Of a DNA stretch of 64,000 bases, positions 1 through 64,000 are shown one piece after another. Numbering within the stretch: the first letter of the stretch is position 1; every line of letters begins with the position of its first letter. The notes under the pieces are model-generated. The model made no database searches, had not been told where the DNA came from, and saw only the letters and a list, made by a program, of their open reading frames with translations. The stretch comes from Candidatus Multivoradales bacterium (GTDB taxonomy: Bacteria > Acidobacteriota > Thermoanaerobaculia > Multivoradales > JAHEKO01). The stretch spans positions 320,001 to 384,000 of the forward strand of contig CBDCVR010000015.1 of assembly GCA_965223155.1 (NCBI GenBank), written 5' to 3'. The position numbers and the translations under genes are program-made.

Positions 1-136
1 GTGTCCGCCCCAGGTTGCCGAGTTCGACTCGAGATCGAACCGCTCCGAATGCGGACTCAGGCTAGCTTACGGGTTTCGCCGTGTCAACGCGCCGGGCGGC
101 CGCGGCCTACCGGCCGAGCCTTGGAGGGCAATCCGG

Positions 137-1093
137 CTAGAGATCCAGGCCGTCCAGGACCCGGGACACCGCCCGCGCGCTCTGCATCACGTAGAAGTGC
201 ACCGAGGGCACGCCCCGGTTGAGCAGTTCTTCGGTCTGCTTGCGGGCCCAGTCGATCCCGATCTCCTGAACCTCGCGCTTGTCGGCCGCGTCGACCACGG
301 CGTCGGCCAGAGCGGCCGGCAGCTCGCAATGGAAGAGCTTGGGCAGGGTCGATACGTGGCGCTTCGTGGTCAAGACCTTGATGCCCGGAATGATGGGGAC
401 GTCGATGCCAAAGCTGCGGCAGCGGTCGACGTACTCGAAGTAGTGCTCGTTGTTGAAGAACATCTGGGTGACGATGTACGCGCCGCCCGCTTCGACCTTG
501 TTCTTAGTGTGCCGCAGATCGGTGTCCAGATTGGGCGCCTCGAAGTGCTTCTCGGGGTAGCCGGCCACGCCCACGCAGAAGTTCGAGGGCTCGGCGTCGA
601 TCAGGGTCTCCCCCTCGAGATACCGGCCTTGATTCATGCCTACGATCTGCTCGACCAGATCGGCCGCGAACCGGTTGGCCGAACGGCCCGGCTGGATCGG
701 CTTCTGGTAGCCGTTGTCGTCGCCTTTGATCGCCAGCACGTTCTGGATTCCCAGGTACTTCAACTCGATCAGGAAGTCCTCGGTCTCCTCGCGCGTGAAT
801 CCCTGGCAGAGCACGTGCGGCACCGCGTCGATCTCGTACTTGTTCTGCACCAGGGCGCAGATGCCGAGAGTGCCCGGGCGCTTGCGCTTGATCACCCTCC
901 GGATCCCATCCTCGGTCTCGTTGTAGATCACCTGAGCCGCGTGGCTGGTGATGTCGATGAAGGGCGGCCGGTACTTGGACAGATCCTCGATCAGCTCGAG
1001 GACCTTGCGCAGATTGCCGCCGCGCAGGGGCGGAATGATCTCGAAGCTGATGAGCGGCTTGCCGGCGCCCTCGAGATGCTCGATGACTTTCAT
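137..1093 (-). CDS. metF: 5,10-methylenetetrahydrofolate reductase
   Basis: ISFEIIPP, VAGYPEKHFEAP, TQMFF, IPIIPGI, VHFYVM motifs typical of MTHFR. Confidence 0.93.
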   Translation of the reverse strand: MKVIEHLEGAGKPLISFEIIPPLRGGNLRKVLELIEDLSKYRPPFIDITSHAAQVIYNETEDGIRRVIKRKRPGTLGICALVQNKYEIDAVPHVLCQGFTREETEDFLIELKYLGIQNVLAIKGDDNGYQKPIQPGRSANRFAADLVEQIVGMNQGRYLEGETLIDAEPSNFCVGVAGYPEKHFEAPNLDTDLRHTKNKVEAGGAYIVTQMFFNNEHYFEYVDRCRSFGIDVPIIPGIKVLTTKRHVSTLPKLFHCELPAALADAVVDAADKREVQEIGIDWARKQTEELLNRGVPSVHFYVMQSARAVSRVLDGLDL

Positions 1094-1115
1094 GGTCTCG
1101 TCCGGGAGTCTCGTT

Positions 1116-1595
1116 TCATCCTATCCGGCCCTCGCCGCGAGTGCCGGGCGGCGCAGTATACGGCAGCTCGCGGCGCCGCCACGGTAGAAAGCCGACCGCG
1201 AGTCCGAGCCAGCCCGCCAGGACGTCGATGAGCTCGAAGCCGCGGTGGGGCACCGGGATCTGGAGGACTTCCAAAGCAACGCAGAAGACGGCCAGGATCC
1301 AGAGCCACGGGCGCAGGCGAGCCGCGCCAAGCGCGGGACCTGGATCGGAAGCTCGACCCGCCCCGAGCCAGCCGCGACTGACGAGGATCGCCTGGACGAG
1401 AAACAGGATCACGTGCGCCGAGAGCTCCAGGGCCTCGATCCAACGCTCGTCCGCTTCCTTCCCGATCGGGACCGGAGAACCGGGCATCAGGAGCAGCACA
1501 GTGGTCCCGACCGCCCACAGCCCGGCCGCCGCCCGCCACAATCCCGCACGGCCCGGCCGGCTGAGTGGCGCACCTTCGCTCGACTCGATCGCCAT
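1116..1595 (-). CDS. VanZ-like membrane protein
   Basis: Four hydrophobic segments; AH..LF and LEVLQIPVPHRGFELIDVLAGWLG match the VanZ E..Q...P.R....D pattern. Confidence 0.7.
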   Translation of the reverse strand: MAIESSEGAPLSRPGRAGLWRAAAGLWAVGTTVLLLMPGSPVPIGKEADERWIEALELSAHVILFLVQAILVSRGWLGAGRASDPGPALGAARLRPWLWILAVFCVALEVLQIPVPHRGFELIDVLAGWLGLAVGFLPWRRRELPYTAPPGTRGEGRIG

Positions 1596-1624
1596 CCTTT
1601 CCTTTCCGCGTGTGATGGAATTCA

Positions 1625-3292
1625 GTGGTTCGGCCGATGATTTGGGAAAATCGGTCGACCGGCCCGTCGTTTCGCATGATAGCCCGCAAGACCGCAGGAT
1701 CCACTTCGCCTTCGCGCCTCGGATTCCGGGTCGCGATCGGCCTCGCGGCCGCCGTCCTGGCGGTCGTAGCCGTCACTCAGTTCCGGGCGCTCCGGGGTAC
1801 CCAGGACAGCACGGCGAAAAGGCTCCGGTCCGCCGGATCCGCCGCGCGCAACCCCGAGGTTCTGACCGACATCGGCCGCGAGACCGACCGCGGCTTCGTC
1901 GCCCTACGCGCGGCACGCCTGCTTCTGGCCGAGGAGCTCGACCGGTCCTGGATGGACGAGCTTCCGGACGACGAGCGGCGGCAAGCCGAAGCCGGCGCCC
2001 GCCAGCGCCTGGAACGGGCCGGCGCTGCCGCTCGCGAAGTCCTGGCGAGCCGACCGGCGTCGTGGCAGGCACACATGGTCGCCGGCGCCTCCCAGTACCT
2101 GCTGGCCTCTCGCTACGGTTCGCGCAATCCGTGGAGCTCGCGCGCCGCGTGGGAGCCGCCTCTGCGGGCAGCGATTGGAATTGCGCCCGCTCAGCCCGAG
2201 CCCAGGCGGCTGCTGGCCGCGCTGCTCTTGAACGAATGGTCTCTGGCCACCCCGGCCCAGCGTGCGGAGGCCGTGGCCCTCCTGGCCAAAGCCTTCGAAG
2301 ACCGTACAACCTTCAAGCTCTACCTCCCGGTGTGGCTACGCCTCGCGGCCACCTTCGATCAGCTGGTCGAGGTGATTCCCAACCGTCCCGCCAACTGGAA
2401 CGATCTGGAACAGCTCTTGGCGTCCAAAGGCGACTGGGAGCGCTACGCGCGCGTTCGCTCGCTGCGCGACCTCAGCTCTCTGGCCGCGGCAGAAACACTG
2501 ATCGAACTGGGCATCGAGCAGCGCCGTTTTGGCGACCGCTCGGGAGCGCAGCGCAGCATCCTGGCCGCGGTCGATCTTCTGCCGGTTCGACTGGACGCCT
2601 TTCCGCTCCTGGAGCGTGCGGCACGAGAGCTGCCCAGCGCTCCCGAGCGGCCGGCGGCACAGCGCCGGTTCTCACGATGGTTCGACTGGATCTGGGAGCA
2701 GTGCTCTCTGGCGGCCTGCCCCGCCGCCGAGACCGCCGCGACGCTGGCCCGCCTGGGGAGCCGCACGTCGGCCGCCGAACAGGCCCTGTGCCACCTGATC
2801 GGAGGCGATGAAGCCGCCGCGGCCGAGCTGGAGGCCCGCTCGCTACGCTCGGGCGACCCGGCCTGGACGCGCTACCTGCTCCTCAAGGCCCGCCTTGCGC
2901 TGACCGACGACGACGCGGAGACGGCCGCAACCGCGCTCGATCGGGTGCCGCGTGCCTGGCGGCACCGCGGCGCCTGGTTCGCGGCGGCACGCGGCAAAGC
3001 CCGCGCCGACGGCATCGCCGTGGCCGATCGTGGTGATTCGGGCTGGATCGAAGAGGAAGTCCTCCGCCGGGAGTTTCTGCGCGGCGAAGCCAGCCGCGTG
3101 GAGCTGCGCTTCCCCCCCGAGACGGTTCCCGGGGTGATCGAGATCGACCTCAACGGCGGGCTCGCCCAGTACCGAGTCGTCGGGCCCGGCACCGTTCTCC
3201 GGGTGCCCCTGCCGGCCGCCGAGCTCTGCTACCTGGACCTGCGCTGGCTGACCTCCCGATCGGGACCGCCACCCCGCTTCGAGCTCGCCTGA
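1625..3292 (+). CDS. hypothetical membrane-anchored helical-repeat (TPR-like) protein; start may be 1637 or 1676
   Basis: Long ORF with one N-terminal TM (VAIGLAAAVLAVVAV), then Ala/Leu/Arg-rich helices. Confidence 0.6.
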   Translation: MVRPMIWENRSTGPSFRMIARKTAGSTSPSRLGFRVAIGLAAAVLAVVAVTQFRALRGTQDSTAKRLRSAGSAARNPEVLTDIGRETDRGFVALRAARLLLAEELDRSWMDELPDDERRQAEAGARQRLERAGAAAREVLASRPASWQAHMVAGASQYLLASRYGSRNPWSSRAAWEPPLRAAIGIAPAQPEPRRLLAALLLNEWSLATPAQRAEAVALLAKAFEDRTTFKLYLPVWLRLAATFDQLVEVIPNRPANWNDLEQLLASKGDWERYARVRSLRDLSSLAAAETLIELGIEQRRFGDRSGAQRSILAAVDLLPVRLDAFPLLERAARELPSAPERPAAQRRFSRWFDWIWEQCSLAACPAAETAATLARLGSRTSAAEQALCHLIGGDEAAAAELEARSLRSGDPAWTRYLLLKARLALTDDDAETAATALDRVPRAWRHRGAWFAAARGKARADGIAVADRGDSGWIEEEVLRREFLRGEASRVELRFPPETVPGVIEIDLNGGLAQYRVVGPGTVLRVPLPAAELCYLDLRWLTSRSGPPPRFELA

Positions 3293-4698
3293 GAACCGGA
3301 CGGGGCCGTCTTCGCGGCCGGCCCAGGCCGGATCGCCAGCGCCGCGCCGGTCAGCGCCGCCAGCCCAAGCGCGTTGCCAAGAAGACTCAGACCGAAGTCG
3401 AAGGCCGCATGGACGCCGGTCGCGGCGATGCAGCCCAGCACCGCCACGGCGAACCAGCGATCCTCGCTCACGCGTGCCGTCAACGCCCGGCGCCTCAGGC
3501 TCCAGGCAAGCCAGCCCAGGGCGAATGCGGCGACGGCTCCTCCAAGGACTCCTCCCGTCGCCAGGAGCTCGACATATTCGTTGTGGGCCTTGATCCAGAC
3601 GGTGCCGCCAAGCTGCGGTCGCTGCACCATCGGGTAGGCATCCCGAAACGTTCCGAGGCCCGTGCCCAAGACGGGGAATCGGCGGACCAGATCCCAGGAG
3701 TCGGTCCAGACCAGCAGCCGCTCGCTCCAGGCCACGTCGGCCAGGGTCGTCGTCGACAGCCGCTCGAAGAAGCGGCCGGGCCCGACCCAGGCGAGAAAGC
3801 CAGCGACGCCGGTCACCGGTATGGCGAGAGCCAGGAGCGCCCGTTTGCGGTCGGTGCCTCCGAGCAGAAAGAGCAGCTCGACGATGGCCGCGACAACGAC
3901 CGCGGCAAGCGCCGCGCGCGATCCGGTCAAGGTCAGGCCGGCGACGGTCAGGACCACAACCGCGGTCGCCACGATCACCCAGATCGCTCGCCGGTCGGGC
4001 AGTCCGGCCCAACGCTTCGACGTGGCCGTCCACAGGACGCAGCCGAGAGCGCAGGCAAAGCCCATCTCGAGCAGCGTGGCGAGATGGTCGGGATTGACGT
4101 ACGTGCCTCGCAACCGCGGCACTTCGCCCCGAACGTAAGGGACCAGCCCGAGGCCGAGCTGGAGCAGCGCCGTGCCTCCGATCGTCCCCATCAGAACGCG
4201 CCGGTAGCGGCGGCCGGAACCAGCTCCGCCTCGCGAGCCGTCGGCGCAGACCACGCAGGCGGCCAGAACCGCCAACCCGAGCACGAGGCACCTGGCGGCA
4301 TAGGTCCGCGACAAAGCCGGCGACAGCGACAGGGGCAGCAGGGCGGAAGTCTCATCGGGCGCGAGTACTTCCCGAGCCAATCCGGCCAGGCGCGCATGTT
4401 CTGGAGACACCAGACCGACGAATCCGGCCGGCCAGGACGCACTCTGAAGAAGCGCCTGACCGGCTAGCAGTCCGAACGCGGCCACCAGCCAGAGCGCCGC
4501 CTTGGTGCCGCCCCCCGAAGCCGCTGCCAAAGCCGCCAGCAGACCCAGCACGGCCACCGCCAGACGGCCCAGCAAGATGCCCATCGGCGTGGCGCCGCCG
4601 TACAGCAGCGACAGGCCCAAGAGCGCCGCCGCGAGCAGCACCACACCCGCCAGGCGGGGTGTGGGACAGAACGGTATGATCCGGCGGTCCCTGGTCAC
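3229..4698 (-). CDS. O-antigen ligase / O-oligosaccharyltransferase family (Wzy_C) protein
   Basis: Multi-TM; GTYVNPDH, TGSRAA, R..VW, PVLGTGLGTF, AHNEYVE motifs. Confidence 0.88.
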   Translation of the reverse strand: MTRDRRIIPFCPTPRLAGVVLLAAALLGLSLLYGGATPMGILLGRLAVAVLGLLAALAAASGGGTKAALWLVAAFGLLAGQALLQSASWPAGFVGLVSPEHARLAGLAREVLAPDETSALLPLSLSPALSRTYAARCLVLGLAVLAACVVCADGSRGGAGSGRRYRRVLMGTIGGTALLQLGLGLVPYVRGEVPRLRGTYVNPDHLATLLEMGFACALGCVLWTATSKRWAGLPDRRAIWVIVATAVVVLTVAGLTLTGSRAALAAVVVAAIVELLFLLGGTDRKRALLALAIPVTGVAGFLAWVGPGRFFERLSTTTLADVAWSERLLVWTDSWDLVRRFPVLGTGLGTFRDAYPMVQRPQLGGTVWIKAHNEYVELLATGGVLGGAVAAFALGWLAWSLRRRALTARVSEDRWFAVAVLGCIAATGVHAAFDFGLSLLGNALGLAALTGAALAIRPGPAAKTAPSGSQASSKRGGGPDREVSQRRSR

Positions 4699-4727
4699 GG
4701 CCCGCCAAGAATACCGCTGGAGACACC

Positions 4728-6020
4728 ATGCCCCGAAGCGCCCACCTCGCCGCCCTGACCCTCGCCGGCCTGGCCCTCTTGCCCTTCAGCGCCCCGGCTC
4801 TCCGCGCTCAGTACGAGCAGTTCTCCCCCACAGGCTCGGGCAGCGAGTCGGACGCCACGACCTCCGACAAGGCGCAGGACACCTTCGAGAACGCCCGGTG
4901 GAAGATCGGCAACCTCCGACTCGAGCCGTCCCTCGAGCTCCGCAACGTGGGAGTGTTCGTCAACGTCTTCTCCGATTCGGATACCGAGACCGAAGCCACC
5001 GACGACGCCCGAGCAACCCTGGGCGCCGGCCTGACCGCCGCCGTGGGTGTCGGCCCCAAGTCCTTCCTGTCTGCCTACGTGGCGCCGGAGTACTCCTGGT
5101 GGCGCGATACCGAGGAGCTGCGCCAGTTCAATCTAAACTACGGCGTCGGCTGGTTCGCCTACTTCAACCGCTTGACCCTGGCGATCGATGTCGCGGACCA
5201 CGAGAGGGAGCGAGAGCTGGCCACTGAGGTGGACGTGCCAGTCCAGATCGCGAACGAGACCCAGCGCCTCAGGGCCGACCTCCACGTCACCGACCGTCTG
5301 GATCTGGTCGCCTCAGCGTCGGCCTCCACGATCCGGCATTCCCGAGAGATCGAGGACTTCGTATCGGGCATTCGTCCGGACTTCCTCGATCGGGAGACCG
5401 AGACTACAGCCGCGGGCTTTCTCTACAGCGCCGACAAATGGCGATTCGGCGCGGGCGCCGAGCGGCTACGCACCGAGTTGGACGACCCCACCGACCCCCG
5501 CACCGGCGAGAGCACCAGCCCGTACGTGATCTGGGGCTTGACTGGCAATCGCATCGATATCCACGCCAGAATCGAAGAGCGTCGTCTGGAATTCGACCGG
5601 GGCGATCTCGAAAGCTCCGATCAGACAGTGGGCTCGGTGCGGGCCGAGATCGAAGCCGGAAGCAAGACGCGACTCTCGGCCTACGCGCTCCGGAGCGTGG
5701 CGCTGGCCGTGCGCGACCGCGAAGCGATCCTCCGAAACGACACGTTCGGCGTCCGGGCGGCGCTGCAGCCGGCGGAACGTTGGAATTTCGCGCTGACCGC
5801 CGAGACCACTGACTTGAATTTCTCGCTAGCGTCGAGCTCGACTCGTAACGACACTCTGGATTCGTATTCCGCGCACCTGAATTGGGACATCTCACCCAAG
5901 CTCACGGCCATCTTGCGGGCTGGACGGCTGGAGTGGCAGTCGACGCTGGAGGAGTTCAACCGCTCCGAGACCCAAGTCGGCCTGGGTCTGAGCCTGACCG
6001 AGGACCTTCTCCCCTGGTAG
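4728..6020 (+). CDS. outer-membrane beta-barrel protein associated with EPS export
   Basis: Signal peptide, amphipathic beta-strands, terminal Trp, directly upstream of wza/wzc. Confidence 0.75.
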   Translation: MPRSAHLAALTLAGLALLPFSAPALRAQYEQFSPTGSGSESDATTSDKAQDTFENARWKIGNLRLEPSLELRNVGVFVNVFSDSDTETEATDDARATLGAGLTAAVGVGPKSFLSAYVAPEYSWWRDTEELRQFNLNYGVGWFAYFNRLTLAIDVADHERERELATEVDVPVQIANETQRLRADLHVTDRLDLVASASASTIRHSREIEDFVSGIRPDFLDRETETTAAGFLYSADKWRFGAGAERLRTELDDPTDPRTGESTSPYVIWGLTGNRIDIHARIEERRLEFDRGDLESSDQTVGSVRAEIEAGSKTRLSAYALRSVALAVRDREAILRNDTFGVRAALQPAERWNFALTAETTDLNFSLASSSTRNDTLDSYSAHLNWDISPKLTAILRAGRLEWQSTLEEFNRSETQVGLGLSLTEDLLPW

Positions 6021-6051
6021 GGCCGCAAGCGCCAGCCGGTATACTTGCCGG

Positions 6052-6888
6052 ATGGCGCGCTGGGCTCGCGGAACCTTCATCCTCCTGAGCGGCCTCTGCG
6101 CCGTTGCACCGGCTCTTGCGCAGTCGGCAGACGGCTCGGCAACCGCCTACCGCATCGGCGCCAAGGACAAGGTCCGCATCGAGGTCCTGGAGGACAGCGC
6201 CCTCAATACCGAGACCCGTGTCGATGAGCTGGGCGATATCGAGATCCCGCGGGTCGGAACGGTCCGCGTCAACGGCCTGACTCGAGACGAGGCGAGGCTC
6301 GCAGTCCAGGAGCGGCTCGAACGCTACCTACAAAGGGCGACCGTTACCCTCGAGATCACCGAGTATCGAGCGCAGCCGATCACGGTTCTCGGAGCCGTCG
6401 CCAGACCTGGGCCTCTGCCGTTCTCCAGCCGCTGGACCCTGCTCGAGGCGATCATGGAAGCCGGCGGCCCCGAGGCACAAGCAGGAGACACGATCTTCGT
6501 CACCCGGCGTGCCAATACCGGGCTTTCCGACCAGATCGCGATCTCGCGGCGGGACCTGCTGGACCGTGCCGACCCCACGGTCGACATCCCTCTGGCTCCC
6601 AACGATCTCGTCAATCTGGCGCCCGCGACCAAGGTCATCATCTACTCCATGGGAGAGTTCAACAAGGCCGGTGAGATCATCTTCCAAAGCAACGAGCGGA
6701 TCACGCTCTTGAGCCTGCTGGCCCGAGCCAACGGCCTGACCGACCGCGCGGCCGATGTCTTGATCATCAGGCGGGGCCAAACCGGGCAGGAGATCCGCAT
6801 CAGCGCCAAGAAGCTCATCGCCGGCAAGGTCGATGACGTCCCGCTCCACGACGGAGACGTGGTCCGAGCCAAGGAATCTTTCTTTTGA
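6052..6888 (+). CDS. wza: polysaccharide export protein (Poly_export + SLBB)
   Basis: YRIGAKDKVRIEV, V.G.V.RPG, TLLEAIMEAGG, DVPLHDGDVV..KESFF. Confidence 0.85.
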   Translation: MARWARGTFILLSGLCAVAPALAQSADGSATAYRIGAKDKVRIEVLEDSALNTETRVDELGDIEIPRVGTVRVNGLTRDEARLAVQERLERYLQRATVTLEITEYRAQPITVLGAVARPGPLPFSSRWTLLEAIMEAGGPEAQAGDTIFVTRRANTGLSDQIAISRRDLLDRADPTVDIPLAPNDLVNLAPATKVIIYSMGEFNKAGEIIFQSNERITLLSLLARANGLTDRAADVLIIRRGQTGQEIRISAKKLIAGKVDDVPLHDGDVVRAKESFF

Positions 6889-9113
6889 AGACCGAAGACA
6901 TCCTGACCGGAGGAGCGCCGCCGGCCGAGGAGGCGACCTTCAACTTCGATCTGCGCGAGTACCTGCGGATCGTCACCTCCCGCTGGCCGCTGATCCTGGC
7001 GATCACCTTGGCGTCGCTGGTCCTGGCCCTGGTACGTTTCTACCTGACGCCTCCGGCGTATCGGGCCACGGCTCTGTTGCAGATCGAGCAGCGCAGTCCG
7101 GTGGCGCTGAGCGGCGAGCGCAATCCCTACGTCGAGGCCTATCTGCGCCAGACCTACTTCCCGACCCAGTTCCGCCTCTTGCGCAGCCGCAACCTGGCCG
7201 AGCGCACGGTCCGGAGCCTGGAGTTCCAGGTCGACGACGGCGCGGACACGCCGGCCGAGGACGAAGCCGAGATCGCCGCCAAGGCTCGCAGGATTCTCTC
7301 GGCGATTACCGTCGACCCCGTCTCGGGCACCGAGTTGGTCTCGATTCATCACATCTCTTCCGATCCGAAGCACAGCGCGGACGTCGTCAACACCCTCGCC
7401 CAGGAATTCATCAGCTGGAACATCGAGAACCGCGCGGGCATCGTGGATCGCACCTCGAACTTCCTGAACCTCGAGTTGGACCGGCTACGCCAGGAGATCA
7501 CGGACAAGGAAGCTCAACTCGCCGAGTACCAGCGCCGCTCGGACATCGTCTCGGCCGATCCGGGATCCAATCTGACGCTGCGCCGGCTGGAACAGCTCAA
7601 CTCGGACCTCCTGTCGGCGCGAAGTGAGACCCGAGCCCGGTTGAGCGCCCTGCGCGAGCTTTCCTCGCGTTCGCAAGAAGCGGTCGCCGACGCCGAGTCC
7701 AACGGGCTCGTGGGCGACATGCGGCGCAACCAGGTGCGGCTCGAGGCCGACTACGATTCGAAACTTCAGACCTATAAGCCCGACTGGCCCGACATGGTCG
7801 AGCTCAAGGCCTCCATCGACGACGCCGAGCGCGAGATCCTCGCGGCCATCGACCGCTACGTCGGCGAAGCCCGCACCCGGCTCCGCGGCGAGTACCAAGC
7901 CGCCCTGGGCAAGGAACGGGGGATCGAACGCGAGATCGATACCGTCAAGTCCCAGGCACTGGACTTCAACTCGGCCTCGGTCGAGTACAACAGCCTGCGG
8001 CTCGAGATCGACACCCGCCGGGAGCGCCAGGACGAGCTCCTGCGTCAGCTGGAAACCGCCGCCATGTCGGCGCGGATGTTCGACGACCGCCAGTCGAACG
8101 TGCGCGTCATCGAGAGCGCGCTGGTGCCGACCCGGCCCTTCCGGCCCTCGTTTCGCAATTCGGTGGTTTCGGGTTTGGCCCTCGGCCTGGCGCTGGGTAT
8201 CGGCCTGGCTCTCTTGCTGCATCTCCTGGACCGAACCGTCAAGACTCCGGAGGAGTTGGAGCGCTTACTGAAGCTGCCCCTCCTGGGCGTCATCCCCGAC
8301 GTCAGCGAGGGTTCCCGCGGCAGCGCCTACTACGGTTACTACGGCTATGGCCGCAAGCGCGGCAGCCGCTCGCGCGACAAGACCTCCGAGGCCATCGAAC
8401 AGGTCGAGCTGCTGCCGGCGATCCGGCCCCGCCTGGCCATCTGCGAGGCCTACCGGTCGCTACGTACCGCCTTGCTTCTGTCGAGCGCCGAAAAGCTGCG
8501 GCTCATCTCCATTACCTCCGCCGAGTCGGGAGAAGGCAAGACCACGACCGCCACCAACCTGGCCGTGGTGCTGGCCCAGCTCGGCAAGCAGGTCCTGCTG
8601 ATCGATGCCGACCTGCGCAAGCCTCGTCTTCACAAGGTCTTCGGCGAGTCCAACCAGGCGGGACTCGTCAACTCGTTGACCGGCACGGTGCAACCCGAGG
8701 AGCTCATCCGGTCGACTTCGGTGCCCAACCTGTTCCTCAGCCCCGCGGGTCCCCATCCGCCGAATCCCTCCGAGCTCTTGGCCTCCGAGCGAATGCGCGC
8801 CTTCCTGGAGTTCGCGCAGCAGAAGTTCGACATGGTGGTCATCGACACGCCGCCGGTTCTGGCGGTGACCGACGCGGTTATCGTGGCTCGATTCTGTGAC
8901 GGCGTCGTACTCTGCTTCCGGGCCGAGAAGGTTCTCCGGGAGGACGTCAAGAGCTGCCGCAACCGCTTGCAGATGGCCGACACTCGCATCCTCGGCGCGA
9001 TCTTGAACCGGCATCAGCCGGCCAAGGGAGGTGGGTACGGTCGCCGGTACCGCCACTACTACGAAGCCTACGGCGAAGGCGAAGACGACGCCCGCGACTC
9101 GTCGGCAGCCTGA
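6885..9113 (+). CDS. wzc: polysaccharide co-polymerase / BY tyrosine autokinase
   Basis: DLREYLRI N-terminus, two TMs, coiled periplasmic domain, GEGKTT, LIDADLRKP, VIDTPP, C-terminal Tyr cluster. Confidence 0.93.
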   Translation: MKTEDILTGGAPPAEEATFNFDLREYLRIVTSRWPLILAITLASLVLALVRFYLTPPAYRATALLQIEQRSPVALSGERNPYVEAYLRQTYFPTQFRLLRSRNLAERTVRSLEFQVDDGADTPAEDEAEIAAKARRILSAITVDPVSGTELVSIHHISSDPKHSADVVNTLAQEFISWNIENRAGIVDRTSNFLNLELDRLRQEITDKEAQLAEYQRRSDIVSADPGSNLTLRRLEQLNSDLLSARSETRARLSALRELSSRSQEAVADAESNGLVGDMRRNQVRLEADYDSKLQTYKPDWPDMVELKASIDDAEREILAAIDRYVGEARTRLRGEYQAALGKERGIEREIDTVKSQALDFNSASVEYNSLRLEIDTRRERQDELLRQLETAAMSARMFDDRQSNVRVIESALVPTRPFRPSFRNSVVSGLALGLALGIGLALLLHLLDRTVKTPEELERLLKLPLLGVIPDVSEGSRGSAYYGYYGYGRKRGSRSRDKTSEAIEQVELLPAIRPRLAICEAYRSLRTALLLSSAEKLRLISITSAESGEGKTTTATNLAVVLAQLGKQVLLIDADLRKPRLHKVFGESNQAGLVNSLTGTVQPEELIRSTSVPNLFLSPAGPHPPNPSELLASERMRAFLEFAQQKFDMVVIDTPPVLAVTDAVIVARFCDGVVLCFRAEKVLREDVKSCRNRLQMADTRILGAILNRHQPAKGGGYGRRYRHYYEAYGEGEDDARDSSAA

Positions 9114-9254
9114 CGCGTTTCGATCCACCCGCTCGCGAGCCGGCCTCATTCCAGCCCACGTGAGGGCCTTGGTACACTGCTTGCTGGCTACGCGGCCGAG
9201 GGCGCGAGGCCTCGGCCGCGGATCTTCCGGCCGATCCACAACCCCGCGACAGCC

Positions 9255-10703
9255 ATGATCGAGCGCATTTCGCAAGGAGTACTCAGCCCGGTCCTCGTCC
9301 TCGGCCTGCTGGTGCTTGCTCCGGCCGAACCTCTGGCCGCCGCCGACCCGTTCTACGAATCTCTCGCCACCCGCGGCGCACGCGAGCTGGCCCGCGGGAA
9401 CCCGGCCGAAGCCGCCCGGCTCCTTCGACTCGCCTGTTTCGGCATGCTCGAAGAACCGGTCGAGCTAGCCGGATGCCTCGTCGACCTGGCCGAAAGCCAG
9501 GCCGCCGCCGGGGACGAGCAGGCTCTCCGCCAAACCCTGGACCGCGTCCTCGAGATCGAGGATCGCTTTGCCACCCTCGACCGGCTCCCCCAAGACGACC
9601 AAGAAACCTTCGCCGAGTTGGCATCGGATCGACTTCCGGCCGCCGTCCTGCGGGCCTATCCAGGCCTTGCCACCCTTGTTCCCGAAGCACCCGCTCCGGT
9701 CATCCGCATGCCGCCGAAGCAGGCTCGCCGCGCCCTGGAGCGAGCGCTCCGCGCCAATCCCGGAAACACCGAGGCGATGTACCGGCTCGCCGTGCTCGAG
9801 CGTGGGCGCGGCAAGCGGGGCCGGGCGATCGAGCTCTTGGAGCGGCTCCTGGCCGCTGAGCCGGAGCACGGACCGGGCCGCTGCCTACGCGCCGACCTTG
9901 GGATCGAAGAACGATCCTGCCAGCCTGCCGTAGCGACATTCGCGACCTGCACCGAGCTGGGCCGGCGCACCGAGGACCGCATCTTCCTGCTCGAGTGCCT
10001 TGCCGGAGCCGAACGCTGGAACGAGGCGGACCACCTCTGGACGCGGCTCACCAGCGTCGAGCGTCAGCTCCCGCGCGCTGCCAGAGTCCACCAAGAGCTC
10101 GAGGCGCACTCCCCGCGGCAAGCCGCCGCGCAACCTGGGCCTGGGACGGAGCCCGAAGCCGAGCCCGCAAACGGGGACCCCGCCCCGGGAACCGAAGGGC
10201 CGGTCGATGCGGCTGCCCCCAACGCTTCCGCGGACGCCGAGACCATCCAACCCGGGCCCGACCCAACCGGAGGAGCCGCGACCGAGGCGCCGGCCGATCC
10301 GGACGACGCGCCCCGAGATCTTCCCTCAGACCTCGACGGCCGCTTGGCCGCCATCCGCGAGGCACTCGAGAACGCCACCACCCCCGCGGATCTCGCGGAT
10401 CCCGGCTCCGAGGTGTCGCGGCTGGCGGACGCATACCCCCGAGCCACCGAGGCCCAGCTTCTGGCCGGCGAAGCCGCCTACCTGGGAGCGGACTGGGGCT
10501 CGGCCGCTGCCTATTTTCGCCGCGCCGGTGAGCTTCCGACCGACCGCCCCCTGCTGCTTTTCTACATAGCGGTGAGCCTCTACGAGAGCGGCGATCGGGA
10601 AGCCGCAGAGCCGGTGCTTCAGCTTGCCCTGCCTCACCTGAGCCGCAATTCCTTCGTGGACCGATACATCGGGCGGATCCTGGGGGGAACGGAACTCGAA
10701 TGA
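9255..10703 (+). CDS. secreted TPR-repeat protein with Pro/Ala/Asp-rich linker
   Basis: Signal peptide; ALRANPGNTEAMYRLA and similar TPR motifs; low-complexity linker. Confidence 0.75.
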   Translation: MIERISQGVLSPVLVLGLLVLAPAEPLAAADPFYESLATRGARELARGNPAEAARLLRLACFGMLEEPVELAGCLVDLAESQAAAGDEQALRQTLDRVLEIEDRFATLDRLPQDDQETFAELASDRLPAAVLRAYPGLATLVPEAPAPVIRMPPKQARRALERALRANPGNTEAMYRLAVLERGRGKRGRAIELLERLLAAEPEHGPGRCLRADLGIEERSCQPAVATFATCTELGRRTEDRIFLLECLAGAERWNEADHLWTRLTSVERQLPRAARVHQELEAHSPRQAAAQPGPGTEPEAEPANGDPAPGTEGPVDAAAPNASADAETIQPGPDPTGGAATEAPADPDDAPRDLPSDLDGRLAAIREALENATTPADLADPGSEVSRLADAYPRATEAQLLAGEAAYLGADWGSAAAYFRRAGELPTDRPLLLFYIAVSLYESGDREAAEPVLQLALPHLSRNSFVDRYIGRILGGTELE

Positions 10704-10704
10704 A

Positions 10705-10739
10705 GAGGCCGACCGGATCGGCTGAGCCCTGTCGGCCTC
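10705..10739. repeat. inverted repeat/hairpin after the TPR gene
   Basis: GAGGCCGAC (10705-10713) ... GTCGGCCTC (10731-10739); no U-tract. Confidence 0.45.
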
Positions 10740-10742
10740 CGC

Positions 10743-10772
10743 TTGACGAAACCGCGTCTTGCCCCTTACCCT
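10743..10772 (+). promoter_or_regulatory. possible sigma70 promoter
   Basis: TTGACG - 18 nt - TACCCT upstream of the AAAAGGAG RBS of the 10818 gene. Confidence 0.35.
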
Positions 10773-10817
10773 TAAGGTGTCTGTTCGCGGACCCGGCCGG
10801 AAAAAAGGAGACTCCCC

Positions 10818-11567
10818 GTGCGTAAGACCGTCCTAGGTGTATTTGCCATACTCGCCGCCTCACTAGGCGCCGCCGAGGCCATGACGATCACTACCGGAGT
10901 TCTCGAGTGCCTGCCCAACGAAGCCAACACGGCGGTCACCGCCATGGTCACGCCCGAGGTCGCGGGCAGCGAAGAGGTGCGCCTCTACTTCAGGCGCCTC
11001 CATCCGAACGGCGCCTACTACTGGAACGAGATGACCCCGCAGGGCGACGGCGCCTACTGGGCGGTTTTTCCCAAGGCCGAGAAGCGGGAGCAGCAGGGGC
11101 TCAACGACGAATGGTGGGACATCCTGAAGGACCGTGACTGGGTCGAAGACCGTGACCGGGAGTGGCTCGAGGACTTTTTCGACGAGCAGGACCACGAAGC
11201 GGCCGAGTTCTACGTCGGCGTGGCCGATGCCAACGGTCGAGTCATCGCCAAGTCTCCGACCCAGCTGGTCCGTGTGCTCGATCGCGATGACTGCGAGCAC
11301 GGCATCACGGTGCGACAGATCGGCGCCGCCCGCAATATGACCGTCGGCGAGACCACCGCCCTCCAGGAAGGCAAGGAGGTCTTCCACTGGCTTTGCGACG
11401 GCATCGTCACTCGGGTCAACGTGGACGGCATCTTGCGCGGAGACGAAACCTGCCGAGGCTGCGTCATTGCCGGGTGGTTTCCTGTAGCGGCCAGCGCCGG
11501 CGGCATCGTGGCGAGCACCACGATCGAAAAGCGCGAGCCTCGCCGGGCATCCGATATCCAGCCGTAG
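10818..11567 (+). CDS. secreted hypothetical protein, Cys-containing, hydrophobic C-terminal segment
   Basis: Strong RBS, GTG start, signal peptide (AEA/M), C-terminal CRGCVIAGWFPVAASAGGIVA..EKREPRRASDIQP. Confidence 0.8.
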   Translation: MRKTVLGVFAILAASLGAAEAMTITTGVLECLPNEANTAVTAMVTPEVAGSEEVRLYFRRLHPNGAYYWNEMTPQGDGAYWAVFPKAEKREQQGLNDEWWDILKDRDWVEDRDREWLEDFFDEQDHEAAEFYVGVADANGRVIAKSPTQLVRVLDRDDCEHGITVRQIGAARNMTVGETTALQEGKEVFHWLCDGIVTRVNVDGILRGDETCRGCVIAGWFPVAASAGGIVASTTIEKREPRRASDIQP

Positions 11568-11592
11568 CCCGGCCGCCGGCAGATCCTTGGTG

Positions 11593-11625
11593 AAAGCTGT
11601 CGTCCGGGCGACAGCTTTTTCTTTC
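11593..11625 (+). terminator. rho-independent terminator
   Basis: AAAGCTGTCG-tccggg-CGACAGCTTT followed by TTCTTTC. Confidence 0.85.
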
Positions 11626-11640
11626 TGAACCGCACAATCG

Positions 11641-12966
11641 ATGGCGCCTCCGACTCGCCTCCAGCTACTCGACTTGATCGAGTCACGGACCGCCACCGTT
11701 GGGGTCGTCGGCCTGGGCTACGTCGGCCTGCCGTTGGCCCTGGCCTTCGGAGAAGCCGGATTCGGGGTGCTCGGCTTCGACGTGGACGAGGCCAAGGTGG
11801 CGAGTCTCAACGGCGGACGAAGCTACCTCCTCCACTTCCCATCCGAGAGGATCGGCAGGCTGCGTGAATCCGAACGGCTCGAGGCCACCGCCAACTTCGA
11901 CCGGCTTTCCGAACCCGACGCCATTATCGTGTGCGTTCCGACCCCGCTCGACGAAGGCGGAGAACCGGATCTCGGCTACGTCCGGGCCACGACCGAGGCC
12001 ATCGCACCGTGCCTTCGACCCGGTCAGCTCGTCGTGCTCGAGTCAACGACCTACCCCGGCACGACTGAAGAGATTCTGAAGCCACAGCTCGACGCTTCCG
12101 GCCTCGAATGCGGGACCGACTATTTTCTGGCCTACTCCCCGGAGCGGGAAGACCCCGGCAACCCCGACTTCGGCATGGCCACGATCCCCAAGGTCGTCGG
12201 CGGCGCCGACGCCGAGTCGCTGGAGACGGCCCTGGCGCTCTACGGAAGCGTCGTCCGTACCACGGTTCCCGTGTCGAGCACTCGGGTGGCCGAAGCCTCG
12301 AAGCTCACCGAGAACATCTTTCGCGCCGTCAACATCGCCTTGGTCAACGAGCTCAAGATGATCTTCGACAGCATGGAAATCGACGTCAACGAGGTTCTGG
12401 ACGCGGCGTCGACCAAGCCCTTCGGGTTCATGCGCTTCACCCCCGGGCCAGGCTGGGGCGGACACTGCATCCCCGTCGATCCCTTCTACCTGGCCTGGAA
12501 GGCCGAGCGCAGCGGGAACCAGGCCCGTTTTATTCGACTTGCCGGCGAGATCAACCGCGAGGTTCCCGAGTTCGTTCTCGGCAAGCTGGGGTCCGCCCTC
12601 GAAGCTCGCGGGCGGGAGCTCGCCGGCGCCCGCGTTCTCATCGTCGGCCTAGCCTACAAGAAGGACGTGGCCGACCCGCGCGAGAGTCCGGCCTTCGAGA
12701 TCTTGAGCCGGCTCGAAGAGCTCGGCGCCGAGGTCTCGTACCACGATCCCTACATCCCCGAACTGCCCGCGATGCGCAGCTGGCCCGCGCTGGCGCCGAG
12801 GACCTCCGTCGATCTGACGCCGGAGGTCCTCACGGCGGCCGACGCGGCCATCCTGGTCACCGACCATTCTTGCCTCGACTACGAGCTCATTGGCGAACAC
12901 GCCCGACTCATCGTGGACACTCGGGGCACCTTCGACTCCACCAACACCCGGGTCGTCAAGGCCTAG
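11641..12966 (+). CDS. UDP-N-acetyl-hexosamine 6-dehydrogenase (WbpA/WecC family)
   Basis: GLGYVGLP, CVPTP, LESTTYPGTT, SPEREDPGN, GPGWGGHCIP, GLAYKKDV.D.RESP. Confidence 0.92.
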   Translation: MAPPTRLQLLDLIESRTATVGVVGLGYVGLPLALAFGEAGFGVLGFDVDEAKVASLNGGRSYLLHFPSERIGRLRESERLEATANFDRLSEPDAIIVCVPTPLDEGGEPDLGYVRATTEAIAPCLRPGQLVVLESTTYPGTTEEILKPQLDASGLECGTDYFLAYSPEREDPGNPDFGMATIPKVVGGADAESLETALALYGSVVRTTVPVSSTRVAEASKLTENIFRAVNIALVNELKMIFDSMEIDVNEVLDAASTKPFGFMRFTPGPGWGGHCIPVDPFYLAWKAERSGNQARFIRLAGEINREVPEFVLGKLGSALEARGRELAGARVLIVGLAYKKDVADPRESPAFEILSRLEELGAEVSYHDPYIPELPAMRSWPALAPRTSVDLTPEVLTAADAAILVTDHSCLDYELIGEHARLIVDTRGTFDSTNTRVVKA

Positions 12967-12974
12967 ACGCTCCG

Positions 12975-13943
12975 ATGCGGATCCTGGTTTCGACCTCGAG
13001 TTTCGGAAAGGTGGGTCCCGAGCCCCTGGAGCGCCTGCGCGCCTTCGCCTCCGAGGTCCGGCTCAACCCGCACGGCCGAACGCTGACCGAAGACGAGATC
13101 ACAGGGCTCCTGCAAGGAATCGATGGACTAGTGGCCGGCGTCGAGCCCCTGACCCGCGACGTTCTCGCCGGAGCCGCCGGCCTCAAGGTGATCTCGCGCT
13201 GCGGCGTCGGACTCGACCGCGTCGACACAGAGGCCGCCGAAGAGCTCGGGATCGCCGTCCGGAACACCCCGGACGCGCCCACCCAGGCGGTGGCCGAGCT
13301 CGCGCTGGCGGGACTGCTCTCGGTCCTCCGGCGCGTGGCGAGCGCGGATCGAGCGGTCCGATCCGGGCTTTGGACCAAGACCATGGGGGCCTGCCTCGCC
13401 GGCAAGACGGTCGGCATCATCGGATTCGGACGCGTCGGCCGCCGCTTCGCGGGACTCCTGGCCCCGTTCTCGGTTCGCATCCTGGTCTACGATCCCCTGC
13501 AACTCGAGAGAGCCCAGCTCGAAACACCGTCCGAGCCGGCGCTCGGGCCGGCGTCCGGATCGGCCTCCGAGCCCGAGTACCAAGCGGCCGAGCTCGACCA
13601 TCTCCTGGCCGAGGCCGACGTCGTCAGCCTTCACGCCGCGCTCACCGACGAGACCCGAGATCTGCTCGATGCCGGAGCCTTCGGCCGGATGCGGCCGGGC
13701 GCAGTACTCGTCAACACGGCTCGGGGGGAGCTTGTGGATGAGGCCGCGTTGGTCGAGAATCTGGAAGCAGGCCGGATTGGCGGAGCCTACCTGGACGTCT
13801 TTCGAGAAGAACCCTACCGGGGTCTTCTCGGGACGTTCGACAACGTCGTCCTGACGCCCCACGTCGGCTCCTATGCGCGCGAAGCCCGGCTGGCGATGGA
13901 GCTCGAAGCCGTCAACAACTTGATCGGAGCGTTTGGTGCCTGA
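12975..13943 (+). CDS. D-2-hydroxyacid (phosphoglycerate-type) dehydrogenase
   Basis: Start corrected to MRILVSTSSF; SRCGVGLD, GIIGFGRVG, NTARG, LDVF..EP, TPHVG. Confidence 0.88.
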   Translation: MRILVSTSSFGKVGPEPLERLRAFASEVRLNPHGRTLTEDEITGLLQGIDGLVAGVEPLTRDVLAGAAGLKVISRCGVGLDRVDTEAAEELGIAVRNTPDAPTQAVAELALAGLLSVLRRVASADRAVRSGLWTKTMGACLAGKTVGIIGFGRVGRRFAGLLAPFSVRILVYDPLQLERAQLETPSEPALGPASGSASEPEYQAAELDHLLAEADVVSLHAALTDETRDLLDAGAFGRMRPGAVLVNTARGELVDEAALVENLEAGRIGGAYLDVFREEPYRGLLGTFDNVVLTPHVGSYAREARLAMELEAVNNLIGAFGA

Positions 13944-14853
13944 AACTACGACCCCTGGAAGGCGCGCTCTGGTCACGGGCGGGTCTGGTTTTCTCGGCAG
14001 CTTCATCGCCGACGAGCTCAGCCGACGCGGCCTCGAGGTCAGAATCTTCGACCGCCGCGAGTCGAAGTGGCTCCAACCCGGCCAGGAGATGGTTCTGGGA
14101 GACATCGCCGATGCCGACGCCCTGGCCGCTGCCGCGGACGGATGCGGCGCGGTCTTCCACCTGGCGGCGCTGGCCGATCTCGACACCGCCCACGGCGCCG
14201 CCAGAGAGGCGGCCGAGCTCAACATCCTGGGCACGATCAACGCTCTGGAAGCCGCACGCCGGGCCGGAGCGACGAGGTTTCTCCTGGCCAGCACGGTCTA
14301 CGTGTACAGCCGGGCCGGCGGCTTCTACCGCTGCAGCAAGCAGTCGGCCGAGGCCTTCGCTGAGGAGTTCGGCAAGCAGTACGAGCTGCCGTTCACGGTC
14401 CTGCGCTACGGCAGCCTGTACGGGCAGCGCTCGGACGACAGCAACGGCGTCTTCCGGTTGTTGCGCCAAGCGATTCGCAAAGGTTCGATCTCGGTGCCCG
14501 GCACCCCGGACGACACCCGGGAATACGTCCACGTGGAGGACGCGGCGCGGCTCAGCGTAGACGCTCTAGAGCCCGAGTTCGCCGGCGAACACCTGGTCAT
14601 CACCGGGCACCATCCGACCCGGCTGCGCGATCTTTTCGTGATGTTCTCGGAGATCCTGGGCCGCGAGATCGAGGTGCGCTACGAGGACAGTGCCGGCGAC
14701 CGCCACACCGCTCACTACCGGATGACTCCCTACGCCTACACCCCGCGAGCCGGGCGCAAGCTCACCGCTCGGCACTACGTGGACATGGGGCAGGGCCTGC
14801 TGCAGCTCATTCACGACCTCGAAGCGAACGCCGAGTCGCCGTCTTCCAAATGA
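13936..14853 (+). CDS. NAD-dependent epimerase/dehydratase
   Basis: TGGSGFLG, FHLAA, YRCSK, LRYGSLYG. Confidence 0.88.
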   Translation: MPETTTPGRRALVTGGSGFLGSFIADELSRRGLEVRIFDRRESKWLQPGQEMVLGDIADADALAAAADGCGAVFHLAALADLDTAHGAAREAAELNILGTINALEAARRAGATRFLLASTVYVYSRAGGFYRCSKQSAEAFAEEFGKQYELPFTVLRYGSLYGQRSDDSNGVFRLLRQAIRKGSISVPGTPDDTREYVHVEDAARLSVDALEPEFAGEHLVITGHHPTRLRDLFVMFSEILGREIEVRYEDSAGDRHTAHYRMTPYAYTPRAGRKLTARHYVDMGQGLLQLIHDLEANAESPSSK

Positions 14854-15575
14854 ACGCCGCCATCATCACCGCCCGCGCCGGTTCGAAGTCGATCCAGGAC
14901 AAGAACGTCCATCCCGTAGGCGGGCGGCCCCTGGTGGCCTACCCGGCTCGGGCCGCGCTCGAAGCCGCCTCGGTCGACAAGACGTTCGTGTCCACCGACG
15001 GCGAGTCGATCGCCGAAGCCTGTTCCGAGCTGGGTGTCGAGGTCATCTGGCGTCCCGACGAGTTCGGCGGCGACCACGTCAACCATGGAGACGTGATCCG
15101 GCACGCGGTCGAATGGGTGGACGCCGGCTACGAAGGGTTGGCGAACGTCGTCCTCTTGCTCGGCAACACGGTGATGATCGATGGCGAGATCCTCGATCGC
15201 TGCCTCGGGGAGCTGGCTGCCGACAGCTCGCTCGACTCGGTCATGACCGTCTGGGAAGCGGCCGACGATCACCCGCTGCGGGCGCTCGAGATCCACGATG
15301 GACTCCTGCGGCCGTACGGAGACCCGGACCGAAACGTCTCGACCGAGCGCCAGTCCTATGCCAAGGCCTACTATTACGACCAGGGCGTATGGGCCTTCCG
15401 CAAGGAGTGCGTGCGCGAGCGCTCCGGTCCCAACCCCTGGTGGTGGATGGGCAAGCGCTCGAAGCCAATCGTGCGCGAATGGGTCACCGGCCGGGACGTT
15501 CACGGAGCGCTCGATCTCGAGATCGCCGAGTGGTGGCTGGGGCGGCGAGTCGAGCAGGCCACCGAAGGCTCGTGA
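14850..15575 (+). CDS. acylneuraminate/ulosonate cytidylyltransferase family protein
   Basis: ITARAGSKSIQDKN, VSTD; stop/start overlap with neighbours. Confidence 0.85.
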   Translation: MNAAIITARAGSKSIQDKNVHPVGGRPLVAYPARAALEAASVDKTFVSTDGESIAEACSELGVEVIWRPDEFGGDHVNHGDVIRHAVEWVDAGYEGLANVVLLLGNTVMIDGEILDRCLGELAADSSLDSVMTVWEAADDHPLRALEIHDGLLRPYGDPDRNVSTERQSYAKAYYYDQGVWAFRKECVRERSGPNPWWWMGKRSKPIVREWVTGRDVHGALDLEIAEWWLGRRVEQATEGS

Positions 15576-16231
15576 CCTACCGCCTACCGCTGGCGAGTTT
15601 CGACGCCATCATCTTCGACTTCGATGGCGTCATCCTGGAATCCGGAGCCATCAAGACCCAGGCTTTCCTGGACCTCTTCAGCGAACACGACGAGCACCGG
15701 GATTCGATCCTGGCGCACCATCTTCAGAATCTGGGGGTCTCCCGATTCGAGAAGTTCGCGTGGATCTATCGCGAACTGCTCCGGGAACCCCTGCCGTCAG
15801 AACTCCGCGCCGAGCTCGGTCGGCGCTACTCGCGCCTGGTCTTCGACCGGATGCTGGCCTGTCCAATGGTACCCGGCGCCGGCGAGCTCCTGGATCGTCT
15901 CGGCGGCCGGCTGCCCTGCTTTGTCGCCTCGGCCACGCCCCACGAAGAGCTTGTCGCAATCATCGAGACCCGAGGATTGGCCGACGCCTTCGAAGCCGTC
16001 TTCGGCTCGCCACCCGGGAAGAACGAGCTCGTCTCCACAATCGTCCGGACGCGCGACTTCGCCCCCGACCGGGTGCTGATGATCGGCGACGGCGTCACAG
16101 ACCTCGAAGCCGCCACCGCTGCCGGCTGCAGGTTTCTTGCCCGTTTCGACCAAGCCGCGCCTCGACAATCCTGGCCGCCCGAGACCCTCTGTGTCGATGA
16201 CCTGCGCCAGATCGAGGTCATCGCGTGCTAG
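15572..16231 (+). CDS. HAD-superfamily phosphatase
   Basis: GTG overlapping the previous stop; FDFDGVI, VASAT, GSPPGK, IGD..TD. Confidence 0.85.
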   Translation: MTYRLPLASFDAIIFDFDGVILESGAIKTQAFLDLFSEHDEHRDSILAHHLQNLGVSRFEKFAWIYRELLREPLPSELRAELGRRYSRLVFDRMLACPMVPGAGELLDRLGGRLPCFVASATPHEELVAIIETRGLADAFEAVFGSPPGKNELVSTIVRTRDFAPDRVLMIGDGVTDLEAATAAGCRFLARFDQAAPRQSWPPETLCVDDLRQIEVIAC

Positions 16232-17367
16232 ACACGGCGAAACGCCTCTGGACCGGCTGCGCGCTTCTACTTCTCAACACTCTGGTCGTCTTCGCGCTCG
16301 CCAACCTTGTGGCGGCCGCCATCCTGTCGTGGCTGCCGCCCGCGGACATACCGCCCGCGCTTTCCGACGAAGAGATCGCGCAGGTCTATCCCGGCAAGAG
16401 CTCCGAAGACGTCCGGCAGCTTCTGGAAGAAACCTGGGGACGACGCTACGCCTATGAGACCTTCACCGAGTTCAAGGAAGGGACGACGAGCGGACGCTTC
16501 GTCACCGTTGAGGACACGGGCTTTCGCCGCTCGCCTGAAGACTACCCTTGGCCCCCGGCACCCGACGCGGACAACATTTTCGTCTTTGGCGGCTCGACCG
16601 CATTCGGGTACGGCGTAGGCGACGACGAGACCATTCCCGTCGCTCTCGATCGGGCCTTGAGGAACGAGGGTTGCTCCGAGACTCGGGTCTACAACCTGGC
16701 GCGCTCGAACTACTACAGCTCTCAAGAACGAGCTCTTTTCGAACGCTTGCTCGTCGACGGGATCGCGCCGCGGCTCGCACTTTTCCTCGACGGTCTCAAC
16801 GAAGCCGGCCATCCCGATGGCGGCGCCAAGTACTCGAACCGCCTCAGCTACTTGATGGCCGAGACACACTCGCAGACCGCCCGGCGCGCCCTCAAGTGGC
16901 TGCCGCTTGGCCGCCTGATCTCACGATTGCGGCCAGATCCCGATCCAGCATCCCCGATCGCCGCGCCGGCAGGTACCGCGCAAACCGTCATCGCTCGCTG
17001 GGCGGCCAACCGGCGGCTGATCGAGGCGGCCGCCGATGCCCATGGAACCGAAGTCCTCTTCGTCTGGCAGCCGGTGCCGACCTACCGCTACGACCTGCGT
17101 TTCCATCTCTTCGCCGAACGTCTTGCGGGCAAGAACTGGGACCTCTTGGATGCAATCTACGGCCAGATGCGCGACCGTCACGGAGACGGCGGCATCGGAG
17201 AGCCCTCGGAGGACTCCGACCGGTTCCTGTGGCTCGCAGACCTGCAAACCGACCGCAACGAACCCCTGTACGTCGATAGCGTCCACTACACGGCGGCGTT
17301 CTCCGAGACGATCGCGCGAGCTCTCGCCAAGCACATCGGGGCCACCCTGTGCGATTCGGCACCCTGA
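16225..17367 (+). CDS. membrane-anchored SGNH/GDSL protein
   Basis: N-terminal TM; FGGSTAFG, DGLNE, WQP, DSVHY catalytic blocks. Confidence 0.85.
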   Translation: MLDTAKRLWTGCALLLLNTLVVFALANLVAAAILSWLPPADIPPALSDEEIAQVYPGKSSEDVRQLLEETWGRRYAYETFTEFKEGTTSGRFVTVEDTGFRRSPEDYPWPPAPDADNIFVFGGSTAFGYGVGDDETIPVALDRALRNEGCSETRVYNLARSNYYSSQERALFERLLVDGIAPRLALFLDGLNEAGHPDGGAKYSNRLSYLMAETHSQTARRALKWLPLGRLISRLRPDPDPASPIAAPAGTAQTVIARWAANRRLIEAAADAHGTEVLFVWQPVPTYRYDLRFHLFAERLAGKNWDLLDAIYGQMRDRHGDGGIGEPSEDSDRFLWLADLQTDRNEPLYVDSVHYTAAFSETIARALAKHIGATLCDSAP

Positions 17368-17479
17368 CTCTCGGCAACCCGCCCAAGAAGCCTGCCTTGG
17401 GAACCACGGGGTTGTTCGCTATTCTCTCGGAGCCGCCCGCGTCCGTAGGCCCCCTCGTCTCGACCTCCACAAGAATCCG

Positions 17480-18598
17480 ATGAGCGAAACCATTCTCGTA
17501 ACCGGTGGTTGCGGCTTCATCGGCTCCCACCTCGTCGATGACCTCATCGCGGCCGGCAGGAACGTCCGCGTCATCGACAACCTGACCGCCCAGGTGCACC
17601 CCGGCGGCCGGAAACCCGAATATCTCAATCCAGGAGCCGAGTACGTCGTCGCCGACATCACTGACGATGGTGTCCTGGAAACGACTCTGGCCGGGGTCGA
17701 CGTCCTCGTGCATTTCGCGGCCGCCGTGGGCGTCGGGCAGTCCATGTACGAGCCCGAACACTATGTCCATACGAACTCCGTTGGCACGGCGAAACTGTGG
17801 CAAGCGGTGCTCGGACTCGAAAAGAAACCCCGCAAGGTGCTGGTCGCGTCATCGATGAGCATCTACGGCGAGGGCCGCTACGTCTGCAAGAACTGCGGCC
17901 CGGCCCGCGGGCACCGAAGCGAAGAAGCCCTTCGAGAGGGCCACTGGGAGCCCACGTGCGCAACCTGCCAAGGCCCGCTCGAAGCCTTGCCGACAGACGA
18001 GGCTCATCATCAAGATCCGACGTCGATCTACGCTCTCTCCAAGTACGACCAAGAACGAATGTCTCTGGCGCTTGGAGCTGCCTATTCGATTCCTACCGTT
18101 GCCTTGAGGTTTTTCAATGTGTACGGCACCCGCCAGTCACTGTCGAACCCCTATACCGGCGTTGGAGCCATCTTCTCCTCGCGGATTCGGTCGGACAGCC
18201 CGCCGACCGTCTACGAAGACGGAATGCAGCAGCGCGACTTCGTCCACGTTCGGGACATTGTTCAGGCCTGCCGACTCGTCATGGATTCCGATGGCGCCGA
18301 CGGCCGCGCGTTCAACGTCGGTAGCGGCCGCGCCATTACCATTCGGGACCTGGCCAAGCTCCTGATCGACCTTCACGGCAAGACAGGTTCGCTCCAGCCC
18401 GAGATCACAGGACGGTTCCGAACCGGAGACATTCGGCACTGCTTCGCCGACATCTCCAAGATTCGAGAACTGGGCTACGAGCCCAAGGTGTCCCTCGAAT
18501 CAGGCTTGCGCGAGCTCGAAGACTGGAGTCAGACGGCGCCTACCGACGACAAGTTCGACGCGGCCCAAGGCGAGCTTCATCGGCGCGGTCTCGCGTAG
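17480..18598 (+). CDS. NAD-dependent sugar epimerase (WbiB-like, dTDP-rhamnose 4-epimerase family)
   Basis: TGGCGFIGSH, AAAVGVGQSMY, YALSK, QSLSNPYTG, CxxC..CxxC insert. Confidence 0.85.
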   Translation: MSETILVTGGCGFIGSHLVDDLIAAGRNVRVIDNLTAQVHPGGRKPEYLNPGAEYVVADITDDGVLETTLAGVDVLVHFAAAVGVGQSMYEPEHYVHTNSVGTAKLWQAVLGLEKKPRKVLVASSMSIYGEGRYVCKNCGPARGHRSEEALREGHWEPTCATCQGPLEALPTDEAHHQDPTSIYALSKYDQERMSLALGAAYSIPTVALRFFNVYGTRQSLSNPYTGVGAIFSSRIRSDSPPTVYEDGMQQRDFVHVRDIVQACRLVMDSDGADGRAFNVGSGRAITIRDLAKLLIDLHGKTGSLQPEITGRFRTGDIRHCFADISKIRELGYEPKVSLESGLRELEDWSQTAPTDDKFDAAQGELHRRGLA

Positions 18599-18604
18599 AC
18601 GCCG

Positions 18605-19654
18605 ATGCGCGTCGTCTTCGTCCCCAAAGGTGGTCCCGACGTTCCAAGTAGCAAGTACCGTTGCCACTTCTTCGCCGAGGCCCTCGGATCCTGCGGCATA
18701 GCCACGCGCATCTTGGCTCCTCCGGCCCGCCTCGGCTGGCGGCCACGCGCGGGCGCTCTCGCCGACCTACGCAGGCTCCGAGCGGATCTCCGGACGGTGG
18801 TCGAGGGGGACGTTCTGTATCTTCAGCGTCCAACCCAGAATCACTGGTTCGTCGCCATGCTCGCGGCCTTCAAACGGCGCCGACCCAGCGTCCCGGTGGT
18901 GTTCGACTTTTGCGACCCGATTTGGCTTCACTCGCCGTTCAAGACGCGAACGCTCGCTCGGCTCGCGGACCTGGTTGTCACTAGTTGCGAGGATCTGGCC
19001 GAATGGGCGCAAGACCACGGCGACCGCGTTGTCGTAGTGCCCAATAGCCTGCCGTCGCTGCCGCTACCGCGTCCAGAGCCACAATCGATCTCCAGCCTGC
19101 CGACGCTCGGTTGGGTGGGCAACGCAACGGTCCATCGTCAGAATCTGACGCTTCTCGCCGAGGCTCTCGACGAGCTTCGTCGGCCCGCGCGGTTTTGCCT
19201 TGTCGGGAGCCGGGGCGCCGAGGACCTGGTCGACCGATTCGCCACGATTCCCAATCTCGAGGTGCAAAACCACCCCTGGCTTGGGCCCGACGAGGTCGCG
19301 ACGATTCTCGAGCGAGTCGACATCGCACTCTTGCCGGTCCGGGACGTTCCATGGAATCGAAAGCTCCTGACCAAGTTGATCGAATACCTGGGAGCCGGCC
19401 TCCCGGTGATCGCGAGCCCGGTGGGAGACAATCGGCGGGCGATCCACCATGGCGTCAACGGGATGCTCGCCGCGACGGCCAGCGAATGGCGTGACTGCTT
19501 GGGTCGGCTGATCGACGAGCCCGAGCTCCGAGCGTCCCTTGGCCGAGCAGCCAGGGAAACGGCCGCGGGCCGATACGGCTTGGAAGTCAACGGGCCCAAG
19601 CTTGCTCGGGCGCTACGCGAACTGGTGTCGGTTTCCAACCTCCAGGTCGGCTGA
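18605..19654 (+). CDS. glycosyltransferase family 4
   Basis: SSKYR, GWVG, KLIEYLGAGLPVIASPVG. Confidence 0.85.
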   Translation: MRVVFVPKGGPDVPSSKYRCHFFAEALGSCGIATRILAPPARLGWRPRAGALADLRRLRADLRTVVEGDVLYLQRPTQNHWFVAMLAAFKRRRPSVPVVFDFCDPIWLHSPFKTRTLARLADLVVTSCEDLAEWAQDHGDRVVVVPNSLPSLPLPRPEPQSISSLPTLGWVGNATVHRQNLTLLAEALDELRRPARFCLVGSRGAEDLVDRFATIPNLEVQNHPWLGPDEVATILERVDIALLPVRDVPWNRKLLTKLIEYLGAGLPVIASPVGDNRRAIHHGVNGMLAATASEWRDCLGRLIDEPELRASLGRAARETAAGRYGLEVNGPKLARALRELVSVSNLQVG

Positions 19655-19662
19655 ACTCGACG

Positions 19663-20793
19663 ATGACGCGAATCCTGTACCTGTCGCAATCCTACGTACC
19701 CTCACGTCGAGCGAACTCGGTTCAAGTCATGCAGATGTGCGCTGCCATCTCCGACTTGGGACACGAGGTCGAATTGCTCACGAAGGGAGCCGATCAGGGC
19801 CTTGACGCCGGCACGGATGTCCATGGGTTCTACGGGGTTCGGCCATCTTTCCCCGTCGTGTCTCGTCCGCGACCTCGATTCCCGGGTGGAGGCACCGCGT
19901 ATGCTCTTGCGCTGGCGCAATCGCTCAATGGCAGGAAGAAGGCGATCGACCTGGCCTACAGCCGTGACCCCGTAGGCGTCTGGCTCGCCCCCCGGCTGGG
20001 GGTCCCCACCGTCGCCGAGGTGCATGCCATGCCCAAGCCCGGCTGGCAGGCAAGCTGGTTTCGGTCGATGCTCCGCCAAGACAATCTGGTGCGGGTTGTC
20101 GCCATCACCGAGGCGCTTCGCCGCGACCTCGAAGATGGGTTCGGCCAACTCGGAGACCGCATTCTGGTGGCCCCGGACGCCGTGCGCGACGATTTCTGTC
20201 CGGACTTCGGCGCCCAGAGACGCGAGCGGGCCGCCGGCGCCGGCACGCCTCGGGTGGGCTATGTCGGCAACCTCTATTCCGGCCGGGGCATCGAGCTCAT
20301 CGCCGAGCTGGCGTCTTCGATGCCCGATGTCGCCTTTCACGTCGTCGGCGGCAGCGATCAGGCGGTGGCCCGCTTTCGGGCCAGGTACCCACGGCCGAAT
20401 CTGACCTTCGCAGGCTTCGTCCCGCCCGCCCATTTGGCACGGGAGTTCGCCAAGCTGGACGTGCTCCTGATGCCCCATCAGTATCGCGTCGGGACGGGCA
20501 AGGAACGAAGCGACATCGCCCGCTGGACCTCGCCGATGAAGATGTTCGAGTACATGGCCACCGGACTGCCGATCGTCGCGTCTGATCTGCCAGTGCTTGG
20601 AGAGGTTCTACGCCACGGAGATAACGCTTTGCTGGTCCCGCCGGACGCCGCCGCCGCCTGGCAGGACACGATCCGCCGGGTCCTGACCGACCGGGATCTC
20701 GCCACGCGGCTAGGCGCCACGGCGCGAAGCGAGGTCCTGGCCAACTACACCTGGCATCGCCGAGCCGAACGGGTCCTGCATGGCCTCGTCTGA
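19663..20793 (+). CDS. glycosyltransferase family 4
   Basis: ANSVQVMQM, YVGNLYSGRG, SPMKMFEYMATGLPIVASDLP. Confidence 0.9.
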   Translation: MTRILYLSQSYVPSRRANSVQVMQMCAAISDLGHEVELLTKGADQGLDAGTDVHGFYGVRPSFPVVSRPRPRFPGGGTAYALALAQSLNGRKKAIDLAYSRDPVGVWLAPRLGVPTVAEVHAMPKPGWQASWFRSMLRQDNLVRVVAITEALRRDLEDGFGQLGDRILVAPDAVRDDFCPDFGAQRRERAAGAGTPRVGYVGNLYSGRGIELIAELASSMPDVAFHVVGGSDQAVARFRARYPRPNLTFAGFVPPAHLAREFAKLDVLLMPHQYRVGTGKERSDIARWTSPMKMFEYMATGLPIVASDLPVLGEVLRHGDNALLVPPDAAAAWQDTIRRVLTDRDLATRLGATARSEVLANYTWHRRAERVLHGLV

Positions 20794-21892
20794 CGCTCCC
20801 CGGAGCGTTTTCATCGTCCGGCCGGCTTTGAGCCAGGGCGGAGCGGATCGCGTAACCCTGACTCTCCTCGAACGGCTCGACCGTTCCCGCTTTCGTCCCG
20901 TCTTGGTCCTTCTTCGCCGAGATGGCGAGCTTCTCGACCTCGTTCCAGACGACGTCCCTATCCTTCGATTGCACACCTCGAGTCTAGGAACCGCTTGGCT
21001 CCCGCTGGCCCGGCTGCTGCGCGCTGAACGCCCGGAGATCATGCTGTCAACCTCAGGCGGGGCGAACGTCGCCGCCGCCCTGGCCCATCGGGCAACGCGG
21101 TCGGCCTCCCGGCTGGTCTTGTCCGAGCGCAACGTACTCTTCCGCCCACCCATGGACCTGAGACGCCGGCTCCTACTCCTGGCAAAGCGCCGGCTCTACG
21201 GGCGGGCGGATGCCGTGATCGCGGTTTCGAACCAAGTTCGGCAGGACCTTCTCGAACACCTCGATCTGGACGGTTCGAAGCTCCACGTCGTAGACAACCC
21301 CGTTGTGGATGATGCCTTTGCCGGGCGCGCCGCACAGCCCTGCGGGCATACCTGGTTTGACGAGGAAACGCCGGTCGTTCTCGCCGCCGGCCGCCTGGTT
21401 CCGGTCAAGGGCTTCGACACCCTGCTCCACGCTTTCGCCGCCGTCGCCAAGCGGCACCCAGCCCGGTTGATCCTCCTGGGCGAGGGTCCCGAGCGGGACC
21501 GTCTCGAAGCCCTCGCCGAGACGTTGGGCCTGGCCGACTCGGTTTCGATGCCGGGCTTTGCCGCCAACCCTCTGGCCTTCATGTCCCGCTGTGAGGTCTT
21601 CGTGCTAAGTTCCCGCGCGGAAGGCCTGCCGGGCGTCCTGATTCAGGCCATGGCCTGCGGCGCGGCCTCGGTTTCGACCGATTGCAAGGCGGGACCGTCC
21701 GAGATTCTCCGCCACGAAGAAACCGGTCTCCTTGTCCCCGTGGACGACTCCCACGCCCTGGCCGAAGCGATCTTGCGCTACCTGAAGGATTCCGACTACC
21801 GGCAGGCGACCGGCAAACGCGCTCGGGAATCCGTCGAGAGGTTTCATGTCGATCGGACCGTTCCTCGCTACGAGGAGATCCTCCTGGGATGA
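20780..21892 (+). CDS. glycosyltransferase family 4 (PglJ/WabH-like)
   Basis: GGADRV, AGRLVPVKGF, SSRAEGLPGVLIQAMACG. Confidence 0.9.
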   Translation: MASSDAPRSVFIVRPALSQGGADRVTLTLLERLDRSRFRPVLVLLRRDGELLDLVPDDVPILRLHTSSLGTAWLPLARLLRAERPEIMLSTSGGANVAAALAHRATRSASRLVLSERNVLFRPPMDLRRRLLLLAKRRLYGRADAVIAVSNQVRQDLLEHLDLDGSKLHVVDNPVVDDAFAGRAAQPCGHTWFDEETPVVLAAGRLVPVKGFDTLLHAFAAVAKRHPARLILLGEGPERDRLEALAETLGLADSVSMPGFAANPLAFMSRCEVFVLSSRAEGLPGVLIQAMACGAASVSTDCKAGPSEILRHEETGLLVPVDDSHALAEAILRYLKDSDYRQATGKRARESVERFHVDRTVPRYEEILLG

Positions 21893-22950
21893 CCGAGCTG
21901 GCAGTCGGCCTCGCGGGTTGCGGCCATATTTCCGGAAAGCACGTCGAGGGTTGGCGACGAGCCAAAGGCTCCAAGCTGGTCGGCCTCTTCGACGTCCGCC
22001 GGCCGAGCGCCGAAACGCTGCGCGCTCGCTTCCCCGGGCTCGAGCTCACCGTCTTCGATTCCGTCGGCGAGCTGGCCGGCGAATGCGACATCCTCGACAT
22101 CTGCACCCCGCCCCAGACGCATCGCGATTTGCTCGAGCTCGCCATCAAGAACGACTGTCACATCCTGGTCGAAAAACCCGTGGTGACCTCGGTCGCGGAC
22201 TGGGATCGTCTGCTGCCGGCTCTCGAAGCCTCCGGACGCTCGCTCACCGTCGTTCATAACCTCAAGTTCTCGCGGAGCGCCGCGCGCGCCAAGCAATGGA
22301 TCGACGAGGGCCGGATCGGAGATCTGCTCAGGTTGGAATGGAGCTTCATGACCAGCCCCGCCAGCGACCGGATGCTGACCGATCCCGACCACTGGTCCCG
22401 GAGCCTTCCCGGAGGCCGTTGGTTCGAAACCCTGCCTCACAATCTCTACCTGACCCACTTCTTCGCCGGTCCCATGCGGCCGCGGTCGGCGGTGGTGCGC
22501 TCGGGCCGGCCTGAACACGCCGACGAAGCCTTGATCGTCTTGAAGAGCACGTCGTGCCTCGCTACCGTCCACTTCTCCTCAAACTGCGAGATCAACCATC
22601 GCTGGGGGACGCTCATCGGCAGCAAGGGCATCATCGACTTGGATCTTCTGGCCGACGCCGCGACTCTGCACACGGGAGCGGACTCGAAGGCGGGCCGGGC
22701 GGTGAGCCGGACTCTGACCGGCGCCCTCGGCACGCTAAGCCAGATCCTCCCCGACCGGGCCGCCTATCTGGCCGGAAAGACGACGGGCAGCTCGCCCCAC
22801 GCACGACTCATCGGCCTCCTGGACGAACATCTTGGCTCGGACGGACCGGCGCCGACACCCATCGACGAGGTCGACTACGTCATTCGCACCTGTCCCGAGA
22901 TCGGCGACCTCATCGACGGCGCGCTCGCGGCGGACCATGGCTCGCGTTGA
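21889..22950 (+). CDS. Gfo/Idh/MocA oxidoreductase
   Basis: GCGHIS, ICTPPQTH, VEKP. Confidence 0.85.
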   Translation: MTELAVGLAGCGHISGKHVEGWRRAKGSKLVGLFDVRRPSAETLRARFPGLELTVFDSVGELAGECDILDICTPPQTHRDLLELAIKNDCHILVEKPVVTSVADWDRLLPALEASGRSLTVVHNLKFSRSAARAKQWIDEGRIGDLLRLEWSFMTSPASDRMLTDPDHWSRSLPGGRWFETLPHNLYLTHFFAGPMRPRSAVVRSGRPEHADEALIVLKSTSCLATVHFSSNCEINHRWGTLIGSKGIIDLDLLADAATLHTGADSKAGRAVSRTLTGALGTLSQILPDRAAYLAGKTTGSSPHARLIGLLDEHLGSDGPAPTPIDEVDYVIRTCPEIGDLIDGALAADHGSR

Positions 22951-24130
22951 CTTTCTGATCGCCAACGGCGGACACCATACCGCCGCCGCGCTGCCGGTGA
23001 TCCGCGAGCTCCGGAAACGGGGCGACTGCATCTGCCGAGCGGCCTCCATCGCCGAGCTACGCGGCCTGGAGTCCCCCATCGGGCGGTTCGCCGAAGAGGG
23101 TGTGCCTCTGGTGCCGATCCTGCCGCTCAAGCTCAGGCCGTCGCCCGCCGCTGGCCGGTCGCTAGCGCTCGACGGTGCGGTGCCAGTGCGTAAGACCTTG
23201 CATCGAGCCGTTTGGCGGCTGCTCTTGCGCCCCGGTCTCGAGGACTTCTTCGATGCTGGCACCGACCTGGCCGTCTTGCCCAACGACGGCAACTTCCCCT
23301 ACGACCGGATCGCCGAGCTTCTCCATCGGCGTTCGATCCCGTTTCTGATTCTGCAAGAAGGCATTCGCTTCGACGTGCCGTACTGGACGCCCCGCGGGGG
23401 GAGCGGAGCCGCCGCATTCGCCCTGTGGGGCGAGACCAGCCGGGAATACTTTGCCGGCCGCGGCGTGCCGCCCGAGCGGCTGCACGTGACCGGGGCGCCG
23501 CGATTGGATCCGATCGTCAACCGCGACTGGACCGAAGAAGCCGCCGCGGTTCGGCACCGCCTGGGCGGCGAGATCGAGATCCTGCTCTTTCTGTCCAATC
23601 CGATCGACGACCTCGGCTACACGACCGCGACCGGCAAGGACGACTTGATCGTCGAGTTCGCGCGGGCCACTGCGCCGCGGGCCGAGGCGAATCCCCGGTT
23701 CCGCCTGGTCATCAAGCTCCACCCGAGAGAGTCCGAGGAAGCCCTCGCTCGAAGGCTCGAGCGCCTCGCTCACTACGACTCGATTGTCCTCACCACTCAC
23801 GAACCCCTTTACCCGCTCCTTGCCGCCAGCCGGGCAGCGGTAACGTTCGCCTCCACGGTCGGTCTCGAGGCCATGCTCCTGGACGTGCCGCTTGGGATCC
23901 TCGAGATTCCCGGCCATGGCTTCGTGCACGACTACGTGGCCAGCGGCGCCGCGGCCGGGATCGAGTGGGGACAAGCGCCTTCCACATCCCTGGCGGCCCT
24001 GCTGGACACGGTGGCCGGCGGTTCCTCGGCCGCTCGCGCCACCTACCTCGAGCGCAACACGGCTCATGCCGGAGGCGCGGCGGCCCGGGTGGCCGACCTG
24101 GTTCGAGATATGCTCGGCACGAAGCCGTGA
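22937..24130 (+). CDS. GT-B transferase, CDP-glycerol/CMP-ulosonate transferase-like
   Basis: QEG, VTGAPRLD, IKLHPRE, STVGLEAMLLDVP. Confidence 0.7.
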   Translation: MARVDFLIANGGHHTAAALPVIRELRKRGDCICRAASIAELRGLESPIGRFAEEGVPLVPILPLKLRPSPAAGRSLALDGAVPVRKTLHRAVWRLLLRPGLEDFFDAGTDLAVLPNDGNFPYDRIAELLHRRSIPFLILQEGIRFDVPYWTPRGGSGAAAFALWGETSREYFAGRGVPPERLHVTGAPRLDPIVNRDWTEEAAAVRHRLGGEIEILLFLSNPIDDLGYTTATGKDDLIVEFARATAPRAEANPRFRLVIKLHPRESEEALARRLERLAHYDSIVLTTHEPLYPLLAASRAAVTFASTVGLEAMLLDVPLGILEIPGHGFVHDYVASGAAAGIEWGQAPSTSLAALLDTVAGGSSAARATYLERNTAHAGGAAARVADLVRDMLGTKP

Positions 24131-25518
24131 GTTCCATCCCGCGACCTGAGACTCTCCAAGTTCCCGGGCTGTCCCCCACACTCGCACCGCGGCCACTTCC
24201 CCGCATCTTCGCGATCGCAATCGGCCTCTGGTTCCTCTTTGCCTTCGTCACCAAGGTCAACCTGATCCCCGGGATGGTGCAGAACATCGGTCCGTTCGAA
24301 TTCCTCGGAGCGGTCATGTTCGGCGTCTTTCTCGCCTCTCCGGCGCGTAGAAGAGTCAATCCCAGACATCCCTTGATCGCAACCATGGCGATCCTTCTCG
24401 TCATGGCGGCCGCCTCCCAGGTCGTGCTGCCGCCCAACAGGGCCAAGTACGGAATGGTGCAAGTAGCCGTCTTGGCCTTCCTGCTTGCCTACTTGACGAT
24501 TTTCTCGGGCCTGACGCGGCGTCATCGTCTGCTCATGAACGCCCTGGTACCGGTCATCGTCCTCGCGGCCCTGGCCGCCGGCGCAGTGATCGTAAGCCAG
24601 GGGGTCGATGCCGGCATCGAGGAAGCCGGTATCTTCCGCGGCCGGGCCCACATGGCGACCTACATGCTGACCTCGTTCTGGCTGTGCCTGATCGGCTTTT
24701 TCTGGCCGCTCAGCCCGAGATGGGTGCGGCTGGCAGCGATTCCCGGTCTCGCCTTCGCCCTCTACTGCGTGGCCATCTCGGGCCGGCGCTCGGCCTATCT
24801 GGCTCTCTTCGCGGGTCTCGCGGCCCTGGGGGCGTCGGTGCTGGTGGCCCAGAAAGGCAAGCGCTTGCGCTGGCTGGTGGCAGCGACCGTCTCGTTCGGC
24901 GTCCTGATCGGCATGTACTCGGTGGGTTCGAATTTCTCGCGGCGAACAGCCTTTTTTCAGGCCCGCGTTCACCTGGTGGACGACCGGCTCCGATCCTTCC
25001 TGGGCACCGACGACGGTCCCGAGGTCGAAAACAGCTTTTACGCCCTGCAGCGCCAGGGTGTCCGAGCTGCTCTTCTCACCTCACCACTCATTGGCATCGG
25101 CTGGGGCGGGTTCGCAGGCTCCGAGTATTCCCCAACCGGGCACGAGATCCACAGCACGCCGCTGCGCTTCTTGGCCGAGCTCGGTGTGGTCGGTTTCGCC
25201 CTCTATCTAGCCTTCATGGGTTTCCTTCTAGCGGGCTCGGCCCGCTTGTTCTTGACCATGCGCGCTTCGCCCTATGGCAACGCCTACCTGGCGCTGGCGA
25301 TCGCCATCTGGAGCATGTCGATCAGTTACGTCTACAACCGCCACATCACGGAACGCACTTTCTGGATTTTCCTGGCGGTCTACCTGGCGATGGAAGCCTT
25401 CGCCGAGTACTGGCAGACCCTCAACCGGGCATCGCGCAACCGCGCTGGCGAAGCGCCGCGCCTGCGCTCGGTGCCGCCCACGCCGCTTGCGGACCCTGCC
25501 TTCGGCAATGCCCCTTGA
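24127..25518 (+). CDS. Wzy polymerase / O-antigen ligase family membrane protein
   Basis: About 11 TMs; SGRRSA, PLIGIGWGGF, HEIHST..LAELGVVG. Confidence 0.8.
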   Translation: MSSIPRPETLQVPGLSPTLAPRPLPRIFAIAIGLWFLFAFVTKVNLIPGMVQNIGPFEFLGAVMFGVFLASPARRRVNPRHPLIATMAILLVMAAASQVVLPPNRAKYGMVQVAVLAFLLAYLTIFSGLTRRHRLLMNALVPVIVLAALAAGAVIVSQGVDAGIEEAGIFRGRAHMATYMLTSFWLCLIGFFWPLSPRWVRLAAIPGLAFALYCVAISGRRSAYLALFAGLAALGASVLVAQKGKRLRWLVAATVSFGVLIGMYSVGSNFSRRTAFFQARVHLVDDRLRSFLGTDDGPEVENSFYALQRQGVRAALLTSPLIGIGWGGFAGSEYSPTGHEIHSTPLRFLAELGVVGFALYLAFMGFLLAGSARLFLTMRASPYGNAYLALAIAIWSMSISYVYNRHITERTFWIFLAVYLAMEAFAEYWQTLNRASRNRAGEAPRLRSVPPTPLADPAFGNAP

Positions 25519-26727
25519 CCCGCGGCCCGAGGATCGGGCTGCCGGTGCGAACCGGCCGCTTCTCGCCATCGCCGTGACGCATCCGATGACCGCCGACCTC
25601 CTCTTACGCGGCCAGCTCGGGTACCTTCGTCGTCAGGGATTCGCGCTCCACCTCATCTCTTCGCCGGGGGCCCAGTTGGACCGGGTCGCCGCCCGCGAGG
25701 GCGTTGAGCACACGGTCCTGCCCATGCGGCGGGACATGAGCCCGTTGGCCGATCTCATCGCCCTCGTCCGGTACCTGCGCCTCTTTCGCAAGCTTCGTCC
25801 CGACATCCTCTCCGCCGGCACCCCGAAGGCCGGCTTGCTGGCGACGCTCGGCGCGCGGCTGGCCGGCGTCGCCACCCGCATCTACACCGTCCGTGGGCTT
25901 CGTTCCGAGACCGCGCGCGGATGGCGCGCGGCGCTGCTCCGATTCGCCGAGCGGACCGCCGCGGCCTCGGCCACCCATGTCGTCTGTGTCAGCCCGAGCC
26001 TGGCTGCCGAGTACGCGAGCCGCGGCTTCGCCCCTCGAAACCGCATCCGAGTCCTGGGCTCCGGTTCCTCCAACGGAGTCGACACGGAACGTTTCTCACC
26101 ACCTGGAGCCGAGGATCGCGCGCGTGCCCGGGATCGCCTCCGGATTCCCGCCGACGCCTTGGTCGTCGGCTTCGTCGGGCGGCTGGTCCGGGACAAGGGC
26201 GTCGAGGACTTAGCCGCCGCCTTCCAGGCACTCTTCCGCGAGTACCCGGATGTCTACCTCCTCCTGGCCGGCGAGTTCGAGGACGGGGACGCCGTCTCCC
26301 GGAGGGTACGGACCGAGCTTGAAGAGCATCCGCGGGTCGCCGTCCTAGGCTTCGTCGAGGACCCCGTAGCCGCGTACCACGCGATGGATGTGCTGGTCCT
26401 GCCCTCCTCTCGCGAGGGATTCCCCAACGCCGTTCTCGAAGGCTCGGCCTGCGCTTTGCCGGTGGTCGCGTACGATGCCACCGGTAGCCGGGACGCGGTC
26501 GCTCCCGGCACCACCGGACAACTGGCGGAACTCGGGAACCCCGACGCCCTGGCCCGAGCGCTCGGCACCTACCTCGACGACCCCGCGCTCCGCGCCGCTC
26601 ACGGCCGGGCCGGCCGCAAACGGGTCCTCGATCACTTTCGAAACGAGACGGTCTGGGCCACCTGGGCCGATCTCTATCGAGAGCTCCTGGACACCTCGGA
26701 CCTCGCGACGGACCAGGTACGGACGTC

Positions 26728-26731
<4 letters not shown>
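25508..26731 (+). CDS. glycosyltransferase family 4 (CapM/PglA-like)
   Basis: TPKAGLL, GSSNGVD, FVGRLVRDKG, REGFPNAVLE. Confidence 0.9.
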
Positions 26732-27419
<688 letters not shown>

Positions 27420-27423
<4 letters not shown>

Positions 27424-28037
27424 AGTCCCTCGTGTTGGGCGGAGGAGGCCACGCCAAGGTCGTGGTCAGCACGCTCCAGGCCGCCGGTACGGAGCCGGCC
27501 GCGGTCTACGACGACGACTCGACGAAGTGGGGCACGGAGCTCCTGGGCGTCCCGATCGCGGGCGCACTCGACGACGCCGCGGGCGCCGCCGGGGCAGCGA
27601 TTCTGGCTTTCGGCAACAACCGGCTGCGCCGCCGTTTCGCCGCGCGCTTCGAGCTCGACTGGACCTCGGTGATCCACCCCACGGCCTGGGTCCATTCTTC
27701 GGTGACTCTCGGGCAAGGCTCGATCGTTTGCGCCGGCGCCGTGATCCAGCCCGGCGCCCGCATCGGCGACCACGTAATCGTCAACACAGCGGCCTCGATC
27801 GACCATGATTGCCAGGTCCCGAGCTTCTGCCACGTGGCTCCGGGAGCGCGGCTGGCGGGAGGCGTCCGCCTGGGAGAAGGCTGTCTGGTCGGCATCGGAG
27901 CCGCCGTCCTGCCGGGTGTCATCGCCGGGCCATGGGCTCGGATCGGCGCCGGGGCGGCGGTCCTCGGCGACGTGCCGGCCGAAGCCACCGCCGTCGGTGT
28001 TCCGGCCCAGATCCTGGAAGCGAGTTCCGGTGGCTGA
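27420..28037 (+). CDS. hexapeptide-repeat sugar N-acetyltransferase (PglD/NeuD-like)
   Basis: GGGHAKVV, IHPTA, IDHDC, VGVPA. Confidence 0.9.
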
Positions 28038-29178
28038 GTCCCCTATCTACCTTTCCCCGCCCCTGCTTGCGGGCTCGGAGCTGGACCGGATCCGGGAGGC
28101 GCTCGATTCGAACTGGATTGCTCCCCTGGGACCCCAGGTCGACGCCTTCGAACGCGAATTCGCCGCGGCCGTGGCCGTTCCCCATGCCGCGGCCCTGTCC
28201 TCCGGGACCGCCGCCCTCCACCTCGCCCTCCGGCTCGTCGGCGTTCAGCCGGGAGACGAGGTCCTGTGCTCGACGTTGACCTTCGTCGCCAGCACTAACG
28301 CGATTCGCTACCTGGGAGCGGAGCCGGTCCTGATCGACGCGTCTCGAGGCACCTGGAATCTGGATCCCGACCTGCTCGAGGCGGAGCTCGAGAGCTCGGC
28401 CCGGTCCGGGAAGCTGCCGAAGGCCGTGGTCGTTGTCGACCTCTACGGTCAGAGCGCCGACTACGACCGCATCGTGCCGATCTGCAAGCGCTTCGACGTC
28501 CCGGTGGTCGAAGACGCGGCCGAGGCCCTGGGCGCCACCTACCGCGGCCGGCCGGTGGGAAGCTTCGGACACGTCGGAACGTTCTCCTTCAACGGCAACA
28601 AGATCATCACCACGTCGGGTGGCGGCATGCTCGTTGCCTCCGACCCGGAGCTCGTCGCCAGGGCCCGCTTTCTGGCGGCACAGGCTCGCGAGCAGACCCA
28701 TCACTATGAGCACAAGGAGCTCGGCTACAACTACCGCATGTCCAATCTCCTGGCCGCGGTCGGGCGCGCTCAGCTCGCCGATCTCGAACGCCGGGTGAAG
28801 AAGCGCCGCAAGAACTTCGAGCTCTATCGCGAGGCCTTCGCCGGTTGCGAGGGGCTCGACTTCATGCCCGAAGCCGACTACGGCCGCTCGAACCGCTGGC
28901 TGACGTGCCTGCTGGTCGATCGCGAGCGCTTCGGCGCCTCGCCCGAGGCCATCCGCCTGGCCCTCGAAGCCGAGGCCATCGAAGCGCGTCCGGTCTGGAA
29001 ACCGATGCACCGGCAGCCTCTCTACGCGGGCTGCAGAGCAGTACTCAACGGCGTCGCCGACGAGCTTTTCGCCAACGGCCTGTGCCTGCCGAGCGGCACC
29101 GAGCTTCGCCCCGAACAGATCGAGCGGATCGCCGGCATTGTCCGTCACGCCCCCCAGCGGTCCACCGCGGCTCGATGA
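28030..29178 (+). CDS. DegT/DnrJ/StrS aminotransferase (PglE/EpsN-like)
   Basis: SSGTAALH, EDAAEALG, SFNGNKIITTSGGG, GYNYRMSN, LCLPSG. Confidence 0.92.
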   Translation: MAESPIYLSPPLLAGSELDRIREALDSNWIAPLGPQVDAFEREFAAAVAVPHAAALSSGTAALHLALRLVGVQPGDEVLCSTLTFVASTNAIRYLGAEPVLIDASRGTWNLDPDLLEAELESSARSGKLPKAVVVVDLYGQSADYDRIVPICKRFDVPVVEDAAEALGATYRGRPVGSFGHVGTFSFNGNKIITTSGGGMLVASDPELVARARFLAAQAREQTHHYEHKELGYNYRMSNLLAAVGRAQLADLERRVKKRRKNFELYREAFAGCEGLDFMPEADYGRSNRWLTCLLVDRERFGASPEAIRLALEAEAIEARPVWKPMHRQPLYAGCRAVLNGVADELFANGLCLPSGTELRPEQIERIAGIVRHAPQRSTAAR

Positions 29179-30239
29179 GCCCGGCGCTTCCCGCCCGGAT
29201 CCCGGACCTCGAAGCCACACCTGATCTCGACTGGGTCCTGCGCGCGGCCTTCCTGAAAGCCACGGTACCGTTCCCGATCCCGACCGGCGCGGTCGCCATG
29301 GCACTTAGCCTGGGCCTGGGCGAGCGCATCTGGGCTCGCCACGGCCCCGATTTGCCGGACCAGGCGGACCAGGACGCCGGCCAGCCGCTCCGGCTCGCGC
29401 ATCACCGGGCGGCCGCTCTCGGGATGCTCCACTTGGAGCTCGCCGAACGGCTTGGCGAAGTTGGCGAGAGAGAGTCCATTCCCCTTGTCCTCTTGAAGGG
29501 AACCGCGCTTCTAGCGGCCGGCGATCTCGAGCCCGGAGCCAGAATCGTGACCGACTTGGACGTACTCGTGCCCGAGCCCCAGGCAGCGGCTTTCCAGCGG
29601 CTCCTGATCGAGACCGGCGCCCGCGAGGAAGACGAGCCCGGCACCGAGCATCATCTCCCCCGGCTCGCCTTCCCGACTGGAGCGGCCCTCGACATCCATG
29701 TCCGCCTGCCCGGTTTGAAGCTGGGGACTCCCCGGCGAGACGCCACCTACGATCTCTTGGAGGAAGCCGGAGGGATGGTGCCTCTTGAGAGCTTCGGCGC
29801 CGGAGTCTCGAGACCCAGCCGCCGCTCTCTGGCCGCCCACCTCCTGGTCCACGGCTTCGAGCAGCACCTGCTGCGTTCGGGCTACCCACTGATGCGAGCC
29901 GTCGGCGACCTCGCCGATCTCCTGGCCGACGACGACGATTGGAGCGCCTTCGAGCGACAATTCGGAGACGCCACCGAGCTGGCCGTGCCCCTGGGGCTTC
30001 GTCGCTCGGTGCGAAGTCTGGTTCGGGCACTGAAGGCCGGTGGGCTGGTCGATGAGCTCGCCAGCTCCCCGGACGAACCCGCGTCGCGCCTTCTCCGGCA
30101 CATTGTCGCCACCGCCACCAGGCCCGACTACACCGAATCGCTCCGCTGGCTCCATCGCTGGCGCAAGCTCTCGGCCTCCGCCCGCCAGGGCGAAGCGGCA
30201 AGCCACGTCCGCCGTAAGCTCCAGGACTGGCTGCGCTAG
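29175..30239 (+). CDS. uncharacterised nucleotidyltransferase (NTP_transf_5-like)
   Basis: LLKGTAL, R...DLDVLV, HHLP, LDIH, HLLVH. Confidence 0.78.
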   Translation: MSPALPARIPDLEATPDLDWVLRAAFLKATVPFPIPTGAVAMALSLGLGERIWARHGPDLPDQADQDAGQPLRLAHHRAAALGMLHLELAERLGEVGERESIPLVLLKGTALLAAGDLEPGARIVTDLDVLVPEPQAAAFQRLLIETGAREEDEPGTEHHLPRLAFPTGAALDIHVRLPGLKLGTPRRDATYDLLEEAGGMVPLESFGAGVSRPSRRSLAAHLLVHGFEQHLLRSGYPLMRAVGDLADLLADDDDWSAFERQFGDATELAVPLGLRRSVRSLVRALKAGGLVDELASSPDEPASRLLRHIVATATRPDYTESLRWLHRWRKLSASARQGEAASHVRRKLQDWLR

Positions 30240-30388
30240 CCAAGATCACCGCTCGGCAACCGGCAATACAGCCGCTGGCGGCCGCGCGCAGTCGAGGCAG
30301 CGTTCCCCGGCCAAACCCTCCAGTGCCCCAGATCACAGGCCCCCGGGCGCCGTTTCGTTAGAATTACAGCTTCGCACGAGTTCCCGGC

Positions 30389-32353
30389 ATGAACACCCTC
30401 TTCTCATCGGACGCCGCCGACCGCCTTTCAGCCGCTCCGTTCTGGACCCGGCACCTGCGACGCGAAGTGCAGTTCCTGCTGGATTTCGTGGCGCTGTCCG
30501 CGGCCTTCGCGCTCGCCTATCTGTTTCGCTTCGACTTCCGGATTCCGGCCGAGCAATTCGACAATTGGCTGATCCAGTTGCCGCTGGTCGTGCTGCTCCA
30601 GTTTGGAGCTCTCCTGTTTCTCGGGATCTACAACTTCGTCTGGCGGTACATCTCGATCGCCGAGATCCAGGCGTTCGTCCGGGCCGCCGCCTATTCGTCG
30701 GTGCCGCTAGTCGTCTTGCGCCTGGGACTCTCGGACAAGTTCGACATCTGGCGCATTCCGCTGTCGGTGATCTTCATGGACACGGTGCTGGCCTTCGGCG
30801 GCCTCTTGGCGCTGCGCGTCGCGCGCAGGGCTCTCTACGAGCGGCACGAGCGCGTGCGCCGGGGCGCCGCGTCCGACGATTCCCGGCCCAAGCGGGTCCT
30901 GCTGGTCGGCGCCGGCCGTGCCGGGGTCCTGGCGGTACGCGAGGTTCGGGGACGGGGCGACCTGGACATCGAACCGGTCGGATTCGTGGACGACGCCCGC
31001 GAAAAGCAAGACTCGGTGATCGCGGGACTGAGGGTCTTCGGAACCACGGCCGACTTGCCCAGGCTCGCCGCCATTCACCGGATCGACGAGGTCGTCATCA
31101 CGATGGCCGACGCGGACGCGCAAACGATCCGCCGCATCGTCGAGCTCTGCGACGAGGCCGCGCTACCCGTCCGGATCATCCCCGGTTACTACGAAATCCT
31201 GGATGAGCGGGTCTCGATCAGCCGCTTCCGCGACGTGCAGATCGAGGACCTCCTGGGCCGGGAGCCCATCGAGCTGGACGAACGCCGCATTCGCGAGCTC
31301 CTGACCGGCAAGAGTGTGGTGGTGACCGGCGCCGGCGGCTCGATCGGCGGCGAGCTCCTGCGCCAGATCGCCCGCTACAACCCGCTCCGGCTGACCCTCG
31401 TCGAACGCGCCGAGCCGCTCCTCTTCTCGGTCGAGCAATCCCTGCGCCGCGCCTGGCCCCACCTCGACATCCGATCCTTCGTCGCCGACATCAACGACGT
31501 CCAGCGCATGCGCTCGCTTCTGAGCCGGCGGACGCCTCAGGTGATCTTTCACGCGGCCGCTCACAAGCATGTGCCCATGATGGAAGACAACCCGTGCGAA
31601 GCGGTCAAGAACAACGTCCTGGGCACCCACGCTCTCGCCAAGCTGGCCGCCGAGTCCGGCTGCGAGGTGTTCGTCCTGATCTCGACCGACAAGGCCGTGC
31701 GGCCGTCCTCGGTGATGGGCGCGTCGAAGCGCCTGGCCGAGTTGGTCGTTCAGGCGGTTGACCGCACGAGCGACTGCCGCTTCATCGCGGTGCGCTTTGG
31801 CAACGTCCTGGGTTCGACCGGATCCGTGGTACCCATCTTCCGCGAGCAGATCGAGCGCGGCGGTCCGGTGACCGTGACCCATCCGGAAGCCACCCGCTAC
31901 TTCATGACTCCATCCGAAGCCGCTCAGCTCGTCATGGAAGCCGGTGCCATCGGCGCCGGCGGCGAGATCATGATTCTGGACATGGGCGAGCCGGTCGGCA
32001 TTCTGGATCTGGCCAAGGACATGATCACGCTCTCGGGCCTCAAGCCCTACGACGACGTCGAGATCGCCTTTACCGGCTTGCGGCCGGGCGAGAAGCTGTC
32101 CGAGCAGCTCGAACAGGCGGGCGAGCTCACCGACAAGACGGTGCATCCCAAGGTCTTCGTGGGCAAGCTCTCCAAGTGGCCCGAGGCCCAGGTCGACGAA
32201 GCGCTCGACCGGCTGCGCGAGCTCGTGGCCCGGGAAGCCGACGACGAGATCCGCCAGCTCCTCGACCAGATCCTGCCGGAGGCGACTCTCGAGGTGCCGA
32301 TTCCGGGCGAGCCCGAGGACGACGAAGCCGGCCGCACCGGCCTCGTCCATTGA
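30389..32353 (+). CDS. membrane-bound UDP-GlcNAc 4,6-dehydratase (PglF/CapD/EpsC family)
   Basis: Four N-terminal TMs; IEDLLGREP, GAGGSIG, FHAAAHKHVP, ISTDKAV, RFGNVLGS, GLRPGEKL. Confidence 0.94.
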   Translation: MNTLFSSDAADRLSAAPFWTRHLRREVQFLLDFVALSAAFALAYLFRFDFRIPAEQFDNWLIQLPLVVLLQFGALLFLGIYNFVWRYISIAEIQAFVRAAAYSSVPLVVLRLGLSDKFDIWRIPLSVIFMDTVLAFGGLLALRVARRALYERHERVRRGAASDDSRPKRVLLVGAGRAGVLAVREVRGRGDLDIEPVGFVDDAREKQDSVIAGLRVFGTTADLPRLAAIHRIDEVVITMADADAQTIRRIVELCDEAALPVRIIPGYYEILDERVSISRFRDVQIEDLLGREPIELDERRIRELLTGKSVVVTGAGGSIGGELLRQIARYNPLRLTLVERAEPLLFSVEQSLRRAWPHLDIRSFVADINDVQRMRSLLSRRTPQVIFHAAAHKHVPMMEDNPCEAVKNNVLGTHALAKLAAESGCEVFVLISTDKAVRPSSVMGASKRLAELVVQAVDRTSDCRFIAVRFGNVLGSTGSVVPIFREQIERGGPVTVTHPEATRYFMTPSEAAQLVMEAGAIGAGGEIMILDMGEPVGILDLAKDMITLSGLKPYDDVEIAFTGLRPGEKLSEQLEQAGELTDKTVHPKVFVGKLSKWPEAQVDEALDRLRELVAREADDEIRQLLDQILPEATLEVPIPGEPEDDEAGRTGLVH

Positions 32354-32476
32354 CGACCCACCGCGCACAGAGGCGACTCGGCTAGGAACAGGCAGTCAAC
32401 GCACCGCCATGACGCGCGAACGCCAAGAGGCTCTTCGGCGTCCTCTAATCTCGAATCCAACACCCGAAATCGACTC

Positions 32477-33442
32477 ATGACGTCCGCCATCAAGTCTCCA
32501 CCGAAGTCCGCCTTGGTGACCGGCGGAGCCGGCTTCATCGGCTCCCATCTGGTGGATGCGCTGGTCGCGCTCGGAACCCGGGTCAGGGTTCTCGACAACC
32601 TGGCCACCGGACGCCGAACGAACCTCCAGCCCGCGTCGGACGCGGTCGAGTTTCTCGAAGGCGACATTCGCGAGCTCGAGATCTGTCAGACCGCGTGCCG
32701 GGGCGCCGAGGTCGTCTTCCACCACGCAGCTCTGGGCTCGGTGCCCCGTTCGCTCGAGGATCCGGCGACCTCGATCGCGGTCAACGTGGCTGGCACGGCG
32801 AACGTCTTCGCCGCCGCCCGCGAGGCCGGCGTCCGGCGTGTCGTCTACGCCTCCTCGTCGAGCGTCTACGGCGACAGCGAAGAGCTTCCCAAGCGAGAAG
32901 GCGAGGAGGGCACTCCCCTCTCGCCCTACGCCTGGAGCAAGCGGATGGACGAAGAGTTGGCAGCCTCGTTCACCGACATCTGCAAAGTCGAGTTCGTCGG
33001 CCTGCGCTACTTCAACATCTTCGGACCGCGCCAGGATCCCTCGGGACCGTACGCCGCCGTCATTCCTCGCTTCTTCGCCGCCCTCCTGGCGGGAGAGGCG
33101 CCGGTCATCCACGGCGACGGCGAGCAGTCCCGAGACTTCACCTCGGTCCATGACGCCGTCAACGCGAATCTCCTCGCGGCCGAGGCGCCGGCCGAGGCCT
33201 GTGGCCGCGCGTACAACGTCGCCGGAGGCCGGCGGGTGACCGTCAACGAGCTGGCCCGAGCCGTGGCCGATGCCGTCGGCCGCGCTGTGCCGCCCCGTCA
33301 TGAAGCGCCGCGTCCAGGCGACGTCCGGCACTCCCTGGCGGATCTCGAGGCCGCCCAAGCTCTCCTGGGCTACCGGCCCTCGGTCCCGTTCGCCGAGGGA
33401 ATCGCCGGCTGCCTCGAGTACTACCAGTCCCTAGCCGCCTAA
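32477..33442 (+). CDS. UDP-GlcNAc 4-epimerase (WbpP/TviC-like SDR)
   Basis: GGAGFIGSH, AALGSVPRS, SPYAWSK, RYFNIFGPRQDP..YAAVIP. Confidence 0.9.
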   Translation: MTSAIKSPPKSALVTGGAGFIGSHLVDALVALGTRVRVLDNLATGRRTNLQPASDAVEFLEGDIRELEICQTACRGAEVVFHHAALGSVPRSLEDPATSIAVNVAGTANVFAAAREAGVRRVVYASSSSVYGDSEELPKREGEEGTPLSPYAWSKRMDEELAASFTDICKVEFVGLRYFNIFGPRQDPSGPYAAVIPRFFAALLAGEAPVIHGDGEQSRDFTSVHDAVNANLLAAEAPAEACGRAYNVAGGRRVTVNELARAVADAVGRAVPPRHEAPRPGDVRHSLADLEAAQALLGYRPSVPFAEGIAGCLEYYQSLAA

Positions 33443-33495
33443 GGGAATCGGCCCCCCGGTATCCCCTTTCTTCGGCCGCTCGATACACTTCCCGG

Positions 33496-34422
33496 ATGGC
33501 TACCTATCTCGTCACCGGCGGCGCCGGCTTTATCGGTTCCCATCTCGCCGAAGCCCTGAGCGGTGCCGGCCACCGCACCGTGGTCCTCGACGATTTGTCG
33601 AGCGGCACCGAGGACAATCTTCCGTCGAACGTCGAGCTCGAAGTTCTCGACATCCGCTCGCCGGAGGCCGCCGCCCTGGTGCGCGCCCTCGAGCCCGACG
33701 CGATTCTCCATCAGGCCGCCCAGATGGACGTTCGCCGTTCGACCCGCGAGCCTCGCTTCGACGCCGAGGTCAACGTCCTCGGCACGCTCAACCTGCTCGA
33801 GGCCGCTGCCGACGGCGGCGTTTGCCAGGTTCTCTTTGCCTCGACCGGAGGAGCCATCTACGGCGAGCAGGAGGCGTTCCCGGCAACCGAGGACCACCCC
33901 TGCCGCCCGGTCTCTCCCTACGGAGTCTCCAAGCTCGCCTGCGAGCGCTACCTCTACTACTTCCACGTCGAGAAGGGCCTTGACGTCGCCTGCCTGCGCT
34001 ACGCCAACGTCTACGGCGAGCGGCAGAACCCGCACGGCGAAGCCGGAGTCGTCGCCATCTTCTTGACCAAGCTTTTCGAAGGCGCCGCCTGCACCATCAA
34101 CGGCGATGGGCTCCAAACCCGCGACTACCTTCACGTCTCGGACGTCGTCCGGGCCAATCTCGCCGCTCTAGGCCGCTCGGGCTTTGCCACCTACAACGTC
34201 GGCACCGGCATCGAAACCAACGTCGTCGACCTCTATCGCCAGATCGCGAAGGCCGCCGGCAGCGATCGCCCCGCCGAGCACGGCCCCGGGAAGCCGGGAG
34301 AGCAACGCCGTTCGGTGATCGATCCGAATCGGGGCCAGACCGAGCTCGGCCTGCCCGAAGCGCTCGACCTCCCTGACGGACTCGAACGCACGGCCGCCTG
34401 GTTCGCTCCTGGTGATTCCTAG
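33496..34422 (+). CDS. UDP-glucose 4-epimerase-like SDR
   Basis: AAQMDVRRS, ASTGGAIYG, SPYGVSK, RYANVYGERQNPHGEAGVV. Confidence 0.9.
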   Translation: MATYLVTGGAGFIGSHLAEALSGAGHRTVVLDDLSSGTEDNLPSNVELEVLDIRSPEAAALVRALEPDAILHQAAQMDVRRSTREPRFDAEVNVLGTLNLLEAAADGGVCQVLFASTGGAIYGEQEAFPATEDHPCRPVSPYGVSKLACERYLYYFHVEKGLDVACLRYANVYGERQNPHGEAGVVAIFLTKLFEGAACTINGDGLQTRDYLHVSDVVRANLAALGRSGFATYNVGTGIETNVVDLYRQIAKAAGSDRPAEHGPGKPGEQRRSVIDPNRGQTELGLPEALDLPDGLERTAAWFAPGDS

Positions 34423-34532
34423 CCCATCGCGTTCGAAGCGTTCTGACGAGATGGCCCTACGAGACACGGCCGACCGGAACTCCAAGGCGAAAGAGCGCCC
34501 TGGCCGCTAGGACGGACACGGTTTCGCTATCC

Positions 34533-36416
34533 ATGCCGCGCTTACCGGAGCCTCGGGCCTGGATTCATCATGCACCATTGGGCACGGGCGCCGCCGGTCT
34601 CGGAGCGGCTCTGTTGGGCGCACTTGAAGGGTTTTACCTCGCCCGCGGCGACTTCCGCTTCGGCTACCGGCAGTTTCTCGAGTTCGAAGTGGCGTACTTC
34701 CTGGTGGGCGCCACAATCGGCCTGGGCCTGGTAGTCACTGTCCTGGGGTTGGACAGCCTTCTTCGGCGCACGAGCCAGAACCGGGCCCGAGCGCCTCTCG
34801 TTTGGTATGCCATCGCGACTTGGGGCCTCTTGGGCGGGATCCTCCTGAACAAGTTTGCCTTCCCTGCCTTCTTCTCACCGGTGTCCTTGCTCGGCAACGC
34901 GGCCTTGGTCGGCGCGCTTTTCGCGTTGCGCTGGCCGCTATCGAAAGTCCGCATGCACTCCGTTCCGGGTCGTCTCCTGGCGTTCGCGCTGTTTGTGCTC
35001 CTGGTTCTAGCGCCTCTTGTGGCACCCGGCTCCGAGGAACAACGGCGTGCGACCAGCGCCGATTCGTCGAGTCTCGAACCGGCCCCGCAAGACGCACCCA
35101 ACATCGTTGTGGCGCTTGTCGACACGCTTCGAGCCGATCACCTGGGAGCATACGGCTATCGGAGTGACGTCAGTCCGGCCATGGACTCGCTCGCCGCAGA
35201 GGCCGTGGTATTCGATCGCGCATACAGTCCGTCCAACTGGACCCGGCCTTCCGTCGCGACCCTGATGACCTCTACGCTGCCGTCTCGACACGGAGTCACG
35301 GAGATCAACCTCGCCCTTCCTCCGGACCTGCCCCTACTCGCCGAGTCCTTCCAGAGCGCCGGCTACGAGGTCGGATTCTTCACGAACAATCCAAATGTAG
35401 AGCCCGAAGACGGCTATTGGCGGGGCACCGACCATTTCCATGCTTTCTCGGCGCGCGGCTTTCTCGGCCGAACGGTCCTGTTCGAGCTCTTTCTCGACCG
35501 AGACCTGCGCGGCGTTGCCAACTGGCTGAGATCGATCCTGGGCTACTCCACAGGTCGAGAGTACACACCGGAGTCGATGACCGAGGCCGCGCTCGAATGG
35601 ATTTCCGAACGGCGCGGCCCCTACTTCGCTTACATCCATTTTCTCGGGCCCCACGCTCCCTACGCACCACCTGAGCGCCACTTGGAGGCGTTGGGGGCGT
35701 CGTCCATGGACCTCGGCGCGGCGCACCCACCATCTCCTACTGCCGGCCACGACGCCATCCCCGCGGCCGTCCGCGAGCAAATGATCGCTCAATACGACGG
35801 CGCGATCCTCTGGCACGATGAGGCCCTCCGGAAGCTCTTTCAGGGCCTGGCGGGTGACACGGTCGTGGTCCTCACCTCCGATCACGGCGAGGGTTTCGGA
35901 GAGACCGGATTCTGGGAACACGGCGTGGGGCTATTCGATGAGATCGTACGGATTCCGCTGATCTTTTACTGTCCCGGGCGATGCGGAGACCCCCGGCGAG
36001 AGGCGACGCCGGCCAGCCTGATCGACGTCGGGCCCACTCTTCTTCAGTTGGCGGGGTTGCCGACCCCGGCGAGTTTCGACGGCAGGGCGCTGACGATCTC
36101 GGCCCCCGCGAGTGCTCCGGACCGAACCCCAACGGTCGTCATCGAGAACCCCAAGAACGACGAGACCTCGCTGCGTACGCCCGACTGGAATCTGGTTTCC
36201 TGGAAACGTGACGACGGGACACAACGCTGGCTTTGGCCCGCCGACGAAGCGACTCCCCGGAGTCTCGCTCCCGACAGGACAGAGGTGTTCGCAGAGCTTG
36301 AAACTCTATTGAACCGGCACCTGGAGCTCAGCCGGTCTCGCGCCCGCCGACCCACCGAGCTCGACCTCGGCCAGGACCGGCTCGAGCAACTCAAGGCGCT
36401 CGGGTACCTGGACTAG
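34533..36416 (+). CDS. membrane-anchored sulfatase-like (alkaline phosphatase superfamily) protein
   Basis: About 5 TMs; DTLRADHL, SPSNWTRPS, PHAPY, TSDHGE, EHG; ends LKALGYLD. Confidence 0.88.
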   Translation: MPRLPEPRAWIHHAPLGTGAAGLGAALLGALEGFYLARGDFRFGYRQFLEFEVAYFLVGATIGLGLVVTVLGLDSLLRRTSQNRARAPLVWYAIATWGLLGGILLNKFAFPAFFSPVSLLGNAALVGALFALRWPLSKVRMHSVPGRLLAFALFVLLVLAPLVAPGSEEQRRATSADSSSLEPAPQDAPNIVVALVDTLRADHLGAYGYRSDVSPAMDSLAAEAVVFDRAYSPSNWTRPSVATLMTSTLPSRHGVTEINLALPPDLPLLAESFQSAGYEVGFFTNNPNVEPEDGYWRGTDHFHAFSARGFLGRTVLFELFLDRDLRGVANWLRSILGYSTGREYTPESMTEAALEWISERRGPYFAYIHFLGPHAPYAPPERHLEALGASSMDLGAAHPPSPTAGHDAIPAAVREQMIAQYDGAILWHDEALRKLFQGLAGDTVVVLTSDHGEGFGETGFWEHGVGLFDEIVRIPLIFYCPGRCGDPRREATPASLIDVGPTLLQLAGLPTPASFDGRALTISAPASAPDRTPTVVIENPKNDETSLRTPDWNLVSWKRDDGTQRWLWPADEATPRSLAPDRTEVFAELETLLNRHLELSRSRARRPTELDLGQDRLEQLKALGYLD

Positions 36417-36488
36417 AGGTGCGCAGAAGTCGCAGGGCAGGTGCACTTGGCAAAGCTTCTCTGCGGCGCGCCCGCTTGCGGCAAGCAG

Positions 36489-37733
36489 CTAGGGCGAGAC
36501 GACTTCAAGCCTCTCGGCGATAGCTCGAGCGGCCACGCGAATCCCTCGGCCGTTCCAGTGGGTATCGTCTCTCCAGAACGTGTACTCGCCATGAGCGAGA
36601 TGAAGACGAGACGCCTGGGTCAGTTCGGGTGTCAAGTCTAGGAACGGTACTTCGAGATCGGCGGCCATCAACTCCAGAGCCTCGACTTGAGCATTCGACA
36701 ACGCCCTGTGCCTCTTCCCGTCGACCAGTGAGGAATAGACACGGTACTTGGTGGGAACGAAAACGAGCAGGGCGACCCGATCGGCCACTTCCGCGAGCAG
36801 CATTCGATCGTGACTTGATAGGCAAGGATCTCGCCGAGTCGCGACTCGAACATAGGACTTCAGGAAACCCAACTCTTCGCCTCCAACGGACTCGGTTGAA
36901 ATCGGGTCGTCATCGACTGACCGAAGCCGCCCTCCGGCCCTCGAACTGAGTCTCGAATAGGCTCGCCGGCTCGCGGAATACACGAAACGATAGGTCTCGA
37001 GGTTGCGGATCAGTGCCGGGATCCAAACCAAACGTCGGCGCACCGAGCTCCGCCTCTTCGAGCCTCGTCGGCAGGGAAAGTCGTTGCCTTCGAACAGCAC
37101 GACCACGGCCTCGAACCCCCCATCGAACAAGTCATCGAGATAAGCAATCCGCTCCACGTAGTCTGCGATGTCGCCAGGCATGCCCGCGTTGTAGGCAGGA
37201 AGGCCGAAATCCCGCGACAAGACTTCGCTCAGAATCTCGGCCTGTGTCGTTCCTGATCCCACGACGAACGAATCTCCGAAAACTACGATCGGCTGATCCG
37301 AATAATCGGCCGTGTTCCGCAACCCCAGTTCGTCTGTGACAAACCGCACCGTACGAGGCTCAGCGAGCGAAGCTCGGGACGACATGGCCACGAGATCGCC
37401 AAAACGAACCTGAAATCCCTCCACCGTGCGATTCGGCCGGTAGTTCGCAAGGGGCCCATCGGCACCTGCGTAGATCAGCACCTCATGGGGACGATAGTAG
37501 TGAGGACGCAGGTCCGCCGGTAGAGCGCGAAGAAGGACCTCGCCCCCAAGCACCGTGATGGCCAAGGGCGTTGCGACAAGCGCGGGTGCCCAGACCCTCC
37601 CCGAACGGCTCAGAACAAAGGTGGCGATCCCGCTCAAAGCCGCCGCCAGAAAGGCGGGAACAGTGCAGATAAGAAGGACTATCCACAGGACCACGAACGG
37701 GAAGAAGGCCTGGCCAGGCGGAACTCGAATCAT
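36489..37733 (-). CDS. AlgJ/AlgX-like SGNH protein, membrane anchored
   Basis: N-terminal TMs; GLRN, FGDSFVVG, FEGND, FVPTK, DDTHWNGRG. Confidence 0.82.
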   Translation of the reverse strand: MIRVPPGQAFFPFVVLWIVLLICTVPAFLAAALSGIATFVLSRSGRVWAPALVATPLAITVLGGEVLLRALPADLRPHYYRPHEVLIYAGADGPLANYRPNRTVEGFQVRFGDLVAMSSRASLAEPRTVRFVTDELGLRNTADYSDQPIVVFGDSFVVGSGTTQAEILSEVLSRDFGLPAYNAGMPGDIADYVERIAYLDDLFDGGFEAVVVLFEGNDFPCRRGSKRRSSVRRRLVWIPALIRNLETYRFVYSASRRAYSRLSSRAGGRLRSVDDDPISTESVGGEELGFLKSYVRVATRRDPCLSSHDRMLLAEVADRVALLVFVPTKYRVYSSLVDGKRHRALSNAQVEALELMAADLEVPFLDLTPELTQASRLHLAHGEYTFWRDDTHWNGRGIRVAARAIAERLEVVSP

Positions 37734-37820
37734 TGGTCGACTACCATTTGGGAGCTAAGCCAGGCATAGAAACTGGCAACTGTAGGCGACCCAGTACAGA
37801 ACTTGCCGCTCTCTCGCCGG

Positions 37821-39869
37821 TTAGTCGAGATACCCGAGAGCGCGCAAGCTGTCCTTCTCGGACTCATTGAGGCCATCTGAAGCTGCTCCTTGGCCCAAGC
37901 TGCCGACAAAGTCTCTTGATCCGGCAAGATCTACAAGAAGACGCTGCATTTCTTCGACCGTTTCCGGCCTCTCTAGAGCCACGTTCTGCTGCTCACCCGG
38001 ATCCTGGGCGAGATCGTAGAGTTGATGTAGGGGCCCTAGATCGAGGCCGATCGAACGAGAGTCTGCGATCGATCCGTACGAAGTTCGAAATATGTACTTG
38101 TAGTCCTGGGTTCGGATACCAACGAGTCCGGGACCGAACGCAGTCCCTTCACTGACCACCGGTCGATCTCGACTATCCGAGTCGTCCAGCACGGAGCGGA
38201 GAGACTCTCCCTGAAAGCTCCCTGGGACACCAATCCCCAAGTAGTCGAGGATCGTCGGAGCAATGTCGATCGATCGAACTTGAGTCGTAAGTCGCGCCGG
38301 AAACTCCACGCCGGGTAGTCCGCGGAATAGCAACGGCACATGAAGCTGCTCGTCGAAGAGTGAGAGGCCGTGGGGCCAACGCGAAAGTAGCGCATCCGAG
38401 CGGCGACCGTCGCTATGGAACTCTTCGCCATGGTCAGAAGTCACCACGATGACCGTATTCTCGTCTAGATCGAGTGCGGCAAGCCTTCTCATTAGCCGCC
38501 CCATATAGTCGTCCGCTCGTTGAATGTCTCCGTCGTACCGGGCCTTTCGCCGCTCGTCTGCGCCGGCCATGCTCCACTTGAGTCCCTCGTCCCTCAAGAA
38601 CGTCTCCGAATCGTAGGGACGATGTGGCTCATAAGTATGCAGAAACAAGAAGAAGGTCCTGTCGCGATTGCGATCCAGCCAATCGACAGCCTTCGAGAAC
38701 ACCTCTTCGATATCCGATGCGGTAATGAGCCCCGATTCGTCGTAGCTATCGAAGCCCTTGTTGAGCCCGAAATGCGCCGAGATCGCCCCACGCCCGGTGA
38801 TGGCGGCCGTTAGATATCCCTCATCTCTCAGAAGCGATGCGAGCGTGGGCAGGTCATCCCGCCAACGTGTGGTAGAGCCCGGACCTTCGAGACCCGCGCG
38901 ATGGCGGTTTGGGTAGGTCGAGGTAAAGATCGACATATGCGCAGGTAGAGTCCAAGGAGACTGACTGTAGCAACGCTCAAATACCACGCCTTCCGAAGCT
39001 ATTGCTTCGAGACTCGGGCTCGTCGGCCTCCCGTATCCATGGAGCGACAGGTGGTCCGCTCGAACCGTATCGAGAGAAACAAGAAGCACGTTCCGCCGGC
39101 TTGGTTGCTTCTTGGACCGAATTCTAGGCATCCGAAAATGAAGAAAGTCCGAGGCGCTCAGGTTGAAGGGCAGCTCCTCCGAAACCACTGCACTCCTTTC
39201 AAACACGAACTCTCTTCCGGCGCCGACAACCGACTCCAACGGCAGGCTCAACTCGGTCCACCCCTCGTTGGCTCCTTCCACTTCAAGCGTCCTTTGAACG
39301 AGTGTCGTCGCAACACCCGACTCCGGGTCCTTGATTGCAATCATGAACGTGGCCGTCCCGGCAGTGAGGCTTCCCAACTGTGGCTCGATGCCAATTGCGG
39401 TATCGAGGACCATGTCTGCCGCGACATCCGCCTGCCATGTCGCGTCCGAGTCCCCGGGGCCGACAAACACTTGAGAGGTCGCGCCCCCTAAGACAGCCTC
39501 TCCTCGACGCGCGATCCCTTGCAAGAGACCCACAGCCTGGTGGCCCTTGCTCTGTCTTGGGACTATCCGGAGCCGATACTCCACACGGTCTTGAAGCTCA
39601 GCAAGATTCGGCCAAACAAGAACCAGCGTAGCCAGGCAGATCATGATCGGAGCCCACAACAGCCGCCAGCGACCCATCCCGACCACCAAACCGAAGCCGA
39701 CGAGGGCAAAGAACACGCCGTAGGCGAGCACCAGGACAGCGCGATCTTCGATCTCGCCGTCTTCGCTAAGAAGCCGGCCTACCAGCCACGGATGGCACAG
39801 GAAGCTAAGACCGACGAGTGTTCCACCCGCGAACCATCGCACGGAAGCGCGGACCTCTTGACGGCTCAT
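37821..39869 (-). CDS. membrane-anchored sulfatase-like protein
   Basis: TMs; DTVRADHL, SQSPWTLPAHMS, HTYEPH, TSDHGEE; ends LRALGYLD. Confidence 0.88.
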   Translation of the reverse strand: MSRQEVRASVRWFAGGTLVGLSFLCHPWLVGRLLSEDGEIEDRAVLVLAYGVFFALVGFGLVVGMGRWRLLWAPIMICLATLVLVWPNLAELQDRVEYRLRIVPRQSKGHQAVGLLQGIARRGEAVLGGATSQVFVGPGDSDATWQADVAADMVLDTAIGIEPQLGSLTAGTATFMIAIKDPESGVATTLVQRTLEVEGANEGWTELSLPLESVVGAGREFVFERSAVVSEELPFNLSASDFLHFRMPRIRSKKQPSRRNVLLVSLDTVRADHLSLHGYGRPTSPSLEAIASEGVVFERCYSQSPWTLPAHMSIFTSTYPNRHRAGLEGPGSTTRWRDDLPTLASLLRDEGYLTAAITGRGAISAHFGLNKGFDSYDESGLITASDIEEVFSKAVDWLDRNRDRTFFLFLHTYEPHRPYDSETFLRDEGLKWSMAGADERRKARYDGDIQRADDYMGRLMRRLAALDLDENTVIVVTSDHGEEFHSDGRRSDALLSRWPHGLSLFDEQLHVPLLFRGLPGVEFPARLTTQVRSIDIAPTILDYLGIGVPGSFQGESLRSVLDDSDSRDRPVVSEGTAFGPGLVGIRTQDYKYIFRTSYGSIADSRSIGLDLGPLHQLYDLAQDPGEQQNVALERPETVEEMQRLLVDLAGSRDFVGSLGQGAASDGLNESEKDSLRALGYLD

Positions 39870-39988
39870 CCGACAATTCTAGTGGACTGGTGAAGGACGC
39901 CAGGAAACAAGATGCCGGCTACTCAACCTTGACGTTCACTCTGGACGCGAGAACAATCGGACTTACAAATCAACAGCAAGGAGAAGAC

Positions 39989-40729
39989 ATGCGAAGCGGC
40001 AAGATCGCTCGAACTTCGACGACGACGCTCTTACCGGCGGCGACGAGGTGTCTACGTACGGGACCGATCCGCTGAATGCCGATACTGACGGCGGAGGTCG
40101 TTCCGATGGCGATGAGGTCGCCACTGGTACCGACCCACTCGACCCCAACGATGACTTCCAGCCGTTGCCGGTGACTCTTCCCGATGGCGGCGGCTATGAC
40201 TGGGCGGTTCAGGACGACGGCTCGGTCGGCACTTGGTCTGGTGAAGCCTTCCAGTCCGGGATGAATCTCTTGATGGACAACCTGTACTTCGGATTCTTCG
40301 ATGAGGCAATCCCCGAAGACGGGCGGCGCGAACTGGTGATCGGGCCGCAGTTGCGCTCGGGCCTCGAGATCAGCCGGAAGGTCTTCGTGCCGACTGATGA
40401 CGCCTTCGTCCGCTACCTCGAGGTGGTTCACAACCCGGGCAGCACCGAGGCCACAATCTCCCTCCGTGCGGAATTCGCTGGATCCACTCGATCCCGCGGA
40501 TGCGACCCAGGACCCTGATCTCGACGGCCTGACGAACCTCGAGGAGCAAAGCGCCGGAACGGATCCACACGACGGCGACACCGACGCCGACGCACTGAGC
40601 GACGGCGACGAAGTCAACACCCACGGCACCGATCCGACCAATCCGGATACGGATGGTGGTGGACGAACGGACGGCGACGAGATCCTGGTCGATGGGACCG
40701 ACCCTCTGAATCCGGCCGACGACCTCTAG
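39989..40729 (+). pseudogene. collapsed gene with TSP3-like Ca-binding repeats (DTDGGG.SDGDE..GTDP)
   Basis: RBS+ATG at 39989 in one frame; repeat-coding segments lie in other frames (about 40021-40475 and 40478-40729). Confidence 0.65.
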
Positions 40730-40842
40730 CCGGTCTTTACCCCGTCCCTCTGCTAGAATCCCGGCCCGGCGCCGGGTCGTCTCCGGCACTCCGTTCTCCA
40801 AGCTGGCACGTCCTCTTTCGGCCGGATACGCACGTCTTCTCG

Positions 40843-42684
40843 ATGCCCTCGATCCTGGGAATCTCAGCCTTCTACCACGACAGCGCCGCGGCTCTGGTCG
40901 TGGACGGGAAGATCGTGGCCGCGGCCCAGGAGGAGCGGTTCACCCGCAAGAAGCACGACTTCCGCTTCCCTCAGAAGGCGATCGAATACTGTCTCGCCGA
41001 GGCTGGGCTCGAAGCCTCCGAGCTCGACTACGTCGTCTTCTACGACAAGCCGCTGACCAAGTTCGAGCGGCTGCTCGAGACCTATGTCGCCTACGCCCCG
41101 GCCGGGTTCCGTTCGTTCAAGAAGGCGATGCCGCTGTGGCTGAAGGAAAAGCTCTGGATGCCGCGCCAGATGGACAAGGGGCTCGGCAAACAGTTCTCCG
41201 GCCGCTACGTCTTTACCGAGCATCACGAGTCGCACGCGGCGAGTGCGTTTTTCCCTTCGCCCTACGAGGAAGCCGCCATCCTCACGATGGACGGGGTCGG
41301 TGAATGGGCGACGGCGAGCTTCGGCACCGGCCGCGGCAACCGCATCGAGCTCACCCACGAGCTCCACTTCCCCCATTCCCTCGGCCTTCTCTACTCGGCC
41401 TTCACCTACTACACCGGCTTCCGGGTCAACAGCGGCGAGTACAAGCTCATGGGCCTAGCGCCCTACGGCGAGCCCAAGTACGCCGAGGTCATCCGCGAGC
41501 ACTTGATCGACCTGAAGGACGACGGCTCGTTCCGCATGGACATGTCGTACTTCAACTACTGCCAGGGCCTGACCATGACCTCGGCCAAGTTCGACCGACT
41601 CTTCGGCGGCCCGCCGCGCCAGCCCGAGTCCGAGCTGACCCAGCGGGAGATGGATCTGGCCGCTTCGGTCCAGTTGGTGACCGAGGAAATCGTGATGAGC
41701 ATGGCCCGGCACGTCCATCAAACAACCGGCATGCAGAACCTGGTGCTGGCCGGGGGCGTTGCCCTCAACTGCGTCGCCAACGGCAAGCTCCTGCGGGAAG
41801 GGCCGTTCGAGTCGATCTGGATCCAGCCGGCGGCCGGGGACGCTGGCGGCGCGCTCGGAGCGGCCCTCTTCGTCTGGCACCAGCTCCTGGACCAGCCCCG
41901 CTCGATCGCCGGCAAGGACGGCCAGTCCGGATCGCTCCTGGGCCCCGAGTTCACAAACGACGAGATCGAGGCGGTCCTGACCGAGGCCGGGGCCGTCTTC
42001 GAGCGGCTCGACAACGACGACGCCCTCTACGACCGCGTCGCGGGCCTCATGACCGAGGAAAAGGTCGTGGGCTGGTTCGCCGGCCGGATGGAATTCGGGC
42101 CGCGCGCCCTGGGCTGCCGCTCGATCGTCGGCGACGCCAGGAGCCGGGACATGCAGCGGACCATGAACGTCAAGATCAAGTTCCGCGAGTCCTTCCGCCC
42201 CTTCGCCCCGGTGGTGATCTCGGACAACAACCACGAGTACTTCGAGTTCGAAAAGGGCCAGGAGAGCCCCTACATGCTGGTGGTCGCCGACGTGCGCGAC
42301 GGCAAGCGCATCCCGATCCCTGAAGATGCGGCCAGCGCGCAGGGGCTCGACAAGTTGAAGGTCATACGCTCCGAGGTGCCGGCGATCACTCACGTGGACT
42401 ACTCGGCCCGCGTCCAGAGCGTCGACCGCGAGCGGAACCCCCGCTTCCGCGGGCTCCTCGACGCTTTCTACGCCAAGACCGGATGCCCGGTCGCGATCAA
42501 CACCAGCTTCAACATCCGGGGCGAGCCGATCGTCTGCACCCCCGAGGACGCCTACCGGTGTTTCCTCGCCACCGACATGGACGTTCTGGTGCTCGAGAAC
42601 TTCGTCCTGTTGAAGGAAAACCAGCCCGAGCTTCTGAGCCGGCGCGAACGCGACAAGTACATCGCGAGCTTCGATCTGGACTAA
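40843..42684 (+). CDS. O-carbamoyltransferase (NodU/CmcH/SxtI family)
   Basis: ILGISAFYHDSAA, EERFTRKKH, HH.SHAAS, GEYKLMGLAPYG, GGVALNCVAN, EFGPRALG.RS, KFRESFRPFAP, NTSFN. Confidence 0.95.
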   Translation: MPSILGISAFYHDSAAALVVDGKIVAAAQEERFTRKKHDFRFPQKAIEYCLAEAGLEASELDYVVFYDKPLTKFERLLETYVAYAPAGFRSFKKAMPLWLKEKLWMPRQMDKGLGKQFSGRYVFTEHHESHAASAFFPSPYEEAAILTMDGVGEWATASFGTGRGNRIELTHELHFPHSLGLLYSAFTYYTGFRVNSGEYKLMGLAPYGEPKYAEVIREHLIDLKDDGSFRMDMSYFNYCQGLTMTSAKFDRLFGGPPRQPESELTQREMDLAASVQLVTEEIVMSMARHVHQTTGMQNLVLAGGVALNCVANGKLLREGPFESIWIQPAAGDAGGALGAALFVWHQLLDQPRSIAGKDGQSGSLLGPEFTNDEIEAVLTEAGAVFERLDNDDALYDRVAGLMTEEKVVGWFAGRMEFGPRALGCRSIVGDARSRDMQRTMNVKIKFRESFRPFAPVVISDNNHEYFEFEKGQESPYMLVVADVRDGKRIPIPEDAASAQGLDKLKVIRSEVPAITHVDYSARVQSVDRERNPRFRGLLDAFYAKTGCPVAINTSFNIRGEPIVCTPEDAYRCFLATDMDVLVLENFVLLKENQPELLSRRERDKYIASFDLD

Positions 42685-42694
42685 GAGACCGCCG

Positions 42695-43105
42695 ATGATC
42701 GACATCAACTGGAATCCCACGAAACGCGAGCTCCGGCAGTTCTCGGTCGCACTCCTCGTCGCCTCGGGGCTGGTCGGCGGCCTCCTCTGGTGGCGGCTGG
42801 GACCCAATCCCTGGTCTCAAGCGCTCTGGATCGGCGGCCCGATCGCCTCGGTCATCGGCCTCCTGGCTCCGCCCGCGATCAAGCCCCTCTTTCTGGGCCT
42901 GACCCTTCTGGCCTTCCCCATCGGCCTGGTCATCGGCACGCTCGCCCTGGCTCTCGTCTACTACGGCATGGTCACCCCGATCGGGCTCGTCTTCCGGCTC
43001 TTCGGGCGCGATCTCATGAAGCGCAAGCCCGATCCCGAGGCCACGAGCTACTGGATCCGCCGGCCGTCCCAGGTCCCGGCCAAACGCTACTTCCAGCAGT
43101 TTTAG
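42695..43105 (+). CDS. SxtJ-family membrane protein
   Basis: ELRQF, TMs, YYGMVTPIGL..RLFGRD, SYWI, ends YFQQF. Confidence 0.85.
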   Translation: MIDINWNPTKRELRQFSVALLVASGLVGGLLWWRLGPNPWSQALWIGGPIASVIGLLAPPAIKPLFLGLTLLAFPIGLVIGTLALALVYYGMVTPIGLVFRLFGRDLMKRKPDPEATSYWIRRPSQVPAKRYFQQF

Positions 43106-43136
43106 CGCTAGAATCGGCAGCGGGAGAGCGAACACC

Positions 43137-43334
43137 ATGAGCCAATCCGACCGTAGCGATTTCGAGCAAGCAGCCCAAGCCGGACGGCAGAGCTTCCTGT
43201 CCGAGTTCGCCCAGTTCCTGATGGAAAACAAGAAGTGGTGGATGGTCCCGATCCTGGCGGTCCTGCTTCTGGTCGGCGTGCTGCTCATCGCCGGCGGTAG
43301 CGGCGTCGCGCCGTTCATCTACACGCTGTTCTAG
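43137..43334 (+). CDS. DUF5989/SxtK-like small single-TM protein
   Basis: EFAQFLMENKKWWMVP-TM-APFIYTLF; GGAG RBS. Confidence 0.88.
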   Translation: MSQSDRSDFEQAAQAGRQSFLSEFAQFLMENKKWWMVPILAVLLLVGVLLIAGGSGVAPFIYTLF

Positions 43335-43382
43335 AGCGCCGGCCGCCGATCCTGCCGTTGGACTGGGAGGGATCCGCTCTCG

Positions 43383-45191
43383 CTACGACTGGGTCGAACC
43401 GGTCTGGAGGGCCCAAAGCTTCGCGTAGACGCCCCCGGAAGCGAGAAGCTCTTGGTGCGTGCCACGTTCCACGAGCCTGCCCGCCTCCAGCACCAAGATC
43501 TCGTCGGCTGTCGTGAGCGTCGACAGGCGGTGGGCCACGACGAGCATCGTGCGTTCGCCCTTGATCCGCTCCAGCGCCTCGTGAACCGCCCTCTCGGAGC
43601 GGCTGTCCAGGTGGCTGGTGGCTTCGTCCAGGACCAAGACGTCCGGGTCCCTCAGGATCGTGCGCGCCAAGGCAATCCTCTGGCGCTGTCCCGCTGAGAG
43701 GCGGTATCCCTGGTCGCCGACGATCGAGTCGTAGCCGTCGGCGAGGCCGAGAATGAAGTCGTGCGCGTCCGCCGCCCGGGCCGCTTCTTCGATGGCGTCG
43801 TCGGGAGCGGCCAATCGCCCAAACGCGATGTTCTCCCGAACCGACGCGTGAAAGATGAACGCGTCTTGCGTCACCACGCCGATGTGCTTCCGCCATGAGG
43901 ACCAATCCAGCTCTCCCGCCGCAACGCCGTCGACGAAGATCTCGCCCGAGGTCGGCCGGTAGAGGCCAAGCAGGAGATCCGCCACGCTCGATTTCCCCGA
44001 GCCCGATTCCCCCACCAGCCCGAGCACCTTTCCCTTGGGCAGGGTGAACGAGAGCTCGCTCAGCGCCGGCCGTTCTCCGTCTTCGTAGGAGAGCCCCACA
44101 TCGCGAAACTCGATCCCTTCCGCGAACGCCCTGATTGCCGTCCCGCCACGAGGTCGGGCTTCGAGCTCCTTGTCCTCGAGGATAGCCGCCACGTTGCGGA
44201 CGAACTGCCAGTGGTTGCTGATGTAGCCGACGCGTACGTTGACGGCTTTGGCCTTCGGCACCAACCGGTACAACGCATAGAGAAAGGCCAGGATCCGAGG
44301 CATGGCCCCGGTCGCGGCCCCTCCCATCACGACGTACCCTCCGACCAAAAAGCCCGCGACCGCCAGCACGGTCAAGGCGTCAGTCAGGGGACCGATCACA
44401 GCATGCCAGGTGAGCCCCCGAAGGCGGTACTTGACACTGTCCTGAATCGCGGCGCCGACGCGCTCGATCGCAAACCGTTCGCGTCCGAACGTGTGAACGA
44501 TCCGAAGGCCGCTCAGGAACTCGACGGTGCGGGCGCTCAACGCGACGCTCGCCTCGGTGAACTTCTTGCCCATCGCTCGGATCCTGACGAGGATCCTCTG
44601 AAACGGCTTTGCCAGAACCAGCATGACCGCGAGCGCAATGAGGCTCATCTGCCAGGAAAGAAATACCATGGCGATCGCGTACGCCACGACGAGAAAGCTG
44701 TGGCCCGCGATCACATTCAGTAGCTGGATGACGTGCCCTACGTAGTTGACCTGATCGTTATAGGACGCCAGCTCGCCAACCTTGAAGCGCATGACCTGCG
44801 CGTAGTTCACCGAAACCAGCCTCTGGAACACGCGATTCTTGAGGTCGCCTTCGACCTTGGCCTGAAGGCGCGCGGCCGCGACCCGGCTGCAGAAGGCGAG
44901 AAGGCTTACCGCAAGCTGGGCTACCACCGCGAGCGCGATCAACGCCAGGAAGGTGCGCTCTCTACCTTGCGAGGCGAAAAGTCCCGCCACAGCCTCCGTG
45001 GGCCCGGGAAGTGCCTGGAGCAGCTCGGTGGGGTCCCGTCCCGACCAGACGTTGAGAGCCAGCACGAGAACGCCGACCGTGCCGCCCTCGAAGACCATGG
45101 CGACGGCGCTCGAAACCACGGCGACGGCCGCCAGGCGCCAGCGGCGCTTCAACGCGCCAACGAGGAAGCGCTTTGCTGATCCGTCTCGCAT
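43383..45191 (-). CDS. ABC transporter permease/ATPase (MsbA/PglK-like glycan flippase)
   Basis: Start corrected to MRDGSAKRF; 6 TMs, GESGSGKS, LSAGQRQR, LDEATS, AHRLST. Confidence 0.88.
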   Translation of the reverse strand: MRDGSAKRFLVGALKRRWRLAAVAVVSSAVAMVFEGGTVGVLVLALNVWSGRDPTELLQALPGPTEAVAGLFASQGRERTFLALIALAVVAQLAVSLLAFCSRVAAARLQAKVEGDLKNRVFQRLVSVNYAQVMRFKVGELASYNDQVNYVGHVIQLLNVIAGHSFLVVAYAIAMVFLSWQMSLIALAVMLVLAKPFQRILVRIRAMGKKFTEASVALSARTVEFLSGLRIVHTFGRERFAIERVGAAIQDSVKYRLRGLTWHAVIGPLTDALTVLAVAGFLVGGYVVMGGAATGAMPRILAFLYALYRLVPKAKAVNVRVGYISNHWQFVRNVAAILEDKELEARPRGGTAIRAFAEGIEFRDVGLSYEDGERPALSELSFTLPKGKVLGLVGESGSGKSSVADLLLGLYRPTSGEIFVDGVAAGELDWSSWRKHIGVVTQDAFIFHASVRENIAFGRLAAPDDAIEEAARAADAHDFILGLADGYDSIVGDQGYRLSAGQRQRIALARTILRDPDVLVLDEATSHLDSRSERAVHEALERIKGERTMLVVAHRLSTLTTADEILVLEAGRLVERGTHQELLASGGVYAKLWALQTGSTQS

Positions 45192-45259
45192 GTACAAGAA
45201 AGCAGCCGGCGTACCGCGGGGCCCTCGCGCGTGCCCGCCCCCCGATCGGCGGTGCGCGC

Positions 45260-46039
45260 CTAGGTTTGCTCGATAGCTGGCTTCACCCCGACGCCGATCA
45301 GGTTCTTGCCGCGGACGATTGGAAATGGAAGATGCATGGTTCGTTTGACGAACTGCCGATACGCCCACCATAGGAACCGATCGAAGACCAAGCGAACGAG
45401 CCAGCGCGGATCCTCTCCAAAGTCTCCATAGACCCGGTCGATTTCGAAGTCCGTGGCCCTCAGCGCTTGCGACAGGCTCTCGACCGAGAAACCGATCCCA
45501 TGGGTCATGTCCGCATACCGCGTCCGCAGGTTCAGGGGATTGCTCATGTTCGGAACCCGAGTGATCACGCGGCCACCCGGACGCAGCGCGCTCCGGCACC
45601 CTCGCAGAACCTCCATGGCGTAGTCCTTCGTCATGTGCTCGAGAACGTCGCTCATCACGATCGCGTCAAAGAACTCCGACGACTGGCGCAGAAACTCCGC
45701 GCCGTCCACGCACTCGGCATCGAGTCCACGGCTGGTGCAGTACTCCACCTGCTGGCGGGAGGCGTCGATCCCCTTGAGCGCGCCGTATCCGGCACGAGCG
45801 GCGGCCTGCAGAAAGGCGCCGTTCCCACAACCGATCTCGAGGATCCGTGCCGAACGATCCTCGGGAAGGAGGCCAACAAGCGAACGACCCTGGGCGCCGA
45901 TCGAGCGCTCGTAGCCTTCATCCGACAGATCGTTCAGATACCGGTATTGGCTCTCGACATAGGAGTCGTAGAAGTCGCGGCGGACGTCGTCCAGTTCAAC
46001 TCCTTCACGCCGTTGACTTTCGCTTGTGGTGACTGTCAT
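45260..46039 (-). CDS. class I SAM-dependent methyltransferase
   Basis: ILEIGCGNG, DVLEH, LRPGG, VPN. Confidence 0.88.
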   Translation of the reverse strand: MTVTTSESQRREGVELDDVRRDFYDSYVESQYRYLNDLSDEGYERSIGAQGRSLVGLLPEDRSARILEIGCGNGAFLQAAARAGYGALKGIDASRQQVEYCTSRGLDAECVDGAEFLRQSSEFFDAIVMSDVLEHMTKDYAMEVLRGCRSALRPGGRVITRVPNMSNPLNLRTRYADMTHGIGFSVESLSQALRATDFEIDRVYGDFGEDPRWLVRLVFDRFLWWAYRQFVKRTMHLPFPIVRGKNLIGVGVKPAIEQT

Positions 46040-46119
46040 TCTGCCCGTTCCTCATTGGTTCCCGCGGCGATTCTCGTTCCGCGACACCTCGTCACGACTC
46101 TTCGACTCTCGTCGTCGTC

Positions 46120-47031
46120 ATGCCCTTCCAGCACCGCAGCTCCTGTCCACTTTGCGCCGCCGGAGGAACCGGGGTTCTCTTCTCAACGCCGTACTCGGGC
46201 CCGGACCTCACCGGGTTTCTGGCATCTTACTACCAGAGCCGGCTGCCTCTCGACACCGTCCAAGGCATCGACTACGTCCTGAACCGATGCCATCGCTGTC
46301 GATTCGTGTGGCAACCGAATTGCCTCGACCCTGTCGCGGCGCAGCGCCTCTACTCCGAGTGGATCAGTCCCGCCGACAGCCTGGCCGCCAAGAATCGAGC
46401 CGGCGTGGCTGTCTATTCCGGCTACGCCCGGCAGCTCGAGGCCCTGCCCGGCCGGCTGGGCAAGCCGGCCCACGAGATCCGGGTCCTGGACTTCGGCATG
46501 GGCTGGGGGCGTTGGTGCCAGATGGCCCTGGCGCTCGGCTTCGACGCCTGCGGGATCGAAGCCTCCCCCGAGCGCGTGCGGCACGCCCGGGAGCGGGGCA
46601 TCCCGGCCTTCGCAGACGTCCCCTCCCTTGGGGAGCAACGCTTCGACTTCATCAATGCCGAACAGGTCTTCGAGCACCTGGACGATCCGCTCGGCGTACT
46701 GCGTCAGTTGGCGGGCCTGCTCGGTCCCGGCGGCCTCGTGCGCATCTCGGTTCCAAACGCCACGCCGGATCTCAAGCGAGCGCGGCGAGGCGGGTGGCGG
46801 CCCGCGAAGAACGCTCTCCAGCCGCTCGAGCACATCAACTGCTTCACCAACTCGACGCTCAAGTTCCTGGGCCGCCAGGCCGGCCTCGTGGCCGCGCGGC
46901 AGCCCTTCCTGCCCGGCCAGGGCCTGCTGGGAAAGTCCTTCCGGCGCGGGCTGGCTCCGTACCTCAAGAGCCTCGTCGGCGTTCCCTACCGCTCCTGGTT
47001 CGGGACCACGCTCTGGTTCGAGCGCGCCTGA
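46120..47031 (+). CDS. class I SAM-dependent methyltransferase with N-terminal Zn-ribbon
   Basis: CPLC..CHRC, LDFGMGWG, VFEHL.DP, VPN, EHINCF. Confidence 0.88.
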   Translation: MPFQHRSSCPLCAAGGTGVLFSTPYSGPDLTGFLASYYQSRLPLDTVQGIDYVLNRCHRCRFVWQPNCLDPVAAQRLYSEWISPADSLAAKNRAGVAVYSGYARQLEALPGRLGKPAHEIRVLDFGMGWGRWCQMALALGFDACGIEASPERVRHARERGIPAFADVPSLGEQRFDFINAEQVFEHLDDPLGVLRQLAGLLGPGGLVRISVPNATPDLKRARRGGWRPAKNALQPLEHINCFTNSTLKFLGRQAGLVAARQPFLPGQGLLGKSFRRGLAPYLKSLVGVPYRSWFGTTLWFERA

Positions 47032-47271
47032 GTCGGCTTCCTGAATCGTCCAGCCCGAACACCAGCCGCCGCGGGTTCGAAGCGGCCGGGCGTCAAGGCC
47101 GCTCCGGCACCGGCCACCAAAGCCAGCCTAGTTCTCGCGCAGGGCGGTCAGAGCGGACGGCGCCTACGGCCTTCGAGCGGCGGCCTCGTCCGCTTTCTGG
47201 CGCCTTCTGGCGCCTTCCCTGCTGAGCCGGCTCGGTTCCACCTTCCAATGGCTCCGAGAGTTTCACTCCAC

Positions 47272-47303
47272 AAGAAAAACGGCCCGGGTTGCCCCGGGCC
47301 GTT
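47272..47303 (-). terminator. rho-independent terminator of groESL
   Basis: AACGGCCCGGG-ttgc-CCCGGGCCGTT with an A-run on + (U-tract on -). Confidence 0.88.
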
Positions 47304-47329
47304 CGAGATGCTGATGCGTTGAGCGCGGA

Positions 47330-48985
<1,656 letters not shown>

Positions 48986-49011
48986 CTATTCCTCCTGTGT
49001 CAGCCTTCGGC

Positions 49012-49305
<294 letters not shown>

Positions 49306-49381
49306 TAGAAAACTCCTCCTCCATGGTTCGTACGAACCGTTTGATTTGGGATGACTTCGCTCGATCGGGGCGGAGCGCTTG

Positions 49382-49408
49382 TTAGCACTCGGCCCGGACG
49401 AGTGCCAA
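49382..49408 (-). promoter_or_regulatory. CIRCE (HrcA operator)
   Basis: TTAGCACTC-N9-GAGTGCCAA, one mismatch to consensus. Confidence 0.95.
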
Positions 49409-49436
49409 TCGTAGCCGCAGGCCGCAGGGGTGTCAA
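49408..49436 (-). promoter_or_regulatory. sigma70 promoter of groESL
   Basis: Minus strand TTGACA-17 nt-TACGAT abutting CIRCE. Confidence 0.88.
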
Positions 49437-49988
49437 GAGGGGTGGGCTGAGGGAGTGGCCTGGGAAGGAACCCGCGGGCCGCCGCGGGCCGCTCTTTCGA
49501 GAAGCCTTTCCGGGAAATAGCCGGACCGGCGGCTCGACAAGGGCGGGCCCCCGCGGCCGGGCACTGAAAGGATTCTGGATCTTGCGGCACCGGGCCAGAG
49601 TCGGGCCCAAGATCCACCCAAACCGGCCAAGATCGGCCGGATCGAGCCTAACTGGCCGGCGAACTCTCGACAAAATTTGTCGCAACCCTGTGATAGCGTT
49701 GTCACACTTCGCGAGTCACGCGGTTCCAGGCCGCAGCCCAGCGGCCGTTTCCTGATGGGAGGAAAGCGAATGGGACATCGACTCTGTCCAGGCTCTCGGA
49801 CCGCCGGCCGGCCCGGCGGCTACTGGACAACTCCACGCCACGCTGGCAAGTGGCGAACCGTCAGCCTTGCGCTGCGAGGCCGGCTGTCCTTGCGTGTCCT
49901 TCAGACTCGCGGACCGAAGAGTCCAAATCTCAGAACGACATCGGTCCACGCCAAGCAAGCGACGGCCGCAGGGCCAGGAACCAACACC

Positions 49989-50108
49989 ATGACCAGAACC
50001 GCGACCGTCGCCTCATATGCCCTTCTCGCGATCCTGAGCGCGGGCGCCACCCTCGCCCAGGACGGCAACGTGGGCACCAGCACGAAAAGCTCGGCCGAAA
50101 AGCACTGA
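49989..50108 (+). pseudogene. 39-aa signal peptide + GNVG remnant, probably a truncated fibre-family paralogue
   Basis: MTRTATVASYALLAILSAGATLAQDGNVGTST..*. Confidence 0.35.
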
Positions 50109-50122
50109 CCACGGAGGATCCC

Positions 50123-50833
50123 ATGCCGCACCACCGAAACCATCTGCTTCTCCTGCTCGCTGTTCTTCTCTTCGGCCCGGCCACGAGCCACGCCGAAGAC
50201 GCGCTCACCGTGACAGCCTCCGGCGACGTCGGAATCGGCGTCAGCCAACCCGCTGACACACTCCATCTTCGCGGTGACGACGGAACGACGCGTCTCCTGG
50301 TCCAGGAGGTGAGCTCGACCTTTGCGGAGCGGGTCCTGATGAACCTCTCGAACAACGGACCCGTGCGCTTCAACATCTCTGACAGCTCGTCGGGAGCGAC
50401 TTGGGCCTTCAAGACCGCCGGGGCCGGAATGCCGTTCTTCGACATCTCCAAAGACGGGACCGGGGTCGCTGAGCTCCGCATCGATGCGACCACCGGCAAT
50501 CTGACAATTCAAGGGGACGTCATCACCGCGAGCTGTCCCTCCGGATGCGGAGCGGACTACGTCTTCGAGCCGGGATACCCACTGCGTGCCCTGGACGAAC
50601 TGGCGGCCTTCATCAAGAGCCGCGGCCATCTTCCCAACATTCCGTCGGCCGCCGAGATGGAACGCGACGGCCTCAACGTCACCCAGCTGGCCGTGCGCCT
50701 CCTCGAAAAAGTCGAGGAGCTCACCCTCTACACCCTGGAGCAAGAAGCCAAGATCGAGAAGCTCCAGAAGCAAGCCGCAAGACTGGACGAGCTCGAAGCG
50801 CTCGTGCGGACCTTGTCATCCCGAGAACAATGA
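50123..50833 (+). CDS. secreted fibre-like protein (GxVGIG module + C-terminal chaperone-like/coiled-coil domain)
   Basis: GGAGG RBS, signal peptide, ASGDVGIG..P...LH, ADYVFE..Y.L, HLPNIPSAAE, LLEKVEELTLY. Confidence 0.8.
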   Translation: MPHHRNHLLLLLAVLLFGPATSHAEDALTVTASGDVGIGVSQPADTLHLRGDDGTTRLLVQEVSSTFAERVLMNLSNNGPVRFNISDSSSGATWAFKTAGAGMPFFDISKDGTGVAELRIDATTGNLTIQGDVITASCPSGCGADYVFEPGYPLRALDELAAFIKSRGHLPNIPSAAEMERDGLNVTQLAVRLLEKVEELTLYTLEQEAKIEKLQKQAARLDELEALVRTLSSREQ

Positions 50834-50859
50834 CGGCTGTATCTTCGAAGGAGAACGCC

Positions 50860-52322
50860 ATGAAGAAGTGGTTGGTTTGTCTAGCAGTTGCGATTCTTGC
50901 ATTCGGCGACACCGCTTGGGCTCGAGAGGACCAGATCGGCGCCCGCGGCTTCTCTCCCGAGAAGGCCTTCCAACTCGGGGAGGTTGATAACGTCAACCTC
51001 TTCAACGGTGCGCTGACGGCCACCATCCCGATCGGCCAGCAGTACCCGGTCTCGGAAGCCCTTTCGTACGGCTTCACGGTCGTCCATAGCTCGCTCGCTT
51101 GGGACCTCGAAGAAGACGTGGTGGACCTCGGCGGAGCCAACTACCTGGACGTCACGCGTCCCTTCCCTAGCCACCTCTGGAACGTCGGCATGGGCTGGTC
51201 GCTGTCTTTAGGTCTCCTCTACCCACCCCAGGATCCGACGCCGAACCCGACACTCGGACCGACAGCCGACAATCCGAACGACTCCGACCTCTGGCTCTAT
51301 GTCAGCCCGGACTCGGCCAAGCACTACCTCTACGATTCGCTCCACGACAACGACGTCGACGACGGCTCGAACGACACCAGCTACACGCGAGACAACACGT
51401 ATCTGCGCATCATCCACGACGCGAACGCCTCCACGCGCACAGTCGAATTCCCCGACGGCCAGAAGCACGTCTTCAAGCAGAGTCCGGGACTCCACTGGCG
51501 CCCCACCAGGTTCGAGGACACCAGCGGCAACCACGTCGATATTGCGTACACCGACGGTGGCTCGGCCTCGACTTGGCAGATCACAGACATGCACGGCCGC
51601 TCGCACACCTTCCAGTTTGCCCAAGAAGAAGGCCTGGCTCGCCACCAGCTTCAGTCCGCCGACCTGGCGGCCTTTGGAGGAGGTCGAGCGCTCTACAGCT
51701 TCTCGTACCAGGACGAGAGTCTTACACAGTGCTATCGACACACTGACCCTACGATCGATCCAAAGCCCTCCATGGACGTGGCTCTTCTGACCCAAATCAC
51801 GCAACCCGACGGCTCGACTTGGACGATGCTCGACGGCGGCAATCCTGCCTACGGGACCGACTGCGAAACCCCGGGCGGCCTACCCGGGGCGCTCAACCAC
51901 CTGGTCGTACCGACCGCGGGCGCGATCGACTGGACCTACGGCACCTGGAGGGTCCCGGCCGACAATCAGCCTCGCTTCGTGGGGGTTTCGGGGGTCGTCG
52001 TCAAGGCGCTGACCGACGTCGACGGCAGCCCGCTCGGAGTCTGGAAGTACCGCAACGAGCTCTTCCCGCCACAGCCCTACTGCGATCCGCCCCAGCCAGG
52101 CTGCCCGCAGTTCCCCACCGAGACGCGCACCGTCGTCGCCGCTCCCGACGATGCCTTCTGCACGATCCACTACTTTGACGCTGACCCCATCGCCGGCTTC
52201 GCCAACGGCTGGTCCATGGGTCTTCCGTTCTCCCGGCAAAACGCCCTCGAGGATCTCTTCCTGTCCAAGGAGACCTACGAAGCGGTCGGCTCGACCACGG
52301 TCCCCCCCTTTGAGGTTCCAGA
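50860..52322 (+). pseudogene. N-terminal part of a secreted RHS/YD-repeat-like protein, truncated
   Basis: AAGGAG RBS, signal peptide; VNLFNGAL, GMGWSL, SPD..KH, FPDG, D.SGN.V.I.Y, ITDMHGR, LTQITQPDG; frame runs into the IS110 element. Confidence 0.7.
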
Positions 52323-52412
52323 TGAGATGAGTCGGTCGGTCTCCAGCTGGGACACTGTGCCAGTTGGAGATAACCAAGGAATCGGCATCAGAGCCGAGAA
52401 AGGAGACCGACC

Positions 52413-53426
52413 ATGGAGTATGTTGGCATTGATGTTCACTCGAAGTACAGCGAGGTTTGCGGGATATCGGAAGAGGGGGAAGTGACGCTTCGCCGGCGGA
52501 TTCCGACTACGGAGACAGCCTTGCGCCGGTTCTTCGGTTGTCGTGAGCAGTCGCAGGTGACGCTCGAAAGCGGCCCGGTGACTCCTTGGGTGTACCGGTT
52601 GCTGTGTGAGCTGGGACACGAGGTGACGGTAGTCAACCCGCGGCGGGTGCGGCTGATCGCGGAGTCGACATTGAAGACCGACGGAATCGACGCCGAGGTG
52701 TTGGCTCGATTGAGCCGGTTGGATCTCGACCTCCTGCGTCCCGTGTACCAGCGTACGCGTGAGGCCCAGGAGCTTCGGGCCAGGCTTCGCGTACGTACGA
52801 GCCTGGTCAAAGCCAGGACATCGTTGATCAACGCGGTGCGTGGAACGTTGCGAGCTCAAGGGTACCGAGTGCCATCGTGCCCGGCCAAGAGCTTCGTCGT
52901 GCGCTACGCATCGATGGGTCTCGACAGTTCTCTTGCGGAAACGATCGATCCTCTGGTGACGACGATCGGCGAGTTGACGGATCGGATCAACCGGCTCGAG
53001 AAGGAGCTCGTAGCCGAGTCGAGCTCAAACGAGCTGTTGGTGCGGCTTCAGACGGTCCCTGGGGTGGGCCCCTTGGTGAGCTTGGCCTTCCTGGGTTGGA
53101 TGGATCGCCCGGATCGGTTCAGAAAGAGTCGAGACGTGGGTGCGTGTTTGGGCTTGAGACCGTCGCTTCGAAGCTCAGGAGGACACGAGATCCGAGGCCG
53201 GATCACACGGGAGGGCGACGCCGAGATGCGAAGGCTTCTGGTTCAAGCGGCTCATGCGGCGTTGAACTGTCGCAAAGAGTCGTCGCTCAAGAACTGGGCT
53301 GAGAGCTTGGTCGAGAGGCTCGGCAAGGGCAAGGCCGTCGTGGCCCTAGCGAGGAAGATCGCAGTGTTGCTCCATCGGCTATGGGTAACGGGCGATACTT
53401 TCCGGGCGTTCCCCCAGGCGGTGTAG
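52413..53426 (+). CDS. IS110-family DEDD recombinase/transposase
   Basis: VGIDVH, LESG, KTDGIDAE.LA, VPGVGP, GL.P..RSSGG, G.ITREGD, VALARKIA. Confidence 0.95.
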   Translation: MEYVGIDVHSKYSEVCGISEEGEVTLRRRIPTTETALRRFFGCREQSQVTLESGPVTPWVYRLLCELGHEVTVVNPRRVRLIAESTLKTDGIDAEVLARLSRLDLDLLRPVYQRTREAQELRARLRVRTSLVKARTSLINAVRGTLRAQGYRVPSCPAKSFVVRYASMGLDSSLAETIDPLVTTIGELTDRINRLEKELVAESSSNELLVRLQTVPGVGPLVSLAFLGWMDRPDRFRKSRDVGACLGLRPSLRSSGGHEIRGRITREGDAEMRRLLVQAAHAALNCRKESSLKNWAESLVERLGKGKAVVALARKIAVLLHRLWVTGDTFRAFPQAV

Positions 53427-53459
53427 AGCCTAGAGAACATCAGGTCGCACCAGAAAGGA

Positions 53460-53630
53460 AGGACGGATTGAAAGTTTCGATGACTCCGAGAAAAGGGTTG
53501 GAGGCCAGGACTCCGCGTGCCAGATGGGAGCATCGAATCCTCAACGGACGAAAAACTCACCATGCACCGGTCCAAGAAAGGACCCGCCAGAGTGCGAATA
53601 GAAGCTCGTCCTGAGGCTCCATCCGAGACC
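53460..53630 (+). ncRNA. predicted bridge RNA / seekRNA
   Basis: Two stem-internal loop-hairpin arms in the 3' non-coding end whose loop strands match the insertion flanks and element ends (see finding). Confidence 0.75.
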
Positions 53631-54674
53631 CGAAACACATGGGGAGACGATGACAGACACCTTGACCGAAACGACCGACTCATAGAACCCTTTTCGCAAG
53701 AGCTCCTATTCCTCTGTTTTCGACGGATCCCTCCCAAGAGGCCACGCCCCCTTTTCGGGGGAATACGCCTCGCCGCCCACTCCCTAGCTTCAAAGTTACT
53801 CGCTCCCGAGACGGTCGAGAGCGACCCGAAGCATCGCGTTCTGCCGCTCCAGCTCCCCCAAGCGTCTCTCTTGCTCGAGCGTGTACAGCGTCAACTCTTC
53901 GAGCTTCTCCAACAGTTTCATTTGCATTCTGGTCACATCAAGCCCCTCGCGCGCCACGTCATCCGCCGTGGGCACTCCCGGAAGGTGTTTGAAGGCCCGC
54001 ACGTAGTCATCGAGCTCGGCAAGGGGCATCAGCTCGTAGTCGGGCTCGAAGACGTAGTCCGGAACAAACTGGGTCGTCGGCGAGCACTGACTCGTGTCGC
54101 TGCAGGCAATCAGATTGCCTCGAAGCGTCAGCGTCCCCATAGCCGATAGTGCCAGCTCCGTAGCGCCCGACTTGTCTCTCGAGATCTGAAAGCCGATCGA
54201 CGGATCGTTCTCGAGCTTCCAGTCGTTGTTGGCACTAACGGTGTCCTCGATCATGAGCACGCTCTTGCCGTTGTTGGTGATCGTGACGAGCTTCTGGGTT
54301 CCCGAGCCCGTCGAGTCGACGATGTGCAGAGGCGTCTCGGGCGCGTACGTCCCGATCCCGAGGCGATTGTTCAGGACCAGGCCCCCGGCAAGCACGAGAC
54401 GACCCGCTGCGCTTGGTTCGAGGCGTAGGTCCTCAACGCCGTTACCTGCGAGGGAAAGGATGAACGCGTTCGCATTTGCCGATTGCTGCCAGGTCGTGTT
54501 CGTCGACGAATCTGTAAGAAAAATACGAGGTCGGCCGTTATTGATGATCTGAAGAAGGGTCCGTTCTCCACTTGTTGCAGACGCCTCTTCAACGGTCACC
54601 AGCGCCGACGCGTCCGTCCTCTTCACATGCACTGAGGATAAGGGCGCCTGGGTACCAAAACCGACGTTGCCACT

Positions 54675-56045
54675 GAGTTATCGTCAAATGTTGTGTACGG
54701 GTGACTCAGGCGGCGATCCGGTTCTTGGGTTCTCCATCAACGAATTTGACACCTCGGACAACGTCGGCGATTCGCTTGTAGCCCTGTAGCCGCCGCCATC
54801 GTTTCTCGGCACTCTGGCTCAGCTTGAAGACCATCGAGAGCATGGTCTCGCGGGAGAGACAACCACGGGTCTTGGCCGTTCGAAGGCGTACGGTGGCAAA
54901 GGTCGACTCGATCGGGTTCGTGGTCCTGAGATGGACCCAATGCTCGGCCGGGAAATCGTAGAAGGTCAGCAGGACCTTGCGATCCTTGGCCAGGCAACGC
55001 GTCGCCTTCGGGTACTTGGCCCCGTAGGTCGACAGGAAGGCATCGAAGGCTCGCTCGGCAGCCTCGCGCGTTTCGGCCATCCAGACCTGGTGCAGCGCCT
55101 GCTTGGCCTTTGGCTGGACGGCCTTGGGCATCTTGTTCAAGACGTTGCCGGTCTTGTGGACCCAGCAACGCTGGGTCTTGGTGTTGCTCCAGACCTGAGC
55201 CAGGGCCTTCCAGAAGCCCAGAGCGCCGTCACCGGTCGCCAGCTTCGGCTCGATGGCAAGCCCTCGCGCTTCGAGTCCACGCAAGAGCTCGAGCCAGGAA
55301 GCCTCGCTCTCGCGGTAGCCGTCTTCGACGGCGATGAGCTCCTTGGTGCCGTCCTCGGTGGCGCCAATCAGTACCAGCAGGCACAGCTTCGCGTCGTCCA
55401 GACGAGCCTTGGTATGGATCCCATCCGCCCACACGTAGACGTAGCGCTTGGAGGACAAGTCCCGGGTGCGCCAGTCGGTGTACTCCTTGGCCCAGACTTT
55501 CTTCAGACGGCTGATCGTCGCGGCTGACAACCCCGGGGCGTCGGGGCCTACCAGAGCTTCCAGGGCATCGGAGAAATCTCCGGTGGAGATGCCGCGCAGA
55601 TAGAGCCACGGCAGCAGCTCCTCGACGCTCTTGGCCCGTCTGAGATACGGAGGCGCGATCTTCGAGCGAAAGACCAACTCACCTTCACGATCCCGAACCC
55701 GAGGCACCTTCACCGGCACACCTCCGATTCCCGTCTGGATCTCACGCTCGCGCAGGTAGCCGTTGCGAACCATGCGGCGCCGGCCATCTTCCGTTTGCTC
55801 GCCTCGGTACTCGGCCAGGAAGCTCTCGACCTCGGCTTCGATCGCTTCGCGAAGCAACTCGCGTGAGCCGCGGCGAAGCACTTCGGTCAAGGCATCTCTC
55901 GAACTCTCTGATCGGTCAATCGAAACTACGTTACTCTTGCTCAAGGCGTATCTTCCTTCTTTGAGGGTTTGAATCCGATTTGGAAAACCGGACTCAGGAT
56001 ACGCCGCCTTCATCTCAACTCATACACAACTTTCGACCATAGCTC
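54675..56045 (-). mobile_element. IS256-family element with 9-bp target duplication
   Basis: 23-bp IRs with 4 mismatches (GAGTTATCGTCAAATGTTGTGTA / GAGCTATGGTCGAAAGTTGTGTA); TSD GTTGCCACT at 54666-54674 and 56046-56054. Confidence 0.93.
54706..56013 (-). CDS. IS256 (mutator-type) transposase; true start may lie downstream
   Basis: RNGY..R, VPRVRDR, WADG, GDGALG, QRCWVHK, RTTNPIES. Confidence 0.93.
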   Translation of the reverse strand: MKAAYPESGFPNRIQTLKEGRYALSKSNVVSIDRSESSRDALTEVLRRGSRELLREAIEAEVESFLAEYRGEQTEDGRRRMVRNGYLREREIQTGIGGVPVKVPRVRDREGELVFRSKIAPPYLRRAKSVEELLPWLYLRGISTGDFSDALEALVGPDAPGLSAATISRLKKVWAKEYTDWRTRDLSSKRYVYVWADGIHTKARLDDAKLCLLVLIGATEDGTKELIAVEDGYRESEASWLELLRGLEARGLAIEPKLATGDGALGFWKALAQVWSNTKTQRCWVHKTGNVLNKMPKAVQPKAKQALHQVWMAETREAAERAFDAFLSTYGAKYPKATRCLAKDRKVLLTFYDFPAEHWVHLRTTNPIESTFATVRLRTAKTRGCLSRETMLSMVFKLSQSAEKRWRRLQGYKRIADVVRGVKFVDGEPKNRIAA

Positions 56046-56235
56046 GTTGCCACTTGCCGTAACGTGTACAGCATCCTCTGAAGAGAAGGCAGCGCCCGCT
56101 ACCCAAGCAAGTAGAACTGCAAATGACAAGAGATCGCGAAACGCTACTTTACCCATACGAAGAAACCTCCTGGTTATCTCTCAGCTATACCTCTGAGACA
56201 TGTCGTGGACCCCGGAAACCGTCGCGATGTTGACC

Positions 56236-56850
56236 TGACCTGACCCCCGAGTCCGCGCAGTGCTTATGAGAGTCTCGGCGGTTCATAGATGATACTCGCT
56301 GCGGGAGCGGAAGCCGCCGGAGGCGGCTGGAGCTCCTGCAGCGTCGCGTACTCCTCGGGGCCAGGTCGCCCAGCGATGGTGCAGCTTGCCCCGGTTGCAG
56401 TCCTGGCGCCAGGTCTCGATCTGTCGCCGAGCATCGTCCAAGTCGAGAAACCAGTGTGCGCTCAGGCCATTCGTGGCGAAACTTCCCGTTGAAGCTCTCG
56501 ACGAAGCAATTCTCGACCGGCGTGCCCGGTCGAATGAAGTCGAGCTGAATGCCTCGGCGGTACGCCCAGGCATCCAATGCTCGACTCGTAAGCTCTGGTC
56601 CGCTATCGACAATCACGGTCGTCGGAAGGCCGAGACGCTCGATCACTCGATCCAACACACGTCCGACCCGCTCGCCGGAGATCGACGTATCGACCTCAAT
56701 CGCGACACACTCGCGTGTGAAGTCGTCGACGACGTTCAACGTCCCGAAGCCGCGACCGGTCTCAAGACCGTCGGAGGCGAAGTCCATCGACCGGCGTTCG
56801 TCGGCCCGAGTCGGCGCCTCCCGACACTTGCGCATCTACAGCTCCCTTCT
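56236..56850 (-). mobile_element. IS3-family remnant (OrfB integrase core fragment, frameshifted) with one terminal IR
   Basis: SMDFASD, NVVDDFTREC, DSGPE, FIRPG.P.EN.FVESFNGKFR; C-terminus in another frame; TGACCTGACCCC end. Confidence 0.8.
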
Positions 56851-56944
56851 TTGAGCCGGCCCAAAGCTACTACCGAACCTTGCCTATCTCATCGACCTTT
56901 ACGCATTCGATGCGAGTATGCAGCGCAGGCTGAACAGTCGAGTT

Positions 56945-59900
56945 TCAGGTGACGATCTGACTCGCCGCCGAACACGCAGACCAGGCTGTGAAGGCCAGCC
57001 TTTCATGCCTCGCGGCGAGCGCCTCGGGTGTGTCGAAGTACTCAAGCATTCGGAAGGAATTTTGCCCCATCTTCACTCTCCCTTTCTTGTCGGAAAGAAG
57101 CCGCCCTAGCTGCCGAGCCATCTCCTCTGAATCGCCAAAATCAAAGCACAAGGCATTCACTCCAAGGCGCACCTGCTCTCTGACACCGCACGGAGAGGTC
57201 GTCACAATCGGCAGACCGTGGGCCATAGCCTCGAGCATGACAAACGGATAACTCTCGACCATTGACGAGAACGCAAAGATGTCGGCCGCAGCATAGTAGG
57301 TGTGGACATCTTCTGTCTCTGGTACTAAGCGAACAACCGACTCAAGCTCCAGCGTCTCCACTAGCTGTTCGAGATACCGAGTGTAAGGGTCACCTACGCG
57401 CGCGCCAACGAGCAGAGCGCACATGTCCCACCCATCCTGCCTCAAGATTTTCAACGCCCGAACGAGGGTTTCTTGGTCTTTTCGCGCACAAATAGTGCCT
57501 ACACTGACAATCACCGGGCAGTCTTCGCGAAGACCGAGACGTCTGCGGGCATCCAACTTCGACGGTCTTGTACGGACCGCTTCAATCTCTGCTCTAGAAA
57601 GAGAGTTGTAAAGTACAGAGAAATTGCCGGCAGCATTCAGTCGCTCATACAAGGAACGAGTGCAGTAGGATCCAAACACAACCTCAAAGGCCTTCGAAAA
57701 AGCAGCCTCGCATCTCGGAAGCGCGAAGGACTGTAGAAGTCTCATCCTTACAGCTTCGGAGTAACTTTCCTGGACAAACCACACCGTCGGAATCCCCAGC
57801 CGTTCCGCAGCCTCGACGACGAAGTAGTTGTTCAGGACAGAAATGAAAACCACATCTGGCCGGAGTTCCTCCAGGTGACGTTGAAGATGATCTGTCGCAG
57901 CGTCAAGACCGCCTCGGTCGGCCCAGTCAGCGAGGACATTTCCAGTCCCGGGCAGGTTCACCACCTTGCAGCGAACCTTCCCTTCGAACTCGCGCCGGAG
58001 ATCGCCATCGGAGAACCCGAGCACCATCGGCTCAACATAGCGACTTTTCGTTAAGCCGTGAGCAACATTCAGCAAGATCTTTGGGCCACCTTCAAGATTG
58101 AAGCTGGGAACAACGCATAGCAGTCGGAGCTTTGACTTCAGATAGTTCTCGTATCCCAGGGAGCTCTCCCGTCCAACCTTGAAGCTCCGGCGTGAAGATA
58201 GATTCGGGTTGTAGAATCGGTCTTCTACTGGGTGTCTGACCTTGTATCTCGCCAATTCGGCCGGGTCATCTTCTCTCGTGCGTGAGGAGGACTCGTGGTG
58301 GAGGAGCAACGCGTCGGCAACGTAGACAGTGCTCAGGCCTCGCTCTCGCAGCCGCAGACAATAGTCAATGTCGTTTAGCGACACAGGAAACCGACCTTCG
58401 TCAAACCCCCCTAACGCATCGAAGAGGCTGCGCTTGGTCAAGAGACACGCTCCGGTGACAGCAGAGACCTCGCGCGAGGTCTCTGCGAGGAAATAGTAGC
58501 TAGGCACCGTAGAGGGATCACCCTGAAAGGCGTGATCGGGCCGACCAATTTCACCGTGATTCAGCAGAACCCCAGCATGTTGAATGCGTCCGTCCGGATA
58601 GAGAAGCTGGGCGCCCGTGGCTCCGACTCCAGGAAGTCGACAGTAGCCGACAAGTCTGCTTAGCCAGGACTCTTCCAGCACTTCGCAATCGTCGTTTAGA
58701 AAGAGAAGGAACTCACCGCGAGCGGCCTTGGCCGCGATGTTGTTCAACCGGCTAAATGAGAAGCCACGCTCATCGTCGACCACCCGCAAGACTTCAATTC
58801 CGCGCGAGGGAAGTCCTCCCAGGTATTGCAACGTTGTAGGAGAGTCCGACCCATTGTCTACGACCAAGATCGAGTAGTTCTCATACGTCGTCTTCTTGAG
58901 GATCGAGTCCAGACATTTCGACAAGAGGAGGTGCTGATTCCGAGTTGGAATGATGATTGTCACCTCGGGGCCAATCACCGACCAGTCCAGTTGGCTAATC
59001 GGAAGGCCGAGCTCTTGGGCCACTTTCGAAGGGTATGGGACAGCATTGATGGAGCAACGATCCAAACGATCCTTCAGCGCTTCGTAGGCGGCCTTGCGAA
59101 CGATCGGCTTCTCATCTGCACTGAGAGCTGTCGAACCAGGCACCGCCCGCCAGTGGTAAAGAACCTTTGGGATCCGCACGATGCGAGCCGTCAGCTCGGT
59201 GAGCCTGAGCAACAAGTCGTAATCCTGAGCGCCCTCGAAGGTCGGTCGAAAGCCGCCAATCGACTCGAACAATTCTCGCCGAACAGACGTAAGGTGGTTT
59301 AGATAGTTGTAGCCCAGGAAGAGCGTTGGCGACCAATCCGGTTTGAATTGAGGGTCATAGCGGACGCCGCGACTCGAAATCTTGTCTTCATCCGAATAGA
59401 TAATGTCCGCCTCGGGCTCGTGCTCCAGCACACGCGCGACCTCAAAGAGAGCATTCGCAGCGAGGACATCGTCGTGATCCAGGAAACTTAGGAATTCGCC
59501 CTTTGCGAGGGAGGCCGCCTCGTTGCTCGCATGGCAAATGCCTCTGTTGCAATCTAAGGTCACTACCTCGATTCGCGGATCCTCGTTGTACTTCCTCAAT
59601 ACTTCCACCGTCTCAGAACGGTGTGAGCCGTCGTCCGCGATGCACAGCTGCCAGTACGGGTAGATCTGCTCCAGGACAGACTCAATCGCTTCAGTCAGGA
59701 TCTCCGGGTCGGTATTGAATACGGGCATGACGACGCTAAGGACAGGTTTCTCATTAGAGCGAGTAATCGCTTGAGAGAGGAGATCGCGCACGCGTGGCGT
59801 TACGGCGTTTACTTCTCTGTACCGAGCGTAGGCATCAGCCTCAACTCCAGGAGGTGGCATGGCGTCGCGGATCTCACATGGGCCACTCAAGATACCTTGG

Positions 59901-61834
59901 CTAGTTTCATCGCGCATGCGCGAAGCCAAGACAACCCCATGCTGAGGGCTTACCAGTTCAAACTTTCTTACAGAAGCAGTGAAGTACAAGTGGAAGCTGA
60001 ACCCGCACGTCGTGCCTGGCCCACCTTTAGTCAACTTGGAAAAATGATCTTGAACATCCCGCCGTTCGATCTCGCACAGTCCTTCGCCAAGAGGTGCACC
60101 GTCCCCGCGCACTTCCAGTCGCACTGGTTTCCCACTTCCTTCGTGGGAGAAACACCATCCCGCCACGACCAACAACTCGCGGCCGGTCAATGGGTCCCGT
60201 CGTTCCTCGAAGACTTCCACAAGGAACCGAAGTGGCGATAACGGGTTCGAAGAGGGTAAGCGAATCGACCGCACAATGCGCGAACCAAACGAGCGAGCGC
60301 CTCTCACGAAGACCCGCAGGGGACGAGTGACACGCCAGGAGCGCGAACTTCGGACGGAATCTAGTTCGCCCTCAAGAGAAACGTTCTTCTCCAAGGCACC
60401 GAGATAGAGCGCTTGGAGCCCCGAGGCTCCCTGCTGTGATCGCTCAAGCTCTTGCCTCAGGCGATCGACCTCCTCTCTCAGCGTCTTGCTGAGTTCTTTG
60501 AGCTCTCCCGCTTCTTTCAGATGCTTTGAGTGCATCGCTCTACTCCGATTCAACGATGAGCGCACATTCTCCAGGAGTTCCCGTAGTCTGGTCCTCTCAT
60601 CTTCCTGTGTCTGCAGTCGTTTCTCACTCTGTATCCGTTGGCTCTTCTCCAAATTCAGCGACCTCACGGTCATCTCGAGACCGCTTTCCAGACTTGCAAC
60701 TCGCCCGCGAAGCTCAGTGTTTTCTTGCGCCTGCCTTACCAGTTCGGCTGTCGACGTTCTTCGGCAGGCGCGACTAGCTTGAGCATTAGCGCGCTGATCA
60801 ACACGAGCCAGTTGAAGCTGGAGGTTCTCACTATGCACTCGATAGCCCTCTCTGTCCCGCTCAACCTCCTCGATCTTGTCCTCGAGGTTCGCCATGTGCT
60901 TCTTAAGTTCGTGAACGTCCCGCCATCTGGGGTCCTCCCCAACACCACCGAGGGATGCCACTAGGCCCTGAAGCTCCGAAAGGTTCTGACGGGCCCTCGC
61001 GAGTACGGCCGTAGCCTGCGACACCCTGCCCGTCCCGAGATCCGAAAGCGCTCGAAAGACCGATTCTGCTTCTAACGGAACCTTCCGAGCGCGATCGGTC
61101 TCACTCAGACCATGATGTCGAAGATCCGAATCCAGAAACCTCGAGATCTCGGTCGCAACACTGGAGTGAGTGTGCGGCCAACAGATCGACAGCCTGTCGC
61201 CGATACTCGCAGCGATTCCATGCCAGTCGCGCAACAGATTGTCGAAAGAAATGAAGACTCGCCGAGAACTTTCTGTTTCCTTTTCGGCTACGAGCAGGTG
61301 CTCTAACCAAAGCGCCAGTGACCGTATCTCTGTAAAGCCTTCGCGCTCAGAGAGCGATTTCGCCACCTCCAGCGGATGGCGCAAGATGATCACATAGCAC
61401 GGGTCGACCCCCTCGGACTCAAAAACAGGCTTCCATACCGGCAAGAGCCTGCACATTCGAGGGTCCTTAACTCCCCAGAGAGCAGATCCATCGAAATCAG
61501 CGCGAACTACCTCAGCGATCTCATCTCGGAGCGATAAGACATCAGGCTCGTCCCACCATCTCGACTGCGGCATGAACCGATCCCAGGCCGAACCCAGATC
61601 TCCAAGCAGCCGCTCGTGGATCTTGACTAGCTTGTCGTGCTCCCAGTAACCGCGTGGGTTGTCTTGATTGGGAGCAATCAGATGGGATCCAAAGTCCACT
61701 CCTAAGCGATTCAACACGCCGGCGAGTGCGGAAGTTCCACTCCGATGCATGCCGAGCACCACCACGGCCCGACTTCGCCGTTGAGGATCCGTCACGCCCC
61801 GTGGGGCCTCATGAGAAGCAACCGGCGACTCCAT
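56945..61834 (-). CDS. multidomain sulfotransferase - coiled coil - GT2 - GT2 - GT4 protein
   Basis: LGMHRSGTS, KDPR, RHPLEVA.SL; heptads ending SRSWRVTRPLR; VMPVFN/DHDD/YSDEDK; IIPTRN/FLNDD/AVTGAC; K.QE/ES.PFVMLEAMAHGLP. Confidence 0.9.
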   Translation of the reverse strand: MESPVASHEAPRGVTDPQRRSRAVVVLGMHRSGTSALAGVLNRLGVDFGSHLIAPNQDNPRGYWEHDKLVKIHERLLGDLGSAWDRFMPQSRWWDEPDVLSLRDEIAEVVRADFDGSALWGVKDPRMCRLLPVWKPVFESEGVDPCYVIILRHPLEVAKSLSEREGFTEIRSLALWLEHLLVAEKETESSRRVFISFDNLLRDWHGIAASIGDRLSICWPHTHSSVATEISRFLDSDLRHHGLSETDRARKVPLEAESVFRALSDLGTGRVSQATAVLARARQNLSELQGLVASLGGVGEDPRWRDVHELKKHMANLEDKIEEVERDREGYRVHSENLQLQLARVDQRANAQASRACRRTSTAELVRQAQENTELRGRVASLESGLEMTVRSLNLEKSQRIQSEKRLQTQEDERTRLRELLENVRSSLNRSRAMHSKHLKEAGELKELSKTLREEVDRLRQELERSQQGASGLQALYLGALEKNVSLEGELDSVRSSRSWRVTRPLRVFVRGARSFGSRIVRSIRLPSSNPLSPLRFLVEVFEERRDPLTGRELLVVAGWCFSHEGSGKPVRLEVRGDGAPLGEGLCEIERRDVQDHFSKLTKGGPGTTCGFSFHLYFTASVRKFELVSPQHGVVLASRMRDETSQGILSGPCEIRDAMPPPGVEADAYARYREVNAVTPRVRDLLSQAITRSNEKPVLSVVMPVFNTDPEILTEAIESVLEQIYPYWQLCIADDGSHRSETVEVLRKYNEDPRIEVVTLDCNRGICHASNEAASLAKGEFLSFLDHDDVLAANALFEVARVLEHEPEADIIYSDEDKISSRGVRYDPQFKPDWSPTLFLGYNYLNHLTSVRRELFESIGGFRPTFEGAQDYDLLLRLTELTARIVRIPKVLYHWRAVPGSTALSADEKPIVRKAAYEALKDRLDRCSINAVPYPSKVAQELGLPISQLDWSVIGPEVTIIIPTRNQHLLLSKCLDSILKKTTYENYSILVVDNGSDSPTTLQYLGGLPSRGIEVLRVVDDERGFSFSRLNNIAAKAARGEFLLFLNDDCEVLEESWLSRLVGYCRLPGVGATGAQLLYPDGRIQHAGVLLNHGEIGRPDHAFQGDPSTVPSYYFLAETSREVSAVTGACLLTKRSLFDALGGFDEGRFPVSLNDIDYCLRLRERGLSTVYVADALLLHHESSSRTREDDPAELARYKVRHPVEDRFYNPNLSSRRSFKVGRESSLGYENYLKSKLRLLCVVPSFNLEGGPKILLNVAHGLTKSRYVEPMVLGFSDGDLRREFEGKVRCKVVNLPGTGNVLADWADRGGLDAATDHLQRHLEELRPDVVFISVLNNYFVVEAAERLGIPTVWFVQESYSEAVRMRLLQSFALPRCEAAFSKAFEVVFGSYCTRSLYERLNAAGNFSVLYNSLSRAEIEAVRTRPSKLDARRRLGLREDCPVIVSVGTICARKDQETLVRALKILRQDGWDMCALLVGARVGDPYTRYLEQLVETLELESVVRLVPETEDVHTYYAAADIFAFSSMVESYPFVMLEAMAHGLPIVTTSPCGVREQVRLGVNALCFDFGDSEEMARQLGRLLSDKKGRVKMGQNSFRMLEYFDTPEALAARHERLAFTAWSACSAASQIVT

Positions 61835-62508
61835 TCCCGAACCGGGTCCACCTCCGGATGGAACAAGCCCGGCCCAAGGGGAGGATCTGACGATCTGAAC
61901 TCGACGAAATCAGAAAATCCGCAGGCGGCACATAGATCCAGCAGCGACTCCCAAGTCAGCCAAAAGGCCCAATTGTTGTCTAGTGACGCCTTGTCGTGCA
62001 GATCCTTCATTGCATCCGGGAAACCCTCTGCAAACTCCTGATAAGCCTTGCCCCAGTACTCCCTCCCGTCGAAAGCCCGAGCGACAATCGGCGGGTTGGG
62101 GTGCGAGAGACAGGCTTGTTCACCTTCGGTCGCCACATGTCCCTCTAGCAAAACGGCGCTCCCGCGGTGGGAAATCGCCCACATCGCTTTCAGCAAGAGA
62201 GCCGGATCGTCGAGATGATAGATGAGACCGAAGCACCAGATCAGATCGAACGTCCCGATCATCTCCTCCGTGAGAAGCCGGCAGTCAGCCTGCAGGAAAC
62301 TTACCCTCGGCAAGTCTTGCGAAAGACACGCTCGAAAATTCCCGTCCTTTGGCTCAATGCCAAGAATTGTCGCTCCCGGGAACTGCACCCGTAGAATGTC
62401 ACGAATGTGTTCTCCTCGATGGCATCCAATATCAACTATCCGATCGGTCGCGTCGCTTCCGATGTAATCCCAGAGTCGATCATGACTTTCAATTCGCACC
62501 TCCTTCAC
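61792..62508 (-). CDS. class I SAM-dependent methyltransferase
   Basis: IVDIGCHRG, FDLIWCFGLIYHLDDP. Confidence 0.82.
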   Translation of the reverse strand: MKEVRIESHDRLWDYIGSDATDRIVDIGCHRGEHIRDILRVQFPGATILGIEPKDGNFRACLSQDLPRVSFLQADCRLLTEEMIGTFDLIWCFGLIYHLDDPALLLKAMWAISHRGSAVLLEGHVATEGEQACLSHPNPPIVARAFDGREYWGKAYQEFAEGFPDAMKDLHDKASLDNNWAFWLTWESLLDLCAACGFSDFVEFRSSDPPLGPGLFHPEVDPVREWSRRLLLMRPHGA

Positions 62509-63461
62509 TTGTCGCCCTCCTTCCTAAGTACGACCAAGTCTTGCCAGTTGTGCATGCCACGCTCTCGGATCGCAACAACGCGAAGGAACCGACCCCACTC
62601 GCTCCGCGTGTAACTTTCGGTCTGAAACGTACTGCGATAGTAGCCCGCTGGGGCTATCCCATCCAGCGAGGCATCAAGTGAAGCATCAAGAATTCCCTTC
62701 TCCGACAGCGCGCTCTGATTGTTTGGAGCCAAGGAAGCTGAGGCTGCGAACTCCCCGTGGATCGAGGCAATCAATACTCCATCTGGCTTGAGAATCCGAC
62801 GAAGCTCCTTCAACCAAACTAGCTGCGCTTCTCGAGATAGGTGGGAAAAGACAGAGGAGGCAAGGATCACTTCGAAGGCAGAGTCGTCGTAAGACGTCGG
62901 AGGAAGGTGGGGAGTGACGCTTACGTGAACTCCGCTGATCCGACTTCGAACCCACTCAATCGCCTCTGCATCGATGTCGCAACCGCTTACCCCGAGAATG
63001 CCCGAGCAGTTCACCAAGTAATAGAGCAACCGCCCGCAGCCACAGCCGAAATCCAAGAGGCGGTCGACCGACTCCACAGCGACATGGCGGTTCAACTCAT
63101 CTAGCAGTTCGCCATAGCTCTTCATTCCAGAAAGAGCAAAACGGGCGCTTTCACCTATATTCGCCACCCTTGTCATGAGAGCCTTCGGAGGCGATGGCAT
63201 CGCCGTTGCCCAACCGTCACAGAAGACCAGCTCCATGCGTCCCCGACGCACCCTGTCCTGTCGACCAAAGACCTCGATCTGAACCCAGTCAGTTACTCCG
63301 AGCCCGGACACTGGTACTCGGGCCTCAAATCCGCACTTCAGCACACCAAGCCGCGGATAGGAGACGGCGACGTCTTCGCGTTTCTTAACTGGAAGAAGTG
63401 CCCGAGAAGAACCATCAACACATAGTTCGAATTCTTCCGGCTCCCAACTGGGCAAGCACAT
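62505..63461 (-). CDS. class I SAM-dependent methyltransferase; likely extends 5' to about 63584
   Basis: LLDFGCGCGR, GCDID, SVFSHL, WLKELRRILKPDG, QDLVV. Confidence 0.85.
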   Translation of the reverse strand: MCLPSWEPEEFELCVDGSSRALLPVKKREDVAVSYPRLGVLKCGFEARVPVSGLGVTDWVQIEVFGRQDRVRRGRMELVFCDGWATAMPSPPKALMTRVANIGESARFALSGMKSYGELLDELNRHVAVESVDRLLDFGCGCGRLLYYLVNCSGILGVSGCDIDAEAIEWVRSRISGVHVSVTPHLPPTSYDDSAFEVILASSVFSHLSREAQLVWLKELRRILKPDGVLIASIHGEFAASASLAPNNQSALSEKGILDASLDASLDGIAPAGYYRSTFQTESYTRSEWGRFLRVVAIRERGMHNWQDLVVLRKEGDK

Positions 63462-63608
63462 CCAGCCACCAACAGCAAGGCGGTTGAATCCGGCATCCAG
63501 ACCGACATGGTCAAATTGGCCCGCGCCGAGCCGAATGGCTGCGTCCGATTCGCAGCCAGATCCCTCTGATGGTCTATCGCTCAGAACGACGGCTCTCGAA
63601 CTTCTTGG

Positions 63609-64000
63609 CTATTGAACGTAGCCAAGTGCTCGGAGATTCTGGCGCAAGGCAGCATCCTCGACTACCGTCTTCGGCGACCAATTCGCGCTGCGACCCTGCC
63701 AGATCGCCAGGATTCCGGTTTCTGGTTGCTGTCCGCCCAGCCCGACGGAGTGCCAACGTCCACCATCCCATGAGACACCGACCCCATGGCTGAATTCTTC
63801 AGGCCGAATCTCGAATTCCAAGGTTGTCTCCCCATTGCCCCCCCCTTCAGCGAGAGAAGCAGTGATCGAAACCTTCTCATTTCCGATGTCCTCGATCAAG
63901 AGATCGTAGTTCACTCCCGGCGGCACCGAGAAGCTCACCGCCTGACTAGAGGACGAAGACGGGCTGACGCAAGCACATGGAAGGTTGCTACTCTTGAGCG
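63609..64000 (-). CDS. C-terminal end of a probable sulfatase-like protein (5' part outside the window)
   Basis: Open to the window edge; ends LRQNLRALGYVQ like the other two sulfatase-like proteins. Confidence 0.6.
   Translation of the reverse strand, partial: LKSSNLPCACVSPSSSSSQAVSFSVPPGVNYDLLIEDIGNEKVSITASLAEGGGNGETTLEFEIRPEEFSHGVGVSWDGGRWHSVGLGGQQPETGILAIWQGRSANWSPKTVVEDAALRQNLRALGYVQ

Follow-up and report, generated by a model that had tools for sequence, protein, structure and literature searches.

Acyl groups destined for the cell envelope can travel by way of a tyrosine. In DltX and in PatA, according to the sections of PMC12148441 available to us, the acylated tyrosine of a FXYXXF shuttle feeds an SGNH enzyme, and in OatA an acetyl-tyrosine supplies the SGNH domain of the protein itself. 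Another group of genes is known from the saxitoxin cluster, in whose table the GDSL-type gene sxtL comes after sxtK (PMC2679770). SxtL has been proposed to be a decarbamoylase, and SxtJ and SxtK are listed without function from the 2009-2010 papers to a 2025 review, as far as the available parts of these sources go (PMC2679770, PMC2885083). This agrees with the statement, made in an earlier sequence-only reading of the DNA described here, that homologues of both proteins are known and have no assigned function. As for DUF5989, the family of SxtK, a corpus of 8.4 million texts contained no mention of it.

The window, by which we mean the whole stretch of 64,000 nucleotides that was analysed, is a polysaccharide locus of the Wza/Wzc type (capsule or EPS) that includes an initiating sugar transferase. 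A carbamoyltransferase (CT), an SxtJ-like protein and a 65-aa DUF5989 peptide are encoded there by a tight operon (Table 1), the three reading frames lying exactly where the sequence-only reading had placed them, with gaps of 10 nt between CT and SxtJ and 31 nt between SxtJ and DUF5989. This trio is an already known sxtI/J/K-type module: the CT has both its domains (Carbam_trans_N, E 2.4e-107; Carbam_trans_C, E 1.1e-68; Pfam), an SxtJ-family protein adjoins it, and DUF5989 is part of the same operon. CT adjoins DUF5989 in 67-68 of 80 related loci. Scanning for promoters and terminators gave nothing useful. The CT is the sole copy in the genome, and a Kyte-Doolittle scan found no hydrophobic segment in it, as expected of a signal-less protein. 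Judged by its sequence, it is a member of the NodU superfamily, yet no NodU orthologue; it scored 142.8 bits against the NodU equivalog NCBIfam NF041651, for which the curated cut-off is 1000.

Table 1. Features of the window discussed in the text, in order of position.
Feature	Position	Strand	Basis or detail
Further SGNH protein with membrane anchor, 380 aa; lies 23 kb upstream, weaker as a candidate partner	16225..17367	+	Lipase_GDSL_2 E 1.7e-6
SGNH protein with membrane anchor, 414 aa, its C-terminal part ALGX-like; candidate acceptor enzyme	36489..37733	-	Pfam ALGX E 1.3e-12
NodU/CmcH/TobZ-type O-carbamoyltransferase (SxtI-like), cytoplasmic, 613 aa	40843..42684	+	Pfam Carbam_trans_N + Carbam_trans_C
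SxtJ-like membrane protein, 136 aa, ends KRYFQQF, probably four membrane helices	42695..43105	+	Pfam SxtJ sub-cut-off; homology to SxtJ-position genes
DUF5989 (SxtK-like) single-pass microprotein, 65 aa, predicted N-in/C-out	43137..43334	+	Pfam DUF5989 71.6 bits, cut-off 27
C-terminal PFIYTLF, acyl-shuttle-type FXYXXF motif	43311..43331	+	Tyr62 codon 43320-43322

We propose, with a confidence that stays a little short of even, that the trio is a carbamoyl-tyrosine relay, in which Tyr62 of DUF5989 carries a carbamoyl group and passes it to a periplasmic SGNH enzyme. The CT would use carbamoyl phosphate and ATP to make activated carbamoyl in the cytoplasm, like other members of its family, and would be held at the membrane by SxtJ, a protein of probably four helices with both ends and the conserved tail in the cytoplasm. 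DUF5989 would be a DltX-like single-pass microprotein, its amphipathic N-terminal part inside and its uncharged, glycine-hinged tail, with the invariant PFIYxxF at its end, outside. Tyr62 would bear the carbamoyl as O-carbamoyl-tyrosine, a putative covalent intermediate, from which a periplasmic SGNH enzyme anchored in the membrane would take the group onto its active-site serine. This enzyme, presumably a transferase and possibly one of the candidates named below, would put the carbamoyl on the exported polysaccharide of the capsule/EPS locus. Our guess for the loading step is that the DUF5989 tail might dip into a funnel formed by SxtJ, in the manner of the DltX tail in DltB. Two general points count against the relay: we know of no precedent for the loading of an outward-facing tyrosine by a soluble cytoplasmic CT, and carbamoyl-serine enzymes usually turn over slowly, as the carbamate inhibitors illustrate.

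The evidence that carries the proposal begins with the tail. The DUF5989 match extends to the last position of the Pfam profile, and the peptide ends APFIYTLF, in which FIYTLF fits the six-residue FXYXXF shuttle consensus (PMC12148441, in its available sections), as had been claimed. Among the 51,809 frames of at least 40 aa in the genome, an F.Y..F end occurs in 3, and after a membrane helix only in the DUF5989 peptide; such rarity indicates that the motif is not due to chance. APFIYTLF also ends 119 of the 120 closest homologues listed. In a wider set of 3062 cluster representatives (50% identity), 149 of the best 150 had the tyrosine at position -4, and the motif of the remaining one was displaced by one residue, so that the invariance on which the sequence-only reading depended held when the family was aligned. 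W35, P38, P59 and Y62 did not vary among 111 DUF5989 sequences. The family is large (>3000 clusters at 50% identity), and of the 41 genomes searched, namely the source genome and 40 relatives, 35 have it; this count and the other related-genome counts below (genomes lacking MBOAT, genomes with SGNH proteins and the set of 37 loci) include an unpublished genome, G005. Longer, fused forms of DUF5989 gave only 3 matches, probably with mis-called starts, and a reading of the tail as an outer-membrane beta-signal or sorting signal was dropped by inspection.

An outward position of this tail, as had also been suggested, is predicted from hydropathy and charge. DUF5989 has one hydrophobic stretch in a Kyte-Doolittle scan, residues 32-65, which reaches the C-terminus, and KKWW precedes the lone helix of the peptide. 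In the 111 sequences, the 15 residues before the helix contain a mean of 2.7 K/R and the last 14 positions contain no charged residue in any of them (111/111). The topology predicted in this way is N-in/C-out.

The tail resembles those of MBOAT proteins, another point on which the earlier suggestion was borne out. MBOATs of the related genomes end in NPFIYFIF or EPFLYFQF, to be compared with PFIYTLF. One MBOAT frame was weakly matched at its C-terminus by the DUF5989 profile (G018:C27, 19.7 bits, E 0.005), and hhalign aligned helix and tail of the DUF5989 family with MBOAT tails end to end (E 3.2e-4, probability 38.9%). With DltX itself, whose family we take to be Pfam PF12459, no match was seen when four DUF5989 peptides were scanned against Pfam with E values of up to 10 allowed. 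A profile search of the PDB with DUF5989 returned chance-level matches only, and a protein atlas yielded nothing usable on remote homology between DUF5989 and DltX.

MBOAT proteins as such were missing, in keeping with the claim that the window has none. None was detected in the window or in the rest of the 98.66%-complete genome, nor in any of the 80 loci (0/80), in a search with six seeds from one bacterial order that a very divergent MBOAT could escape. Seven of the 35 DUF5989-bearing genomes, the source genome included, lack MBOAT altogether. An MBOAT within 10 kb was present in 1 of 37 related-genome loci, and that MBOAT has an SGNH gene of its own.

The SxtJ-like protein scored 22.1 bits with Pfam SxtJ, slightly below the 24.4-bit cut-off, and an iterated search found it homologous to the gene in the SxtJ position, next to DUF5989, in 73 of the 80 related loci. 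Its conserved residues R101, D106, W120 and Y132 are all in the C-terminal tail, which is K/R-rich, conserved and predicted to be cytoplasmic, and which ends RYFQQF. No conserved polar residue was found in its helices, which means that nothing resembles the MBOAT histidine, a point against the relay. The YFQQF end, to which the sequence-only reading had drawn attention, was considered as a second shuttle motif and rejected: the tyrosine, retained in 89% of 72 sequences, is out of register, at -5 and not -4, and the tail is predicted to face the cytoplasm. Natural CT-SxtJ fusions occur in three protein clusters (753-770 aa, 63-100% identity), and the fused relatives carry PF19588. By these fusions, CT and SxtJ are shown to be physically coupled, and SxtJ probably serves the CT as its adaptor at the membrane.

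The same observations fit another arrangement, where SxtJ and DUF5989 only tether and orient the CT on the inner side of the membrane, carbamoylation of a lipid-linked sugar or nascent glycan takes place there and precedes export, and the tail has a structural or assembly role and carries nothing. The fusions, the cytoplasmic prediction for the conserved parts of SxtJ and the setting among Wza/Wzc-type polysaccharide genes, one of them for an initiating sugar transferase, all favour it, as does a conserved block of DUF5989 (E23, K32, K33, W34 and W35) in the part predicted to be cytoplasmic, and it requires no unprecedented loading step. We nevertheless judge it unlikely. It leaves unaccounted for the outward, uncharged tyrosine tail, which is among the most conserved stretches of DUF5989, and the copying of the MBOAT shuttle motif including the preceding proline. 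The SGNH genes discussed next also bear on it.

Linkage of the trio to SGNH genes across genomes was confirmed, and it is position-specific. The SGNH family is present in 28 of the 80 loci; 25 of its 30 frames there are inside the trio or at most 500 nt away, 20 of these 25 on the same strand. A membrane-anchored SGNH protein occurs at this distance in 24 of the 80 loci, from five phyla, and most of the partners have one N-terminal helix preceded by K/R. SGNH density is 16.4 per 100 kb at the trio versus 0.4-0.7 per 100 kb at 0.5-10 kb, an approximately 30-fold enrichment that a mere tethering of the CT leaves unexplained. In the window's own order, an SGNH gene is adjacent in 10 of 37 loci, L092 among them. 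In two of these ten, L099 and L105, the SGNH-DUF5989 pair stands alone and the CT is elsewhere in the genome; that DUF5989 should stay with the SGNH gene when split from the CT is likewise unaccounted for by tethering. No other neighbour family was recurrent: the commonest in a Pfam scan of 86 operonic neighbours has 4 members, and BLAST clustering of ORFs of at least 100 aa from the 80 loci gave no further one.

Other aspects of this linkage count against the relay. An adjacent SGNH gene is found in only about 30% of loci, and the 56 of 80 loci whose trio has none adjacent count in favour of tethering. The family is large, with members in 41 of 41 related genomes and 9 frames in the source genome. 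Trio-linked SGNHs did not form a dedicated clade, the tree requiring 8 changes versus 9.4 in shuffles (95 of 500 shuffles were as low), with a tree that is poorly resolved and has long branches. Closer to the window the claim of linkage was not supported: no SGNH gene was near the trio in four same-genus loci, within the DNA fetched, and those of the window itself are not adjacent.

Both membrane-anchored SGNH proteins that had been reported in the window are present, and both genes match the same SGNH profile. The ALGX-like one (Pfam ALGX/Lipase_GDSL_2) is the nearest to the trio; its gene lies 3.1 kb upstream and is divergent, which again counts against the relay. It belongs to the same family as the trio-adjacent SGNHs elsewhere, and this and its proximity are what tie it to the window's trio. 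Across 26 sequences, G153, S155 and H392 do not vary and N217 and D218 hardly do. The serine of block I, the asparagine of block III and the histidine of block V are thus in place, and a PDB search recovered SGNH folds. Its predicted model had a pLDDT of 72.8. A complex prediction of SGNH with DUF5989, both given as alignments, scored 0.01 in two runs, below the mark, and carries no weight either way. The other SGNH protein has a single N-terminal hydrophobic segment and scored 29.1 bits with Lipase_GDSL_2, below the 32.9 cut-off, and 65.8 bits with the SGNH family profile.

The SGNH proteins could also work in the opposite direction. Carbamoylation would then be cytoplasmic, the linked periplasmic SGNHs would trim carbamoyl or acyl groups, and the tail would regulate or position them without being acylated. 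Esterases and hydrolases make up most of the solved SGNH relatives recovered by sequence and fold, the family is abundant in a genome with no MBOAT and only one AT3, and SxtL is itself a candidate decarbamoylase, although the available parts of the literature contain no demonstration of its function (PMC2679770, PMC2885083). As a regulator could do without a tyrosine that never varies and a motif exactly of the shuttle type at the extreme C-terminus, we hold this editing role to be improbable.

The closest solved relative of the ALGX-like SGNH protein is CgnD of the crocagin pathway (8a2n, E 5.3e-15 over near-full length), which also ranks first by fold. CgnD is described as a slow peptide hydrolase and not a transferase, which counts against the relay (PMC10070186, in the sections available). 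It releases a modified C-terminal peptide, and its cluster also has a carbamoyltransferase, CgnI (PMC10070186). By analogy, the C-terminal residues of DUF5989 might be carbamoylated and then cut off by a CgnD-like SGNH peptidase. DUF5989, however, is a membrane protein of more than 3000 clusters with a nearly invariant tail, the nameable neighbours of the trio are mostly sugar-pathway genes, and the 25 commonest families among the 86 operonic neighbours include no crocagin-type dioxygenase or peptide-binding protein. A peptide product is therefore the least probable of the readings considered here, and we give it very little credence.

If the carbamoyl-tyrosine relay is real, the acyl-tyrosine principle of envelope modification reaches a chemically different group, with a loader other than MBOAT or AT3; a route for carbamoyl groups onto exported glycans is explained, and annotators obtain names for three very common genes. 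A broader version, possible in our view if on the doubtful side, is that of a third transmembrane acyl-type route beside MBOAT and AT3, in which an SxtJ-docked, adenylate-forming CT would load the tyrosine of a microprotein and periplasmic SGNHs would decorate exported molecules. It would provide the first function for SxtJ and SxtK (DUF5989) and would make GDSL-type partners such as SxtL the final carbamoyl-transferring enzymes, not esterases. In any case, the tyrosine motif gives a testable job to proteins that were named in the saxitoxin cluster and have been without a function since. Should the relay be wrong, an invariant outward tail and its SGNH linkage would still have to be explained.

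Compared with the crocagin pathway of Chondromyces crocatus, the window shares an SGNH protein whose nearest solved kin is CgnD and, as in the CgnI-containing cluster, a carbamoyltransferase. Fold likeness to CgnD is limited (TM-scores only 0.35-0.48). Unlike the window's membrane-anchored protein, CgnD was employed in solution after purification and has a ribosomal peptide as its substrate, and the available sections report neither SxtJ nor DUF5989 (PMC10070186). The trio and the saxitoxin genes sxtI-sxtJ-sxtK agree in their three families and in the order of these, and the Pfam name comes from SxtJ; this comparison is by description, and the trio differs from the toxin clusters in belonging to a polysaccharide locus of an acidobacterium-like genome.

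In PatA/PatB, AlgI with AlgJ/AlgX, and OatA, the acyl group is accepted by a tyrosine on the outer side, which in turn supplies the serine of an SGNH enzyme, as may, by analogy, be the case in the trio. There, the motif is fused to an acyl-loading membrane enzyme with a transmembrane tunnel and a catalytic histidine, whereas in the trio it is on a separate peptide and such an enzyme is absent. The closest parallel is DltX/DltB/DltD: like DltX, DUF5989 is a stand-alone microprotein, predicted to be single-pass, with an FXYXXF end, an invariant tyrosine and, in part of its loci, a genomic tie to a membrane-anchored SGNH protein (PMC12148441, in part). The C-terminal FXYXXF of DltX is extracellular, and that of DUF5989 is predicted to be outside. 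Unlike the Dlt system, the trio has no MBOAT and no carrier protein; its partner is an ATP-dependent CT together with SxtJ as a small putative adaptor, and carbamoyl is what would be carried.

The three genes of the module lie where the sequence-only reading had placed them, with the lengths and domains described there, and are separated by gaps of 10 and 31 nt; a GGGAG precedes the DUF5989 start. The carbamoyltransferase (CT) has no hydrophobic segment and, at 142.8 bits against NCBI's NodU cut-off of 1000, is not a NodU orthologue. The second protein scores slightly below the Pfam SxtJ cut-off (22.1 versus 24.4 bits), and the 65-aa peptide is by its sequence a clear DUF5989 (SxtK-like) member. 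The trio as such is already known: in the parts of PMC2679770, PMC2885083 and PMC12300590 that treat these genes, sxtJ and sxtK are listed as having unknown function and sxtL is a proposed decarbamoylase. In the literature searched, the term DUF5989 is absent, no text was found that joins "acyl shuttle" with "carbamoyl", and the texts found on DltX with "microprotein" do not mention a carbamoyltransferase.

Features of the window and of compared loci (window positions unless a locus is named; L, fetched DUF5989 loci)
Feature	Position	Strand	Remarks
Carbamoyltransferase, 613 aa	40843-42684	+	matches to the two carbamoyltransferase domains, E 2.4e-107 and 1.1e-68
SxtJ-like hydrophobic protein, 136 aa	42695-43105	+	C-terminus KRYFQQF
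DUF5989 peptide, 65 aa	43137-43334	+	KKWW, single helix, C-terminus APFIYTLF; Pfam 71.6 bits
Membrane-anchored SGNH gene	36489-37733	-	
Membrane-anchored SGNH gene	16225-17367	+	
Sulfatase-family protein	34533-36416	+	inside polysaccharide locus
Sulfatase-family protein	37821-39869	-	inside polysaccharide locus; clear hydrophobic stretches at its start
Overlapping frames	40048-40518, 40397-40729	+	aspartate-rich bacterial TSP3-type repeats in each
GroES frame, 201 aa	49012-49617	-	Cpn10 domain confined to residues 108-199
Three transposase/integrase genes	52413-56835		IS110, Mutator, rve; G+C drops from about 0.65 to 0.56-0.61
1629-aa protein	56945-61834	-	weak sulfotransferase match, two GT2 domains, one GT4 domain
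CT-SxtJ fusion	L060:10192-12474	+	proteins P0273, P0274, P0275
SGNH-DUF5989 pair without CT or SxtJ	L099:1424-2710	+	genome G016
SGNH-DUF5989 pair without CT or SxtJ	L105:10001-11212	-	genome G023
Lone DUF5989 and neighbours	L049:10001-12648	+	then 378-aa protein with C-terminal GNAT match, then 385-aa protein

What the sequence-only reading had observed is thus confirmed, and its interpretation, that carbamoyl is carried on the DUF5989 tyrosine to an SGNH enzyme, is partly supported. The best fit is a three-part relay, in which a cytoplasmic CT docked on SxtJ would supply the carbamoyl group, the tyrosine would carry it, and a periplasmic SGNH enzyme would be the final transferase. What the analysis shows is the gene set itself, an unvarying tyrosine, the resemblance of its motif to known shuttle tails, the coupling of CT with SxtJ, the linkage to SGNH genes and the absence of MBOAT; the covalent carbamoyl-tyrosine, the transferase function, the choice of SGNH partner here and, most of all, the loading of the tyrosine are inferred.

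The tyrosine on which carbamoyl was proposed to travel is invariant. Among the 120 closest of 857 homologues with E up to 0.001, 119 end in APFIYTLF and the remaining one in APFIYTLV. Of 1.84 billion cluster representatives searched, 3062 matched DUF5989 at E up to 0.001, and in 149 of the best 150 the tyrosine is fourth from the end, the 150th having the same motif plus one extra C-terminal residue. Y62 is invariant, together with W35, P38 and P59, in an alignment of 111 sequences. All 111 are uncharged over their last 14 positions, and the 15 residues preceding the helix hold a mean of 2.7 K/R, so that by the positive-inside rule the tail is predicted to face outward. In the window's genome (G000), F.Y..F terminates only 3 of the 51,809 open frames of at least 40 aa; the other two are duplicates of one arginine-rich frame in which the motif is not preceded by a membrane helix.

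Gene neighbourhoods were examined in 80 DUF5989 loci fetched from seven phyla. Iterated search places the CT next to DUF5989 in 67 loci and SxtJ in 73; with tblastn the count is 68 for each. The 12 loci CT-less by tblastn comprise five cut near a contig end (L011, L017, L024, L047, L067), two with SxtJ and DUF5989 alone (L040, L048), and five with a lone DUF5989 (L019, L023, L049, L056, L069), for all of which a CT is found elsewhere in the genome. The two genes that follow the lone peptide of L049 may encode an alternative loading enzyme. CT and SxtJ form a single polypeptide, with a linker of about 30 residues, in each of three clusters of proteins (761, 770 and 753 aa; SxtJ-part identity 100, 82 and 63%). 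Judged by their sequences, these natural fusions show that the two work together and place the SxtJ N-terminus in the cytoplasm.

SxtJ itself (n=72) conserves P8, F16, P59, G77, P95, R101, D106, W120 and Y132; these residues cluster in a C-terminal tail rich in K/R, and the helices have no conserved polar residue. The tyrosine of the tail is at position -5, not -4, and the usual RYFRQF end is replaced by quite different residues in Bacteroidota; a second shuttle motif was therefore rejected, and we read the segment as a probable docking tail. One rival is that SxtJ and DUF5989 have an anchor-only role, which the fusions would suit but which does not account for the invariant tyrosine. In the relay, loading of that tyrosine is the most conjectural step.

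When the window's SGNH protein and neighbours taken at other loci served as seeds, iterated searching ended in a single family, with 31 frames in 28 of the 80 loci. After one duplicate was dropped, 25 of 30 lay inside the trio or at most 500 nt away, 20 of these on the DUF5989 strand. They fall in 24 loci (Planctomycetota 12, Verrucomicrobiota 4, Bacteroidota 3, Myxococcota 3, Acidobacteriota 2), and SGNH density is 16.4 per 100 kb beside the trio versus 0.4-0.7 in the flanks at 0.5-10 kb. No Pfam family recurs more than four times among 86 further operonic neighbours. The lack of MBOAT, noted earlier for the window, extends to genome G000 (98.66% complete) and, in a search with six seeds from one bacterial order, to all 80 loci.

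Of 41 genomes from the lineage of the window, 35 carry DUF5989, 32 carry MBOAT and seven have DUF5989 without MBOAT; the SGNH family occurs in all 41. An SGNH gene lies directly beside the module in 10 of 37 fetched loci (L092, from unpublished genome G005, L095, L099, L105, L112, L113, L121, L122, L123, L124), and none was near the trio within the DNA fetched for the four same-genus loci. At one locus of the 37, L093, an MBOAT accompanied by an SGNH gene of its own is 3 kb away. L099 and L105 hold only the SGNH-DUF5989 pair, 10-37 nt apart, the CT being on another contig and CT and SxtJ both found elsewhere in the same genomes. Thus, when the module splits, DUF5989 remains paired with the SGNH gene.

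The SGNH proteins share invariant G153, S155 and H392, including the catalytic serine and histidine, and nearly invariant block III residues N217 and D218. In most, a single N-terminal helix follows K/R residues, and some have three helices, which places the SGNH domain outside; the window's 36489-37733 protein, with hydrophobic stretches of 33 and 20 residues separated by SRSGR, is read from these as having three spans. On a poorly resolved tree, trio-linked members form no clade. Nine frames in G000, where MBOAT is absent and AT3 acyltransferases number just one, match this large membrane-anchored family; either window SGNH gene, both as reported earlier, is a candidate partner. By sequence and by fold, the nearest solved structure is CgnD of the crocagin pathway, described in the part of PMC10070186 concerned as a slow peptide hydrolase whose cluster also encodes a carbamoyltransferase, CgnI. 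Two rivals bear on the SGNH enzyme: it could be an editing esterase, or DUF5989 could be a peptide substrate that it cuts, as in the crocagin pathway.

The window is a polysaccharide locus, with Wza-like and Wzc-like export proteins, UDP-glucose dehydrogenase, epimerases, several GT4 transferases, an initiating sugar transferase, a PglD-like acetyltransferase, an aminotransferase, a Polysacc_synt_2 dehydratase, an ABC exporter, methyltransferases and two membrane-anchored sulfatase-family proteins, which may be LtaS/EptA-like transferases decorating the glycan outside the cell. Genome G000 (4.0 Mb) has one DUF5989 and one CT gene; the top related locus is from a Thermoanaerobaculia MAG (83% identity). 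The TSP3-repeat frames are probably one frameshifted gene, or a remnant, and GroES probably starts further downstream. The transposase/integrase cluster and the G+C drop suggest that the right-hand part was acquired or rearranged.

Known acyl shuttles offer the closest parallel. As described in the relevant part of PMC12148441, DltX receives D-alanine from the MBOAT DltB on the invariant tyrosine of an FXYXXF "acyl shuttle" motif at its C-terminus and delivers it to the SGNH protein DltD; in PatA the equivalent tyrosine of the enzyme's own tail becomes acetylated by PatA itself, PatB then uses the acetyl-tyrosine, and OatA likewise uses acetyl-tyrosine. DUF5989 shares the motif with DltX, although no match between them was found by sequence. 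The six MBOAT C-termini read in related genomes end in NPFIYFIF or EPFLYFQF, so that, with PFIYTLF of DUF5989, the common element is a PF(I/L)Y..F that follows a helix and closes the protein. One weak match to an MBOAT C-terminus was obtained with the DUF5989 profile (genome G018; 19.7 bits, E 0.005), and a profile-profile comparison aligns helix and tail over their whole length (E 3.2e-4, probability 38.9%), a suggestive likeness that may reflect common descent or convergence.

Follow-up and report, generated by a model that had tools for sequence, protein, structure and literature searches.

The 64-kb window, meaning the whole stretch of DNA analysed here, carries at 52322-53686 on the plus strand a 1365-bp insertion sequence (IS) of the IS1111 type. 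Its tnp gene (52413..53426, plus strand) is an open reading frame for a 337-aa DEDD transposase that matched Pfam families PF01548 (DEDD_Tnp_IS110; 3.2e-24, 85.9 bits) and PF02371 (Transposase_20; 1.2e-20, 74.1 bits), i.e. the N-terminal DEDD (RuvC-like) domain and the C-terminal Transposase_20 domain characteristic of the IS110 family, and that scored 244.8 bits against a cut-off of 140 with the NCBIfam model NF033542 “IS110 family RNA-guided transposase”. Examination of the translation and of an alignment with ISCro4 revealed the complete catalytic set of D7, E52, D90, D93 and the Ser of the SG motif (G247-L-x-P-xxxx-S255-G256), residues whose roles would correspond to those assigned in IS621. 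Both the protein length and the GLRPSLRSSG stretch agree with the IS1111 subgroup (330–350 aa, GL-P----S(t)G). The relatives found in the PDB were the solved transposases of IS621 and ISCro4 only, and the alignment with IS621 was confined to the C-terminal half of the protein (2.5e-10).

The non-coding sequence of the element is distributed unevenly, with 91 nt upstream of tnp (52322-52412) vs 260 nt downstream (53427-53686), the longer downstream region being typical of the IS1111 subgroup. Close to the ends lie two 12-nt subterminal inverted repeats that are 100% complementary to each other (repeat pair I2), ATGAGTCGGTCG at 52327..52338, 5 nt from the left end, and CGACCGACTCAT at 53672..53683, 3 nt from the right end, in keeping with the 7–17 bp range given for this subgroup (Durrant 2024, PMC11208160). 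The repeats and the 3' non-coding region, along with the Pfam and NF033542 matches, support the proposal of the first-pass annotation that this is an IS1111-type element with a bridge/seek RNA. On the left, the IS is preceded by the target half GTTCC (52315..52319), which reads GTGCC in the second copy of the element and in the guide, and by the dinucleotide AG (52320..52321), classed as a donor-type core on the basis of filled and empty sites of a sister IS; AG stood directly before the left end in 26 of the 26 compared rows for which that end was found. On the right, the IS is followed by AC (53687..53688), classed as a target-type core from paralogous empty sites reading GTTCC-AC-CCTTTTC, and by the target half CCTTTTC (53689..53695). 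Neither the interrupted frame to the left of the IS (50845-52320) nor the minus-strand ORF beside it (53799-54632) matched a Pfam family. A search of 45 genomes of the bacterial family for an orthologous empty site corresponding to the window's left flank gave chance-size matches of 32–48 nt only, and paralogous sites were therefore used to deduce the pre-insertion sequence.

Two full copies of this element are present in the genome, 100% identical over 1364 nt and inserted at different sites (the second at G000:C13). A sister IS, 81% identical at the DNA level, is represented there by 14 full copies. A search for related loci in genome contigs gave only five distant ones, at 25–54% identity, which were not used. 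The second copy, a remnant and the paralogous empty sites share one common target motif rather than lying at unrelated sites, as expected from the guided insertion proposed in the first-pass annotation. Specifically, the empty sites read gagGTTCC-AC-CCTTTTCgcaag and tagagGTGCC-AC-CCTTTGCgcgaaagctagt, and the third occupied site, that of the remnant, reads ataGGTTCC-AG...AC-CCTTTTCgaaaacgtcaac. All 14 copies of the sister IS lie between cGGTGAC-AG and AG-GAT[A/G]C (GATAC in 13/14); filled and empty versions with identical flanks were available from near-identical contigs (C11 vs C14 and C7 vs C14), and in the count of sister empty sites GGTGACAGGATAC occurred 17 times and GGTGACAGAAGGATAC 0 times. 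According to these empty sites the core is a dinucleotide: AG for the donor and the sister's target alike, AC for the target of the present element. The AGA string previously described as common to both junctions is indeed there, but it is longer than the core. The target is therefore GT[G/T]CC-AC-CCTTTTC, correcting an earlier version, GTKCCAGAACCCTTTTC, that was two bases too long, and the predicted circle junction becomes CTCATAGA-AG-ATGAGATG in place of CAT-AGA-TGAG, which was two bases short.

The right end of the IS contains a -35-like hexamer, TTGACC (53662..53667, plus strand), and 17 nt further on GAAGAT would form only across the circle junction, suggesting a putative junction promoter; the relatives examined have a conserved TTGAC in the equivalent position with respect to their own ends. 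A promoter scan of the integrated element returned 0 sigma-70-like sites. One terminator-like site, a number within expectation, was recorded on the minus strand of the integrated element. Comparison of contigs X1-X4 over 52100-53900 gave no joint corresponding to a circle junction or excision product. This result would be in line with a fossil, that is an IS with an RNA module intact in sequence that is no longer mobile in this organism, as would the presence of just two full copies and one remnant and of several target-like sites still unoccupied, including a perfect GTGCCAGCCTTTTC on C15. Such a loss of mobility appears improbable given that the two full copies are identical yet occupy different sites, that the frame is open with its catalytic motifs present, and that near-identical contigs differ in whether a given site is filled by the sister IS or empty. 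The segment 52322-53686 is very probably an intact and recently active IS1111-type member of the IS110 family, the 3' region of which encodes a two-arm guide RNA (seekRNA/bridge RNA).

The first arm of this RNA (53476..53537, plus strand), equivalent to a short seekRNA, comprises the target-binding loop, with an outer stem formed by TTCGATGACTCC (53476-53487) and GGAGCATCGAA (53527-53537), two guide segments and an inner hairpin. The 5' target guide GAAAAGGGTT (53490..53499) and AACCCTTTTC (53686-53695; repeat pair I9) are exact reverse complements of each other, and the guide is hence complementary to the top strand spanning A, the core AC and the right flank CCTTTTC. The last U of the guide lies opposite the final base at the right end of the IS, in a handshake-like position. 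Within the 64-kb window the 10-mer AACCCTTTTC occurs at these two places only, against an expectation of 0.07 from shuffled sequences, and two matches were obtained in 0/100 shuffles. The 3' target guide GTGCCAGATG (53517..53526) equals the top strand of the left flank, the core and the first 3 nt of the IS, with a match of 10/10 at the second copy and 9/10 at the window copy; over the shorter interval of 53517-53524, GTGCCAGA matches 7/8 positions of GTTCCAGA (52315-52322). Neither full copy is perfect against the guides, the window copy having GTTCC for GTGCC and the second copy matching 8/10 on the right. As in seekRNAs, the segment for the top strand of the right half (53490-53499) lies 5' of that for the bottom strand of the left half (53517-53526) and both include the core.

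The second arm (53546..53611, plus strand) comprises the donor-binding loop, with an outer stem (GGACGA, 53546-53551, pairing with TCGTCC, 53606-53611) and an inner stem and hairpin. It contains the core of the 5' donor guide, CTCA (53556..53559), complementary to the left-end TGAG, and a 3' donor guide for which the first-pass annotation had given the five bases ATAGA (53598-53602); with the donor junction ...CTCATAGA-AG-ATGAGATG... the match extends to 7 nt, ATAGAAG (53598..53604), corresponding to the five terminal nucleotides of the IS followed by the donor core AG. In other respects the earlier description of both arms held, including the two stems, the exact reverse-complement guide, the 7/8 match and CTCA, and all of its strings were recovered where it had placed them. 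Folded alone, 53470-53615 returned both arms with a minimum free energy of -48.0 kcal/mol (z -2.11; 9/200 shuffles as good). The whole 260-nt 3' region folded no better than shuffled sequences (z -0.75; 45/200), and an Rfam 15 search over 52000-54000 gave no match, with chance-level scores only and nothing better than E = 5. An alternative pairing was also considered in which the 3' strand of arm 2 would pair with GGACGG upstream of arm 1 to form a multiloop, a structure described for many IS1111 elements (Durrant 2024, PMC11208160).

The predicted fold was further supported by covariation. Twelve RNA regions were aligned with MAFFT and three (L034, L035 and L053), misaligned on the 5' side, were dropped, leaving nine rows for the fold tests. 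RNAalifold applied to the plain MAFFT alignment of these nine elements returned both arms, 96.8% of cells were paired and 9 of the 31 pairs had changed on both sides; this level of pairing was equalled by 0/500 shuffles, and slid controls reached at most 51.3%. The guide segments also changed with their targets, first within the genome itself. The sister IS has AAGTATCCTT and GTGACAGA where the present element has GAAAAGGGTT and GTGCCAGA, differing exactly as its flanks differ. Comparison of the two elements gives identities of 100% and 91% for the outer arm-1 stem, the inner stem changes from GGAG/CTCC to GGTG/CACC, and the 5' target guide is only 40% identical, with 80% identity for the coding sequence.

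Across the order, transposase matches at E <= 1e-40 were obtained in 48 of 300 genomes, G000 included. One relative with a 92%-identical transposase has the guide TAAGTGGGTT beside the flank A-AC-CCACTTG, and further relatives are retargeted to AAGACGCCCCAG (12/12 match) and AAGGGGTTAG, so that the coupling of loop and target anticipated in the first-pass annotation is seen both within the genome and across relatives. Over 28 distinct guide/junction pairs, in which kin are not independent (L053 excluded, and the right end of L048 unreliable), cognate pairs matched at a mean of 7.86/10 positions vs 5.58 for non-cognate pairs, and the observed sum was reached in 0/5000 permutations. The fit of guide and site was poor, at 6/10, in several relatives (L029, L030, L042, L045 and L046). 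A contrary reading, to which we assign a negligible probability, is that the resemblance of the 3' region to the flanks is due to chance, or to DNA-level repeats devoid of an RNA role. The lack of a distinctive fold for the whole region and of an Rfam match would fit such a reading, but it is already contradicted by the rarity of the 10-mer, by the same two positions changing along with the flanks both in the sister IS and among the relatives, by the compensatory changes in the stems and by the permutations of cognate matches. The identification of the 3' non-coding region as a candidate seekRNA/bridge RNA is thereby strongly supported at the sequence level.

The contribution of arm 2 was assessed from its agreement with the IS ends. 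The 3' donor segment equals the right end plus core, with an exact 7/7 match in 24/30 rows, and seven rows have ATGGAAG in the guide together with ATGGAAG at the end, the A/G change being common to both. For the 5' donor segment, CTCA accompanies TGAG in 11 rows and CCCA/CCCC accompanies TGGG in 16, with 0 discordant among 27. The second loop therefore fits both IS ends around the core, as in a bispecific bridge RNA, with a 5' match that is short and few underlying events: on its own the 5' donor guide amounts to 4 contiguous nt (6/8 with its neighbours), and covariation on the donor side is confined to two columns, each of which may reflect only one or two events. These features, and the near invariance of the donor-arm stems (0 pairs changed on both sides in helices 3 to 5), leave some room for a scheme in which arm 1 alone guides, as a short seekRNA, arm 2 serves in processing, as a scaffold or as part of a precursor, and the protein, rather than RNA pairing, recognizes the ends by way of their subterminal inverted repeats. 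A short 82-nt RNA was indeed enough for the movement of ISEc11, the role of the long form being left open (Siddiquee 2024, PMC11187229). We regard this scheme as unlikely, in view of the exact right-end matches with their joint A/G changes, the concordance of the left-end pairs in all 27 rows, and the 89.4% identity of arm 2 between two sisters with identical ends, compared with 50.9% in the adjoining tail; moreover, donor-complementary loops have been reported in IS1111 elements (Durrant 2024, PMC11208160).

With both arms acting as guides, the 5' segment of arm 1 would pair with the top strand of the right target half (core plus CCTTTTC) and its 3' segment with the bottom strand of the left target half (GTGCC plus core), while in arm 2 the left end would be read by the 5' segment (CUCA with the bases around it) and the right end and core by the 3' segment, AUAGAAG. 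Strand exchange by the 337-aa DEDD/Ser transposase would follow at the shared core, AG in the donor and AC in the target of this element, thereby placing the IS in GT[G/T]CC-AC-CCTTTTC and leaving AG on the left and AC on the right. By analogy with published members of the family, the RNA would be made, bind the transposase and guide a circular intermediate. The one-sided outcome of AG on the left and AC on the right was found in each of the three informative sites, those of the window copy, of the remnant and of L026, and the guides of this element fit its junctions better than the empty target, with 10/10 vs 6 contiguous positions on the left and 10/10 vs 9/10 on the right.

With identical ends, left non-coding ends that are 98.9% identical, donor arms at 89.4% and transposases at 86% identity, the RNAs and transposases of the two sisters should be able to act on each other's elements. 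All 16 full copies of both sisters and the remnant nevertheless lie in the site specified by their own target loop. The sisters could tentatively be viewed as a natural orthogonal pair, in which the guide RNA may act in cis or excision may need flanks fitting the element's own loop and, taken with the junction fit and the one-sided cores, this might reflect a defined order or position of strand exchange in IS1111-type elements.

The features described agree with those reported by Siddiquee 2024 (PMC11187229) and Durrant 2024 (PMC11208160). Like the IS1111-family seekRNA elements ISEc11, ISPa11, ISKpn4 and ISXne4, the present IS combines subterminal inverted repeats with a transposase in the 330–350 aa range bearing GL-P----S(t)G and with a long non-coding region downstream of tnp. 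As in those elements, both target matches lie in one stem-loop, where the match to the top strand is placed 5' of that to the bottom strand and the two overlap at the insertion point, and the targets are repeated, partly palindromic motifs; the natural retargeting between close relatives recalls that of ISEc11 vs ISXne4 (Siddiquee 2024, PMC11187229). It differs from them in its target motif and ends, in having a retargeted sister in its own genome with identical ends and a matching donor arm (89.4% identical over arm 2), and in a donor core and target core that differ at the second base (AG vs AC). In common with the IS621 bridge RNA, two internal loops in one RNA each carry two guides reading opposite strands around a 2-nt core, core-adjacent positions fit the partner DNA after exchange in a handshake-like manner (here U53499 and AUG 53524-53526), and a -35 box in one end, putative in the present element, would gain its -10 only at the circle junction (Durrant 2024, PMC11208160; Hiraizumi 2024, PMC11208158). 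However, the RNA lies 3' of the gene, at the right end, whereas that of IS621 lies 5', at the left end; the order of strand matches in the loop is reversed, the 5' guide of IS621 reading the bottom strand on the left and its 3' guide the top strand on the right; the core is AG/AC rather than CT; and the subterminal repeats are long. In its mode of action the element would resemble IS621, yet it is of the IS1111 type, and its RNA is not a bridge RNA of the IS621 type. This class of system has been published since 2024, and no new kind of system is revealed here.

RNA-guided IS110/IS1111 recombinases are under development as tools for genome insertion without double-strand breaks. To this effort, every natural system that is well documented contributes a recombinase of small size, here 337 aa, together with an RNA scaffold (about 140 nt) and a core and target that are already known. 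The IS1111 subgroup is structurally less well characterized than IS621. The genome studied here offers two sister elements with identical donor modules and different target loops, and many occupied and empty sites including filled/empty pairs, while graded relatives show which RNA positions are free and which are fixed. The sister pair, the collection of sites and the graded relatives together constitute a ready resource for deriving the rules of guide pairing in the IS1111 subgroup.

The single open frame (52413–53426) of the insertion sequence in the window, here termed type A, encodes a 337-aa transposase with Pfam matches to DEDD_Tnp_IS110 and Transposase_20, together with a match to NCBIfam NF033542, "IS110 family RNA-guided transposase" (244.8 bits; cut-off 140). 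The only solved structures related to it are the ISCro4 and IS621 transposases. Residues D7, E52, D90 and D93 are kept by position, and S255 lies within GLRPSLRSSG, which corresponds to GL-P----S(t)G, the IS1111 transposase motif of Siddiquee et al. (2024, PMC11187229). The gene is flanked by 91 nt of non-coding sequence on its 5' side and 260 nt on its 3' side, and perfect 12-bp subterminal inverted repeats occupy 52327–52338 and 53672–53683. A further perfect 11-nt inverted repeat pairs 52334–52344, adjoining the left subterminal repeat, with 52402–52412 (GGAGACCGACC), the latter half containing a likely ribosome-binding site directly 5' of the ATG at 52413. This pairing is kept in relatives via two-sided changes (e.g. 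GGTCGGTTTCC / GGAAACCGACC in L027 and GGCCAACCTCC / GGAGGTTGGCC in L039) and may serve in the control of transposase translation.

The 146-nt region 3' of the gene (53470–53615) folds as two arms (−48.0 kcal/mol, z −2.11), arm 1 (53476–53537) carrying the target-binding loop and arm 2 (53546–53611) the donor-binding loop, each with a 5' and a 3' guide segment. The same helices were predicted by RNAalifold from an unguided MAFFT alignment of nine elements, in which 96.8% of cells were paired and 9 of 31 pairs changed on both sides (five in the outer stem and two in the inner hairpin of arm 1, plus two in the hairpin of arm 2). None of 500 shuffles equalled these values, and controls with partners slid by 1–3 columns gave at most 51.3% pairing and at most two two-sided pairs, so that the fold and covariation called for by the first-pass annotation were both borne out. 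Two-sided variation is absent from the arm-2 outer and middle helices, which are therefore backed by conservation only.

The genome containing the window (4.0 Mb, 15 contigs) carries a second type A copy, 100% identical to the first, 14 full copies of a sister IS, type B (loci L003–L016, e.g. C14:303501–304872), sharing 81% DNA identity and 86% protein identity with type A, and fragments. The window copy is flanked by GGTTCC-AG and AC-CCTTTTC and the second type A copy by GGTGCC-AG and AG-CCTTTCC, whereas all 14 type B copies sit between cGGTGAC-AG and AG-GAT[A/G]C (GATAC in 13 of 14), flanks that match their own loop. In the A/B alignment the arm-1 outer stem was unchanged (100% and 90.9% identity on its two strands), the inner stem went from GGAG/CTCC in A to GGTG/CACC in B, and the loop segments went from GAAAAGGGTT and GTGCCAGA to AAGTATCCTT and GTGACAGA (40% identity for the 5' guide), a difference that exactly mirrors that between the flanks. 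Arm 2 (89.4% identity) and the IS ends were the same in both types, and the tail after arm 2 shared 50.9%. The left non-coding end (52322–52412) was 98.9% identical against 80.0% for the coding sequence, reflecting either very strong constraint or sequence exchange between the sister IS.

Copies of a 1372-bp Mutator-family (IS256-like) element lie 985 bp past the window copy (54671–56045; minus-strand ORF 54706–56013, PF00872, 1.8e-65) and 463 bp past the second type A copy. This element occurs in at least four further places (contigs C7, C11, C13 and C14) at 99.9–100% identity, and on C7 a type B IS is split by one of these copies (11411–12782).

The insertion boundaries could be read from filled and empty sites. 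Two small contigs, C11 and C7, are near-identical variants of chromosome regions and carry a type B copy where C14 has the empty motif (99.75% and 93.9% identity on the two sides of the C11/C14 pair; 98.87% across 10.4 kb for C7/C14). Because both pairs share at least 40 nt of identical flank per side, the type B insertion is GGTGAC-AG-[ATGAG...CATAGA]-AG-GATAC, with a single dinucleotide core in the empty target and one core at either junction of the inserted element. The stretch shared by the junctions, AGA in the first-pass annotation, is thus a dinucleotide. The genome holds 17 occurrences of the empty motif GGTGACAGGATAC and none of GGTGACAGAAGGATAC, the string predicted by the first-pass boundaries; the element itself stands, with its ends displaced by two bases. 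Among relatives, AG precedes the left end in 26 of 26 rows with a left end found, and in 25 of 30 rows it follows the right end (the end of L031 being set by hand). The type B target appears to sit in a hairpin loop whose stem is site-specific, e.g. GAAATAGG...CCTATTTC or GAGACAGG...CCTGTCTTC.

Paralogous empty sites of type A have the sequences gagGTTCC-AC-CCTTTTCgcaag and tagagGTGCC-AC-CCTTTGCgcgaaagctagt, and a third occupied site, a remnant adjoining the second copy, reads ataGGTTCC-AG...AC-CCTTTTCgaaaacgtcaac; these sites define the target as GT[G/T]CC-AC-CCTTTTC, in which the core AC departs from the donor AG in the second base. Three sites, those of the window copy, the remnant and the closest foreign relative, L026, show the donor core at the left junction and the target core at the right, and the second type A copy has AG at both junctions. 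With core and boundaries so corrected, the IS proper spans 52322–53686 and its circle junction would be predicted to read CTCATAGA-AG-ATGAGATG.

The remnant is inverted (C13, about 299275–299340, minus strand) and lies 57 nt past the second type A copy (L019). It consists of the left flank ataGGTTCC-AG and ~65 nt of left end (12-nt gap), fused directly to AC-CCTTTTCgaaaacgtcaac at an internal breakpoint, GGCATC-AG (window 52386–52393), similar to the left target half; it could be a deletion that arose when the element recombined at a pseudo-site within itself. The type A target forms one arm of a ~68-nt palindromic unit (AGGTTCCACCCTTTTCG, ~30 nt with CAGTAGTTGACG, then CGAAAGGGGTGGAACCT) present at C14:185510–185577, C14:172054–172121, C4:9444–9510 and C13:299222–299280, the two arms of the C13 unit being taken by the second type A copy and the remnant.

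The strings quoted in the first-pass annotation were all found where it had placed them. Within the 64-kb window the 10-mer AACCCTTTTC is found only at 53686–53695 and, as its reverse complement, in the arm-1 loop (53490–53499), against 0.07 expected from shuffles, and the pair was independently listed by a repeat search. Matches of both arms improve under the corrected boundaries. The arm-1 5' segment, reverse-complemented, reads A-AC-CCTTTTC (last IS base, core and right target half), and the 3' segment, GTGCCAG-ATG, corresponds to the left half, donor core and first three IS bases (10/10 at the second copy). Complementarity to the top strand, on the right, thus lies in the 5' segment and complementarity to the bottom strand, on the left, in the 3' segment, as described for IS1111-type seekRNAs (Siddiquee et al. 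2024, PMC11187229) and the reverse of the order reported for IS621, in which the left bottom strand is read by the 5' guide. Guide bases past the core match the junction and not the empty target, and in this they may parallel the handshake guides of IS621. The arm-2 3' segment ATAGAAG (53598–53604) equals the last five IS bases plus donor core, and the 5' segment sets CTCA against the left-end TGAG (6/8 with neighbouring positions).

A transposase search of 300 genomes from the same order (E ≤ 1e-40) gave matches in 48, the window's own included, with protein identity from 92% down to about 35%; 30 loci were read. Reverse-complemented guides and right junctions were, respectively, AACCCACTTAT and AACCCACTTGT in L026 (92% identity), AAGGTTACTC and AAGGCTACTC in L027, AAGACGCCCCAG in both positions in L036, AAGGGGTTAGT and AAGGGGTTAGG in L044, and ACGACGTCACA and AAGACGTCACA in L047. 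On the left side, the guides GTGCCAG, GTGACAG, GTAGAG and AACGAG each accompany matching flanks. Across 28 distinct pairings of guide and junction, the mean best match over 10 nt was 7.86 for cognate and 5.58 for non-cognate pairs, and the observed cognate sum was reached in 0 of 5000 permutations, a figure that overstates independence because the kin included have guide and site in common. The fit was poor (6/10) in L029, L030, L042, L045 and L046, and 4/10 in L048, whose right end is unreliable. The donor-arm 3' segment equalled the right end plus core exactly in 24 of 30 rows (17 ATAGAAG, 7 ATGGAAG), with no ATAGAAG guide at an ATGGAAG end, or the converse, among the 30. The 5' segment was concordant in 27 of 27 (CTCA with TGAG in 11, CCCA/CCCC with TGGG in 16). 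This donor-arm covariation comprises two columns and possibly few evolutionary events. One 81%-identical relative with four copies in its genome (L028, G092:C4:803436–807443) has an intact arm 1; its donor arm and right end may be missing from these copies, since unrelated DNA begins after the arm-2 start. The right junction of L043 (G260:C7), CTCATAGA-GA-TGGGCC..., resembles a right end set against a left-end-like ATGGG, unlike a normal target.

A TTGACC at 53662–53667 lies 17 nt before the GA at the IS end, and TTGAC is found at equal distance from the end in relatives whose sequence was read. In a circularised IS, GA followed by AG-AT would create GAAGAT, a candidate weak −10 for TTGACC, a layout agreeing with accounts of junction promoters in this family. 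No circle or excision joint was seen in the contigs compared with window 52100–53900. For type A, we infer RNA transcription, transposase binding, a circular intermediate and present-day activity.

Family matches, the A/B loops, the agreement of relatives' guides with their junctions and stem covariation together support the earlier reading of an IS1111-type guide RNA. According to Siddiquee et al. (2024, PMC11187229), the 3' non-coding region of ISEc11, ISPa11 and ISKpn4 gives rise to an RNA of short (70–100 nt) and long (145–170 nt) form, with two overlapping target matches and with repeated, foldable sequences as targets, an arrangement that the type A sequence matches exactly; ISXne4 is given there as a natural retargeting case. 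For 93% of the IS1111 elements in ISfinder, a right-end bridge RNA was predicted by Durrant et al. (2024, PMC11208160), who found loops complementary to target and donor. Type A agreed with this class at every point testable in sequence, the sole exception being the IS621-specific arrangement, whose absence is expected for the IS1111 type. It is thus a further, well-documented natural example of the published RNA-guided IS1111 class, of which a close relative may already be catalogued, and it is of value mainly because types A and B form a naturally retargeted pair for which occupied as well as empty sites are numerous.
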